Source of the DNA: Eledone cirrhosa
Lineage: Eukaryota
Assembly (NCBI GenBank): GCA_964016885.1
Contig: OZ024745.1
Span: 15,810,001 to 15,874,000 of the forward strand
Direction: 5' to 3'
Length of the DNA: 64,000 bases
The position numbers and the translations under genes are program-made. This document shows positions 1 to 64,000 of this stretch, piece by piece. The notes beneath the pieces were generated by a model. It saw only the letters and a program-made list of their open reading frames with translations, was not told the DNA's origin and did not search any database. The first letter of the stretch is position 1, and each line of letters opens with the position of its first letter.

Positions 1-65
1 TGTGAACTAAATATTATTTGTACAGATTAGCTAGCGTATTGTAGGAATTACAGAGAGACAACATA

Positions 66-670
66 GTGAGGCTCGGCATCCGGATCTGCCAACCACACCA
101 ATGTCGCTGTGGTTCCACCGTGGACTCTTTCGGCCTACACCCGCTTTCCTGTCGCCACAGTGCCGGCCGTATTCCACGCCATGCTGCCCTCAACGAGGTC
201 ATTAAGCTTGGCTTGGACGCTGCAGTCTTCCCTTCCTACCTTGAGCCGGTGGGGCTGGATCGAGGGGACGGCAAAAGGCCAGATGGCATGACCATCTTCC
301 CGTTCCGTGGTGGCAAACCCCTCGTCTGGGATGCCACTTGCACCGACACTTTCTGCAGCCACAACCTGGTGCAGTCTGCGACTGACCCAGGTTCTGCTGC
401 ACGTCGGGCTGAGGGGGTCAAACTCCTCAAATACCGGTCGCTCTCCGACAGGTTTGCGGTCGTACCCCTGGCAGTAGAGACTTCTGGTGTCCTCGATCCC
501 AGGGCTACCTTCTTACTCACCACCATAGGTGCTGAGCTGGCCAGCCGCAGGTGTGATCCCCGCCAGTTGGAATGGCTTTTCTAGCGCGTCTCCCTTGCCG
601 TCCTCCGGGAAAACGCCTTCTCCATTCTGTCCGCCGGGGCTACGGATGGGCCTCATCGCGTACCGTTGTA
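66..670 (+). pseudogene. 3' fragment of a CRE-clade (restriction-like endonuclease) non-LTR retrotransposon
   Basis: C-x-C...H..SC zinc motif, RH..LN and the KRPDG...WDAT RLE motif. In-frame TAG at 582-584, after which the frame continues RVSLAVLRENAFSILSAG. Confidence 0.8.
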
Positions 671-770
671 GTTGTTGTATACAGATATTAACTCATCAAT
701 CCCTTTGTCCTAATGGAAAATATTATAGGTCGGATAACAGACGTATATATATATATATTCCTATGTGGAT

Positions 771-771
<1 letters not shown>

Positions 772-841
<70 letters not shown>
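772..841 (+). repeat. (TATC)n microsatellite, 5' flank of Tx1 copy 1
   Basis: Direct reading. Confidence 0.97.
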
Positions 842-842
<1 letters not shown>

Positions 843-1061
843 TACGATGGACACATGTGCTGAGCTCGCTCGGTAAGTTTCGTTTAAATTTATCTGGAAA
901 TTGTGAACTGTAAACTTTCATTTTCGTACCATTTTGTAGAGGGACTGCCAGGTCAAATTTTGATCTGGTCAGTCTCTCAAAATATTCTACGCCTTTAGGC
1001 GAAATAGTGTTGTAAACATTTTATCTTTCGAAAAATTTCGAAAAATCCTATTTTGAGAAAA

Positions 1062-2928
1062 ATGGCTGAAGCATCTTCACCAACAATCAAAGAAAAAAAA
1101 GGGAAGTCATACTCACAACTTCCCCCTGCCACTGTCACAGCAGCAGATGCCAAAGGCAGAGGTCAGCCAGAGGAAGAATTTTCTTCACCTGTTGACCGAC
1201 AACTTGATGTAGCCACAACTATACAAGAAACTGAAAACAACAACAACAACGACAACAACAGCAACAATAAAGACAACAAAAACAACAACAACACAAACGT
1301 CACATATGTAGTAAACACTTCCTTTCGTAAAGAAAGGGAATGTCACACAACAAAAAATGAAAATAACAGCCCACAACAGACACCAAAAAATACAGAAAAT
1401 GAAAAAATTGAAAACACATCCAACAATACCAATCAAAAAGAAAAAAATGTCAACACAAACACCAAAGAAAATACAAACAACAGTGACAACAACAGCAAAA
1501 TTTATTTTGCTGATACCGTAAAAAAAACGGAAATATTTCAACTTTTGGATTTAACCAACGCGAAACAAAAGTTGGAAGATGCTAAACAATATGTGACTTT
1601 TGGACCCAATGGGTCATTTAGCATAAATTCACCACAAGAACTAAGGAGAGAAAATGCCCTGAACACGGTGGTTTTCAGGACAATCTCAAATGCATAAAAA
1701 AAACCAGCTCAACTATCTCAGAGTGAGAGTGAGCTAGTATTAAGGAACCACATGCATAACATTTTATTTATTCAGAAAGCCAAACCCATTTTACATTTTT
1801 CCCTACATACATGGGAAAAAGAACGCAAAAAATAAAAATTACATGTATAAGACCCAAAGTAGATAGTTGGTGGATACTTTATGGCCTAATTGACCTTGAA
1901 CAAGACACTTTGATCTCAGTAGGAAAATCCTCCAGAGATATATTTAGTGGGACTAGCATCGAAATTCTGGTGCAGATGAGCCCAGAACGTATAATGAAAA
2001 TCCCACAGAGAGTACCTCTGGATGGACAGACCTACATAAACATTTCGGTTGAAAGTAGGCGGTCCGCATGTTACCACTGCGCAAGCAGAGGTCACCTAAG
2101 GGCTGCCTGTCCTCAATTGACAAAAAACCCCCACTTTTACCAACACCACAAATAACAACACAACCACCACCACCACCACCACGACAACAAGAAAAAACAA
2201 CAGAGAACAATATTCCACCCAACTCCTCCCCACCCAAAACAAATACAAAAACACACACAGACACTACAGAACCCCAAAACATACCCCTACCCATCAACAC
2301 GGATGAGGAACCCCTATCGACGGCACCCAGCGGCGACGAGGAAGAACCCTTCCAACCCGAAGAATAAAAAGAAAGAACCGCATGAACAAAAACGAAACAA
2401 ACACACAAACACCAGCACAAACAGCACAAAAATCACAAACAAAAGTTCCCCCTCCCGAAAACAAAATACCCACAACAAAGAGAAAACACGTGCAGGAACC
2501 ACAGACAAAAACAAACACAACACAGGAAAAGTACACATACACTTACATAAACGAAGAAAATAGAACACTGATGGAGACCATCAGAAACAACCCTTTGGTC
2601 AAAACCGAAGGGAACACTTTGGATAGCTCCAACAAAAACAAAAAAATGAACCTAAAACTGATCAGGGTCCCTATAGGAACTTATAGATCCCTAAAAGAAA
2701 CATTTGTAGAGGACGTGGGGAATTCCTGCGTGAAACCAATCAACCGCGTCCTCTACAAAGGCCTCCCCACCACAGGCACCCCACCCAAGTCATCCCCACC
2801 CCACCATACACCCCTTCCCCACCCAACAACCCATCCCCACCCCGCCAGAAACCACCACCCCACCCAACAACCCATCCGCCGCCCTCATGGAAATTGTGCA
2901 GCCCGATACCCGGGACGCAGAGAGGTAA
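1062..2928 (+). pseudogene. Tx1 ORF1 (nucleic-acid binding protein, zinc knuckle), disrupted
   Basis: CYHCASRGHLRAAC; homologous to ORF1 of copies C and E; stop at 1695, deletion near 1780, frameshifts; ends MEIVQPDTRDAER*. Confidence 0.85.
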
Positions 2929-2952
2929 GTGCCTTTTCTCTTCACCACCAAC

Positions 2953-5900
2953 ATGGCTATGCTAAGAGTAGGCTGTTTAAATGCGCGTGGCCTGGGCTCA
3001 ACTTGGAAGCAAGCAATGCTTCTAAATGACCTCAGGTCACAACGTATAGATGTGATGATTATTTGCGAGGCCCGGATCAGCAACGTGCGACAGCTGGCCC
3101 CCACCTTTGATGACTTTGAGATGCACGCATCTCTCTGTCAGCCCGGAGGTGGGGGTGGGGTTGTCGTTCTGCTGCAAAAACATCTGGGTCTCACAACACA
3201 GATGGTACATTTGGACCCGGAGGGTCGACTAGTGGTTCTGGACCTTGGTAGTGGTGAAGGCGGAGCGTTTAGGTTGGTAGCCGCTTACGGCCCTTTCGGG
3301 TCAATGCGGCCGGACTTCTTCCATCGTCTGGAGACTTTTCTAGGGACGTCCCGCTCCTTGCTATTAGTGGGGGACTGGAATGGTATCCTAGATGCACGCT
3401 GGGACTACGTAGGGACCCGTCCCGATAGAGAGGGGTGCAATAGCCTCAAAGGGTTAATCGGTCGATTTGACCTGGCCGATAGATATCGACTAGATTTTCC
3501 GACTGCGCCAACCTGGACTTGGGCAGATCGTAGCGGATCATCTAGGTCGTACCTAGATAGGTTCTTAGTTAGAATTAAGGATAAGGACTTTTTAAGTTGT
3601 CCAAAAATGCGCATGGTTGGCTATTCAGACCACAAGTTAGTGACCTGCATGGTCAACCTTGACAGAACTCATAGACAGGGAGCCGGCTACTGGAAGCTCA
3701 ACTTGTCCTTACCGGCAAGTAAGGCTTACAGGGACCGGATTAGCACTTTAGTTAAGGAGCGGTTGACGGGCGCCATCGTCAACAGCAGGTGGTGGGGATC
3801 TCTCAAAAGAGAGATTAGAGTAGTCTCTATAGAATTTAGTAAGGAGTTAGCCTCTAATAGAAACAGGAAGGAAATGGAGTTGGTAGATAGTGTAGAAGAG
3901 GCAATTAGAAGCGGCGACGTGGCCAGAGTGCTAGCGTCGAGAACGGCCCTGGGCCAGTTCTTCGACGCGAAACACGAAGGCTGCATCGTCCGAAGCAAAA
4001 TACGTGCTCTGGGAAACGAGGGGACCAAAGCTGTAAGCTGGGCCCGCGTGACAGAAGCCAAAAGAGGGATCAGACCCACTATCCGGTCTTTGCGAGACCA
4101 GGATGGACGGGTGATCCTTGAACCTAAGCAGATGTGCGAGGATTTTCAAAAGCACTTTGCCGGATTGTTCGGAAGGGGCGGGGGGGGGGATGTGGACTTC
4201 GGTCCATACCTCGACGGCCTGCCGCGTCTCTCGGACAGGGAGGAGAAGTCCTGCGAGGAGCCGATTTCAGACGCTGAGATAGAGGACGTGCTGAGCCAAT
4301 GCGGCAAACGCAAATCCCCGGGTCTCGATGGTCTTCCATACGAACTATATCTAGCTATGCCGGACTTGTTCCCCGATCTCCTCGAGGCGGTCTACTGCAA
4401 CTGGCAACAGAACGGGAGAATTTCCTGTGCTGTGACCAAGGGCGTAGTCACGCTAGTGAGGAAGGACGAGAACAAGGGGGACGATATAAATAATTTCAGG
4501 CCCATAACTCTGCTAAATACAGAGTTACAGATTTTGGCCAAGGTGCTAGCAAAGAGGTTGGCGCTTGTTGTGGGCAACCTGGTGGAAGATGCGCAGACAT
4601 GTGCTATGCCGTCCAGGTCCATCCACGACAACCTCCACCTCATGCGATACATCATAGAGAGGGTTGGGAATGAACCCGGCTTTGGTGGGGCCCTGATCAA
4701 CTTGGATCAATCTAAGGCATTCGATAGGGTCGACCATGGTTACCAGGATGCGGTGCTAGCGGCGGCAGGCTTCGGACCCGTTTTCAGGGGCTGGATCAAT
4801 GCCATGCACAGCAGCCGCATCTGCTCTAGGGTCAAGGTGAACGGCTACCTCTCGGAGCCGTTCGAAATCGCGCGGTCCATCCGACAGGGGTGCCCTCTCT
4901 CCTCCCTTCTGTAGGTAGTGACTCTAGAGCCACTGCTGTGGAAGTTGGAGTTGTTGCAGGGCATCCTGTTGGAACCGGGATTGCGGAAAGCGGTGTCAGC
5001 CTACGCCGATGACGTAACAGTAATGGTGTCGATGGCCTCGGAAATCGGGGCGATCGGCACCTTACTGGAGAAGTACGATAGGTTTACAGGGGCTAAGCTG
5101 AACCGGGACAAGTCGATCGGTCTGCAACTCGGCACGTGGAGGGGCAGATCGATGCCCTCGGATGGCGTCGTCGGGCGCTGGACGGAGGGCCCGGTGAAGT
5201 TGCTCGGGGTCTGGTTCGGACCAGACCTCCAGGTGGAGAAGAACTGGGGTGAGGTAACGAACAGGGTGTTTGCACTGACCCAGAAGTGGGCCGAGTGCAA
5301 ACTGTCCCTGAAAGGTCGGGCGGAGGTGGCGAACACTTATATAGCGTCCGTCATCTACTACCGCCTGACCGTTGTGCCTTGCCCAAGGGAAACGCTCGCC
5401 AAAATGGAGCGCGCACTCTTCCAATTCCTTTGGAAGAAGCGGGCTCCTATGGTGAGGAGATCCATCTGCTGTCAACACCCTTCGAAAGGAGGGCTGGGGA
5501 TGCCGTGGCTAATGATACGTAAACACGCATTAAGGCTACGGCACCTTCAGGTATTCCTCTCCGGTCAACCGTGACTCGTCTCACTCACTGAGCTGCAATC
5601 CTGGGTCAAGCAAAGACCGAGAAAACTGGGCGCCTGGCACACCGAGTGTGCCCAGGCGCTCACCGCCCTCTGGCAGGCGGACCCGGCTGTCAGTGGAGAA
5701 TCCACCTCGTCATTCTATAGAGGGCTGGTGGTTAGCAGGTGCGACGACGCCCTCGGAGAAGCCCTAGGCATGGAGGAAGACGACCTGGCAAACCTGTTCG
5801 GTAGGACATTCAGCCCGGGACCCATGGATAACTTCCAGAGGTCCCTGGCGTGGCAATGCTACAGAAGGGCTCTGCCCGTCCGAGAAAGGCTCTACAGACA

Positions 5901-6350
5901 CGGGCGCCCGGGTAGGGACCCCTCGAAAAAGATCTGTCCCAGATGCGTGTGCGACGAGGCAACCGTTGCACACGCATTGGTACACTGCTCGGGCATTGCC
6001 GATCTGTGGGGCTATGTCGAACAACTCTGTCAAGGGTGGGACCGATTCGGTTGACCACCGAGTCTATTGTAACAATCAAGCCGCCTCCCCTCTTCAAAAA
6101 CGAAGGAGAGGCGGTGTTTATGTGCGTAATAGCCATGGCGAAAGAGGTTGCATGGTGGACGCGTCTGAAAGGACTGAGGTCAGACACCTTTTTCTCTGGC
6201 CAACAACTGGTCCGTTTCTTCCGATATCATTTCGGAAGAAGGATCAGGATGGAGAGAGAGGTGCTGCACCCCAGCCGTTTTTATGAAAGATGGATGAAAG
6301 TGGCGAGAATGGCCCGTGTGAATGGGCCTTCACTCTACATCAGACTATAG
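2953..6350 (+). pseudogene. Tx1 ORF2 (AP endonuclease + reverse transcriptase), disrupted
   Basis: CLNARGL, GDWN, YLDRF, SDH, WKLN, KSPGLDGL, FRPITLLN, KAFDRV, RQGCPLS, AYADD, GGLG; stop at 4912, deletion near 5572, frameshift near 6030. Confidence 0.93.
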
Positions 6351-6613
6351 GTGAGGAAGATGAAAGACCAAGGGAGCACCCCTACTCTGTGCTCCTGAGG
6401 AAAAGGGTTGCACACTTTTTTTCGGGGGTGTGTGCAACCCCCCAAGGCGCCTCCTCTCTATTGAGGATTTTGTTATAAATTTTATTCTGTTATATTTTAT
6501 TTTATTTTTATATTTTGTTATTGCCTCCTCCTTATTGAGGACGCCTTGTTTTGTAAACTCCCCCCATTGTACTTGTCCCACTTTTGATGCCCTGGTGGCA
6601 AATAAAAGAAACA

Positions 6614-6670
6614 TATCTATCTATCTATCTATCTATCTATATATCTATCTATCTATCTATCTATCTATCT
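6614..6670 (+). repeat. (TATC)n microsatellite, 3' flank of Tx1 copy 1
   Basis: Direct reading. Confidence 0.95.
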
Positions 6671-6905
6671 AACTAGCTATTTATCTCACACAGAAACTAA
6701 ATGTAATTTTATTTCTTAACGTTATAGTTGACCAATGCATCTGTTGTTGCATTGCTTGTTCATAGGCGTCTTATATATGAAATGATGATCAGACATGTTG
6801 GTTTTGCCCGAGGAGAACTATACTAGCAGACATAGAATATGTCTGATTTTGGTGAAAGGATGAAAAAACTTAGGTAGCACGTATATGTGTTGAGATCTTA
6901 TTTAT

Positions 6906-7200
6906 TGCAATGGCCTGGGGTTCAAGGACCCTCAACTCTTCAACAATCTGCCCAGGGATCTAAGAGATCTGTATGGTGTGGACGTGGATGTTTTCAAGAA
7001 ATATCTCGACACCTTGCTATCCAGGATCCCGGATGAGCCCACACCAAGGCACGAGGGAAACCTAAGGGCAGCAACAACGAACTCCATCTTGCACCAGTGG
7101 CCAACCAATACAGGCTGGAGATAAAATATGTAGCAACAAGGGCGGTGCCCCAGCTTGGCCTCAGCCGGTTGGCTGGAACAGGTAAAAGAGTAAAAGAGTA
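6906..7200 (+). mobile_element. 3' fragment of a CR1/L2-group LINE with (GTAAAAGA)n tail
   Basis: Manual translation PQLFNNLPRDLRDLYGVDVDVFKKYLDTLLSRIPDEP...NSILHQ...*, then an 8-bp repeat tail. Confidence 0.7.
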
Positions 7201-7266
7201 TGTAATATATATATATATATATTAATTCAAAATATTAACAAATATAGACATTCGTGTGATCAAGTA

Positions 7267-7333
7267 TATTTTATTATACATATTTCAGAGGTACTGAGCT
7301 ATCTTCAACAGTACGTCCTCATCAGATAAAATA
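7267..7333 (-). ncRNA. Minimal type I hammerhead ribozyme motif
   Basis: Minus strand: TATTTTAT-CTGATGA-stem II-GAAA-TATGTA-TAATAAAATA. Confidence 0.7.
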
Positions 7334-7392
7334 AGATGATGCATGACATACCTTGACTAAGTAGATGGTTAAAATTCAGTCATGCATCATCT

Positions 7393-7459
7393 TATTTTAT
7401 CTGATGAGGTCGTACTGTTGAAGATAGCTCAGTACCTCTGAAATATGTATAATAAAATA
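7393..7459 (+). ncRNA. Minimal type I hammerhead ribozyme motif
   Basis: Stem I TATTTTAT/ATAAAATA, CTGATGA, stem II GTACTG/CAGTAC, GAAA, short stem III, GUA triplet. Confidence 0.7.
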
Positions 7460-7597
7460 TACTTGATCACACGAATGTCTATATTTATTAATATTTTGAA
7501 TTAATATTAATAACTCCGGAAAACCATGCTGTGGAGTGCTTCTAATCTATTGTAAAACTTTATTCATTGATTTATTCATTGAACCTTGTTTAACCTT

Positions 7598-7641
<44 letters not shown>

Positions 7642-7681
7642 TATAAATATTAATAAAATAGATGTTCTTTTGATCAATTAC

Positions 7682-7735
7682 ATTTTATTATACATATTTC
7701 GGATGTACAACAGTACGTCCTCGTCAGACAAAATA
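7682..7735 (-). ncRNA. Minimal hammerhead ribozyme motif
   Basis: Minus strand: TATTTTGT-CTGACGA-GGACGTAC tgtt GTACATCC-GAAA-TATGTA-TAATAAAATG. Confidence 0.72.
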
Positions 7736-9445
7736 ATAATGATACATGACGATCCCTGAGATGTTAAATGGTTAAGATTTAATCAAGGTAGTGATTAACC
7801 TAAGAGAAAATTTAACCCCAATTATGAGAAAATACGAAAACGTAATAAATTCATTAGAGAATGTGTGAGTAAGAATAACGTTGCTTAATGTAACTGTTAT
7901 AGAGATTTTAAAATGTATGATACTACAATATATCTAGGAAAACATCTCATGAATCAAAACAGCCAGTGATAGCCACTGGAAAAGGATTTATAAAGAGGGA
8001 AAGATAAAGGGGGGGGGGAGGTGATATATGCAGAAGGAGATTTTTTCCGAAAGTTAAACGGTTAAATTTGAAAATATTTAATTTATAATATTAGGGTGAA
8101 GACTCAATATTTCGGGATTTTTTGGCTGGTTATTTATATATTAGTTTTATAAATTCTATAAGTGTGTTAACATTTCTAAGCTTCTGAGTTTTATGAGGGT
8201 AACATTTAAAGGATTTAGCTGGCACATCAAGAATGAAATATTATACTGTTGATTATTTTCCTAAATTTAAACTTTAACAAAGATACCAACATATTAGGTA
8301 TGTAAAGCCTTTGAAGTACTTATTGTTAGAAATATTTAAATAACGATTATGTATATAGATATATATTAATGAGCCAGTATATTTTAGGTAAATAACGAAA
8401 ATAAAAATAAAATAATAGATTGAGGCATGTTACGGTTAAATATACACCTATATATAACAGGGTGTAAATGCAATAATTATTCTTAGTTCAGAGTGTACGT
8501 AATCAAGAAATTTAAAAGTTAACTAAAAATTATGTATAGTATGATATAGGGAGGTATATATATATATATATATTAGGTATTAGTGGTGTAGTATACTTTA
8601 GGTAAATGATAACGGTTATAATTTTATAAAATAGAGTTCAACATGTTACATTTAAATACATATATATATATATATATATAAGAGAAATAATAATAAGTGC
8701 ATGGATAATTCAGAGTTCAAAATAATGTCTATAATAATTTTTAGTTTGGATATTTTCTCTATATTTGAATCATGTATATAGAAATGTGGTAGGTATATTT
8801 AAAAATATTTAAAAATATATAAAATATAATATATAATTACATACATATTATAATACATTATATTATAAGTAAGAGATCAAAAACGCAGCAAAAATTCACA
8901 TTTATATATAAGTTTGAATCTATTTTAAATTTTAGATTTTAAAGTGCAGTAGGTATATTTAAAAAGAATATATTCATATACTATATTATATTATACTATA
9001 AATAAGAGATCAAAAACTCATTAAAAATTCACAGTTATAGATAAGTTCCGTAAAGATGTATGGATTGGGTATTAAACTAAAATTTAAAAGAGATTAGAAA
9101 TGCATTAAAAATTCAGTTATAGATAAGTTCCGTAAAGATGTATGGGTTGGGTATTAAACTAAATTTTAAAGCATAGATAGGAAGATAGATAGATAAATAA
9201 AGAAATAGAGAAATGAAGTGATGGTATTGATCAAAGTTAATAAAATAATGTTATGTGTATCAGTATTCCGGCATGTTATTGAACAAGTATCATTCATTCG
9301 AGCATTATTTCTTCTATAGATAGCTATAATATAAAGCAAAATTAAAGGCCATTAATGTTTTTCACTGTTGATTATATATTCCTGGTAACCAAGTTATTAA
9401 TGGTTTAGTGTTATTGTCTCTTTTTTACTCGTTTTATGGGAGGCT

Positions 9446-10612
9446 AAAAAAGTGGACGTAGCTTTATGGAGGCAACTAGAGAATAATTCACTTTTTTGTT
9501 AATTAGGGTCTCATAGTTATTAATAATCAACAGGGTCTCCATTGTACAGAGCGGGCAGTTATTTGATATACTAGAGTTGCGGTAAATTCCACAGTTCCGA
9601 AGTTTTGTCCAAAGAATGGAGTATTTTAAATTCTTCTCTTTTAATGAGCTGTGATAAAGATGTGGATGATTTCCTCTTAGAGTTCGAGAATGAGCATTTA
9701 TGGTTCGCAAATCGGGCTTTGAATGTCGAAGAGGTCGAACCTATGTGTTATGATCAGTTTTTATGGTGCATTTATAAACCAAATTACTATCGAAACAATT
9801 ATTTTGCAAAGGGCAATTAGTTTTATTTCTACAATTACATTTTGGTTTAGTATCATTTATGTTAACTCTATTATTAGGATCATTATGCTGGTTTGGTTTT
9901 AGGATTTTAGTGTTTAATTTGGCAATGCTTTGGGCCATGTTACTGGTCGTAGAATGTGAGAATTTAATGGTATGTCTATTAAAAATGGAATGGTATTTAT
10001 GTTGAGTAGGAAAAGAGGTGTCAAGAGCGTTAAAGAATAATTTTGCAATTGGTGTTTTAACTGCGACCGAAGCAGGGGGTGCAAACCATATGACTGATTT
10101 AGATCTAGTTCGTATTCTCGATTTATTTAGCGTATGGGTGTTTGAATTATAATTATTAGAGTTTCTCTTATATATGTTATTATTATTATTAGGAAATACT
10201 TGGATTATTATTATCTACATATTCTATATTATTCATATACCCTGCTCTTTTTAACGCGTTGTTGTAGTATTCAGCGTTTTATCAAATATATCTTTATTAG
10301 CTGATATTTTATTAATACGTTTTTGCACACTATTTACTATAGCCTTTTTTTACAGATCTCGGGTGATTTGAATAGTTACTAACATAATTTAAGTTTTCAT
10401 TGGGCTTATGAAAAGGGTAATAGAAGCCAGTGTTTAAGTTAAAGGTAAAGGTCTAGGAAATTAACTATTTTGGTACCATTTTCTACTTCTAATTTAAGGC
10501 CGTACGTTTTAAAGAATTCTATTATACTTTTCTCTACTTTATTTAGTTCTATATTGTTGTGTTTGACCACCGTAAATAAAATGTCGTCCCTATATAAATC
10601 ACCGGTAATCTC
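9446..10612 (-). pseudogene. Penelope-like RT thumb + Cys-rich linker + GIY-YIG endonuclease remnant
   Basis: YRDDIL near 10580-10595, NFLDL, SNHP, CNCRNKTNCPLQNNC..NLVYKC, IGSTSSTFKARF, CPLC..E. Confidence 0.82.
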
Positions 10613-10694
10613 CGGCAGTTTTCTCTCTCTCTCTATATATATTATTATTATTAGAAAGTGAGGTTTTTTTTACAAAATGAAAAATAACCGAGGT

Positions 10695-11000
10695 GTCCAC
10701 ACACACAGACATCCTTAAGGAAGTGACGTAATACAGACAGTCAGACATACAGACAGATATTATAAGGGCGCGACGTTATAAGTATGTATCTATCTAAAAA
10801 GAGAAAGAGTAAAAATTATAGAGCGAGTCGCTATATCGCCTAATGTGGTCCCTATGGCATAGAAATTTGCTCAGAACATTCCCTGAAACATAAGTATTAC
10901 ATGTGTAAAGATTGAAAATAGTCGGTTGGGTGGTTCTCGAGTTTTAGGGATTCGAACTCACACACACACAGACAGACATCCTCAGTTTTATATATATAGA
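10695..11000 (-). mobile_element. Non-autonomous Helitron, 5' part
   Basis: Minus strand starts A|TCTATATATATAAAACTGAGGATGTCTGTCTG; near-identical to 38375-38670. Confidence 0.7.
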
Positions 11001-11013
11001 TCATACATATTAT

Positions 11014-12024
11014 ACCAGATAGAAAATTGCGTACAGCAAAAAAAAGTAATATTGTTGGAATATAAACCTTTAAAAATACAGGACAAGAAACTAAAATAAA
11101 ACTTTAAAAGAATAGGACAAGAAACTAAGATAAAACTTTAAAGAATTGGACAAGAAATAAAAAATTTTACAATAATATTAGTGGCAAAATTTTTATTGGT
11201 AAAAAATCGAGTTCCACATTCATAGGCTCTGGGTTCCACATTCAGAGGTCGTCGTCAGATCGGGGGATCATTTGATCCTGGTTTGAACACCAATTAGGCC
11301 ATAACCATACCCCTATTTCATCATTCGGCGACACGCCTCATGTGTCATGCATAATGTGAATGGACCCATGGGCCCATGAGCACAGATCTTGAGCAGCAGC
11401 GGACGGTCTTGTTGTCCCGCTCACCCTTGATCTTGACCAACCCGTCCATCTTCTCCTTGCATCTTGTCCTTGAGTTCAAGTCCGGCAGTCCAGATGAATG
11501 CGTGCCACAGCTTTCTGGTACAGGAAGGGGGAGCAGGAGGACTGGAGGGATGACGGGACAGAGGGAGGGAGGACCGGTGGTTGAGGGAGGTTCCGTAGTC
11601 GGTGGTCAGAGTCGACATCTTGTCCCGGTCGTCTTCTCCATCTTCGTCTGGTGTTGCGGGACCAGAAGTGCATTCTTGGAGGAGACCTGCAGCTGCATCG
11701 GCCAATTCTTCTTGCAATGGTCATTCTGACGGAGCAGAACTGCTCAGCCAACCAACCCCAACCAGAACCAACCGCTCAGGGGCAACGCACAATGAGAGCA
11801 TGACAATTATTATGCACTAATCAAGAAGATACTGGGCCATAGCACAGGAAACGAATAAAAAAATTTTGCCACTAATATTATTGTAAAAATGTTTATTTCT
11901 TGTCCAATTCTTTAAAGTTTTATCTTAGTTTCTTGTCCTATTCTTTTAAAGTTTCATTTTAGTTTCTTGTCCTGTATTTTTAACAATATTACTTTTTTTT
12001 GCTGTACGCATTTTTCTATCTGGT
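11014..12024. mobile_element. Foldback-type non-autonomous DNA transposon, about 180-bp TIRs around a GC-rich core
   Basis: 11014-11197 is the reverse complement of 11855-12024; each TIR holds three roughly 30-bp GGACAAGAAA subrepeats. Confidence 0.8.
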
Positions 12025-12656
12025 CTACTATTTTTTAAGGCAATGCAAGCAACAACTATCTAATAATTAAATGATCATAGTGAATTACTGACAAGTGATT
12101 GACATTTTAAAGTTCTTTTGAGTATAATTGCAATCTAGTTGAGGCAACTGGCTTAATGACAAAGCTACGTCATTTCTGGATTACCTCCCCTAGCGTCACG
12201 CTTACTACTCGCTCACTTGAACACAAGATTTATCAGCAAACTTTGATTATAAACTTTTTCCCTCTGGACCAAATTTCTAGATTTTTAAGCCAAAAGATGC
12301 GTAATGATCTACTGTTCATGCTCATATAAGTTTTATCTCAGTTAAATAAAGTAGAGCCGCGCTGTACTGTCGTAAACAGACAATTGCCAACGAAAACACG
12401 ACCACAACAATATTACTAAACGGACTACCGTCCGTTTAGGATTATAACAATGTTTATGTTTACACGATTGAAAAGGGAAACATAACTCCAATCTTGTTTG
12501 TTAACCGTTAAATTTGATGAATGATTTACTCAGAAAATATATAGACAATATATAGACAAAATTATATATTATTTTGTGTGAGATTAATTTCAATTATATA
12601 TTATTTTAGTCGAAAGATGTGTGAAAGTTTGAAGATCAAAAGAAGAGGAAAAAAGT

Positions 12657-12717
<61 letters not shown>

Positions 12718-12759
12718 TAGAGAGAGAGAGAGAGAGTGAGAGTGAGAGTGAGAGAGAGA

Positions 12760-12996
12760 TTTCTTTATTTGTCACAAGGGCGCACAAGAAAAGGGGACAA
12801 AACAAAGACATGCTGGGTATTTTAAATACAATCGTGTAAAAATATTGAAACAAACAAATTAAACAATTGAAATCCCCAATGGGGGGAGGCGCCACAAATG
12901 GGTTGTTTAATACCCCGTCGATAGAACAACCCTCAACTTCAGGAGCATGTTGTGCAAGTGCTCCTTTCTTCCTTTTGCTCTCTTCTTCAACCTACA
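12760..12996 (-). mobile_element. Tx1 copy A (3' UTR only)
   Basis: Homologous to the 3' UTR of copy C; begins at the ORF2 stop codon (CTGTAG); 3' flank is a CT-rich repeat. Confidence 0.88.
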
Positions 12997-13006
12997 GATA
13001 GATATA

Positions 13007-13036
13007 TTTCTTTATTAGCCACAGGGGCACAAAAGA
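13007..13036 (-). mobile_element. Tx1 copy B (about 30-bp extreme 3' end)
   Basis: Identical to the 3' end of copy D (17907-17936); GATA on both sides. Confidence 0.8.
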
Positions 13037-13050
13037 GATAGATAGATAGA

Positions 13051-16000
13051 TTTCTTTATTAGCCACAAGGGCGCAACAAGAAAAGGGGATAATACAAAGA
13101 CATGCTGGGGATTTTACATAGTCGTGTAAAAAATATAAAAACAAACAATTATAACAATCGAAATCCCCAATAGGGAGGAGGCGCCACAAATGGGTTGTTT
13201 AATACCCCGTCGATAGAACAACCCTCAACTCCAGGAGCGTGTTGTGCAAGTGCTCCTTTTTTCCTTTTGCTCTCTTCCTCAACCTACAGGCTTATAAACA
13301 GAGAAGGCCCAATCACTCGGGCCATTTTCGCTTCATTCACCCACTTTTCAGTAAATCTACTGGGGTGCAGTGCCTCTCTTTCCATCCTGATTCTCCTTCT
13401 AAAGTGATACTTAAAGAAGGGAATCAATTGTTGTCCGGAGAGAAAGGCATCTGTCCTCAGCCCTCTCAACCTCGTCTATCATATAACTTCTTTCACCATA
13501 GCCACCGTAAAGAGGAAAACCGCCTCTCTTTCGTTTTTGAAAGAGGCTGGCGGTTTGATCCTTACTATGGACTCGGCAGTCAACTGGATTTGTCCCATAC
13601 GCGACAGTAGTTGTTCTGCATAGTTCCACAGGTCGCTTACGCCCGGGCAGTGTACAATTGCGTGCAGAACTGTTTCAATGTCCTGCGCACATCTTGGACA
13701 CGTCCTCTTGGAAGGATCCCTGCCGGGGCGTCCGTGCCTGTAGATCTTGTCACGAACCGGTAGAGCTCCTCGGTAGCACTGCCAGGCCAGGGACCTCTGG
13801 AAGTTGTCCATAGGTCCCGGGCGGAAAGTCCTACCAAACAGACTGGTGAGCTCATCGTCTTCGACGCCCATTGTCTCTCCGAGCACGTCGTCGCCCTTGT
13901 AACGTACAATCCCTCTATAGAATGTCGAAGTGGAGTCTCCACTGATTGCTGCGCCCGCTTGCCAGAGGACTGTGAGCGCCTGAGCACATTCAATGTGCCA
14001 GGCGCCCATCGTTTTCGGTCTTTTCTTCAACCAGGACTGCAGCTCCGTCAGCGAGACGAGCTGTGGGAAGGCCTGTCTCACAAACGGTGCTCACACCGGT
14101 TGGGGGTCGGTGAGGAATAGCTGGAGATGCCGCAGCCTCAGCGCATGTTTGCGCATCATCAGCCACGGCATTCCTAGCCCTCCGTTGGAAGGGTGCTGAC
14201 AGCAGACTGATCTCCTCACCAGCGGAGCCTGCTTCTTCCACAGAAACTGGAAGAGCATGTGTTCCATCTTGGCGAGGTGTTCACGGGGACAAGGCACGAC
14301 AGTCAAGCGGTAGTAGATGACGGACGCTACGAAAGTGTTCGCCACCTCCGCTCGACCTTTCAGGGACAGTTTGCACTCTGCCCACTTCTGAGTGAGTGCA
14401 AACACCTTGGCCGTAACCTCGTTCCAGTTTTTCTCCACCTGGAGGTCTGGACCGAACCAGACCCCGAGCAATTTCACCGGTCCGTCCGTCCAGCGTCCAA
14501 CGACGCTGTCGGATGTCATCGGTTTGCCTCTCCACGTACCAAGTTGCAAACCGACAGACTTGTCCGGGTTTAGTTTTGCTCCCGTCAGCGTTTCGTATTC
14601 TTTCAGTAAGTTGCCGATCACCCCGATTTCCGAGGTGCTCGACACCATTACCGTCACGTCATCGGCATAAGCCGACGCCGCTTTGCGCAGTCCCGGTTCT
14701 AGAGGGATGCCCTGCAACAGCTCCAACTTCCGCAGTAGTGGCTCTAGAGTCAATACATACAGAATGGAGGAGATAGGTAGCCGTTCACCTTGACCCTCGA
14801 GCAGATGCTGGTGCGCATCGCCTCGATCCATCCTCTGAACACGGGACCGCCTTGAGAACCGCTTCCAAGTATCGATGGTCGACCCTATCGAATGCCTTAG
14901 ACTGATCCAAGTTGATCAGAGCCCCACCGAAGCCGGGTTTACTACCCACCCTCTCTATGATGTATCGCATGAGGTGGAGGTTGTCGTGTATGGACCTGGT
15001 CGGGATTGCACACGTTTGCGCTCTCCCTACCAGGTTCTCGACGACAAGCGCCAACCTCGTCGCTAGCACCTTGGCCAAAATCTTTAACTCTGTGTTGAGC
15101 AGAGTTATGGGCCTGAAGTTGTTAATTTCGTCCCCCTTGTTCTCGTCTTTCCTGATCAGCGTAAACTACGCGCTTGCCTGCAGAACTGGGAATTCTCCCG
15201 TTCTGCTGCCAGTTGCAGTAGACGGCTTCGAGGACGCCAGAGAACAAGTCCGGCATGCCTATGTAAAATTCGTAGGGTAGACCATCTAGACCGGGTGACT
15301 TGCGTTTCCCGCAGCGGCCCAGAGCGTCCCGTATCTCAGTGTCCGTGATCGGTCTTTCGCAGAACTCGGCGTCCGTGTTCGAGAGACGCGGCAGGCCGTC
15401 GAGGTATGAACTAAAGTCCATTGCCCCGTTCGGCTCACCGTCGTTCTGCTCAAACAGTCGCGCAAAGTGCCGTGAAAGGCCGCGGACATTTGCTTGGGGT
15501 CAAGTAGCACGCGTCCGTTTTGGTCTTTCTTGTTGCCACTTTTTGCCACTGCCACTTGGGCCCAGCTGACAGCTTTCGCTCCTTCGTTTCCTAGAGCACG
15601 TGTTTTGCTTCTGACCACGCAGCCTTCGTGTTTCGCATCGAAGAACTGGTCCAGTGCCGTTCTCGACGCTAACACTCTAGCCGCGTTGCCACTTCTAAGT
15701 GCCTTCTCTACCTTGGCTACTAGTTCTCTTTCTATTCTGTTTTTCTCTAAGGCTAACTCTCTGCTATACCCTATCGATTCTATTCTAATTGCTTTCTTGA
15801 GAGAGTACCACCATCTATTGTTGACGATGGCTCCCGTTAACTGTTGCTTGACAAGTCTACTTATCCGTTCACTGTAAGCTTTACGTGCCGGCAACGACAC
15901 GTTCAGCTTCCAGTATCCGGGACCCTGTCTATGTATTCTATCACGGTTGACTAAGCAGACGACTAACTTGTGATCTGAATAGGCAACCATGTGCATTCGT

Positions 16001-17876
16001 GGACAGCTTAATATCTCCTTGTCCCTTTCTCTAATGAAGAACCTATCTAAATACGATCTAGATGTCCCACTGCGGTTTGCCCACGTCCACTGTGGTGCAG
16101 TAGGGAAATCCAGTCGATACCTATCGGCCAGCTGGAATTGGCCCATTAAAGTTTTGAGGCTGTTGCACCCCGCTCTACTGGGACAATCTCCTACATAGTC
16201 CCATCGTGCATCTAGGGTACCATTCCAGTCCCCCACTAAAAGTAAGGAGCGAGACGTTCCCAGAAAAGACTCTAGACGCTTAAAGAAGTCTGGCCGTGAT
16301 TGCGATTGCCCGGTCGGGGCATAAACGGCCACCAGTCTGAAGGCTCCACCTCCGATACTGTTCACGTCTAGGAATACCAGTCTACCCTCCGGGTCCAAGT
16401 GTACTTGCTGTACTCCGACGTCCAGGTTCTTCCGAAACATGACAGCCACTCCACCTCCACCTCCAGGCTGACAGAGAGATGCGTAGATCTCAAAGTCGTC
16501 GAAGATGGGGGTTAGTTGCTGCCTGTTGTGGATCCTGGACTCGGTGATGGCTATCACATCCATACTGTGTGACCTAAGGTCGTTTAAAAGTTGGCCCTGT
16601 TTCCAGGGCATCCCTAGGCCACGCACATTCACGGTTCCAACTCGTAAACTAGCCATGTTGGTGAAGAAAAGTTGGAGAAAATGGACGAAAGGTGGACTTA
16701 CCTTTTCGTTTCCTGGAGATCGGGTTGTTCAATCTCCATTTGGGTGCTAGATGGGGTGTTGGGTGGGGTGGGTAAACATTTTAACAGGACGCGGTTGATG
16801 GGTTTGTGACAGGGGTTGCCCACGTCCTGTGAAAATTTAATTTTTAGGTCTTTATAGGTTTCCATAGAAACCCTTATAAGTTTAAGGTGTGGAGACGATT
16901 CTGCCTTGACGAAAGTTTTGCCCTCCGTCTCCACCTTGGGGTTTTGGGAAATGATCTCCATCAAACTCTTGTTGTTTGTGTTGATGAATGCGTATTGTTG
17001 TTTGTGTTTTTGTTGTGTTGTTTTAGTTTGTTGTTCGTCCGAGAGTTTTCTTTTTATGGTGGGTGGTTGTGTTTGGGGTGGTGTTGGTGCTGGTTTTGCT
17101 GATAGGGGGATGTTTGACTGTGGTGTTGTTTGTGTTGTTGTTTGTATCTGTGGTTGTGTGTTGGTGTTTGTGATTGGAGTTTTGTGGGTTTTGTGGTGTC
17201 TCTTTTTTTTGTTTTTTAGATTTCCGTGGTTCTCCCTCTTCTTCACTTAAAGAAGGAGAAGCAGCTTCATCCGTCGATGAATAATCATCGTCAGGTGTGT
17301 GGGGTAAGGGTATGTTGTGTGGTGGTGGTGTTTCGGTATGTGTGTTTGTGGTAGTGTTTGATGGAGTGGGATGGAGTGGGGATGTGTTCTTCAGGGGTGT
17401 TGTCTCTGTTTTTTCTGTTGTTGTTGGTTGAGTGTCTGTTTGTTTTGGTGTGGTTGCTCGTTTCGTCTGTCGTTGTACTTGTGGTGGTGGTGGTTGTTTT
17501 GGTGTTGGTGTTGGTGTTGGTAATAGCGTTTTTTTTATGATGTTGTTGTTGTGTGTTTGTGGACAAGAGGCTTTTAGGTGAGCTGTGCTACCACAGCGAA
17601 GCAATAAAATTTTCGTCCTTCTACCGAAATGTTTATTTTGTTGTTATTATCAATAACGACTCTTTCGGATATTTTGGAGATTCTCTCCGGTTTCATTTGC
17701 AACAGAATCTCCAAATCTGTGCTCGCCCACCTTTGTCGAATAGATTTTCGTATTGAAAGTATCATATCTGCTTCTGGCTCTACGAAGCCAGCCAAGATCC
17801 ACCAGATGTTAATGTTTGGAGGTATGTTTTTTATTTTTATTTTTTGTGTCCTTTTCCCCATGTATGTAGGGAAAAA
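13051..17876 (-). mobile_element. Tx1 copy C, 5'-truncated within ORF1
   Basis: ORF1 remnant 16698-17876 with zinc knuckle; ORF2 13284-16656 with frameshifts and deletions; GATA flanks. Confidence 0.92.
13284..16656 (-). pseudogene. Tx1 ORF2 (APE-RT) of copy C
   Basis: MASLRVGTVNVRGL, GDWN, SDH, KSPGLDGL, AYADD; ends GPSLFISL*. Confidence 0.92.
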
Positions 17877-17904
17877 GATAGATAGATAGATAGACAGATA
17901 GATA

Positions 17905-19952
17905 TGTTTCTTTATTAGCCACAGGGGCACAAAAGAAGGGGACAAATACAAAGGGAGAAGTTTACATACAATAAAAACGTGTAAAATGTTATCACAAATG
18001 CAATTTAAAAAATTAGTCGATTTTCCCCAATAGGGGGAGACAGTTCATATGGGTAACACATACCCCCGAAAAAATGTGCAACCCTCATCTCCAGGAGTAC
18101 GAAGCGTTTGTACTCCTTTCCTCTCCTTTTCCTTTTCCTCAACCTACAGGCTGATATAGAGAGAAGGCCCATTCACTCGGGCCATTCTCGCCACTTTCAC
18201 CCACCTTTCATAAAACTTGCTGGGGTACAGCACTTCTCTCCCCATCCTGATTCTTCTTCCAAAGTGGTATTTGAAAAAAAGAATCAGATGTTGGCCGGAG
18301 AGAAAGGTGTCTGACCTCAGCCCTTTCAACCTTGTCCACCATACAACCTCTTTCGCCATAGCTATCACACAAAGGAAAACCGCCTCTCCTTCGTTTTTGA
18401 AGGAGGGTGGCGGTTTGATCATGATAATGGACTCGGTGGTCAACCGGATTGGTCCCACCCGCGACAATAGTCGTTCTACATAGCCCCACAGGTCAGTGAC
18501 GCCCGGGCAGTGTATGAATGCGTGCGCGACGGTTTCTTCGTTACGCACGCATCTCGGACAGATCTTTTTTGCAGGGTCCCTGCCTGGGCGCCCATGTCTG
18601 TAGAGCTTGTCTCGAACTGGTAGAGCTCCTCGGTAGCACTGCCAGGCCAGGGACTTTTGGAAGTTGTCCATCGGTCCCGGGCGGAAGGGCCTACCGAACA
18701 TACTGGCTATTTCATTTTCCTCTACGCCTAGAGTTTCACCGAGCGCGTCGTCGCACTTGCTGCGGATCAACCCTCTATAGAATAACGAAGTGGAGTCTCC
18801 ACTGATCGCCGGGTCCGCCTGCCAGAGGGCTGTGAGCGCCTGAACACATTCGATGTGCCAGTCGCCCATTTTCCTAGTCTTTGCTTGACCCATGACTGCA
18901 GCTCGGTCAGCGAGACGAGTCGTGGGAAGGCTCACCTCACGAACGGGGCCCACACCGGTTGTCCGGTGAGGAATACGTAGAGATGCCGCAGCCTGAGCGC
19001 GTGTTTGCGCATCGTCAACCACGGCATCCCCAGCTCTCTGTTAGAAGGGTGTTGGCAGCAGATGGATCTTCTCACCAAAGGAGCCCGCCTCTTCCAAAGG
19101 AATTGGAAGCGCGCGCGCTCCATTTTGGCGAGCGTTTTGGCTGGACAAGGCACGACGGTCAAGCGGTAGTAGATGGCGGACGCTATAAAAGTGTTCGCCA
19201 CCTCCGCTCGACCTTTCAAGGATAGTTTGCACTCGGCCCACTTCTGGGTGAGTGCAAACACCTTGGCCGTCACTTCGTTCCAGTTTTTCTCCACCTGGAG
19301 GTCCGGACCAAACCAGACCCCGAACAGCTTTACCGGTCCTTCCGTCCAGCGTCCGACGACGCCATCGGAAGGCATTGGTTTGCCTCTCCACAATCCGAGT
19401 TGCAAACCGATGGACTTGTCCCGGTTCAGCTTCGCTCCTGTGAAACTTTCGTATTCCTTCAGTAAGGTGCCGACATCCTCGATTTGCGAGGCGCTCGACA
19501 CCATTACCGTTACGTCATCGGCGTAGGCCGACGCCTCTTTCCGCAGTCCCGGTTCCAGAGGGATGCCCTGCAATAGCTCCAACTTCCGCAGTAGTGGCTC
19601 GAGAGTTAGTACGCACAGAAGGGAGGAGAGAGGGTATCCCTGTCGAATGGATCTCGTAATATGGAACGGCTCCGAGAGGTAGCCGTTCACCTTGACCCTT
19701 GAGCAGATGTTGCTGTTGTGCATTGCAGCAATCCAGCCCTGAACACTGGTCCGAAGCCTGCCGCCTCGAGCACCGCATCCAGGTAACGATGGTCAACCCT
19801 ATCGAAAGCCTTAGACTGATCCAAGTTGATCAGGGCCCCACCGAAGCCGGGTTTACACCCTACCCTCTCTATGATGTATCGCATGAAGTGGAGGTTGTCG
19901 TGTATGGACCTGGTCGGGATTGCGCATGTCTGCGCTTCTCCCACCAGGTTTC
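17905..19952 (-). mobile_element. Tx1 copy D, 5'-truncated within RT
   Basis: From NLVGEAQTCAIP through AYADD to GPSLYISL* (18144), plus a distinct 3' UTR. Confidence 0.9.
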
Positions 19953-20030
19953 GATCCACCAGATGTTAATGTTTGGAGGTATGTTTTTTATTTTTATTTT
20001 TTGTGTCCTTTTCCCCATGTATGTAGGGAA

Positions 20031-20061
<31 letters not shown>
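19953..20061. repeat. Direct duplication of 17796-17904 (81 bp of ORF1 + 7 GATA units), putative long TSD of copy D
   Basis: 81 bp identical by inspection; both copies followed by 28 bp of GATA, one with a GACA variant. Confidence 0.85.
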
Positions 20062-20293
20062 AATTTCTATTTATTTGCCACGAGGGCACAAAAGAAGGGG
20101 ACATTTACACAGTGGGGGAGTTTACATAAATCGAGTAAAGAAAAAAGGAATAACAATAATAATATAACAATAAAAAGTCCTCAAAAGGGAGGGGGCGTGT
20201 TGGGGATTGCACATACCCCCGAAAAGTGTGCAACTCTTTTCGCGGGGGAAGCCCAGAGAGGAGGCGCTCCCCCTTTCCTCTTCACTTCTTCAC

Positions 20294-23200
20294 CTACAGA
20301 ACAATGTAGAGAGAAGGCCCATTTACACGGGCCATTCTCGCTTCTTTCACCCACCTTTCATAAAACTGTCTGGGACCAAGCACTTCTCTCTCCATCCTGA
20401 TTCTTCTTCCGAAGTGGTATCGGAAGAAGTAAACCAGGTGATGGCCGGAGAGAAAGTCACCCGACCTCAGACCTTTCAAGCGCGTCCACCACACAACCTC
20501 TTTCATCATGGCTATTACGCACAGAAAGACCGCCTCTGCTTCATTTCTGAAGGGAGGAGGCGGCTTGATGTTCACCACAGACTCGGCGGTTAATCGAATC
20601 GGCGCCACACGCGACAGCAGTCGTTCAACGTAGCCCCACAGATCGGCAATGCCCGGGCAGTGTACCAGTGCATGCGCAACGGTTTCCTCGTCGCGCACGC
20701 ATCTGGGACAGATCTTTTTCGCGGGATCCCTGCCCGGGCGCCCGTGTCTGTAGAGCTTTTCTCGAACGGGCAGAGCCCCCCGGTAACACTGCCAGGCTAG
20801 GGACCTCTGGAAGTTGTCCATGGGTCCCGGGCCGAAAGTTCTACCGAACAGGCTGGCCAGTTCGTCCTCCTCCATGCCTAGCGACTCTCCAAGGGTGTCG
20901 TCGCCCCTGCTAGCCACCAACCCTCTATAGAATGTCGAGGTGGATTCTCCACTGACAGTCGGGTCCGCTTGCCAGATAGCCGTGAGCGCCTGGGCACACT
21001 CGGTGTGCCAGTTGCCCAGTTTTCTCGGTCTTTGCTTCACCCAGGATTGCAGTTCGGTGAGCGAGACGAGCTGTGGGAAGGCTCGCCTCACAAACGGGGC
21101 CCACACCGGCTGACCGTTGAGGAATACCTGTAGATGCCGTAGCCTCAATGCGTGCCTACGCATCAACAGCCACGGCATACCCAGCCCTCCTTTCGAAGGG
21201 TGCTGGCAGCAGATGGATCTCCTCACCATGGGAGGCCGCTTCTTCCAGAGGAACTGGAAGAGCATGCGTTCCATGATGGTGAGCTTTTCCTTGGGGCAAG
21301 GCACGACGGTCAGGCGGTAGTAGATGACGGACGCTATGTAAGCGTTCGTCACCTCCGCCCGACCTTTCAGTGATAGTTTGCACTTGGCCCACTTCTGGGT
21401 CAGCGCAAACACCCTGCTCGTCACCTCGCCCCAATTCTTCTCCACCTGGAGGTCCGGTCCGAACCAGACCCCGAGCAGCTTCACCGGGCCCTCCGTCCAC
21501 CGCCCGACGACACCGTCTAACGGCATCGGTTTGCCCCTCCACGTTCCGAGTTGCAAACCGACTGACTTGTCCTGGTTCAGCTTAGCCCCCGTCAGCCTTT
21601 CGTATTCCTCCAGTAGGGTGGCGATCGCCCCGATTTCCGAGGCGTCCGCCACCATTACTGTTACGTCGTCGGCATAGGCCGAGACCGCTTTGTGCAATCC
21701 CGGTTCCAGGGGTATGCCCCGCAGCAACTCCAACTTCCGCAGCAGTGGCTCGAGAGTCAATACGTACAGAAGGGAGGAGAGGGGGCACCCCTGTCTGATG
21801 GATCGGGTGATTTGAAACGGCTCCGAGAGGTAGCCGTTTACTTTAATCCTAGAGTAGATGTTGCCACTGTGCATGGCAGAAATCCAGCCCCTGAAAACGG
21901 GTCCGAAGCCCGCCGCCGCTAGCACCGCATCCAGGTAACCATGGTCGACCCTATCGAACGCCTTAGATTGATCCAAGTTGATCAGGGCCCCACCAAAGCC
22001 GGGTTCGTAGCCAACCCTCTCTATGATGTATCGCATGAGGTGGAGGTTGTCGTGAATGGACCTGGACGGGATAGCGCATGTCTGCGCGTCTCCCACCAAA
22101 CCACCCACCACAAGCGCCAACCTCTTCGCCAACACCTTGGCCAAAATCTGTAACTCTGCATTCAGCAGAGTTATGGGCCTAAAGTTACTTAAGTCGTCCC
22201 CCTTGCTCTCGTCCTTCCTCACTAGCGTGACCACGCCCTTGGTCACAGAACAGGGAATTCTCCCGTTCTGTTGCCAGTTGCAATAGACAGCCTCGAGGAG
22301 TTCGGAGAACAAGACCGGCATAGCTAAATAAAGTTCGTATGGTAGACCATCGAGACCCGGGGATTTGCGTCTGCTGCATTGGCTGAGCGCTTCCCCGATT
22401 TCAGTGGCTGTGATTGGCCTTTCGCAGCACTCCGCTTCGCCGCTCGAAAGACGCGGTAGACCGTCGAGGTATGGACCGAAGTCCACATCCCCGTCCGGCC
22501 CCCCGCCACCTCCGAACAGTCGAGCAAAGTGCCTTTGAAAGGTCTCGCACATTCGCTCAGGTTCAAGGATCACCCGTCCATCCTGGTCTCGCAAAGACCG
22601 AATGGTGGATTTAATCCCACTCTTGGCTTCTGTCACGCGGGCCCAGCTAACAGCTTTGGTCCCCTCGTTTCCTAAAGCACGTATTTTACTTCGGACAACG
22701 CAGCCTTCGTGCTTCGCGTCAAAGAACTGGCTCAATGCCGTTCTCGTCGCTAACACTCTGGCTACGTCTCCGCTCCTAATCGCCTCTTCTAGTTTATCTG
22801 TTAACTCCCTTTACTTCCTATTTCTATTCGCCGCTAGTTCCTTACTGTAACCTATCGAACTTACTCTAATCTCTCTCTTTAGAGATACCCACCACCTACT
22901 GTTGACGATCGCTCCCGTCAACCGCATCTTAACTAAGCTACTAATCCGGTTTCTGTAATCTTTCTTTGTCGGTAAGGACAAGTTCATCTTCCAGTAACCG
23001 GGACCCTGTCTATACGTTCTATCAAGGTTGACCACGCAGGTCACTAATTTGTGATCTGAATAGCCAACCATGATCAGTTCTGGACAACTAAATACATCCC
23101 TATCCTTACTCCTAACCAAAAACCTATCTAGGTACGATCTAGATTGTCCACTGCGGTTTGCCCAGGTCCAGGTTGGCGCAGTTGGACAATCTAGTCGAAA

Positions 23201-23721
23201 TCTATCGACCAGGTCGAATCGATCGAGTAACCCCTTGAGTCTGCTACACCCCCCTCTATCGGGACATGCCCCTGCATAGTCCCAACGCGCATCTAGGATT
23301 CCATTCCAGTCCCCCACTAAAAGCAGGGAACGCGACGTTCCTAGAAAAGTCTCCAGACGCTGGAAGAAGTCGGCTCTTTCCGCCCCGAAGGGAGCATAAA
23401 GACCGACCAGTCTGAAAGCCCCGCCTTCACCGCCTCCGACGTCCAGCACCAGTAATCGACCCCCCGGGTCCGAGTGAACAATCTGTACGTCGGGAGTCAG
23501 ACGTTTATCCAGCAGTACGGCAACTCCCCCCCGCCTCCGGGTTGACAGAGAGATGCGTGCATCTCAAAGTCATCGAAGGCGGGCGCCAGCTGTCTCACGC
23601 TGCTGATCCGACTCTCGCAAACAACCATCACATCTATACTTTGTGACCTGAGGTCACTTAGAAGCTTTGCTTGCTTCCAAGCTGAGCCCAGGCCACGCGC
23701 GTTCAAACAGCCAACTCTCAA
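20294..23721 (-). pseudogene. Tx1 ORF2 (APE-RT) of copy E, two frameshifts
   Basis: ORF track pieces 23497-23721, 22811-23449 and 20294-22756 are colinear with copy 1 ORF2. Confidence 0.92.
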
Positions 23722-23726
23722 TTGAT

Positions 23727-25569
23727 CTATTTTGGTGTTGAAAGTGAAGAAAGAAAAGCACTTACCTCTCCGGGTTGCGTAATTTCCATGGCATCAGGTG
23801 TGTTGGGTGGAGGGATGTTTTGTGGTGGTGTGGGGGTACACGTGTGTGGTGGGGTTGGGGTATTTGGAGTTGTGTCAGGGAGAGGGGCGGTTATGGGGAA
23901 ATCTTTCAAGAGGACGCGATTCAACGGTTTTAAACAGGGGGGGGGCTCACGTCCCGTCTAAATTGTTCTTTTAAGGAACGATAAAGGTCCAGAGGGACCT
24001 TTATCATTTTTAAATGGGTGAAGTTCTCTGTTGAGATAAAGTTTGGCCCTTCGGTCTGCACCATAGGGTTATTGTTTATTAATTTAACCAGTTTTTTGTT
24101 TTCTTTATTTATATATGTGTATTGCAACGTCTTTTTTTGTGATGCTGTCAATGTTTCGGAGAGGGGAGGCGCAGATTTATTTTTGTTTGTTGAGGGTGGG
24201 GTGTTTTTGATTGGAGTTGGTGTTTGTGTGTGGGTTATTTGTGGTGTGCTGGGTGTGTGTTTTCTTTTTTTTCTTTTAACTTGTCTGAAGGCTTCTCCTC
24301 CTTCTTCTTCAGAAGTTGGGGGAAACTCTTCAGCGCTAGGTGGGAGGGACGTGTTGTGTGGTTGTTTTTTTTTTGCGGGAGGGGTAGATTTGTTACTGTT
24401 TTTTTTTTATTATTTGTTTGGAATGGGTTTTGTGGTGGTGGTGGTAATGTTTGTGTCGTGCTTGTGGTTGGTGATGGTGGTGGTGATGTTTGTGTTGTGG
24501 TTGGTGGTGGTGATTTTTGTGTCGTGCTTGTGTTTGGTGCTGGTGGTGGTGATGTTTGTGTTGTGTTTGTGGTTGGTGGTGTCTGTATTTTGTTTGCTGT
24601 GTGTGGTATTAGTGTATTTTTGGAGGTGGGTGGTGTTGGTGTACTGTTTGTGGTGGGTGTGGGCAATAGTCCTTTTTGGGGGATACGTTTCGGGCAGTTA
24701 GCCTTAACGTGTCCCCTTTCCATGCATAAATAGCATGCTGGTCTTCTCCCCTCTACAATTATGTCTATTGGGGTAAGGTCATCCAGCCAGATGCGATCCG
24801 GGATTTGTGCTATTCTTTCGGGCCTCATTTGGACTAGTATGTCGAGGCCCATTCCCAGGAACGCATCTCCAGTTGCCTTCCCCATTGACAGCATTGTGTC
24901 TTCGCCCATATCAATGAAGCCAGCAATAGCCCACCAGAAGTCCATTGTGGGCAGCATTGTTTTTACTTTTACTCTCTGTGTTCTTCTACCCATGTAGGAG
25001 GGATAGAAGCTATATGTTGTCGATGAGAGTGGGCTTAGGGAAAGCTTCTCCGCCGTTTCTTTGTCTCTTGTTAGGACCGAAATGCTGCCATAGAGTCGGT
25101 CCTTTCGTATGAAGAGAATATTCTTCATATAGTCTTTTAGGACTAACTCTATTTCCATTTGGCTGGGCTGTGCTGGCTTTCTTGTCTGGTTCAGTATAGT
25201 TCTGTAGAGAACTGTGTTTTCTGCTCTGGCTTTCTTGAATTCTGGGGGGGGGGGGGAGTTAATGGAAAACATTCCGTTCTCCCCCAAAACAATGTGTTTC
25301 TTTGCTTCGGCCAGTTTTTCTCTGGCGGCAGTTAGGTCAATTGGTGTGTATGTAATGGATTGTTTTGTTTTCTGGGCGAAAGTTGCCCTGTCGTTATTTG
25401 TATTATTTTCTGTTTGTTTGTTTTCTGTTTGCTCATTTTCCTTAACATTTGTTTTTTCATTTTCTTTGTTTGTTTCAATGTCTAATTTTGTTGTAATTAT
25501 TTTTTGTTCTTCAGACTTGGGGGGCGTGGCAGAGCTAATGGCAGACATGTCTGCCATCTTTTCCGCCAT
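23727..25569 (-). pseudogene. Tx1 ORF1 of copy E
   Basis: MAEKMAD...YPSYMGRRTQ...CCHC knuckle, P/T-rich linker, NRVLLK motif shared with copies 1 and C. Confidence 0.87.
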
Positions 25570-25770
25570 GCTGCCAAGAAAGAAATTTTTCGGCAAAAAT
25601 AGATATTTATTTTACCCCCTAAAAAGGGGGTAAATGCAAAAATGTTTCCCTAAATAACAGGGGTTAGTGTTCCAAATGTGTTGCACTGAAAAATTTATCC
25701 GGTACTTACAATAGTAAGGGTAAATCCCGATGGAATAGCGGAGCCGATGTGAAGCGTGTCTTACTCTATC

Positions 25771-25772
<2 letters not shown>

Positions 25773-25802
<30 letters not shown>

Positions 25803-25815
25803 CAGATAGATAGAT
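25773..25815. repeat. (GATA)n microsatellite, 5' flank of copy E
   Basis: Direct reading. Confidence 0.95.
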
Positions 25816-26025
25816 CTGCCAGGAGTTGCGACTGGTAGGTAGTATTAGAAATTGGAAAGGTCAATAGAAACATTGTTTCCTTTGTCAGGTCTGACGAATT
25901 CCACCCACTGGGTAAGAGAGGTCTGGGGTCTTGTCGTTCGTATTAAAATCTCTCGCTCTCTCTCTTTCTTTCTCTCTATATATGTATATATATATATACA
26001 TGTCATATATATATATATGCATGCA

Positions 26026-26061
<36 letters not shown>

Positions 26062-26545
26062 CATGTCAGTGTCTAGTGTATGAGAATGAATAATAGATAT
26101 TGTCTCTTGATCAGTCATATAATCAATATAACAATTAACATTAAGCAATTATTCCACGATCTCTTCTATTTCTTTGAAGTTATGTTAGCAGTAAATCACA
26201 AATCATTAACTATTCTGACGTCATCGATATCGATTACTGTGAAATATGTTATCATCCTGGGATTGTCCTCAAATATTTCCAACTTAAATAGCAAGTTTGG
26301 TATCGTGTGATGTAAGTTATTGAAAACAAGATGAGTACTGACTGTCATCGATCTGCAACATTACTGGTCCACCCGGCTTGGTTAAATCGATGAGGTTGAT
26401 TCTCAGTTTGGATATAGGTAGATCGATGACTGGAGAAACGTGGAAGAAGACAAAATCTATAGATCGATATATGGAGAAACGTAGAAGATGAACTCTGAAA
26501 GGACCTCAGTTGTGGATAGAAATATTGTGTATATTTAATGTGATA

Positions 26546-26578
<33 letters not shown>

Positions 26579-26743
26579 AAAATAAAACAAAAGTCAAAGA
26601 TAGTTCCTTGTTTTACGATCGTTTCAGAAGGTTGATTGATCATGGTAGATCGATATATTTACTAGCAGGTAGTGGTTGTCTCACCACATATTTCTAGTCT
26701 CGAATTCCCTGAACTATCACACCGTCTTTTTCAGAAACAAATG

Positions 26744-26791
<48 letters not shown>

Positions 26792-26866
26792 TCCCGAGTT
26801 CAATCGGGTGTAACCAGAATTAGTAAGGTACTCAATACGTTAGTAGAATGTAAACATCAAGTTTTG

Positions 26867-26984
26867 TATAGAAATGGCTTCTAGGGGACTAGAACTGTTT
26901 CATTCAAAATAAATCACCAGGAAAGCTTTCCTAACGCTTTCTTTTGAATGAAATAGTTCTAGTCCTGTAGAAGCCATTTCTATA
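26867..26984. mobile_element. Small palindromic MITE
   Basis: TATAGAAATGGCTTCTA.GGACTAGAACT.TTTCATTCAAAA matched by its reverse complement. Confidence 0.7.
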
Positions 26985-27456
26985 TTAAACAAGATATATA
27001 TATATATATATATATATAAAATAGGGATATACGACGAATAAATCCGTCTTTCTATTATATAATTTCAATATCTAAATATACAGAAACAAAGAAATCAAAA
27101 TTCTTTCCCCCTTTATTATTATTTTTATATTTTTATAATACTACTTTTGTTTCCTAGAATATTTTTTTCATTTTTTCCTTTGATATAATATATATTTTTG
27201 ATGTAATACATATTTTAATTAATTATAAGCAGCATATAGACTGAATAACGGTCAATTTTTTTTTGTTTTTTTTACCAATCTAATTATGCTATATTTTAAA
27301 TAATTTATTAAACGTTTAAACCAACTGTAATGTATTATCCCAATCACGTAACCTCCTGTGTGTTGAGTTGTTTTCTAGTCATATGCTTGGTGGTCACCGA
27401 TCTGTCCACCTCGTTTGTCTACCAGCTTATCATGAAAAAGTTATACATCTCGTATG

Positions 27457-27533
27457 TATTTTGTCTGAAGAGGACATGTTTTGGTTTATGTTATACAGAA
27501 AACTTTACATCTTCGAAATATATATAATAAAAT
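27457..27533 (+). ncRNA. Hammerhead-like motif (Penelope terminus remnant)
   Basis: TATTTTGT-CTGAAGA...GAAA-TATATA-TAATAAAATA; same layout as 7393-7459, weak stem II. Confidence 0.5.
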
Positions 27534-27736
27534 AAATAGAGATGATATAAAGTATATATATTTCGTTTATTACTATTATTGTTATATATTTGTGAGAAAA
27601 ACTACAAACCCTCCATCTCAATTCTACTTTTCAAAAGCAGAAGAACTGCGAAACCGGTAAAAGAACCAAATAAATATTTTTTTTAAAGACTCCAGTTGCA
27701 TTTACGATTTCATCTTTTTTCCTTATACTTTCACTC

Positions 27737-28294
27737 GTGTGTGTGTGAGTTTGAATCCCTAAAACTCGAGAAGTACCCAAACAATTTTTTTCAAACTGTA
27801 CATTCAACTTTTTTTTTATCTCCTAGGGCCCGCATTAGGTGAAAAACTGCGTTGTTTAACATTTTTAGGGGTTTTTTGAGGCGTTACGTCAGACCGATTC
27901 CCTTGAAATTGTAACTATGTATTAGTCAGTCTCTTCTTCATACCGTAAGCAAAGAAAATCTAACTTTCTTATGGCCTAGGGCCCGCATTAGGTGAAAACT
28001 TCATTTTTTCAGCTTCTTAGGGCTTTTTGGAGGTGTTACGTCTTGCCGATTTTCCCGAAATTTCAAGGTATATTATGTACATAAAAAAATTCTTTTTCTT
28101 GATCCCCTAGGGCCCGCATTAGGTGAAAACCTGCATTTTTCTTGCTTCATCGAGGAAAATCTTAAAGATTATCCAGCCATCAGAGTATTCGGTTTATTTT
28201 CTTTACATATTGTCCAGGCACGCAGTTTTTAGGTTTATTGGCGGCCCGCGTTCCAAAATACCTTATCCCGGGCAACGCCGGGTACCACTGCTAG
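27737..28294 (+). mobile_element. Non-autonomous Helitron, 3' part
   Basis: Ends with hairpin CCCGG-gcaacg-CCGGG then CTAG|T; internal TAGGGCCCGCATTAGGTGAAAA subrepeats; reverse complement of 37708-38375. Confidence 0.78.
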
Positions 28295-28959
28295 TAAACT
28301 ATATAACTTCGCTAAATTAACAATATTCTGAAAACATTTTCAATGCTGGAACAAAATATTTGAATCTACAAATTGTTCTCCTCTTACAACTTGAACTACG
28401 TGTTTTTTTTAATGTAAAATGCAAAATCAACGCTCTTCGTAACTCATATTAGAAATGTAAACAACTAATAATTGTAAATTATTTCTATTTCTATAATACT
28501 TATACATGCACAATTATTAATCTATATAGATATGTATATACTCACAACCTATTGTAATGTAATAAGAAAAAATCTACTTACAACCATAATTCTTCATATA
28601 ATCTAATTGATTATATATACAATATTATAACTCATAATATAGCTAAATAAATTTAAATTCTGGAATCATATTCCACCATTCCCGCAAATTGTTAATCCTT
28701 TAAATGAACATAAATACAAGCTCTTCTTTCTTTTTTTTTCTTCTTCCTACTCTTACATACATATATCCTAATTATTTAAATTCTGCATAGCGTTTACAAT
28801 AGCGTTTTTTCAGCCCTATACCTCAACCTCATTTGCATACTCATCTTAATAATTTGAAATATCTGACTTTTCTTCTCTTATCCCTTCACTATCCAAGAAA
28901 AACTTGAACCGTTAAGGTATCTTTTCTTGGTTATGTCAAAATTTATAAAACAAACTTTG

Positions 28960-29020
28960 TATTTTATCTGATGAAAGCGTACCAAAGTTTTGGTACCCTT
29001 GAAATATATATAATAGAATA
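28960..29020 (+). ncRNA. Minimal hammerhead ribozyme motif
   Basis: TATTTTAT-CTGATGA-aagcGTACCAAA gt TTTGGTACcctt-GAAA-TATATA-TAATAGAATA. Confidence 0.65.
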
Positions 29021-29076
29021 AATATGGTTTTATAAATATAGTTTCCATTTATTTAATATCATTGTATAAACAGACA

Positions 29077-29205
<129 letters not shown>

Positions 29206-29578
29206 GTATAACGAAGGAAATGTGGTAAGGAACCAGGTGGACCATAACGCACCAAAGTACTCAATACTTGAGGTAGTAGAGTGGGTAATAGGAACCAGTA
29301 AGACCCCGACAGCTGAGCTCAATATATATATATGTATATATATATGATGTATATATATACATCATATATATATGTATATATATATGATGGTCTCTCCTGT
29401 CATATATCGACATATGAATGTTCGACAGTTTTCTCAGTTCATTTTTTATGGTTATGCCTTAAATGACAATTCAGTCCAGTTGGCGATTAACACATCAAGC
29501 CGTATTCAGTGCTGATGACAGGATTTTACGCGAGGCACACACATACACACACACATATATATATATATATGTAGGCAG

Positions 29579-29651
<73 letters not shown>

Positions 29652-29652
29652 C

Positions 29653-29684
<32 letters not shown>

Positions 29685-30289
29685 GTCGGGATAGAACCAA
29701 TGTAGCTATTAAGACATGCAGACAGGCGGACTGACAGAGAGAAAATTCAAGCCTGTAACGTCCTATTGTGGAAGGCTCACCTGTTAAGAATACGCCAAGT
29801 TAATTGTCCAATCTATATGTTAGCTCCAGGGTCATATTGAAAGTGCCAATATGGGTGATGTAGCACAAGAAACATCTCGCTAGGCAATCATGTTAAAATA
29901 TAATCCTTTAATCAAGCTGTCACTTTAACCAATAGTAGTTGTTAGAATAAATTTCCTAGTGGAGCATAATGTTATTGCAACTTTTGTCAGTGGTCCAAAA
30001 ACGGGAGACTGGAATGTGATCGATTTAAAAATAATTGTTATTCCCTTGCATATAGCCAGGATGAAGTTTTGGCACAGGTGATGAAAAACAAGGCATGATA
30101 AAATATATAAAAAAAATAATAAAAACAAACTATAAAATAGAGAATAACTGTAAAAACAAAATTTGGATATCAACCTTTCAGATGTGAAATTATTGGACAG
30201 TTTTGGAAAGTGGAGAAAGATAGAAGAAAACCATTGGTGTGTGTCGTTACTGCTTGATGTTCTGTACTAGCGGCTGTGGTAGTTGGTGG

Positions 30290-30611
30290 TGGGGAGAGGG
30301 GGCGAGTGGGAGTGGGGGAGAGGGAGAATGAGTCGGAGGGGAGAGGAGTGGGGGAGAGGGAGATAGAGAGGGGGGAGATGAGTGGGGGAGAGTGGGAGAG
30401 AAGGTGAGGGAGAGGGAGTGGGGGAGAGGGAGAGGAGAGAGATGATGTGGGAGAGGGAGAGAGGAAAGAGAAGGGAGAGAGAGAGTAGGGGAGTGGGTGA
30501 GAGAGAGTGGGGAGTGGGAGAGAGAGAGAGTGGAAAGAGAGAGTAAATGAGAGGGAGAGAGAAGGATACATATATATATATATATATACACATATACACT
30601 GCTGGAAAGAA

Positions 30612-30661
<50 letters not shown>

Positions 30662-30786
30662 TGAGAGAGAGAGATGAAGAGACATGATAGCTGATGGAGA
30701 GACAGAGGGAGAGGAAGAGAGAGAGAGAATGATAGTTATTGGTGAGAGTGAGAAAGAGAAAGAGAGAGGGAGAGTGGAAGAGAAAA

Positions 30787-30826
<40 letters not shown>

Positions 30827-30837
30827 CGAGAGAAGCG

Positions 30838-30877
<40 letters not shown>

Positions 30878-30878
30878 C
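30290..30878. repeat. GA-rich low-complexity tract with (AG)n and (TA)n
   Basis: Direct reading. Confidence 0.9.
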
Positions 30879-31269
30879 TATTCCAGCACATATCCCTCTC
30901 TAGCATGACAATTAGTTTAGCGTCGTTGATAATAATACTTTCTCTGTGAATGATTTGCGGGCAGTTCCAAAGAGAGAACCTGTTTGTCTGTTTAGAGAAG
31001 TAGAATTGGTTAAGTTGATCTAGTTTTATTTTTCTATTAAATAAATGTAGTTTAGCTTTAGCGGCCTTTCTTGATAATACTTTGTAGAAATAAGCAGTAG
31101 AAACAAATCAAACAAAAATAAAACAAACATTCCTAGACATTTTTTCAAATTTAATTAGTCCGAATCGACTCAATCCTAGACACCATTCGCTTACCTAGTC
31201 AGGTAGAACTCGTTGCCTGAAAATACACTTTCATGCAAGTTTTTATATACTTATATATATATATATAAA

Positions 31270-31335
<66 letters not shown>

Positions 31336-31393
31336 TAAATATTGAGTTCTTCATACGGATTGGACACTACCGTAAACTCTTGGTAGATTTATC

Positions 31394-31466
<73 letters not shown>

Positions 31467-31531
31467 TTATATATAAAGAAATAAAGAAATAATTATATTA
31501 CAGTTGTTTATATACCACTGTGTGTGTGTGA

Positions 31532-31588
<57 letters not shown>

Positions 31589-31589
31589 T

Positions 31590-32120
31590 GTGTATGTTTG
31601 TTGTTTAGAATGTTTTAGAAACGCGAGTAGAAGTACTGACCCGAATTAACTAGGTCCCAGACATCATTCGCTTACCAAGTTAGGTGGAACTCGTCAGATC
31701 GGACAATTCTTCTTCGCCCAATTATTCCTGAGAGGATCGTGGGGACAGAGTCTTCTAACACACTTTCCGGCGGGTGCTGTCAGAAGTAACCGTCTCCAAC
31801 TGATCCGGCTGGATTCCCAAGCGATACCAGCCAAGCTCATGGATATTATCCAACCATCTTGCTCGGGACTACCCCTGGGTCTCCTGCTGGCTGGTTTTGA
31901 TGGGAAAATCTGTCTACAATTCCTTCCTGAGACATTATAACCACATGCACATAGTATCAGAGCTGTGATCTCTCAATTTGGAGTAACTCTCTGATCTAGA
32001 GCTATGTACACTATCGAGTAACGTTACTCCAAAGACCCTTCGGAGGAATCCAGTTTTGGCCGCTTGTATTCGTGATCCTATTCTTTCAGTCATTACCCAA
32101 GATTTATGACCATAGGTTCT
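31590..32120 (-). mobile_element. 3' fragment of an RTE-clade LINE
   Basis: YGHKSWVMTERIGSRIQAAKTGFLRRVFGVTLLD; downstream RPRGSPRARW-like segment. Confidence 0.72.
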
Positions 32121-32499
32121 ATATTTATATATTATAGTAACACCACATTCTGTTGGCACTATCTCTACAAGCGCTAAACTTAACACCTCTCTCTCTATAG
32201 GAAATATATATAGTAAAACTACTGCCTATAGGCAATGCCTCTATATAATACAGCTACAACAATGTCTATAAATACTATATTAATAGGAACCATATATCAC
32301 AGCATCACTTTCTATAGGCACTATCTCTATAAGTATATAGTACCACCACTATCGATAGACACTATCTCTATAAGTATTATATATAGTACCACCACTATCG
32401 ATAGACACTATGTCTATAAGAAACATATAATACCACCACTGTCTATAGGTACTCTATATAGTACAGCCATAGCCTATAGGCATTATTTCTCTCTATAAT

Positions 32500-32680
32500 G
32501 GTGGATTGGCAGTATCGGTAGAGGGTCGGACGCCATGCTTTCCAGCATAGTTACGTCCCTTTACGATCTGAGTTCAAATCCCGCCGAGGTTGACTTTGCC
32601 TTTCATCCTTACGGGGTCGATAAAGTAAAGTACCAGTAATGCACTGGGTAATTGCTGGCCTTGTGCCTCAAGTAGAAACA
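32500..32680 (+). mobile_element. tRNA-headed Meta-domain SINE with 18-bp TSD
   Basis: A box TGGCAGTATCGG, B box GAGTTCAAATCC, GACTTTGCCTTTCATCCT..GGGGTCGATAAA..AGTACCAG; TSD ATTATTTCTCTCTATAAT at 32482-32499 and 32681-32698. Confidence 0.88.
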
Positions 32681-33083
32681 ATTATTTCTCTCTATAATAA
32701 CACCATTCTCTATAGGCACTATCACTATATAATACCACCACAGCCTATAGGTATCTCTATATAGTACGACCACAGCCTATAGTCATCTCTATAGCCATTT
32801 AAACCACACCATCTCGCTAACTTGATATCGTTCCAAAACTTTTCTAATTTCTAATTTATTTTCTTTCCTTTACTCTTTCACTATTTCACTTGTCATAGCC
32901 GACTGGCTAAGGCCATGCTGGAGCACCGCCATTTCTTATTTACTTTGATAAAGGCTTTAACCAGAAACATCAGATCTTCTTGTTCGTCACCAATATTTCC
33001 ACTCTACACACATTGTTCGTGTTTTGGTGAATATATTTTGTCAACCAAGTGTCTTCCCTTTTCATTTTATTTCACTTTTGTTT

Positions 33084-33181
<98 letters not shown>

Positions 33182-33194
33182 CTCTCTCTCCCCC

Positions 33195-33227
<33 letters not shown>

Positions 33228-33434
33228 ACACACACACTCACATACTAGGTGTGTCAGAAAAGTTCCAGGACTGATGTTACAAAAGATTTATTTCAAACCC
33301 AACTTCACACTAAGAGTTTTTCTCCGTCAAAGTAATCCCCCTGGAGTATGTAACTGTAATCTTAGCTCTCTGCAGCGATCAAACTTTTTTCTTCTAATTG
33401 TATATACATGTCCTCTGTTTCAGGTCGTCAAGCA

Positions 33435-33999
33435 ATGAGCACAGAGCAACGAACAAACTTGAAAACTCCGTCAGAAGCACTGGGATTGCTGCAGCAAGTG
33501 TATGGAGATGAGACGATGTCACGCTCACGTGTTTTTGAGTGGTGCAAGAGGTTTAAAGAAGGACGAGAGGGCGTGGAAGATGACCCCAGGAGCGCAAGGC
33601 CCTCAACAACCAGAACTGAGGTCAACGTTGAGCGCGTCAGGCAGATGGTGCGTAGCGCTCGTCGGCTGACTGTTCGACTGATGGCAAATAAGCTGGGCAT
33701 GAATCGGGACAGCGTCTGGAAGATTCTCACTGAAGATTTGGACATGCGGAAAGTCTGCGAGAAGATGGTGCGAAAACTGCTGAACGATGACCAGACGGGT
33801 CGACGCATGCAAGTGTGCCAGGACATCCTCGAGCGTCTTTAAACCGAACTAGACTTGCTAGGGACAGTCATCACCGGTGATGAGTCATGGATCTTCGAGT
33901 ATGACTCGGAGGGGACCCGTTTTGAAGACGTGGACGACATCAAAAAGGCCGCATGTAAGCGTGGCAGAAAAGGATGGAAAAGTGCATTAGACTCCAGGG
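33435..33999 (+). pseudogene. Mariner transposase remnant
   Basis: HTH and first catalytic D present; stop at 33840; catalytic core deleted near 33910. Confidence 0.85.
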
Positions 34000-34473
34000 C
34001 ATGGGTTTCCAATCTTTTATAATAAATTCCACCTTAATGATATAGCAAAACAGTATGGCCCGCCCCAAAAATTAAAATTTTTGATATAATTTTTTTATGT
34101 AGAAATAATTTCGGCGTGTCTTTTTATTTCAATCAAATCATTTTAAATTTATTATAACATTTACTAAAATTTAATAAAATAAATAATATATATCCTGTTA
34201 TAAAAATAAGTTTCTTTACTAAGTTTCTTTACTAAAACATAAATTGTTTAAATAATTATCAAGTGAAGTGAAATCATAATTAGAAAAGGTAGAAAGTTGA
34301 TAATAATACATTTGAATATAAACATTTGAAGCAAGAAAAAGAAAAATTATGTTAGGAAACTACTCTTCTTTTTTATGTATGAAATTTTATGATTTTTAGT
34401 TAATTCCCGTGGCTCCCTCAATAACTTGCTATGGCCCACTGGTGGGCCATGGCTCCCTGGTTGGGAACCAATG
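34000..34473. mobile_element. hAT (Charlie-like) MITE nested in the mariner
   Basis: TIRs CATGGGTTTCCAA / TTGGGAACCAATG; perfect 8-bp TSD CTCCAGGG at 33992-33999 and 34474-34481. Confidence 0.88.
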
Positions 34474-34864
34474 CTCCAGGGAGATTACTTTGAAGGAGAA
34501 AACTCTTAGTGTAAAGTTTGGGTTTGAAATAAATCTTTTGTGACATGAGTCCTGGAACTTTTCTGACACACCTCGTACGTATATACACATACATACACAC
34601 ATACACAAACATACACACTCACACACACACACATATATATACAACTGTATGTGTGTGATAAAACGACTACGCCCCAGTTTAAACTTTTTTCATTAAATAT
34701 TTTTCACATTTGCTTATTAGTCCCTTTTTTTGTAAAACTCTTCCCTCGTTCACATGAACCTAGGCAAGCATCCCGTTGTTCATACAACAATATACATCAC
34801 ACAGTAGGTGTAGACACAAGATTATTTGAAGTGGTACAGATACGGAGTCAATTTGAAACAGGTT

Positions 34865-35280
34865 ATCACACCACCAACACCATCATCACCACTTATTCTA
34901 TCACCATTATCACCACCATCACCATCACCAACACCAACACCAACACTATCACCATCACCACAAATCCTCACCACTATAACCAACACCAACACCAACACCA
35001 ACACTATCACCATCATCATCACCACAAATCCTCACCACTATAACCAACACCAACACCAACACCAACACCAACACTATCACCATCACCATCACCACAAATC
35101 CTCACCACTATAACCAACACCAACACCAACACTATCACCATCACCATCACCACAAATCCTCACCACTATAACCACCACCAACACCAACACCAACACCAAC
35201 ACTATCACCATCACCATCACCACAAATCCTCACCACTATAACCACCACCACCACCAACACCATCACCATCACCATCAGCA
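34865..35280. repeat. Roughly 54-66-bp CAC/AAC-rich minisatellite
   Basis: Five recurrences of ATCACCACAAATCCTCACCACTATAACC. Confidence 0.88.
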
Positions 35281-35768
35281 TTACGCTCACCATCAATTTG
35301 CACCATCACAACCACCAACAACATCGCTACCAACACTACACACACCAAGACCACCACCACCACCACCAGGAATACCAGAAGGAATCACCATCTCAATCTC
35401 CACCACCACCCACCACAACTAGCAACACCATCCCTCATCTTCTTCTTCTTCTTCTTCTTCTTCTTCTTCTTCTTCTTCTTCTTCTTCTTCTTCTTCTTCT
35501 ACACCCCCACCCCTCCCCCCCTCCCCCCATCGTCATCACCACACCAACACTGTCACAAACAACATCCTTACCACCAATTAAACCACCATACACACTTCCA
35601 CTGTTACCACCACCCACACAGCCATACCATCTTTCTCACAATCTCCACTATCACTTGCTAAAAGTCTATGAAAACAAACATTATATACATATACACACAT
35701 ACATACATATATATAAATATTAATTGAGCGAGAATCGCATTTCGGCGGGTAGAAAAAGCGAAACGAAT

Positions 35769-35855
<87 letters not shown>

Positions 35856-35992
35856 AAAGGCAAACAGAAATAACAAACAAGCGACACAGTACAATGAAGA
35901 AATAAATTAGTTTTGCGCTTGATATAATAAGAAAAGAGTCTGTATATATCTATATCTATATCTATATTTATATCTATCTATCCCCCCGCTCT

Positions 35993-36085
<93 letters not shown>

Positions 36086-36089
<4 letters not shown>

Positions 36090-36856
36090 AGTTAAGAACT
36101 CAGGGTAGTCTCTTACAATTAAATAGCTCCAAGAAAAAAGCTTTTTTCCGAGCCGTACAATATAATTGAATAAACAAGAGAGATGAAACCTAATATGTGT
36201 TCGAATGGTAAGGACCAACATTTGTTAGGGTGCAAAAATACTAACTACAGCAATATAGTTTCTTATCCTTAACTTTAAATATTAAATTAAAAAAAGTAAC
36301 AGACCTATATTGGGCAAAAATGCCTGGTAACAACTAGACCGTGTTGGAGACTGTTCCGCAACGACTTATTAAGTGAAGTTCTCACGTTTCTCTGCTCCTC
36401 AGTGGTTGTTGAGAAATTAGTGATCCTTCCACTTCTAAAGTTATTAGAGAATGAATTGTGTACGATATGAATTATCGCACGTGTCATTCAGAACCCAGCT
36501 GGTCTCGAAATTCCCTGCCGCTAAGAATAGCAGCCTGGCTGACAGGAGAATACAAATTAGCTCTACATGATGGAGCCGATAAATATATATTGAGTTAAGA
36601 ACTCAGGGTAGTCTCTTACAATTAAATAGCTCTAAGAAAAAAGCTTTTCCGAGCCGTACAATATAATTGAATAAAAAGAGAGATGAACACTAATATAAAC
36701 ATATATGGCTTCGAATGGTAAGGACCAACATTTGTTAGGGTGAAAAATATACTAACTACAGCAATATAGTTTGTTATCCTTAACTTTAAATATTAAATTA
36801 AGAAAAATTAAGAAAAATAAAGACCTATATTGGGCAAAAATGCCTGGTAACAACTA
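36086..36856. repeat. 1.5-copy partial tandem element (about 260-bp direct repeats, about 503-bp period) within (TA)n
   Basis: 36086-36337 matches 36590-36856. Confidence 0.8.
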
Positions 36857-36857
36857 C

Positions 36858-36889
<32 letters not shown>

Positions 36890-36997
36890 GTATGAAAATG
36901 AATACTATATATATATATATATATATATATATGACTGAATCTTAACCATGACTGAATCTTAACCATCTACTATGTCAAGGAATGTCATGCGTCATCT

Positions 36998-37064
36998 TAT
37001 TTTATCTGATGAGGACGTACTGTTGAACTTAACTCAGTACCTCTGAAATATGTATAATAAAATA
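36998..37064 (+). ncRNA. Minimal hammerhead motif in a solo Penelope pseudo-LTR fragment (36932-37110)
   Basis: Same family as 7393-7459, with a different stem II loop. Confidence 0.7.
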
Positions 37065-37249
37065 TAATTGATCACAAGAATATCTATTTTGTTAATATTT
37101 TGAATTAATATATATATACGAGAATAATACTATTTATAATTATGTATATAGTATAAACAACCATAAACAAGAAGGTCAGTAATTTCTTATTACCTTATTA
37201 CCAGTTAGAGAAATAGCTCAATGTATGAACATTTATTTATTTATTTATT

Positions 37250-37334
<85 letters not shown>

Positions 37335-37446
37335 TAACAGATTCAAGTTTAAGCAAAGAATCGCTGCTTTCACACTTAACGGGATCTTCTGAAACTAAAA
37401 GAATCAATCTGTGAACGCAGAAGTAAATATTACGAAAAACGTTACA

Positions 37447-37540
<94 letters not shown>

Positions 37541-37547
37541 ACACACA

Positions 37548-37666
<119 letters not shown>

Positions 37667-37707
37667 CGTGATAATGTCTTAATGCCAGGCATCAGACCTA
37701 ATCGTGG

Positions 37708-38670
37708 AAAAACTGCATGCCTGGACAATATATTAAGAAAATAAACTGAATACTCTGATGGCTGGATAATCTTTAAGATTTTACTCGATGAAGCAGGAAA
37801 AATGCAGGTTTTCACCTAATGCGGGCCCTAGGGGATCAAGAAAATGGATTTTTTTATATGCATAATATGCCTTCAAATTTCGGGAAAATCGGCTAGACGT
37901 AACGCCTCCAAAAAGCCCTAAAAAGCTGAAAAAATGAAGTATTTCTCCTAATGTGGGCCCTAGGCCATAAAAAAGATGGATTTTCTTTGCTCACGGTATG
38001 AAGAAGAGATTGACTAATACATAGTTACAATTTCAAGGAAATCGGTCTGACGTAAAGCCTCAAAAAGCCCTAAAATCTGAAAAAATGAAGTATTTCACCT
38101 AAGGTGGGCCCTAGGCCATAAACAAGTTGGATTTTCTTTGCTCACGGTATGAAGAAGAGACTGACTAATACATAGTTACAATTTCAAGGAAATCGGTCTG
38201 ACGTAAAGCCTAAAAAAAACCTTTAATAAGCTTAAAAAACGCAGTTTTTCACCTAATGCGGGGCCTAGAGGATCAAAAAGTTGAAAAGCTGAAACATAAG
38301 TAATACACATGTAAAATTTGAAAAAAATCGGTTGGGTACTTCTCGAGTTTTAGGGATTCAAACTCACAGACACACACAGAGACAGACATCCTATGGGAAG
38401 TGACGTAATGCAGACAGCCAGACATACAGACAGATATTATTAGGGCGCGACGTTATATGTATGTATCTATCTAAAAAGAGAAAGACTAAGAATTATAGAG
38501 AGAGATCGCTAAAGAGCATTGAAAATTTGAAATTTGTTTTGCTCAGAACACTCCCTGAAACATAAGTATTACATATGTAAAGTTTGAAAACAGTCGGTTG
38601 GGTGGTTCTCGAGCTTTAGGGATTCAAACTCACACACAGAGACAGACATCCTCAGTTTTATATATATAGA
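37708..38670 (-). mobile_element. Non-autonomous Helitron with internal tandem subrepeats
   Basis: Minus strand starts TCTATATATATAAAACTGAGG; homologous to 10695-11000 and 27737-28230. Confidence 0.78.
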
Positions 38671-39204
38671 CTAGCAGAAAGCCACCCGGTGGGCGGTTTT
38701 CTGCTAGCAAATCTAGTGTATATACTGATATTGTTGAAATTTGGATGAGAAATGTTTTCGGCACCACAGGTTCACCGTCTCTCGGTGTGTCTTTTATGCA
38801 TGTATAAATATATATGTTATCTATACGGTGAAATCTTTGAAATAAATATATGTTAAAACGAAAAAGGAGAAAAAGAGATTAGTGACGGAAATATAAACGT
38901 TATGATACATAAACGTTATGATATAACGATGGAAATATATCTTCAAATGGTCCTTGGCATGGTCTCAAGTAAGAACCGCCTCGAACTGGTTACTTCTGGC
39001 TTGTGCAAGGTGTCTCTTTTGCAACCAGCGATTCCCTCGGCCGCAGTGACCAAAGTCAGTGGAGAGGGGAAGGTAATGTTTCTATAGCGACAGTGTTTCT
39101 CTTGGTAGTACTAAAGTGGAGAAAGGAAGGGGAAGGTAATATTTCTGTAGCACCTACATTTGAGTTTTAGGGAAGGACAGACAGACAGACAGACAGACAG
39201 ACAA

Positions 39205-39227
39205 ATAGAGAAATGCCCATATATTTC

Positions 39228-39292
<65 letters not shown>

Positions 39293-39555
39293 GTATATTA
39301 CACACACAGAAATGTATATATATTTCTGTGTGTGTGTATATATATATATATATATTACACACACAGAAATGTATATATATTTCTGTGTGTGTATATATAT
39401 ATTTCTGTGTGTGTATATATATATATATTACACAGACAGAAATGTATATATATTTCTGTGTGTATATATATATATTACACACACAGAAATGTATATATAT
39501 TTCTGTGTGTGTATATATATATATATTACACACACAGAAATGTATATATATTTCT
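39205..39555. repeat. Minisatellite of self-complementary units
   Basis: ACACACAGAAAT-gtatatat-ATTTCTGTGTGT repeated about 5-6 times with variable (TA)n spacers. Confidence 0.88.
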
Positions 39556-39674
39556 TAGAACAAAATTATTATTAATGTTTTGCTGTTCATAACAATTGGA
39601 ATTGAAAAATTACTTTTGAAATTATTAGTTATTTTACTAATGCTTAGATATGTAAAAATAAAGCAATGTTTCTA

Positions 39675-39866
39675 ATAATTGTTTCTGCTTTTGGCACAAG
39701 GCCAGCAATAACTCAGTACATTACTGGTACTTTATTTTATCGACCCCCCTGAGGATGAAAGGCAAAGTTAACCTCGGCGGTATTTGAACTCAGACCGTAA
39801 AGGGACGTAACTCCATGCTATGAAGCATGGAGTCCGACTCTCTACAGATTCTGCCAATCCACCGCC
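39675..39866 (-). mobile_element. Meta-domain SINE, same family as 32500-32680
   Basis: Reverse-complement homology over the full length. Confidence 0.85.
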
Positions 39867-40660
39867 CTAATGTCTGTACGTAATGAGGGAGTGAGAGGGG
39901 AGAGAAAGAAAGGCAGAGGTGAAGTGACGAGGTGACTCTCTCCTCCTCCTCCTCCTCCTCCTCCTCCTCCTCCTCCATCTCCCCATTCGTCACAGCGATA
40001 GAGGGGAGGAATGTTAGTGTGTTACAAAGAGAAAGAGTGAGAGTGAGAGAAACAGACAGACTAAAAGAGAGGGATAGCTGGAGAGAGAGAGAGAGAGATA
40101 GCAACCACGCGCGCACGTGTTTCCACTGTCGGACAGACAGACAGAGAAATTGCTGCTTATATATTATAAGGAGTTAAGCTACACACTACAGTATTAACTT
40201 TATATAAACCACACAACACAATATTAACGACATATAGCCTCATACAATATTTACAATATATAACAACATACAATATTAACTTCATATAAACCACATAAAA
40301 CTCGATATTAGCTTTATATATAAATCACACAACCCCCAATGATAATATTCTATAAACCCCATAACACGTAATATTGTTGTTGTTATTGCTCACAACTTCA
40401 CAGGGTGCACCTCATATGAGGTTTCTTGGTTGTTTTAATAACATAGGCCTAAGTCACTATTTTTCCTGTAACATGAGGTGGTATTTGAGAAGCTCACCAA
40501 GCTGCAACAGATACTATAGTGCACCCCATTCCAATGTCCTATCAATCCAGTCAATCAGCCGCCCTGGCCTATTACTTTATTTATCCACCCAGAAACACAC
40601 GAAGCAAAGTTGTTCTTGACTGAAAGTATAAAGAAACGGATGAAACTCGAAATTCTAACA

Positions 40661-40926
40661 CAGCGTTTCTCAACATTTTTACCCTTGTGGAACCCTTGAA
40701 ATAGTTTTCCTGTCTCAGGAAACCCCTTCATAAAATTGTTATATACCTTATTAATATCTGAACGCATTAGCTTATATGCTGTATGTGTATAGTAAAATTA
40801 TAAATATAAAATTAAACAAAAATTGCCCAAAATTGCAATAGGTAATTTATCATTGGTTCTCACAGAAACCCCAGTGACCTTTTGTGACACCTTAGGGTTC
40901 CGGAAAACACAGGTTGAGAAACACTG
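40661..40926. mobile_element. hAT (Charlie-like) MITE
   Basis: TIRs CAGCGTTTCTCAAC / GTTGAGAAACACTG; TSD TTCTAACA / CTCTAACA (7 of 8 match). Confidence 0.82.
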
Positions 40927-40939
40927 CTCTAACAACTCT

Positions 40940-41128
40940 GTACCCTTGGCAGTGGAGACCTCTGGTATCCTCGGCCCTAGGGATACTTCCCTACTCACCA
41001 CCATAGGCACTGAGCTGGTCAGCCGCAGGTGTGAGCCTCGCGAGCTGGAATGGCTTTTCCTTGCCGTCCTCCGGGGAAACGCCTTCTCCATTCTGTCCGC
41101 CGGGGCTGTGGGGAGGCCACCGATATGA
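40940..41128 (+). pseudogene. Second CRE-clade 3' fragment
   Basis: VPLAVETSGILGPR...ELEWLF..LAVLRGNAFSILSAG, homologous to 462-640. Confidence 0.8.
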
Positions 41129-41454
41129 TTGACTGACTTGTCATTTTATCAGTCAGATACTCACTCATCCACTCTTCACCCCGATTCTACACTTATCACT
41201 ATGTGCTATACTTTAATGCTGTTTGTCATGTGTACAACTCTGTCAATTCACCGTCTTTGTCAGGGAGTTAGGGTTAGAGTTAGGGTTAGGGTTTTACGTT
41301 TGTTTTTCCATATTTGCGCAGATTAGACGTAGTTTGTAGCTTATTCTATGTTGAAGGGGCGTTAAGCAGCTGTAAGTACAAGACTTCTGGACAGACGCTA
41401 GTCCGTCACAAAAATAACTACTAGTTACTGATGGGGTTCAGTTTCGTCTGAATG

Positions 41455-41565
41455 AACTGGAGTAACGTGGAATAAAGTACTTTGTTCAGGGACACAACAC
41501 GTCACTCGGTATGGGAATTGAACCCACGATTATCACCCCTACACTCTAACCACGGGGCCACATAT
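41455..41565 (-). mobile_element. Degenerate tRNA-derived SINE (CORE/V-like)
   Basis: Minus strand: TGGCCCCGTGGTTAG, GGTTCAATTCC, GTGTCCCTGAACAAAGTACTT. Confidence 0.55.
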
Positions 41566-41670
41566 CTTCACCACTTTTATATCACACAATATTAAACGAT
41601 AACAAATTTGTAGGCGGGTGAAATGAAATAAATCACGCATGAATTTATTTCAAGTACCAGTCTAGTCAAT

Positions 41671-41880
41671 TCTTCCTCTATATCTCTTCCTCTATATCTC
41701 TTCCTCTATATCTCTTCCTCTATATATCTTCCTCTATCTCTCTTCCTCTATATCTCTTCCTCTATCTCTCTTCCTCTATATCTCTTTCTCTATATCTCTT
41801 CCTCTATATCTCTTCCTCTATCTCTCTTCCTCTATATCTCTTTCTCTATATCTCTTCCTCTATATCTCTTTCTCTATCTC
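41671..41880. repeat. 14-bp tandem repeat (TCTTCCTCTATATC)n
   Basis: Direct reading. Confidence 0.93.
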
Positions 41881-42584
41881 CGGCTGGAAGAAATTTGCTG
41901 TATTCAGGCCTGGAGAATGTGTTCCGCCAGTTTTAAAAAGAACAATGTCCTAGAAGCACCGTATTTCAATACAGCATCTCTATAACACCCCCAGTAGTTA
42001 CAGGACGATACTATATCGTAGGATTGATCCCAAGATCTGATGGTTGTATAGCGAACGTCTTAACCACTGAGCCATATGTTGGCATCCGCAGTTAGATTGT
42101 AACTGAAACGCTAGATGTCGTATCGTCTTGTAAACAAGACGAATAATACAATAACGATTTCCTTAATGTGACTTCCGGTACAATGCAGAGAAGATGCTGT
42201 TGTTGTTGTTGTACATTTCACAAAGTAGCTTCGCTTGTCAAAGATGCAACAAATATTTGATCTTCCATTGTAACATTTGACAGAATCTTTCAACTGAAAT
42301 ATAATAACACCAACAACAATTATAACAACAACAAAAAAAAACCGGAACTTCTTCTTCCCGCCTACTTTCACTTCCTCCCTCATACTCTTACTTCCTTCCA
42401 CTTACCTCCACCCCCCTCACTTCCCCCTTCCTCCTCCTCCACGTTACTTGATAGGTTTCCTTAAACAAACTCATTCTTCTAAATTGGCAACTGAAACTAA
42501 TTTTTATAGGAGTTAAGTTAATCATTTTGTGATAATGTGGTGTTATGACTTAGACTGGATCTCAGCGGAGTTGACCACACTTCC

Positions 42585-42586
42585 TG

Positions 42587-42638
<52 letters not shown>

Positions 42639-44335
42639 CACTCACACACACACACCACACACACGCACACACAAATACACAGACACACACATGTGCTTTC
42701 ACATATAACTGTACATACGGAAACACACACACACACATCACACACGCACACACAAATACACAGACACACACATGTGCTTTCACATATAACTGTACATACG
42801 GAAACACACACACACACATCACACACGCACACACAAATACACAGACACAAACACACCAACATACACATACACACATATGTGTAGGTATATGTGCTTTCAC
42901 ATATACCTACACATACGGAAACACACACTCATGCACGCACACGCACATATACATGAACACTCACACATACATACACGTATACGCACACACCGACACATAC
43001 GTATGCACATACACACACCTACACGCACATACACTCAGACCCGCACACACACAGAGACACACGCATACACATCGACAGATAAGTACACACAAGTACACAC
43101 ACACCTACACACATATAAATCATATTGCTTTCTATCTTTCTCTAATTTCCTCTCACCACTTCTCTTTACCATGTTCTGTGTACTATACACACACACATGC
43201 ACACATACACATGCATGTACACACATACACACATGTACACACATACACACATACACACATGTACACACATATACACATACACACATGCATAGAAACACAG
43301 AACCACACGCATACACACACATACACACATATGCACACGCACATGCACGCACACACATGCAAACACATGTACACACATTCACATGCATAAACACACCGTT
43401 ATATATGCACACACACAAACCTTCATTTACTCACCTCATCACACATTCTCATACACACACACACACCTCCCCCCTCACCTTTTCACCCCCCACCTTTTCA
43501 CACACATACACACACTCACACACACACACTCACTTTTCACACAAACACACACACACTCACACACACACACTCATCTTTTCTCACACACACACTCATCTTT
43601 TCACACAAACACACACACACTCACCTTTTCTCTCTCTCTCTCACACACACACTAGTCCATACACGCACACTCACCTTTTCACACACACATTCACCTTTTC
43701 ACACACACACACTGATCCTTTCACACGCACACACACACACACACACTAGTTTCTTTTTTCCCCTTCCTCCTCTGACACACACGCACATATTTACACACAC
43801 ACTTATCGATTGCTTCCTTCACACCTCCACACACACATGTATACACACACACACACACACACACACGTACATGTATATACACATACACTAACACACACAT
43901 CCACTTATTGATTGTTTTTTTCATGCTTCAATATACATACATGTACACACATATATGTGTATATGATTTTTTCACACATACACACATATACATACATATA
44001 CACACCTATATATACGTACACACACATATATATATAAACATATATACGCATATACTCACCTATATACACGTACACACACATATATATATAAACATATATA
44101 CGCATATACTCACCTATATACACGTACACACACATATATATATATAAACATATATACGCATATACTCATCCATGCAGTTGCACACACACACACTCCACTC
44201 ACTCACATGCACACGCACACACATATTTTGACATCTATACACATATACACATGCATTTTGATTTGATTCTCTCTCTCACACACACACACACACATATAGA
44301 TGCAGTAATGGTGGTCTTATACACACATACACACT

Positions 44336-44377
<42 letters not shown>

Positions 44378-44580
44378 AATATGTATATATATTCTGACAA
44401 CTATACACATATACACATGCCTATTCATTTGTTTCACACACACACACACATATATACATATATATATACATATATAAATAAAAAAAAAATATATATATAA
44501 ATACATATATATATACATATATATATATACATATATATATATAATTATATATATATATATTACATATATATATATATTCT
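42585..44580. repeat. Complex CA/TA-rich low-complexity region
   Basis: Direct reading. Confidence 0.9.
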
Positions 44581-44979
44581 GATATCTCTCCACATATACA
44601 TAAGTCTCCCGTTCTCCACCCCCAAAACAACCTCTCCCCCACCCCCACCCACCATTCACAGTAACATGCTATCCCAGGATACACCACATTGCACACATAT
44701 TAGTCATTTGCACATCCCTCTGCCTCCCACAGTGACATACTATTCCACGGTGCACCACACTGCACCTATATTAGTCACCTCCTGCCCCTACCCCACCTCA
44801 GTGGCACTCTATCCCAGGATGCACCACATTGCACCTATATTAGTCACCTCCACCTGCTACCCCTCCACCGTGGCACTCTATCCCAGCATGCACCACACTG
44901 CAGGTAGATTAGTCACTGAAACCTAATTAATTAGAACGCGTTCTATACATCATTGAAAAGATTGAATATGGTTGAGTTA

Positions 44980-47780
44980 ATGGTGGTGGTGGTGGTGGTT
45001 GTAGTGGTGGTGGTGGTGGTGGTGGTTGTAGTGGTGGTGGTGGTGGTTGTGGTGGTGGTTGTGGTGGTGGTTGTGGTGGTGGTGGTGGTGGTGGTGGTTG
45101 TAGTGGTGGTAGTGGTGGTGGTGGTTGTGGTGGTGGTTGTGGTGGTGGTTGTGGTGGTGGTGGTGGTGGTGGTGGTTGTAGTGGTGGTGGTGGGGGTGGT
45201 GGTTGTAGTGGTGGTAGTGGTGGTGGTGGTTGTAGTGGTGGTGGTGGTGGTGGTGGTTGTAGTGGTGGTTGTGGTGGTGGTGGTGGTGGTGGTGGTTGTA
45301 GTGGTGGTGGTGGTGGTGGTGGTTGTAGTGCTGGTGGTGGTGGTGGTGGTGGTGGTGGTGGTGGTGGTGGTTGTGGTTGTAGTGGTGGTGGTGGTGGTGG
45401 TGGTTGTAGTGCTGGTGGTGGTGGTGGTGGTGGTGGTGGTGGTGGTGGTGGTTGTAGTGGTGGTGGTGGTGGTGGTGGTGGTGGTGGTGGTGGTGGTTGT
45501 AGTGGTGGTGGTGGTGGTGGTGGTTGTAGTGCTGGTGGTGGTGGTGGTGGTTGTAGTGCTGGTGGTGGTGGTGGTGGTGGTGGTTGTGGTTGTAGTGGTG
45601 GTGGTGGTGGTGGTGGTTGTAGTGCTGGTGGTGGTGGTGGTGGTGGTGGTTGTAGTGGTGGTGGTGGTGGTGGTGGTGGTGGTTGTCGTGGTGGTGGTGG
45701 TGGTGGTGGTAGTGGTTGTAGTGGTGGTGGTGGTGGTGGTGGTTGTAGTGGTGGTGGTTGTAGTGGTGGTGGTGATGGTGGTGGTGGTGGTTGTAGTGGT
45801 GGTGGTGGTGGTGGTGGTGGTGGTGGTGGTGGTTGTAGTGCTGGTGGTGGTGGTGGTGGTTGTAGTGCTGGTGGTGGTGGTGGTGGTGGTGGTTGTGGTT
45901 GTAGTGGTGGTGGTGGTGGTGGTGGTTGTAGTGCTGGTGGTGGTGGTGGTGGTGGTGGTGGTGGTGGTGGTTGTAGTGGTGGTGGTGGTGGTGGTGGTTG
46001 TAGTGGTGGTAGTGGTGGTGGTGGTTGTAGTGCTGGTGGTGGTGGTGGTGGTGGTGGTTGTCGTGGTGGTGGTGGTGGTGGTGGTAGTGGTTGTAGTGGT
46101 GGTGGTGGTGGTGGTGGTTGTAGTGGTGGTGGTTGTAGTGGTGGTGGTGATGGTGGTGGTGGTGGTTGTAGTGGTGGTGGTGGTGGTGGTGGTGGTGGTG
46201 GTGGTGGTGGTGGTGGTTGTGGTTGTAGTGGTGGTAGTGGTGGTGTTGGTTGTGGTGGTAGTGGTGGTGGTGGTTGTGGTTGTAGTGGTGGTGGCGGTGG
46301 TGCTGGTGGTTGTGGTGGTAGTGGTGGTGGTGGTTGTGGTGGTGGTGGTGGTGGTGGTTGTAGTGGTGGTAGTGGTGGTGGTGGTTGTAGTGGTGGTGGT
46401 GGTGGTGGTGGTGGTGGTTGTAGTGGTGGTAGTGGTGGTGGTGTAGCTGTTGTTGGTGGTGTAGTTGTTGGTGTAGTTGTTGGTGGTGTAGTTGTTGGTG
46501 TAGTTGTTGGTGGTGTAGTTGGTGGTGTAGTTGTTGGTGGTGTAGTTGGTGGTGTAGTTGTTGGTGGTGTAGTTGTTGGTGTCGTTGTTGGTGGTGTAGT
46601 TGTTGGTGTAGTTGGTGGTGTAGTTGTTGGTGGTGTAGTTGTTGGTGTCGTTGTTGGTGGTGTAGTTGTTGGTGGTGTACTTGTTGGTGGTGTAGTTGTT
46701 GGTGGTGTAGTTGTTGGTGGTGTAGTTGTTGGTGGTGTAGTTGTTGGTGTAGTTGTTGGTGGTGGTATAGTTGTTGTTGGTGTAGTTGTTGGTGTCGTTG
46801 TTGGTGGTGTAGTTGTTGGTGTCGTTGTTGGTGGTGTAGTTGGTGGTGTAGTTGTTGGTGTAGTTGGTGGTGGTGTAGTTGGTGGTGGTGTAGTTGTTGG
46901 TGTAGTTGTTGGTGGTGTAGTTGTTGGTGTCGTTGTTGGTGGTGTAGTTGTTGGTGGTGTCGTTGTTGGTGGTGTAGTTGGTGGTGTAGTTGTTGGTGGT
47001 GTAGTTGTTGGTGTAGTTGTTGGTGTAGTTGTTGGTGGTGTAGTTGTTGGTGTAGTTGTTGGTGGTGTAGTTGGTGGTGTAGTTGTTGGTGGTGTAGTTG
47101 TTGTTGGTGTAGTTGTTGGTGGTGTATTTGTTGGTGGTGTAGCTGTTGGTGGTGTAGTTGTTGGCGGTGTAGTTGGTGGTGGTGTAGTTGTTGGTGTAGT
47201 TGTTGGTGGTGTAGTTGTTGGCGTCGTTGTTGGTGGTGTAGTTGGTGGTGTAGTTGTTGGTGGTGTCGTTGTTGGTGTCGTTGTTGCTGGTGTAGTTGGT
47301 GGTGTAGTTGTTGGTGGTGTAGTTGGTGGTGTAGTTGTAGGTGGTGTAGTTGTTGGTGTCGTTGTTGGTGGTGTAGTTGTTGGTGGTGTAGTTGGTGGTG
47401 GTGTAGTTGTTGGTGTCGTTGTTGGTGGTGTAGTTGTTGGTGGTGTAGTTGTTGGTGGTGTAGTTGTTGTTGGTGTAGTTGTTGGTGTAGTTGTTGGTGC
47501 TGTAGTTGGTGGTGGTGTAGTTGTTGTTGGTGTAGTTGTTGGTGTAGTTGTTGGTGGTGTAGTTGTTGGTGTAGTTGGTGGTGTAGTTGTTGGTGGTGTA
47601 GTTGTTGGTGTCGTTGTTGGTGGTGTAGTTGTTGTTGGTGTAGTTGTTGGTGTTGTAGTTGGTGGTTGTGTAGTTGTTGGTGGTGTAGTTGTTGGTGTAG
47701 TTGTTGGTGGTGTAGTTGGTGGTGGTGTAGTTGTTGGTGGTGTAGTTGTTGGTGTAGTTGTTGGTGGTGTAGTTGGTGGT
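44980..47780. repeat. 2.8-kb GT-rich triplet satellite in two domains: (GGT)n with GTT-GTA interruptions to 46442, then GGT(GGT)GTAGTTGTT-type units
   Basis: Direct reading. Confidence 0.95.
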
Positions 47781-48708
47781 CTTTGGAACGGGTATGTCTT
47801 GCTAATAAGTGTTTTTACGGAGGACTGCCAACAACTTCCAGGCCTGGAACAATGACGTGGTATGATAGCAATAAATACCAGAGTGTAATGTTCATCAATA
47901 CAACCCCTAGAGGCGAACTAGCCTACAAATTTAGAAGGGCCCTAAAGAAACATAATCTCAATATTAAGATAGTAGAAAGACCTGGTACCTCCGTAAAAAC
48001 ACTTATTAGCAAGACACCCGTTCCAAAGACCCTCATGTATAGATAAGAAATGTATAACCTGTAAAATAAGCCCCCATATTAACTGTAAAACTAGAAATGT
48101 AGTATATAGCATAAGATGTACTGAAGGACAATGTAGAAACAAAAATATAGTGTACATAGGTGAGACAGCTCGTAGTATAGGGGAACGAATAAATGAACAC
48201 TGGCGAGACCTCCAAGATAATAAAGAATCATCTGTGCTCTACCAACATGCTAAGATAGAACACAGGGGTAAATTAGAGAGCATAGAAATAAAAATAAAAA
48301 TAGAATCCACACACAAGAAAGACGCAATGTTTAGGCAAATTACAGAGGCAGTAAGCATAAAAGAATTAAAACCAAAATTAAATAGAAAATATGAGTGGAA
48401 CAGCAACATCACAACTTACAATTAAGGACAAAATGAAAACACACACACACATAGAACAAACAACTTACAATTGAAAACACACACAAAATGAAAACACACA
48501 CACACATAGAACAAACAACCAACCAACAATAAATAAATAAATAAACAAACAAATAGAAAAATATAAATAGAAAAATAGAAAAATGAACACAAACACACAC
48601 AGACACCCGGATGTGGCGCATGCGCAAACTGAGCACGCAACCCACACACAAACAAAATGGCGTAGGATAGAAGAAAAGAAAGGCACAGAAACGAAGAAAG
48701 AAATCCCC

Positions 48709-48753
48709 AGTCACTGAAGAGGTCACAGAGTGTGTGACGAAAGAACTATGACT
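48709..48753 (+). ncRNA. Minimal hammerhead motif, 5' pseudo-LTR
   Basis: AGTCA-CTGAAGAg-GTCACA gagtg TGTGAC-GAAA-GAACTA-TGACT. Confidence 0.72.
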
Positions 48754-48886
48754 ATATATATATAAACAACTATCTGGTTGTGGAACCAACCAACCAACCA
48801 GAAATTTATAAATTTGTAAATTTATAAATATATAATAAATTAAATTGAAGTGAAAGCAACTGGTGCGTGTGTTTCTTATTGGCAAC

Positions 48887-51800
48887 ATGACCCTCCCAAA
48901 GTATAACAATATCGGTTTCAACACACGATTTCAGATAAAGAATCTTGCTAAACAAATTCAGAAACGAAATATCGTAAGCCTTAGCCAGGCTAACAAGATA
49001 CTGAAAACCACCATGTTCTGTTGTCTACGAAAAACCATAACATCTCGACAACTACGCTTCATAAAACTGTGCACCACTTCTAGAATCTACACCAACACCA
49101 TCAATACCGACGTTAGAAGATTACAACTCACCAAAAAACAAGCAGATAGGCTAAAACGAACTTTAATTCTAAACATAAAAAAGAAGATCTATAGAGAATT
49201 AAGTCATCAAGAAAAACTAAAGCGTAACCTAATACAAGAAATATTTAAAATCACCACACCAGCAGAAAAACTAACATTTATAAGCCTTATACGCCCCGAA
49301 GAACAGTACATTACTCAAGAATGTAATAAGCACTTTAACAGAAAATTAAAGTGGCTTAAACAGGCAAAGCTAAATCGGGATACTATAGAGTATACCAATA
49401 GATATCCTGACAAAATTGACGGTATCAACATGGCCGACACCTCATTATCTGAAGAGTTCAACAATGAAAATACCAACATTTATGGAAACACGGAAATAGA
49501 TAATAATGAAATGTCTGTGTTACGTCTGCCACCCAAATTTGCAACATTCAAGAAGGTAAATATGATTAGTTGTCTGTCAGAAATAGAAAAATCATTTACG
49601 AAACTACGCTAGAGCATCAAAAACAAAAACAAAAGCAACAATATACGCACACACATATACAACACACATCCCAACAACAACAGACACACAGACACAAACA
49701 ACAATAACAACAACAATAGCAACATACCCAGATACAACAACAACAATAGCAACATACCCAGATACAACAGACACGCAGACACAAACAACAATAACAACAC
49801 ACACGGAGACAACAATAACAACAACACACACATCAACAACAACAACAATAGCAACATACCCAGATACAACAACAACAGACACGCAAACACAAACAACAAT
49901 AACAACACACACAACAACGATAACACACACACACACGGAGACAACAACAACACACATCAACAACAACACACATCAACAACAACAACACACACGCATTCAA
50001 TGCCTCTCACCACCACCACAATCTTAACAAACACACAAACACAGAAAACAAGTAATGACAATGACAGTAGCACAGAAATCAGAGAAATAAGAGAAAGTAA
50101 TAGTAATAGGATTAAAAGGAAAAGGAGATGGGAGACTAAGGACAAAGAGAATAACCAAGACGAACACACAGACACACAAAATAGGGTAGATAACAACATT
50201 GAGCCAGTGGAAAGAGACAGGAGTAATTATGAGAGACATAGAAACAACCATGAAGCTGAGGCTGCTGCTGTTGGTGGAAATAGAAACAACACAACCAACA
50301 ATAACAATAGCACTAGTACACATAAAGCAGCAGCCTGGAACTCTCCGTTTTATAACCCCTCCGATAAATCATTCGACCTACGACGAGTCCACGCCACGAC
50401 TTTGCCATTTAACAAACGCACGCAGTTGCCGTCGCAGGTCGATGAACAAACAGAAGCACAATTTAGTATAGCTAAATCCGAACTTAGAAATATTATAGAA
50501 CAGTATAGCAAGAAGCATAATAGAATAGAGGCCCAGCAACTGGGAGAAGAATCTGCAAATGGCTTGCGTAAGCTCATGCAGCGCTCGCGTAATGGAGAGA
50601 TAGCATGCTTTCCAACAGACAAGTCTGGCAGAATGTCGGTTGACAGCCTGCCAAACTACATCCAGGCAATGCAACCCCACATCACTAACACAAGAGAGGT
50701 AACACCACAGGAGCATGAGGATAGAGAAAAAACCCTCAATGCCCATATGGTGATGTGGACAAATATAATGCAGCCCAACAAAAGGACTGCCAACAACTTC
50801 CAGGCCTGGAACAATTACGTGCCGGCGTTGTATGGGCTTCGAAAAGACCATAAAACGGGCTGGGACCCTGTCGCGGGACCACCAACACGGCCAGTCTGTG
50901 GGGCTAACATTGCTAGTAACTACAGACTGTCCTACTTCCTCTCCCTGATCATACGCCCCATCATTGAGATGTCCCCAGATGTGTGCGACAGCACGGAGGA
51001 CCTCCTCAGCAGAATCGGCGCGGGTAACCGATCTGGGGACCTAACAAACTGCATAATAGGCAGTATGGATGTTGTGTCCCTGTATCCATCTATTGACGTG
51101 GATTTTGCTGTGGAGAAATGCGTCGAAATGATCAGCGAGAGCAAGGTTGAGTTCCGTGGGATTGATACCAGTGAGCTGGGACTTCTACTTAAGCTTACCC
51201 ATAATAATAGTTACCTAGACACTTATGACCTTAGCAACCTGTGCCCTACAAGACCAGCAAGAGGCAGACCACCTACCATTACCTCAATGGCCAAGAAAAC
51301 CCACACAGATAGATGGAACGGGTGGACCAGAGCCATACGGACACCCGAAAACCACGATGAACTGAAGAAAATGATTGCACATGCGGTAGGGGCCAGCATA
51401 AAATTAACCCTTAAGGAACATATGTTCAAATTTAATGGTAAAACATATGCCCAAGAGGAAGGAGCAGCCATTGGTGTTAGCATTGCAGGCGACATAGCTA
51501 ACTTATTCATGGTATGGTGGGACAGTAGACTTAAACAAAAACTTAATGAACAATTAGAAGACAGCTTAACCCTGATAATGTACTCCCGCTACGTAGATGA
51601 TATAAACATCGTAGTTAAGACACCCCCACTAAAGAACAGTCAGGAACTAGAGAAAAACACAATGGAAAGCATCCAGCAAATAGCAAACTCCATCCACCAG
51701 AGCATTAGAGTTACTATAGACTACCCAAGTAGACACCCCAACCATCGATTACCTGTACTAGAGACAGAGCTCTGGTTAGATACAATTAACAACCAAAAAC

Positions 51801-52717
51801 AAATCCTCCATTCCCATTATGCCAAACCCATGACTTCCAAACATCTGATCCACCGAAACTCGGCCATTTCGGACCATACCAAAATCAACATACTGATTGC
51901 GGATTTGGTACGGGTGATGAGAAATGTGTCCCGCATGTGCAACCCCGAAGAACTAGAGAGACACATACAACACTTCATCCACCGTATGCAGTTCTCTGGC
52001 TACAATCAGAGAGATAGAATCAGAGTGTATAAAGGAGCCAGAACCAAATGGGAAAAAATGGTAAATAATGACATAAATGGGACCTGCCCTTGTATAGGAG
52101 CAAATTTTGGAATAGAATAGAAAGAACTAAGAACAAGGCCAATAGAATAAACTCATGGTATGATAGCAATAAATACCAGAGTGTAATGTTCATCAATACA
52201 ACCCCTAGAGGCGAACTAGCCTACAAATTTAGAAGGGCCCTAAAGAAACATAATCTCAATATTAAGATAGTAGAAAGACCTGGTACCTCCGTAAAAACAC
52301 TTATTAGCAAGACACCCGTTCCAAAGACCCTCATGTATAGATAAGAAATGTATAACCTGTAAAATAAGCCCCCATATTAACTGTAAAACTAGAAATGTAG
52401 TATATAGCATAAGATGTACTGAAGGACAATGTAGAAACAAAAATATAGTGTACATAGGTGAGACAGCTCGTAGTATAGGGGAACGAATAAATGAACACTG
52501 GCGAGACCTCCAAGATAATAAAGAATCATCTGTGCTCTACCAACATGCTAAGATAGAACACAGGGGTAAATTAGAGAGCATAGAAATAAAAATAGAATCC
52601 ACACACAAGAAAGACGCAATGTTTAGGCAAATTACAGAGGCAGTAAGCATAAAAGAATTAAAACCAAAATTAAATAGAAAATATGAGTGGAACAGCAACA
52701 TCACAACTTACAATTAA
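48887..52717 (+). pseudogene. Penelope-like RT + GIY-YIG ORF: one stop (49610), two frameshifts (~52090, ~52315)
   Basis: LPPKF, TDKSG, LRKDHK, RPVCG, SMDVVSLYPSI, QEEGAAIG, RYVDD; Cys-rich linker; VVYSIRC...YIGETARS..ERINEH. Confidence 0.92.
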
Positions 52718-53020
52718 GGACAAAATGAAAACACACACACATAGAACAAACAACTTACAATTGAAAACACACACAAAATGAAAACACACACAAGACAAAA
52801 TGAAAACACACACACACATAGAACAAACAACCAACCAACAATAAATAAATAAATAAACAAACAAATAGAAAAATATAAATAGAAAAATAGAAAAATGAAC
52901 ACAAACACACACAGACACCCGGATGTGGCGCATGCGCAAACTGAGCACGCAACCCACACACAAACAAAATGGCGTAGGATAGAAGAAAAGAAAGGCACAG
53001 AAACGAAGAAAGAAATCCCC

Positions 53021-53065
53021 AGTCACTGAAGAGGTCACAGAGTGTGTGACGAAAGAACTATGACT
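53021..53065 (+). ncRNA. Minimal hammerhead motif, 3' pseudo-LTR
   Basis: Identical to 48709-48753. Confidence 0.72.
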
Positions 53066-53216
53066 ATATATATATAAACAACTATCTGGTTGTGGAACCA
53101 ACCAACCAACCAGAAATTTATAAATTTGTAAATTTATAAATATATAATAAATTAAATTGAAGTGAAAGCAACTGGTGCGTGTGTTTCTTATTGGCAACAT
53201 GACCCTCCCAAAGTAT

Positions 53217-53270
<54 letters not shown>

Positions 53271-53540
53271 ATATATATATGTATATATAGTAATAATAAT
53301 AAATTTGAAGACTAAAATCCAAAGAGGGCTCGATAAGGATAAATATATATCAAATATATAAGAACCGTAGAGCAAATATTTATTAAAATTACAGATTAAA
53401 GTTTAAGCAAAGAATCGCTGCTTTCACCCTTAACGGGATCTTCTGAAACTAACAAAGTCAATCTGTAAACGCAGAAGTGAATATTTCAAAAAACGTTGCA
53501 ACCGGAGGAAGACAGGAAGACGATACTTTGGTTCGTGGAA

Positions 53541-53812
53541 ACGTTCCCTAGCAAAGAACGGGAAAAAACGAATATAATATGTCATTATTTGGAGCGGTGA
53601 AAAACAATTACACGCAAAGACAGAACCACGTTTATGGTATAAAAGAAGTCGTAGAGTAATATTCTCTTAGGTGGTTCATACAGACGTTCTCTGGCAATGA
53701 ACGGAAAAAACGAAGATAATACGTCATATGTAGAGCGTGGAGAACAATTGCACGCAAAGACAAAACCACGTAAATGGTATAACTGAAGTCGTAGACTAAA
53801 ATTCTAACTAGG
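53541..53812. repeat. Diverged two-copy repeat, about 143-bp period
   Basis: ACGTTC...CACGCAAAGACA.AACCACGT..ATGGTATAA..GAAGTCGTAGA occurs twice. Confidence 0.75.
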
Positions 53813-53984
53813 AAACCGAATGATTCTCCGCTTCAGAGTAAAGAATAAAGTAAATAAAATAAATAAAATAAATAAAATAAATAAAATAAATAAAATACGT
53901 TTGTATATATGTATGTATGTATTTATGTATGTATGTGAGTATGTATGTATGTATCTATGTATGTATGTGAGTGAGTGTATAGGA

Positions 53985-54056
<72 letters not shown>

Positions 54057-54219
54057 AGATAGATAAATATACACGGGTGTGTATGATTGTGTATAGAAGA
54101 TTATATTAATAAAAGGAATTCCAACTTTGTCTGATTTACTCGTTTTATTTACAATCCTTTAAAATGTATAATGGTATTAGAATGAAATAGTATGGTAGAA
54201 TATTAAATGTTAAGTGTTT

Positions 54220-54263
54220 ATTGAACAAGTACTTTCATGCTTTCGCAATCTTCAGGTTCATAA
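54220..54263 (-). ncRNA. Minimal hammerhead-like motif
   Basis: Minus strand: TGAAC-CTGAAGAt-TGC gaaa GCAt-GAAA-GTACTT-GTTCA. Confidence 0.55.
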
Positions 54264-54295
54264 TGTGTGGTGTCAAGTTTGCAATTTTCAACAGT

Positions 54296-54332
<37 letters not shown>

Positions 54333-54801
54333 TGACTTGAACACGCAACAGAGCGAATGAACGAGCGAAAGAACCGAGAAACAAACGAACCGGCGAATGA
54401 AAAACTACGACACTACAAGAAACCTGTGAAAATATCACAAATTATTAACATCAGATGTTTATAAGTGTCACGTGCAGAGAAGCCACGTTTTTCTTTCTTG
54501 GAATGTTTTATATAAGTTCAATGGAGAATTGAGCTTCTGCTTGATTGTAAATTGTATGTAGAAAAGTCATTTTATTCCATCGTATTTCTAAGGTAACCTT
54601 TTAAAATAGGCATTTGGTAAACTTCAACAAAGAAATCACAGGATTCACAAGAAATGTAATTATTGCTTAGTTTACATATAAATCCTTTCTTTCCGCAGAC
54701 AATTCCTTACCTTTTAAGATAAACACATTTCTTTCTCTTCATGAAAAGATGTTGGGATTCTGGAAAAGAAAGAAAATAAAGCCACATAACTACGATATGT
54801 G

Positions 54802-54858
<57 letters not shown>

Positions 54859-55622
54859 ATGGGAGTGTATGTTTGTGAATGCGTGTGTGGATGGATGATT
54901 GTATTATGTATGTATGTATGTATTAATGTATGTATGTATGATTTTATGTATGAGTGCGTGCATGTGTGCGTGTATGTGAGCGAGTTTGTGTGTGGGGGTG
55001 TATGTATATACGTATGTATGATTTATCTATGTATGTATGTATCTACGTTTGTATATATGTATGTATGTATGTGAGTGAGTGTATAGGAGTGTGTATATAT
55101 GGATATATGTATATATGTATATATGTATGTATGCATGCATGTGTATATGCACGTATGTATACAAAGATGTATAGTTATGTGTAGAATCGATGATTGATGT
55201 TTGCAGAAAACTCAACAGCGTAGCAGATTGAGAAGAAAATAATGTGTTACCACAGAGATATATAGTAATTAGCTATGGAACTAACACAGCGTGATTCAGA
55301 AGAAAGACGTATGTGAATCCGTATAAATAAACATACACATCACTGTAAATATAATTCACCATCACCTGACACACCGATGTATCATAGTATGAAAAACCTT
55401 AAAGTCTTATAGACTTTGAAAACGAACTATTCTTATTGGAAAAATCTCTTCTTATCGACATATAGTGCAGGTATAACAGGGTAGTATTAAATAGCGATAG
55501 CACTAACACAACCTCATTCATAATAAGGCGTATATAGACCCATATATACAATGTATGTATAATAAACTCTTACCTCATTCTGAGTATTTTAAACCTCGCT
55601 ATCAATGCAAGAGTTGTATCTA

Positions 55623-55658
55623 TCTTCTGATGAAAGACGAGCGTCCGAAACGTTAAGA
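55623..55658 (+). ncRNA. Minimal hammerhead-like motif
   Basis: TCTT-CTGATGA-aaGACG ag CGTCc-GAAA-CGTT-AAGA. Confidence 0.6.
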
Positions 55659-55814
55659 CTCCTTTCCCACCATACCAAGCGATAAACTAATATATAGCTT
55701 CATTGCCCTGTGTCACTGTGTACGTGTATTTCAGAAATATTATACATAATCATCAATCATTTACTTCTGACGAGATACCCAAGTATGAAAGTCTGTAAAG
55801 TCTCAAGATTATAC

Positions 55815-56722
55815 ATGAAAGTGTTGCTTACCATATATGGAGGTGCTGCTTACCATATATGGAGCTGTTGTTTACCATATATGGAGGTGCTGCTTACCAT
55901 ATATGGAGCTGTTGTTTACCATATATGGAGGTGTTGTTTACTATATATGGAGGTGTTGTTTACTAAATATGGAGGTGTTGTTTACTATATATGGAGGTGT
56001 TGTTTACTATATATGGAGGTGTTGTTTACCATATATGGAGGTGTTGTTTACTATATATGGAGGTGTTGTTTACTATATATGGAGGTGTTGTTTACCATAT
56101 ATGGAGGTGTTGTTTACTATATATGGAGGTGTTGTTTACTATATATGGAGGTGTTGTTTACCATATATGGAGGTGTTGTTTACTATATATGGAGGTGTTG
56201 TTTACTATATATGGAGGTGTTGTTTACCATATATGGAGGTGTTGTTTACTATATATGGAGGTGTTGTTTACTATATATGGAGGTGTTGTTTACCATATAT
56301 GGAGGTGTTGTTTACTATATATGGAGGTGTTGTTTACTATATATGGAGGTGTTGTTTACCATATATGGAGGTGTTGTTTACTATATATGGAGGTGTTGTT
56401 TACCATATATGGAGGTGTTGTTTACTATATATGGAGGCGTTGTTTACTATATATGGAGGTGTTGTTTACCATATATGGAGGTGTTGTTTACTATATATGG
56501 AGGTGTTGTTTACTATATATGGAAGTGTTGTTTACCATATATGGAGGTGTTGTTTACTATATATGGAAGTACCATTTACCTCATATGGAAGTGTTTTTTT
56601 TTACCAAATATAGATGTGATGTCTACTATAAAAGAAGTATTGCTTAACATATATGGGTTTGTTGTTTACCATATATGGGTATGTTGTTTAATATATATGG
56701 GTATATTGTTTACCATATATGG
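55815..56722. repeat. 22-bp minisatellite ATATATGGAGGTGTTGTTTAC(C/T)
   Basis: About 40 units, degenerate at both edges. Confidence 0.96.
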
Positions 56723-57728
56723 ACATATTGGTTGTCGGACATTAGAAGTCTTGATTGGTGCTTACTTTGCTACATCTTACAATTTATCACACACACACTA
56801 GCACACACACACGCACACACATACACATTTGTGTGTGTGTATGTTTGAGAGGTGTGTGTGATATAGGTGCATGTCTCTGTGTGATGCATCAGACACCTTT
56901 CTAACATATGTTTCTATACTTTCAATTAAAGGAGCAAGATTGTAAAATATGCCCAATAAATATAAAATATACTCAATAAATATAGAATATATGCAATAAA
57001 TACAAAATAAAAGCCACATTTCTGAGTGATTTATATGTATTACTCACATTACGTCGTGTTTTTACAAAGTAGCAACCATTTTTAGTTGACGGCGATATTG
57101 TTTTGTCTACGATTGAAATAATTTCCTGAAAACGGAACAATTTCCATCAGAAAGTTAAGTCTGACACAATCACATGAATAACCTTCTGATAACACGCGAT
57201 CACCGTCCAGAAGTTCAGGCAAATAGATTTACGAGTTGTTAGAGATAAAAACTAACGATGATTTAACGTTGAAGAGCAACATAACGTATTTCCTGAAACA
57301 GTCACAAAATACAGTAAGAACGCATTTCATGCTTTAGTTTTATAATGACAGTTTATTGACACGTTGACAAGCGACAGATATTTTTATAGTTATTTCTGAT
57401 AATTTCAGATATATCGACCGAAGCATACGTGTTTATTTGGGTCGTCTATGTGTAAATATCTGCATTTTTGTTGCATGTTTACATACAAACATACATTCAT
57501 GTATTCATACATTCATACATACATACATACATGCATGTATTCATACATTCATACACACACACATACATGCATGTATGTATGTGTGTGTGTGTAGGTATGG
57601 ACGTTATTGAATATATGGATCTGCCTGTATATGATCTGCGTGTATATGATTTTCTGTTTATATATGTGTATATGCATATATAGGCAGATCATATATAAGC
57701 AGATCCACATATACAATAACGTTCATAC

Positions 57729-57817
<89 letters not shown>

Positions 57818-58125
57818 CCTATTTACCTAGTTGATGTCTAAATTCCCATGAAACAGTCTTGTGTCTATGTTAGAAACCGGCTCTCTATTGGTGAACATTT
57901 ATTGCATCATAAAACCAGAAAAACATACATACGTACATACATTCATATATACATACATTCATACATGCATGCATACACACATGCACGCACACACATACAT
58001 ACATACACACACATACATAAACAGATAAATAAATAAACAACGAAGTATCACAGCTGGAAGGAATGTTTGAGGATTCTGCCCTTCGTCCCTCTTAGAAATA
58101 AGTGGGTGAAGAAGATATATATATA

Positions 58126-58207
58126 CGAGGGTCGAGTGAAATATTCATTGGCTGACCAAAATACTCCCATGGAATGATCAAATGGGACTTATTTTTCAAC
58201 ATAATCC
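58126..58207. mobile_element. Solo mariner terminus
   Basis: TA|CGAGGGTCG start and TATTTTTCAACATAATCC motif resembling an inverted GDYVEK* end. Confidence 0.5.
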
Positions 58208-58811
58208 TTGGAAATAAACAGTGCAGTTATTAATAAGAAAAGTTGAAATAATTGCATGGAAGATTTCAGAGCCCTAGCACCATTCCTTTGTAGTCAGCTT
58301 TTGGACTTTATAGCCGCGCCTCGTAACTTTATGACTAGGGTTGGCTAGTCGTAGTTTTTGAGGCAGTTGTCCATAAACGTTCTGTTTCTCACTAATATTT
58401 AATGAAATGTTTACAAACCACGGAGGGAGCTGACCTGTATAACAAAGCATAGTTTATGTTTTTCTATCCCATCTCCTCCACAAAAAACTTATATCAGGCC
58501 AGCTTCTTGTATATACTGCACTTGCTGAAAGTTTTAAAGGAAATTTGCCAGCAACATCCCTTGAGTTGGAATGTATCAATATATTATTCAACACCAGAAA
58601 TAATTTACAGCTCTCCTAGGGCAGAATGTCTTATACGTAGATGTGGTTGCACATTGCTTTAGCCACAACGTTACGCTGTATAGTAATATAACAGCTATAT
58701 TTTAGGAGCAGTTGTTGATATTACTTGTATATCTTTCATTTAAATATAACAGAATGCTCTGCTTCGACCACATCATGGCGGTTTAAGAGCTTCAATGTTT
58801 ATCATGTTCCA

Positions 58812-59108
58812 TCAGTATTGAGAACTTACATCTTGCTCTTGGATTGCAGGAGTTCAAACTTTGAAGTCTGTCGTGATGTAACAGCCACCAGACTAAAGTG
58901 TTCCGGTATTGAGTACTTACTTCTTTTTCTTGGACTGCAGGAGTTCAAACTTTTGAAGTCTGATGTGATATAACAGCCATGAGTCTACGAGGTGCTGGTA
59001 TTCAGTACTTACTTCTTGCTCTTGGACTACAGGAGTACAAACCTTTCAAGTCTGATGTGATATAACAGCCACGAGTCCAAGAGTTGTTGGTGTTTAGTAC
59101 CTACCTCT
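58812..59108. repeat. About 92-bp tandem repeat, 3+ copies
   Basis: AGTACTTAC..CTTGGACTGCAGGAGTTCAAAC..AAGTCTGATGTGATATAACAGCCA recurs. Confidence 0.85.
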
Positions 59109-59580
59109 TTTTTTTTGGCATACTGAATATTAACACTCAGTAAGTAGTGATTCTTATCACTTTTGAGCCGTTGTTGGCTGTTATATTTGTAAGGCGCTGC
59201 TGTTTTTAAGGAAATACTATTTGAAGATACACCATACGGTACTAAAAGAAAGCCTGGATTGATCACACACCCTTTCACTGATGTCTTCTTAGAAAGAAAC
59301 ACTCAATGTGATTTTCTGCGGAAGCTCTCAATCGATGATAGGATCTTGTGGGTTTTAATATCCATGAAGGTATATCCTCTCTAGACAGGTCAAGTTTGTT
59401 AAGTATATATTTATGTATCTATGTTCTCACTTTCTCTTAATTTTGAATTTATTTTTGACCGGCCACCTTCCTGGTGGCAAGGTTGCAAAGAAAAGAATAT
59501 TCTCATGTATGTATGTATGTATGTATGTATGTATGTATGTATGTATGTATGTATGTATGTATGTATGTATGTATGTATGT

Positions 59581-60186
59581 CAGGTCACCAGTTGGTTCTA
59601 CTGGTAACATGTATCCCAGTACAACCTGTCTCATGGTCGGGTCGTTGGCGACTAAACTGGCAACCTCACCAAGGTTTCTTGGTGAGGAGGGTGACTTTGG
59701 ACATCCTGCAGGACTAAAAACAAAACCTGTCAAAGGGCAAAGGAGCTCTTAAGAGTCAATGGCCATCCAAAATCACCGGGAGAGAGGACCCCTTAGCCTT
59801 TGTCAAGGCAGAATTCTAGGAGAAAGAAAACTCTGATATAACGCCTGCAACTCTGATGGTATCCAATGATGTTGACTTGTTCTTCTTTTTGGTAAATATC
59901 ATCTTGGTTAAGAGAGTGGGACTGGCTTTGTGCAGTGCCTTTGCTCACTATAAAAGCTTCACGGCACAGGCATTGCTTTATATCTGGAGATCTCTCTGCA
60001 CTTGTCGTCACATGGTACCATGGGCCCAGCACTATGTGTCAATAATTGTCACAAGTGCAGTGTTTGTACCAGAGTTTTCAAGTCGCTGGCTGGACTAAAA
60101 AGTCACACTCGTTCAGCGTATCGGTAGGGGTTCTCCTACATGGATATAAAGTAGTGGCCGTACTCGAAAACGAGTTGGCAGCCACC
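59581..60186. mobile_element. About 600-bp unclassified element embedded in (ATGT)n
   Basis: Long pure (ATGT)n on both sides (59505-59580 and 60187-60250) with sharp borders. Confidence 0.5.
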
Positions 60187-61082
60187 ATGTATGTATGTAT
60201 GTATGTATGTATGTATGTATGTATGTATGTATGTATGTACGTATGTATGTGTGGATATATGTATGTTTGTATATGTGTGTATGATGTATATGTGTGTATA
60301 CATATTATTGCATATGTACTCTGTATGTTTTAACTTATGTATATGTATATATGCATATTTTTGTATGACTATAACTGTGTATAGATATCTGAACCACAGG
60401 CTACACATCTGGAAGATTTTATATATATTTCCCAGCTCCATTAATAGCTCATAATTCTAATTTTTAAATTAGCCACATCCTTCCTGGTTTTGTGAAGCCC
60501 AACCTCTCAAAATTTGTGCTGAGGCAGTTATATAGGGAAATATTTTCATTTTTAGGACTATCCTTTCGATAGATTTCATTGTACAGTAAAAGGCACTACA
60601 TCTTGTTCCATAGGTAGATAGTTTTCGTGATGAAACTTTCGTACAACTACTTATAATTGTTTCTACTTTTGGCACAAGGCCAGCAATTATCCCTGTGTAT
60701 TACTGTGTATTACAAATATAAAATAACGAATGTTGTTCCAAGTCAGACTACTTTGGTTGTCAATGTTATTATTATTGAAATTTTCTGTCAATTTTCAACA
60801 CGTATGGTCGTCTGCTGATAAGCGGAAAGTTTTCATCTGATGTTCTGTTGTGGCAGAGCCGTGTAGTTTGTGTATGTTTTGTTATCAGTTAGAGAATACT
60901 TTCCCATGAGCTCCCTTTTAAGTTGATGTATGGTCCCGTAACTCCATATTGACACGGCGTTTCTAGGGCACTTTTAAACCTGGCTGAGCCTATCTCCTCT
61001 CCAGGTTTGAATACAGCAGATCTCTTCCAGAGAAGGACAGAGAGAGTGAGAGAAAGGAAGTGAGAAAGAGATATAGAAAGAG

Positions 61083-61241
61083 AATCGACTCCAGTACTAG
61101 ACTGGTACTTTTCTTATCGACCTCAAATGGATGAAAAGCAAAGTTGACCTTGCCGGGATTTGAACTCAGAAAGCAGAGAGCCGAAATAAGTGCAGCAAAG
61201 TATTCTATCCGACGTTCTAACGACTCTACCAATTTGCCGCC
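61083..61241 (-). mobile_element. Older Meta-domain SINE
   Basis: CTGGTACTT..TATCGACC...GGATGAAAAGCAAAGTTGACC..GGATTTGAACTCAG. Confidence 0.75.
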
Positions 61242-62501
61242 TATCCTTTTTAATTTACAACCTGTTGTCTGTCTCTGTATGCAGACTTGATCCTTAGACG
61301 AACTTTGATACTCTGTGGTGAGTATGTATTGTGGTGGAGATTAAATGCAACATTAAATGGTTGTTTAACCCATCTTAAGCCTCTGTCTTCTTGTTTTTGT
61401 TCTAGACAGAGGCAGTCAATGGTGGGTAATATTTTTTGTGGTTTTAAAACCAATTTGCCAGGATCTTATCGACTGTTCAATAGAGTAGCTCAAATGTTGA
61501 CATGAATATTGCTGCAACAAACCCATAGTAGGTTACTAATTTATTGTATGTAGAGAGTTCTGGGGCCAATACATTTTCAATACGAGCGTTATATCCCCTG
61601 CTTACTAGTTCCTTGTTCTAAGTGCCAACATAGGAAATATTTTCGCTCATCTATAGTTACCTGTAGCATTCCTCATTAGAAATCGGAAAAATAGTAAACC
61701 CATCAACAGAGAGGTTGCAAGACTGACTTGTAGATTTTATTCATTTTACAATCTCGTACTAATATACCCTCTGGCCAAATTCCATGACTATCTTCTGTGA
61801 GAATTATAAGAAAACCATTTCCCATACATTTCACAGGAATAAGCTTTTATCACCGATGTGTATACTTTTGTTTCTAGTGAAATAATAGAGACAAAGGATT
61901 TCCCACACATTTCAAAGTGGAACGGTTCTTCTCTCGTCTGTATGTCTTAGTATGTAAAGAGTTAAGGACAACAGGTCATGGCTTATCCTCATATCAGTCA
62001 TATTTTAGGCATATGCCCTCGGGTCTTTCACAAAGCAGCTATGTGTCGAATTTCCGCAACAAAAGAAAGGGTTGCACTACAAGTATAAACAATATTACAA
62101 AGAAATCGTCTCCTTAAAATCTAGCCGCGCGATAAATTTATCTTATCAGAGACAACAGAACCACTTACTATATTTAACTTCATGATAGTGGCCTAAGTAG
62201 AAGGCTGTGTATAGCTTGAATGGGGGGGGGGGGGGGGGGGCTATATAGAACACACACACACACACACACACATACATATACATATATATATATAATATAT
62301 TCATCTCTCTCTATATATATATATAGAGAGAGAGAGGGAATGAGAGAGTGTATATAGATAGAAGGCATGATATAGACACATGTGTGAGACTCAACAACGA
62401 GAGTGTGAAAGTGTGTACAAAGGCGAAAAGATATAGATAGATATGCGTCTAAGGAGAACATGTATACAGTCGTATAGATATGCACATGTATATATATATA
62501 C

Positions 62502-62637
<136 letters not shown>

Positions 62638-62699
62638 GAAAGGTATAGAAAGTATTGTAGCAAGAAGCCAACAGTATTCCATAATATATATATTCTTTC

Positions 62700-62811
62700 T
62701 AAGGCGGGTAAAATTCCCGAGATCCATGGACGAGTTATCTCCAGCGGTCTCTGTCGCTCATTATTGCTGCCATGTCCTGCGTCTCCAACAGACCAGTGTC
62801 TGTCCTTAGGG

Positions 62812-62815
<4 letters not shown>
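62700..62815 (-). mobile_element. Short 3' LINE fragment (RTE-like)
   Basis: [24 protein letters not shown]. Confidence 0.5.
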
Positions 62816-62859
<44 letters not shown>

Positions 62860-62860
<1 letters not shown>

Positions 62861-63460
62861 GGAACTTAGAAGGCCAAGGCTAAACAGAAAAAAATCAATG
62901 GAATAACAACAACACCCAAACAAACAATACTGACCAAAGAGAAGTATAAATAAAAAAAAAAAAAATACATACACAAGCACAATAACAACAAACACATATA
63001 AACACACACTAGTAAACTAAGATAGAATACAATAACCAATACACAGTCACCCAAACACTATACACACATGCAAACGCATGCGCAGAGAAGAAGACAACAA
63101 TAATAAATAAATAAATAAACAGACTAAATAAAGATGGCGTAGGCATACAATACAACAGGAGGAAACATAATAGCACCACTGACGATGTTGCAGATGTGCA
63201 ACGAAAGAACTTTGTTAGACTATATATATGTGTTTGTGTCTATATTATATCTGTATTTTTGACCGTTGGTCAGTCAATGGAAACATTGAGGACCGAATAA
63301 ATTAAATTAACCGATATAAAAGACACAAAAGCGAAAACCAACCAAACAGTGAGTGTGTTCTGTTATTAATTCTGGCAATATTATTACACAAATATGACCC
63401 TCCCCATGTATAACAATATTTGTTTCGACACACGATTTCATACCAAAAATCTCGCAAAAC
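62860..63460 (+). mobile_element. Pseudo-LTR of a related Penelope subfamily, with hammerhead (63171-63216) and ORF start
   Basis: GCATGCGCA, AAGATGGCGTAGG, CTGACGA-tGTTGCA gatg TGCAAC-GAAAGAACT; MTLPMYNNICFDTRFHTKNLAK resembles MTLPKYNNIGFNTRFQIKNLAK. Confidence 0.8.
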
Positions 63461-63514
63461 TATATATATATATAGTTATAGGAATAACCAAAGAGTGCTT
63501 AGAAATACATTGTT

Positions 63515-63572
63515 TTATTAGCTAACAGTGTTTCATCCATACACCATGGCAGGAATCATCAGGGCCTATAAA
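63515..63572 (-). ncRNA. Hammerhead-like motif
   Basis: Minus strand: TAGGCC-CTGATGA-TTCC...GGAT-GAAACACTGTTA-GCTA. Confidence 0.45.
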
Positions 63573-63712
63573 CAAGAGTATATCAATAGTTGCATGCGCC
63601 ATCGAGCTGCGTCACCAGAACAAGGTTAAAGGACCAGCAGGCATATTGATATATTTGTCAACGAAACTATATATATGTATATATATATGTATGTATATGT
63701 ATTCATATATAT

Positions 63713-63921
63713 ATATATGAATGTATATATAGTGTATTTGGAAATACACTGTATGCTTAATTAAAAGCATTTTGAAGACCTTACGCTATTGTTTTAAAGT
63801 AGTGACTATGTCACTTACTTCTTTTTTCAACAAACAAAGAAAACAATAGCGTAATGTCTTCAACATGCTTTTAATTAAGGATACAGTGTATTACCAAATA
63901 CACTATATATACATTCATATA
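63713..63921. mobile_element. Palindromic MITE (about 80-bp arms)
   Basis: 63713-63795 is the reverse complement of 63840-63921 with few mismatches. Confidence 0.78.
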
Positions 63922-64000
63922 TACATCGCTATTTCAGAGCACCAATTCTAATTTTCAATTTTTGCTGGACTGGCAACCGCTCTGTATAATCAGTTCCTGA

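Follow-up and report, generated by a model that had tools for sequence, protein, structure and literature searches.

LINEs are usually treated as intronless RNAs in which splice sites are harmful, and the ORF1:ORF2 ratio is a long-standing question in their biology. Among other retroelements, Drosophila copia makes a Gag-only RNA by splicing, and the HAL1 (half-L1) elements are ORF1-only and non-autonomous. The 64,000-nt stretch of Eledone cirrhosa DNA analyzed here (the window) raises the question of whether a LINE could make such use of splicing: its L1/Tx1-type copies carry a 5′ splice-site (donor) motif, AG/GTAAGT (the slash marks the putative splice point), at the junction of ORF1 and ORF2, and the original prediction was that the whole of ORF2 is a facultative intron.

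By domains and ORF architecture, the elements are non-LTR retrotransposons of the L1/Tx1 group. ORF2 of family G matches Pfam Exo_endo_phos, RVT_1, and zf-RVT, has L1 ORF2p as its best solved relative (E 6e-57), and lies downstream of a separate, intact ORF1 of 620–636 aa. No Pfam match was obtained for ORF1 of families G and E; that of a distant lineage matched zf-CCHC, and the look-alikes of ORF1 in the atlas are CCHC proteins (score 0.90–0.93). The full-length copies viewed, which do not amount to a genome-wide count, bear (TATC)n or (ATT)n on both ends. The Tx1 clade label is a putative one that we assume from architecture. Kibi and Koshi, Tx1-clade elements with microsatellite targets, have the same two ORFs with APE, RT, and zinc-binding end, and their copies are likewise flanked by a single microsatellite, which in the Eledone copies is (TATC)n or (ATT)n (PMC4494074); L1-Tx1 families are also reported from Octopus vulgaris (PMC13282606). 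An ORF1-end donor or a spacer-to-3′UTR duplex is unmentioned in the accessible parts of these accounts (PMC4494074, PMC13282606). Rfam matched no family on four loci, and a scan of viral sequences found no related locus; one of metagenomes found four (24–38% identity), among which the sole near-complete element lacks GTRAGT. The families considered below come from look-ups at the protein and DNA level, a selection rather than a census of the genome, and homologues at 40–72% identity were seen as proteins, outside the junction-DNA counts.

Within the window, the motifs lie where they had been claimed to lie (table 1): AG/GTAAGT is present at all three junctions; in copies 1 and C the motif is in phase 2 and contains the ORF1 TAA, and in copy E it is in phase 0 and is read through. 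TAG/GT, with the TAG being the ORF2 stop, is present at all four ORF2 ends. Splicing in silico also reproduced the expected protein ends (R followed by a stop in copy 1, VKK followed by a stop in copy E); copy C would gain a 28-residue tail with no immediate stop. The ORF1 TAG of copy E overlaps an ATA, which stands in place of the ORF2 ATG. The count of AGGTAAGT in the window is itself ordinary (four occurrences vs. 2.68 expected; 27 of 100 shuffles reach four), and what is unusual is the placement of three of the four at the three ORF1/ORF2 junctions. These three copies are not independent, because they are homologous and their families have 165 of 317 four-fold sites in common.

Table 1. 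Elements and motifs in the window (64,000 nt of Eledone cirrhosa contig OZ024745.1, assembly GCA_964016885.1; coordinates are those of the window, with the strand given per feature)
Feature	Position	Strand	Remarks
Copy 1 (family 1), full-length decayed L1/Tx1-type LINE	842..6614	+	between two (TATC)n tracts; Pfam Exo_endo_phos, RVT_1
Copy 1 5′UTR donor-like motif TCG/GTAAGT	873..878	+	32 nt from element start
Copy 1 ORF1, broken, A-rich	1062..2928	+	3 AATAAA; stop TAA 2926-2928
Copy 1 junction donor AG/GTAAGT	2925..2930	+	phase 2
Copy 1 clasp 5′ arm (predicted)	2922..2960	+	donor, pyrimidine spacer, ORF2 ATG at 2953
Copy 1 ORF2 (APE endonuclease, RT, zinc-binding end), broken	2953..6350	+	stop TAG 6348-6350
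Copy 1 clasp 3′ arm (predicted)	6339..6392	+	ORF2 end, TAG/GT, purine-rich 3′UTR start
Copy 1 AATAAA poly(A) signal	6601..6606	+	directly before (TATC)n tail
Copy C donor (16701, phase 2), spacer, ORF2 ATG (16656)	16648..16704	-	clasp 5′ arm (predicted)
Copy C ORF2 stop (13284), clasp 3′ arm (predicted)	13240..13295	-	8-nt donor complement at 13246-13253
Copy D ORF2 stop (18144), clasp 3′ arm (predicted)	18090..18155	-	junction lost by internal deletion
Copy E 5′UTR donor-like motif ATT/GTAAGT	25704..25709	-	
Copy E donor (23765, phase 0), spacer	23718..23768	-	clasp 5′ arm (predicted)
Copy E ORF2 stop (20294), clasp 3′ arm (predicted)	20245..20305	-	

The supposed conservation of the donor across families was borne out for the nucleotides themselves, whatever the codon phase, and well beyond the three window copies, with some latitude in its letters and two exceptions. 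Every amplified family examined has a donor-like GTRAGT or GTAGGT where ORF1 ends, in codon phases 0, 1, and 2 or after the ORF1 stop, and the place of this motif in every lineage is between 3 nt before and 37 nt after that stop; the only changes tolerated among families are A to G at +3 or +4. Across six families with a four-fold divergence of 20–49%, merely 80 of 272 four-fold sites are invariant, which gives five or six free invariant donor sites a p of about 0.002–0.0007, and the ORF2 bodies, 27,534 nt in total, contain GTRAGT 5 times. In the distant lineage, whose protein is 41% identical, the junction donor is present in every one of the 37 intact copies, and so is a further donor that lies either at the ORF2 stop or 14 nt past it and from that position cannot serve the removal of ORF2. 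The junction donor is missing from the two exceptions, lineage N (L207) and an element of 28% identity (L245). Taken as a whole, the counts argue that the junction donor is under real constraint.

A donor-like motif is also present in the 5′UTR of five of the six families examined; family F1 has no GTRAGT there. Between the two donors, ORF1 holds two to five poly(A) hexamers, and ORF2 holds zero to two. Copies spliced from the 5′UTR donor numbered 0 beside 319 intact ones in family G and 461 in family E, the search covering acceptor exons that do not start with G; RNA spliced from this donor would retain ORF2, yet no such genomic copies were found. A surplus in family E of 5′UTRs without a junction match was considered as a source of ORF1-only copies, but these are mostly full-length variants, with none of 20 being ORF1-only.

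The spacer between ORF1 and ORF2 is predicted to pair with the ORF2 end and 3′UTR in a long-range RNA duplex (the clasp) that co-varies between families. When each spacer was scored against the windows of its element, its own partner came out ahead of all others (roughly 170 per element) in 7 of the 11 full-length rows, and ahead of all 44 in a deleted copy. For 13 representatives the own pairs beat 100,000 of 100,000 permutations, and for seven lineages they rank 7 of 5,040, values that overstate independence because related families share ancestry. In family F each arm carries an insert of 7 nt, and the donor complement in the 3′ arm follows the +3 letter of the donor in families C and F as compared with K. 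Three to six of the six donor letters would be paired, with all six predicted to be so in 4 of the 13 representatives. Family 1 has the weakest duplex (row rank 12 of 13, with 26–31 of about 172 windows scoring better). Four of five unconstrained folds of the 3.8-kb RNA lack the duplex, and it cost 0–7.4 kcal/mol to force in three folds; in the distant lineage it is not significant, 70 and 105 of 164 windows being equally good.

The explanation that we favor, tentatively and at a probability slightly short of even, is that the donor serves as a docking site for U1 snRNP on an RNA without introns, to be masked by the clasp once the RNA is complete. The 5′ splice-site consensus is kept at the ORF1 end and in the 5′UTR of most families, and from this motif, from the changes tolerated at +3/+4, and by analogy with other elements we infer that U1 would bind in this organism and what it would do there. 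Bound U1 could shield the A-rich ORF1 with its poly(A) hexamers and support elongation through ORF2. In the complete transcript the acceptor-like site would lie within the predicted duplex, as would the donor in several families, so that, by analogy with the systems below, only full-length RNA would be released to 3′-end formation and export; a short RNA with an exposed donor would be held back, and any splicing to the ORF2 stop that now and then took place would be a by-product, limited by the clasp. The second donor of the distant lineage and the 5′UTR donors, with no spliced copies found, suggest docking. Counting against it, the donor is tied to the ORF1 stop, where a splice leaves ORF1 whole, and docking needs no such place; the junction donor would have little to protect downstream because ORF2 has so few poly(A) hexamers; and the predicted duplex is poorest in family 1 and pairs the donor fully in a minority of representatives.

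The original prediction, in which the junction donor is joined to the AG of the ORF2 stop, would amount to a retrovirus-like switch: the 3.4-kb ORF2 would be spliced out, leaving an mRNA with ORF1 alone, and both sites would be locked by the clasp with the 3′UTR, a brake sparing a set fraction of the RNA as full-length. We consider this rather unlikely. It would explain why a perfect donor is sited so that ORF1 stays whole, and EVD and copia offer a precedent (PMC5580714). The spliced frame would stop within three codons in families 1, E, and G, whereas splicing would append 19–50 residues in C, H, K, and Q. By an ad hoc acceptor score, the ORF2-end AG ranks 1–4 among about 250 AGs in families E, C, and H, 8 in G, and 15–19 in family 1, but only 47 of 254 in family F, and the TAG is preceded, at a distance of 7 nt, by an additional AG in copies 1, C, and D and in families 1, C, and H. 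Free use of other ORF2 stops had been named as evidence against an intron, and it is found in part: family F ends ORF2 in TAA at 29 of 30 loci with its donor kept and ORF2 intact, retaining an AG/GT 7 nt past the TAA, and in the distant lineage the TAG is missing from 5 of 37 copies. The acceptor at the ORF2 end is weak, and a 3′ splice site at the stop is not conserved across families. The pyrimidine run before the stop, which had been read as part of an acceptor, encodes G-P-S-L-Y-I, and together with TAG/G it forms one arm of the predicted duplex, so that these letters can be accounted for by codons, stop, and pairing.

ORF1-only genomic copies with the ORF1 end fused to the 3′UTR, a product of the HAL1 type that the intron idea had led one to expect, were searched for and failed to appear: there are none at the predicted junction beside 2,991 unspliced junctions, and in the distant lineage none of the 72 ORF1 ends belongs to a spliced copy. 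This is a weak test, because ORF2-less RNA needs mobilization in trans, given the cis preference described in PMC5860796. Contigs of four sequencing runs, of unrecorded kind, were also examined; for copy 1, the predicted junction is absent among 15 joints listed of 304, and for family G none of the 15 joints listed from the X4 contigs (kind likewise unrecorded; seven repeat joints dropped) falls at the donor or the ORF2 stop, the contigs being continuous across both sites. X4 contig depth over family G ORF1 (4249–5405 of L123) is about 190 versus about 21 on either side, and the 3′ break of this step is at a 30-mer that is common to this and a sister family in 6 of 20 loci; contigs cannot reveal RNA ends or levels, and no inference is drawn from the step. 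Internal deletions in copy D, L134, and L135 were rejected as splice products, their breakpoints not being at predicted splice sites. A short intron fusing ORF1 to ORF2 was likewise rejected as a general rule, since in F1 and the distant lineage the donor comes only after the ORF1 stop, the other families having been judged by eye.

The donor might instead be spliced to an acceptor elsewhere, whether in ORF2, at a point lower in the 3′UTR, in the tandem copy that follows, or in a host gene, and the product would again be an ORF1-only message. This would fit the persistence of the donor where the ORF2-end acceptor is not conserved (family F and the distant lineage), and the two donors of the distant lineage, at two ORF ends, could share one downstream acceptor; most of its subfamilies have an acceptor-like site in the 3′UTR, and tandem copies are common. 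We nevertheless judge it improbable: the 13 junction variants of family 1 (seven with GT but no A after the exon end, six without the G) are in no case joined to other sequence, family G has no variant in which the exon is followed by G but not T, and the top three AGs of each family, when compared, gave no common alternative.

Quite improbable, too, is that the clasp alone is functional, bringing the ORF2 start beside the stop and 3′UTR for re-initiation or handover of ORF2 protein, with the donor as an ancestral by-product. In 13 of 13 representatives the predicted helix takes in both the start codon and the stop of ORF2, and family E keeps the pairing without an ORF2 ATG, with open ORF2 frames of 1161–1168 codons in 5 of 20 copies; left unexplained are the donor of the distant lineage, where the clasp is not significant, the 5′UTR donors, and the restriction of changes at +3/+4 to A to G. 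Such a role is compatible with U1 docking, as a second function. Chance and shared ancestry, a stop codon whose neighboring letters resemble splice sites, would be adequate for the acceptor and could draw on the half of four-fold sites shared by the three window families and on the two lineages without a junction donor, but for the donor it is very improbable and largely refuted by the conservation and divergence counts, with the motif kept in six diverged families, in four registers, and across 41% protein identity against its rarity in ORF2 bodies.

The docking that we favor has a parallel in foamy virus, where U1 at the major splice donor suppresses a poly(A) site and RNA structure blocks U1 (PMC3694450); U1 there acts without splicing and structure masks the donor where it is unwanted, the differences being that the virus has a retroviral LTR and a local structure, whereas the mask of the Eledone LINEs is predicted to come from 3.4 kb downstream. 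In Arabidopsis EVD, a Ty1/Copia element that like the Eledone LINEs has a conserved U1 site at the end of its structural gene, U1 inhibits premature termination and permits the short shGAG RNA; EVD, however, is an LTR element with a polyprotein, a short intron with early termination, and demonstrated splicing (PMC5580714), whereas the Eledone donor is known from sequence. Unused 5′ splice motifs are also described as holding RNA in the nucleus (PMC6199362). Human L1 likewise has old, conserved, mostly unused splice sites and cis preference, but these lie in the 5′UTR and ORF1, and its spliced genomic copies (SpIREs) make up about 2% of full-length events (PMC5860796), whereas no spliced genomic copies were found for the Eledone LINEs at the sites tested. 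Searches of openly available literature yielded no account of such a donor or clasp in a LINE.

Both docking and splicing are directly testable, because the genome contains hundreds of near-identical intact copies. Donors kept at ORF ends at such protein divergence, together with a co-varying duplex predicted over a range of 3.4 kb, would point to a purposeful use of the host spliceosome by these LINEs. If docking is true, this would be a U1-based check that releases full-length RNA only; if ORF2 is an intron, it would be a splicing switch that sets the ORF1:ORF2 ratio.

Four two-ORF LINE copies (1, C, D and E) with (TATC)n at their flanks were found in the window, ORF2 encoding an APE endonuclease, a reverse transcriptase (RT) and a zinc-binding end. 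The closest named homologs are from Argonauta hians (64–66%) and suggest an octopod host; the putative assignment to Tx1 rests on architecture and target habit (following the available text of PMC4494074). The families named after copies 1, C and E are all amplified in the 3.0-Gb host genome (top matches 90–100%, 98% and 99% identical, respectively); protein look-ups and variant searches added families G, its sisters G', F1/F2, H, K, Q and E2, with an intact ORF2 of 1139 aa in G. ORF1 is 36–42% A with 2–5 poly(A) hexamers, and ORF2 has 0–2 hexamers. Copies C and D share a start point, and a 2.8-kb deletion carries D from ORF1 to the RT, an arrangement that is likely a nested insertion plus duplication. 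In every family viewed, one or two hairpin-like inverted repeats, seen by eye, lie ahead of the ORF1 ATG (also in the 5'UTRs of loci L122–L135).

Features located in the window, in fetched loci (L) and in the genome
Feature	Sequence	Positions	Strand	Observation
Fragment of another retroelement, 3' end	Window	45-584	+	Peptide resembles a restriction-like endonuclease domain
Inverted repeats before ORF1 ATG	Window	940-1060, 25570-25700		
Common start of copies C and D	Window	17876, 20033	-	Inside C-type ORF1, directly after previous copy's (TATC)n tail
Family E ATA at ORF2 ATG position	Window	23727-23730	-	
Long A-rich ORFs	Window	48854-52120	+	Weak RT match (E 2e-4, under Pfam cut-off); probably an unrelated retroelement
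Tandem array, ten family G junctions	G000 C1	423365592-423418122		~5.84-kb spacing
3' half of G ORF1	L123	4249-5405		Block of raised depth
Overlapping ORF1/ORF2 stop-start	L207	3837-3885		
Strong donor 40 nt past ORF2 stop	L207	6920-6935		

The original prediction, that ORF2 is a facultative intron, was built on a GTAAGT-type 5' splice-site motif (the donor) at the ORF1 end and a pyrimidine run with TAG|GT at the ORF2 stop, and all of these motifs lie in the window where it placed them. Their expected conservation across families held for the donor, with GTAAGT, GTGAGT or GTAGGT in every amplified family, and held less well for the TAG stop: family F, which keeps the donor and whose ORF2 frames are open, ends ORF2 with TAA in 29 of 30 loci, the thirtieth having a G-type end. 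The donor letters match a U1-binding consensus; their codon phase is 2 for families 1, C and H, 0 for E and 1 for G, and in F1 they lie just past the stop. Six families agree at just 80 of 272 four-fold sites, so p is ~0.002–0.0007 for five or six free letters that never vary; at the level of sequence, donor conservation exceeds chance. Decayed single copies with broken motifs exist, part of them retrieved precisely because they were variant.

By the same kind of comparison the acceptor-like site is conserved less than the donor. On an ad hoc score the AG at the ORF2 end ranks 1 in E, 3–4 in C and H, 8 in G and 15–19 in family 1, and in family F an AG|GT 7 nt past the TAA ranks 47 of 254 AGs. 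The pyrimidine run codes for G-P-S/T-L, a motif shared by four homologous proteins.

A predicted long-range duplex (the clasp) would explain the acceptor-like letters. The ORF2 end and the beginning of the 3'UTR are predicted to base-pair, at −33 to −58 kcal/mol, with the 70 nt that follow the donor; an element's own pairing is the best among all its windows in 8 of 12 rows and beats 189–200 of 200 shuffles in all rows. Corrected for row and column effects, own pairs of 13 representatives exceed 100,000 of 100,000 permutations, and those of seven lineages rank 7 of 5,040, counts that are not independent, as kin share sequence. In the printed predicted structures, from which co-changes of the arms were taken, the last letter of TAG and the G behind it are paired with CC just ahead of the ORF2 start, and the following letter covaries with its partner (TAG|GT with ACC; TAG|GC with GCC in G). 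Family F has ~7 extra letters on each arm, and a donor complement in the 3'UTR of C, F and K tracks the donor's +3 letter. Family 1, including copy 1, has the weakest duplex of all. Free folding of the 3.8-kb RNA gave the duplex in one of five cases, and imposing it changed the folding energy by no more than 0.5% (three folds). Chimeras that join a 5' part from one family to a 3' part from a different one (L137, L146, L282 and L133) were also seen and could serve to gauge the strictness of the clasp.

Exact 16–18-letter exon ends were counted across the whole genome. Family 1 gave 1,475 unspliced junctions and 13 variants (seven GT-not-A, six not-G), each of them a point change, a small indel or a sister family; G and E gave 343 and 379 without variants, and C 794 with 20 variants, none of them spliced. 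The ORF1-only copies foreseen, with the ORF1 end fused to the 3'UTR, thus number zero in these four families beside 2,991 unspliced junctions, a count inflated by tandem duplicates and blind to diverged spliced families. This is a weak test, because RNA without ORF2 needs ORF2 in trans, and L1 shows cis preference (available text of PMC5860796). The 5'UTR donors, which five of six families carry, allow a stronger test, because RNA spliced there could keep ORF2; no 5'UTR-spliced copies, sought as acceptor exons not starting with G, stood beside 319 intact in G (three point variants) and 461 in E.

No sequencing run recorded as RNA contains the element. Contigs of a sequencing run of unrecorded kind (X4), which carry no RNA evidence, are unbroken across the donor of family G (record 4, 44 letters upstream) and across its ORF2 stop (record 8, 64 letters upstream); one contig, equally of unrecorded kind and no RNA evidence, spans a family-1-like donor. 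Along the 3' half of the family G ORF1, X4 contigs reach a depth of ~190, versus ~21 on either side; contigs cannot show RNA level or ends. No chimeric copy matching this block was seen among 20 loci examined.

In a distant lineage of LINEs (41% identity), AAG|GTAAGT lies one base past the ORF1 stop in all 37 intact copies, and a second donor lies at the ORF2 stop or 14 nt after it, again in 37 of 37, with the TAG missing in five. All 72 matched ORF1 ends run on into the donor (overlapping loci may repeat a place), and no clasp was evident in this lineage. The junction donor is absent from a second distant element (L207, 40% identical) and from the 28%-identical L245. Several 5'UTRs of the lineage (L208–L248) hold a donor-like motif within a near-perfect hairpin, with a shared acceptor-like site ~200 nt after it. 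The lineage comes from contigs of a bacterial MAG; L207–L249 belong to one GTDB MAG labelled Arenicella, in which many contigs are tandem animal-type LINEs, likely host contamination.

We tentatively favor a reading in which U1 binds at the donors while the RNA is being made and would protect this intronless A-rich transcript, for which foamy virus and EVD offer precedents (available text of PMC3694450 and PMC5580714). As the 3'UTR emerges, the clasp would hide the acceptor-like site together with some or all of the donor letters, and full-length RNA would thereby avoid both splicing and the retention in the nucleus that results from exposed donors (PMC6199362, in the text available). That ORF2 is an intron with the clasp as its brake is less likely; it would fit the tight linkage of donor and ORF1 stop, the good acceptors in E, C and H, and, for families 1, E and G, a frame that ends no more than three codons on when spliced in silico, but splicing would append 19–50 residues in C, H, K and Q. 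Pairing an intron start with the downstream exon and burying the AG hinders rather than helps splicing, and this is the predicted clasp geometry, which would hinder removal of ORF2. Splicing of the donor to another acceptor is improbable. Quite improbable, too, is a clasp that serves ORF2 translation, with the donor incidental. Chance is very improbable. Human L1 initiates ORF2 independently of ATG, and family E sequences (L063–L087, L281–L300) suggest the same: ATA stands at the ATG position in all 24 loci read of 25 retrieved, where it overlaps the TAG of ORF1 (−1 frame), and ORF2 is open for 1161–1168 codons in 5 of 20 copies.

The donor feature is real, the duplex predicted and the mechanism a proposal. 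The parts are already known from retroviruses, copia elements and L1, the last described as needing no splicing (available text of PMC10901741); in the literature searched, neither a conserved donor at the ORF1 end nor such a duplex was described for a LINE. New here are the TAA-ending family F, the genome-wide splice count, 5'UTR donors that appear unused and, for the distant lineage, a second donor beyond ORF2. With spliced copies found at neither ORF1-end nor 5'UTR donors, this LINE group therefore retains donor motifs that have left no trace of splicing in the genomic copies counted.
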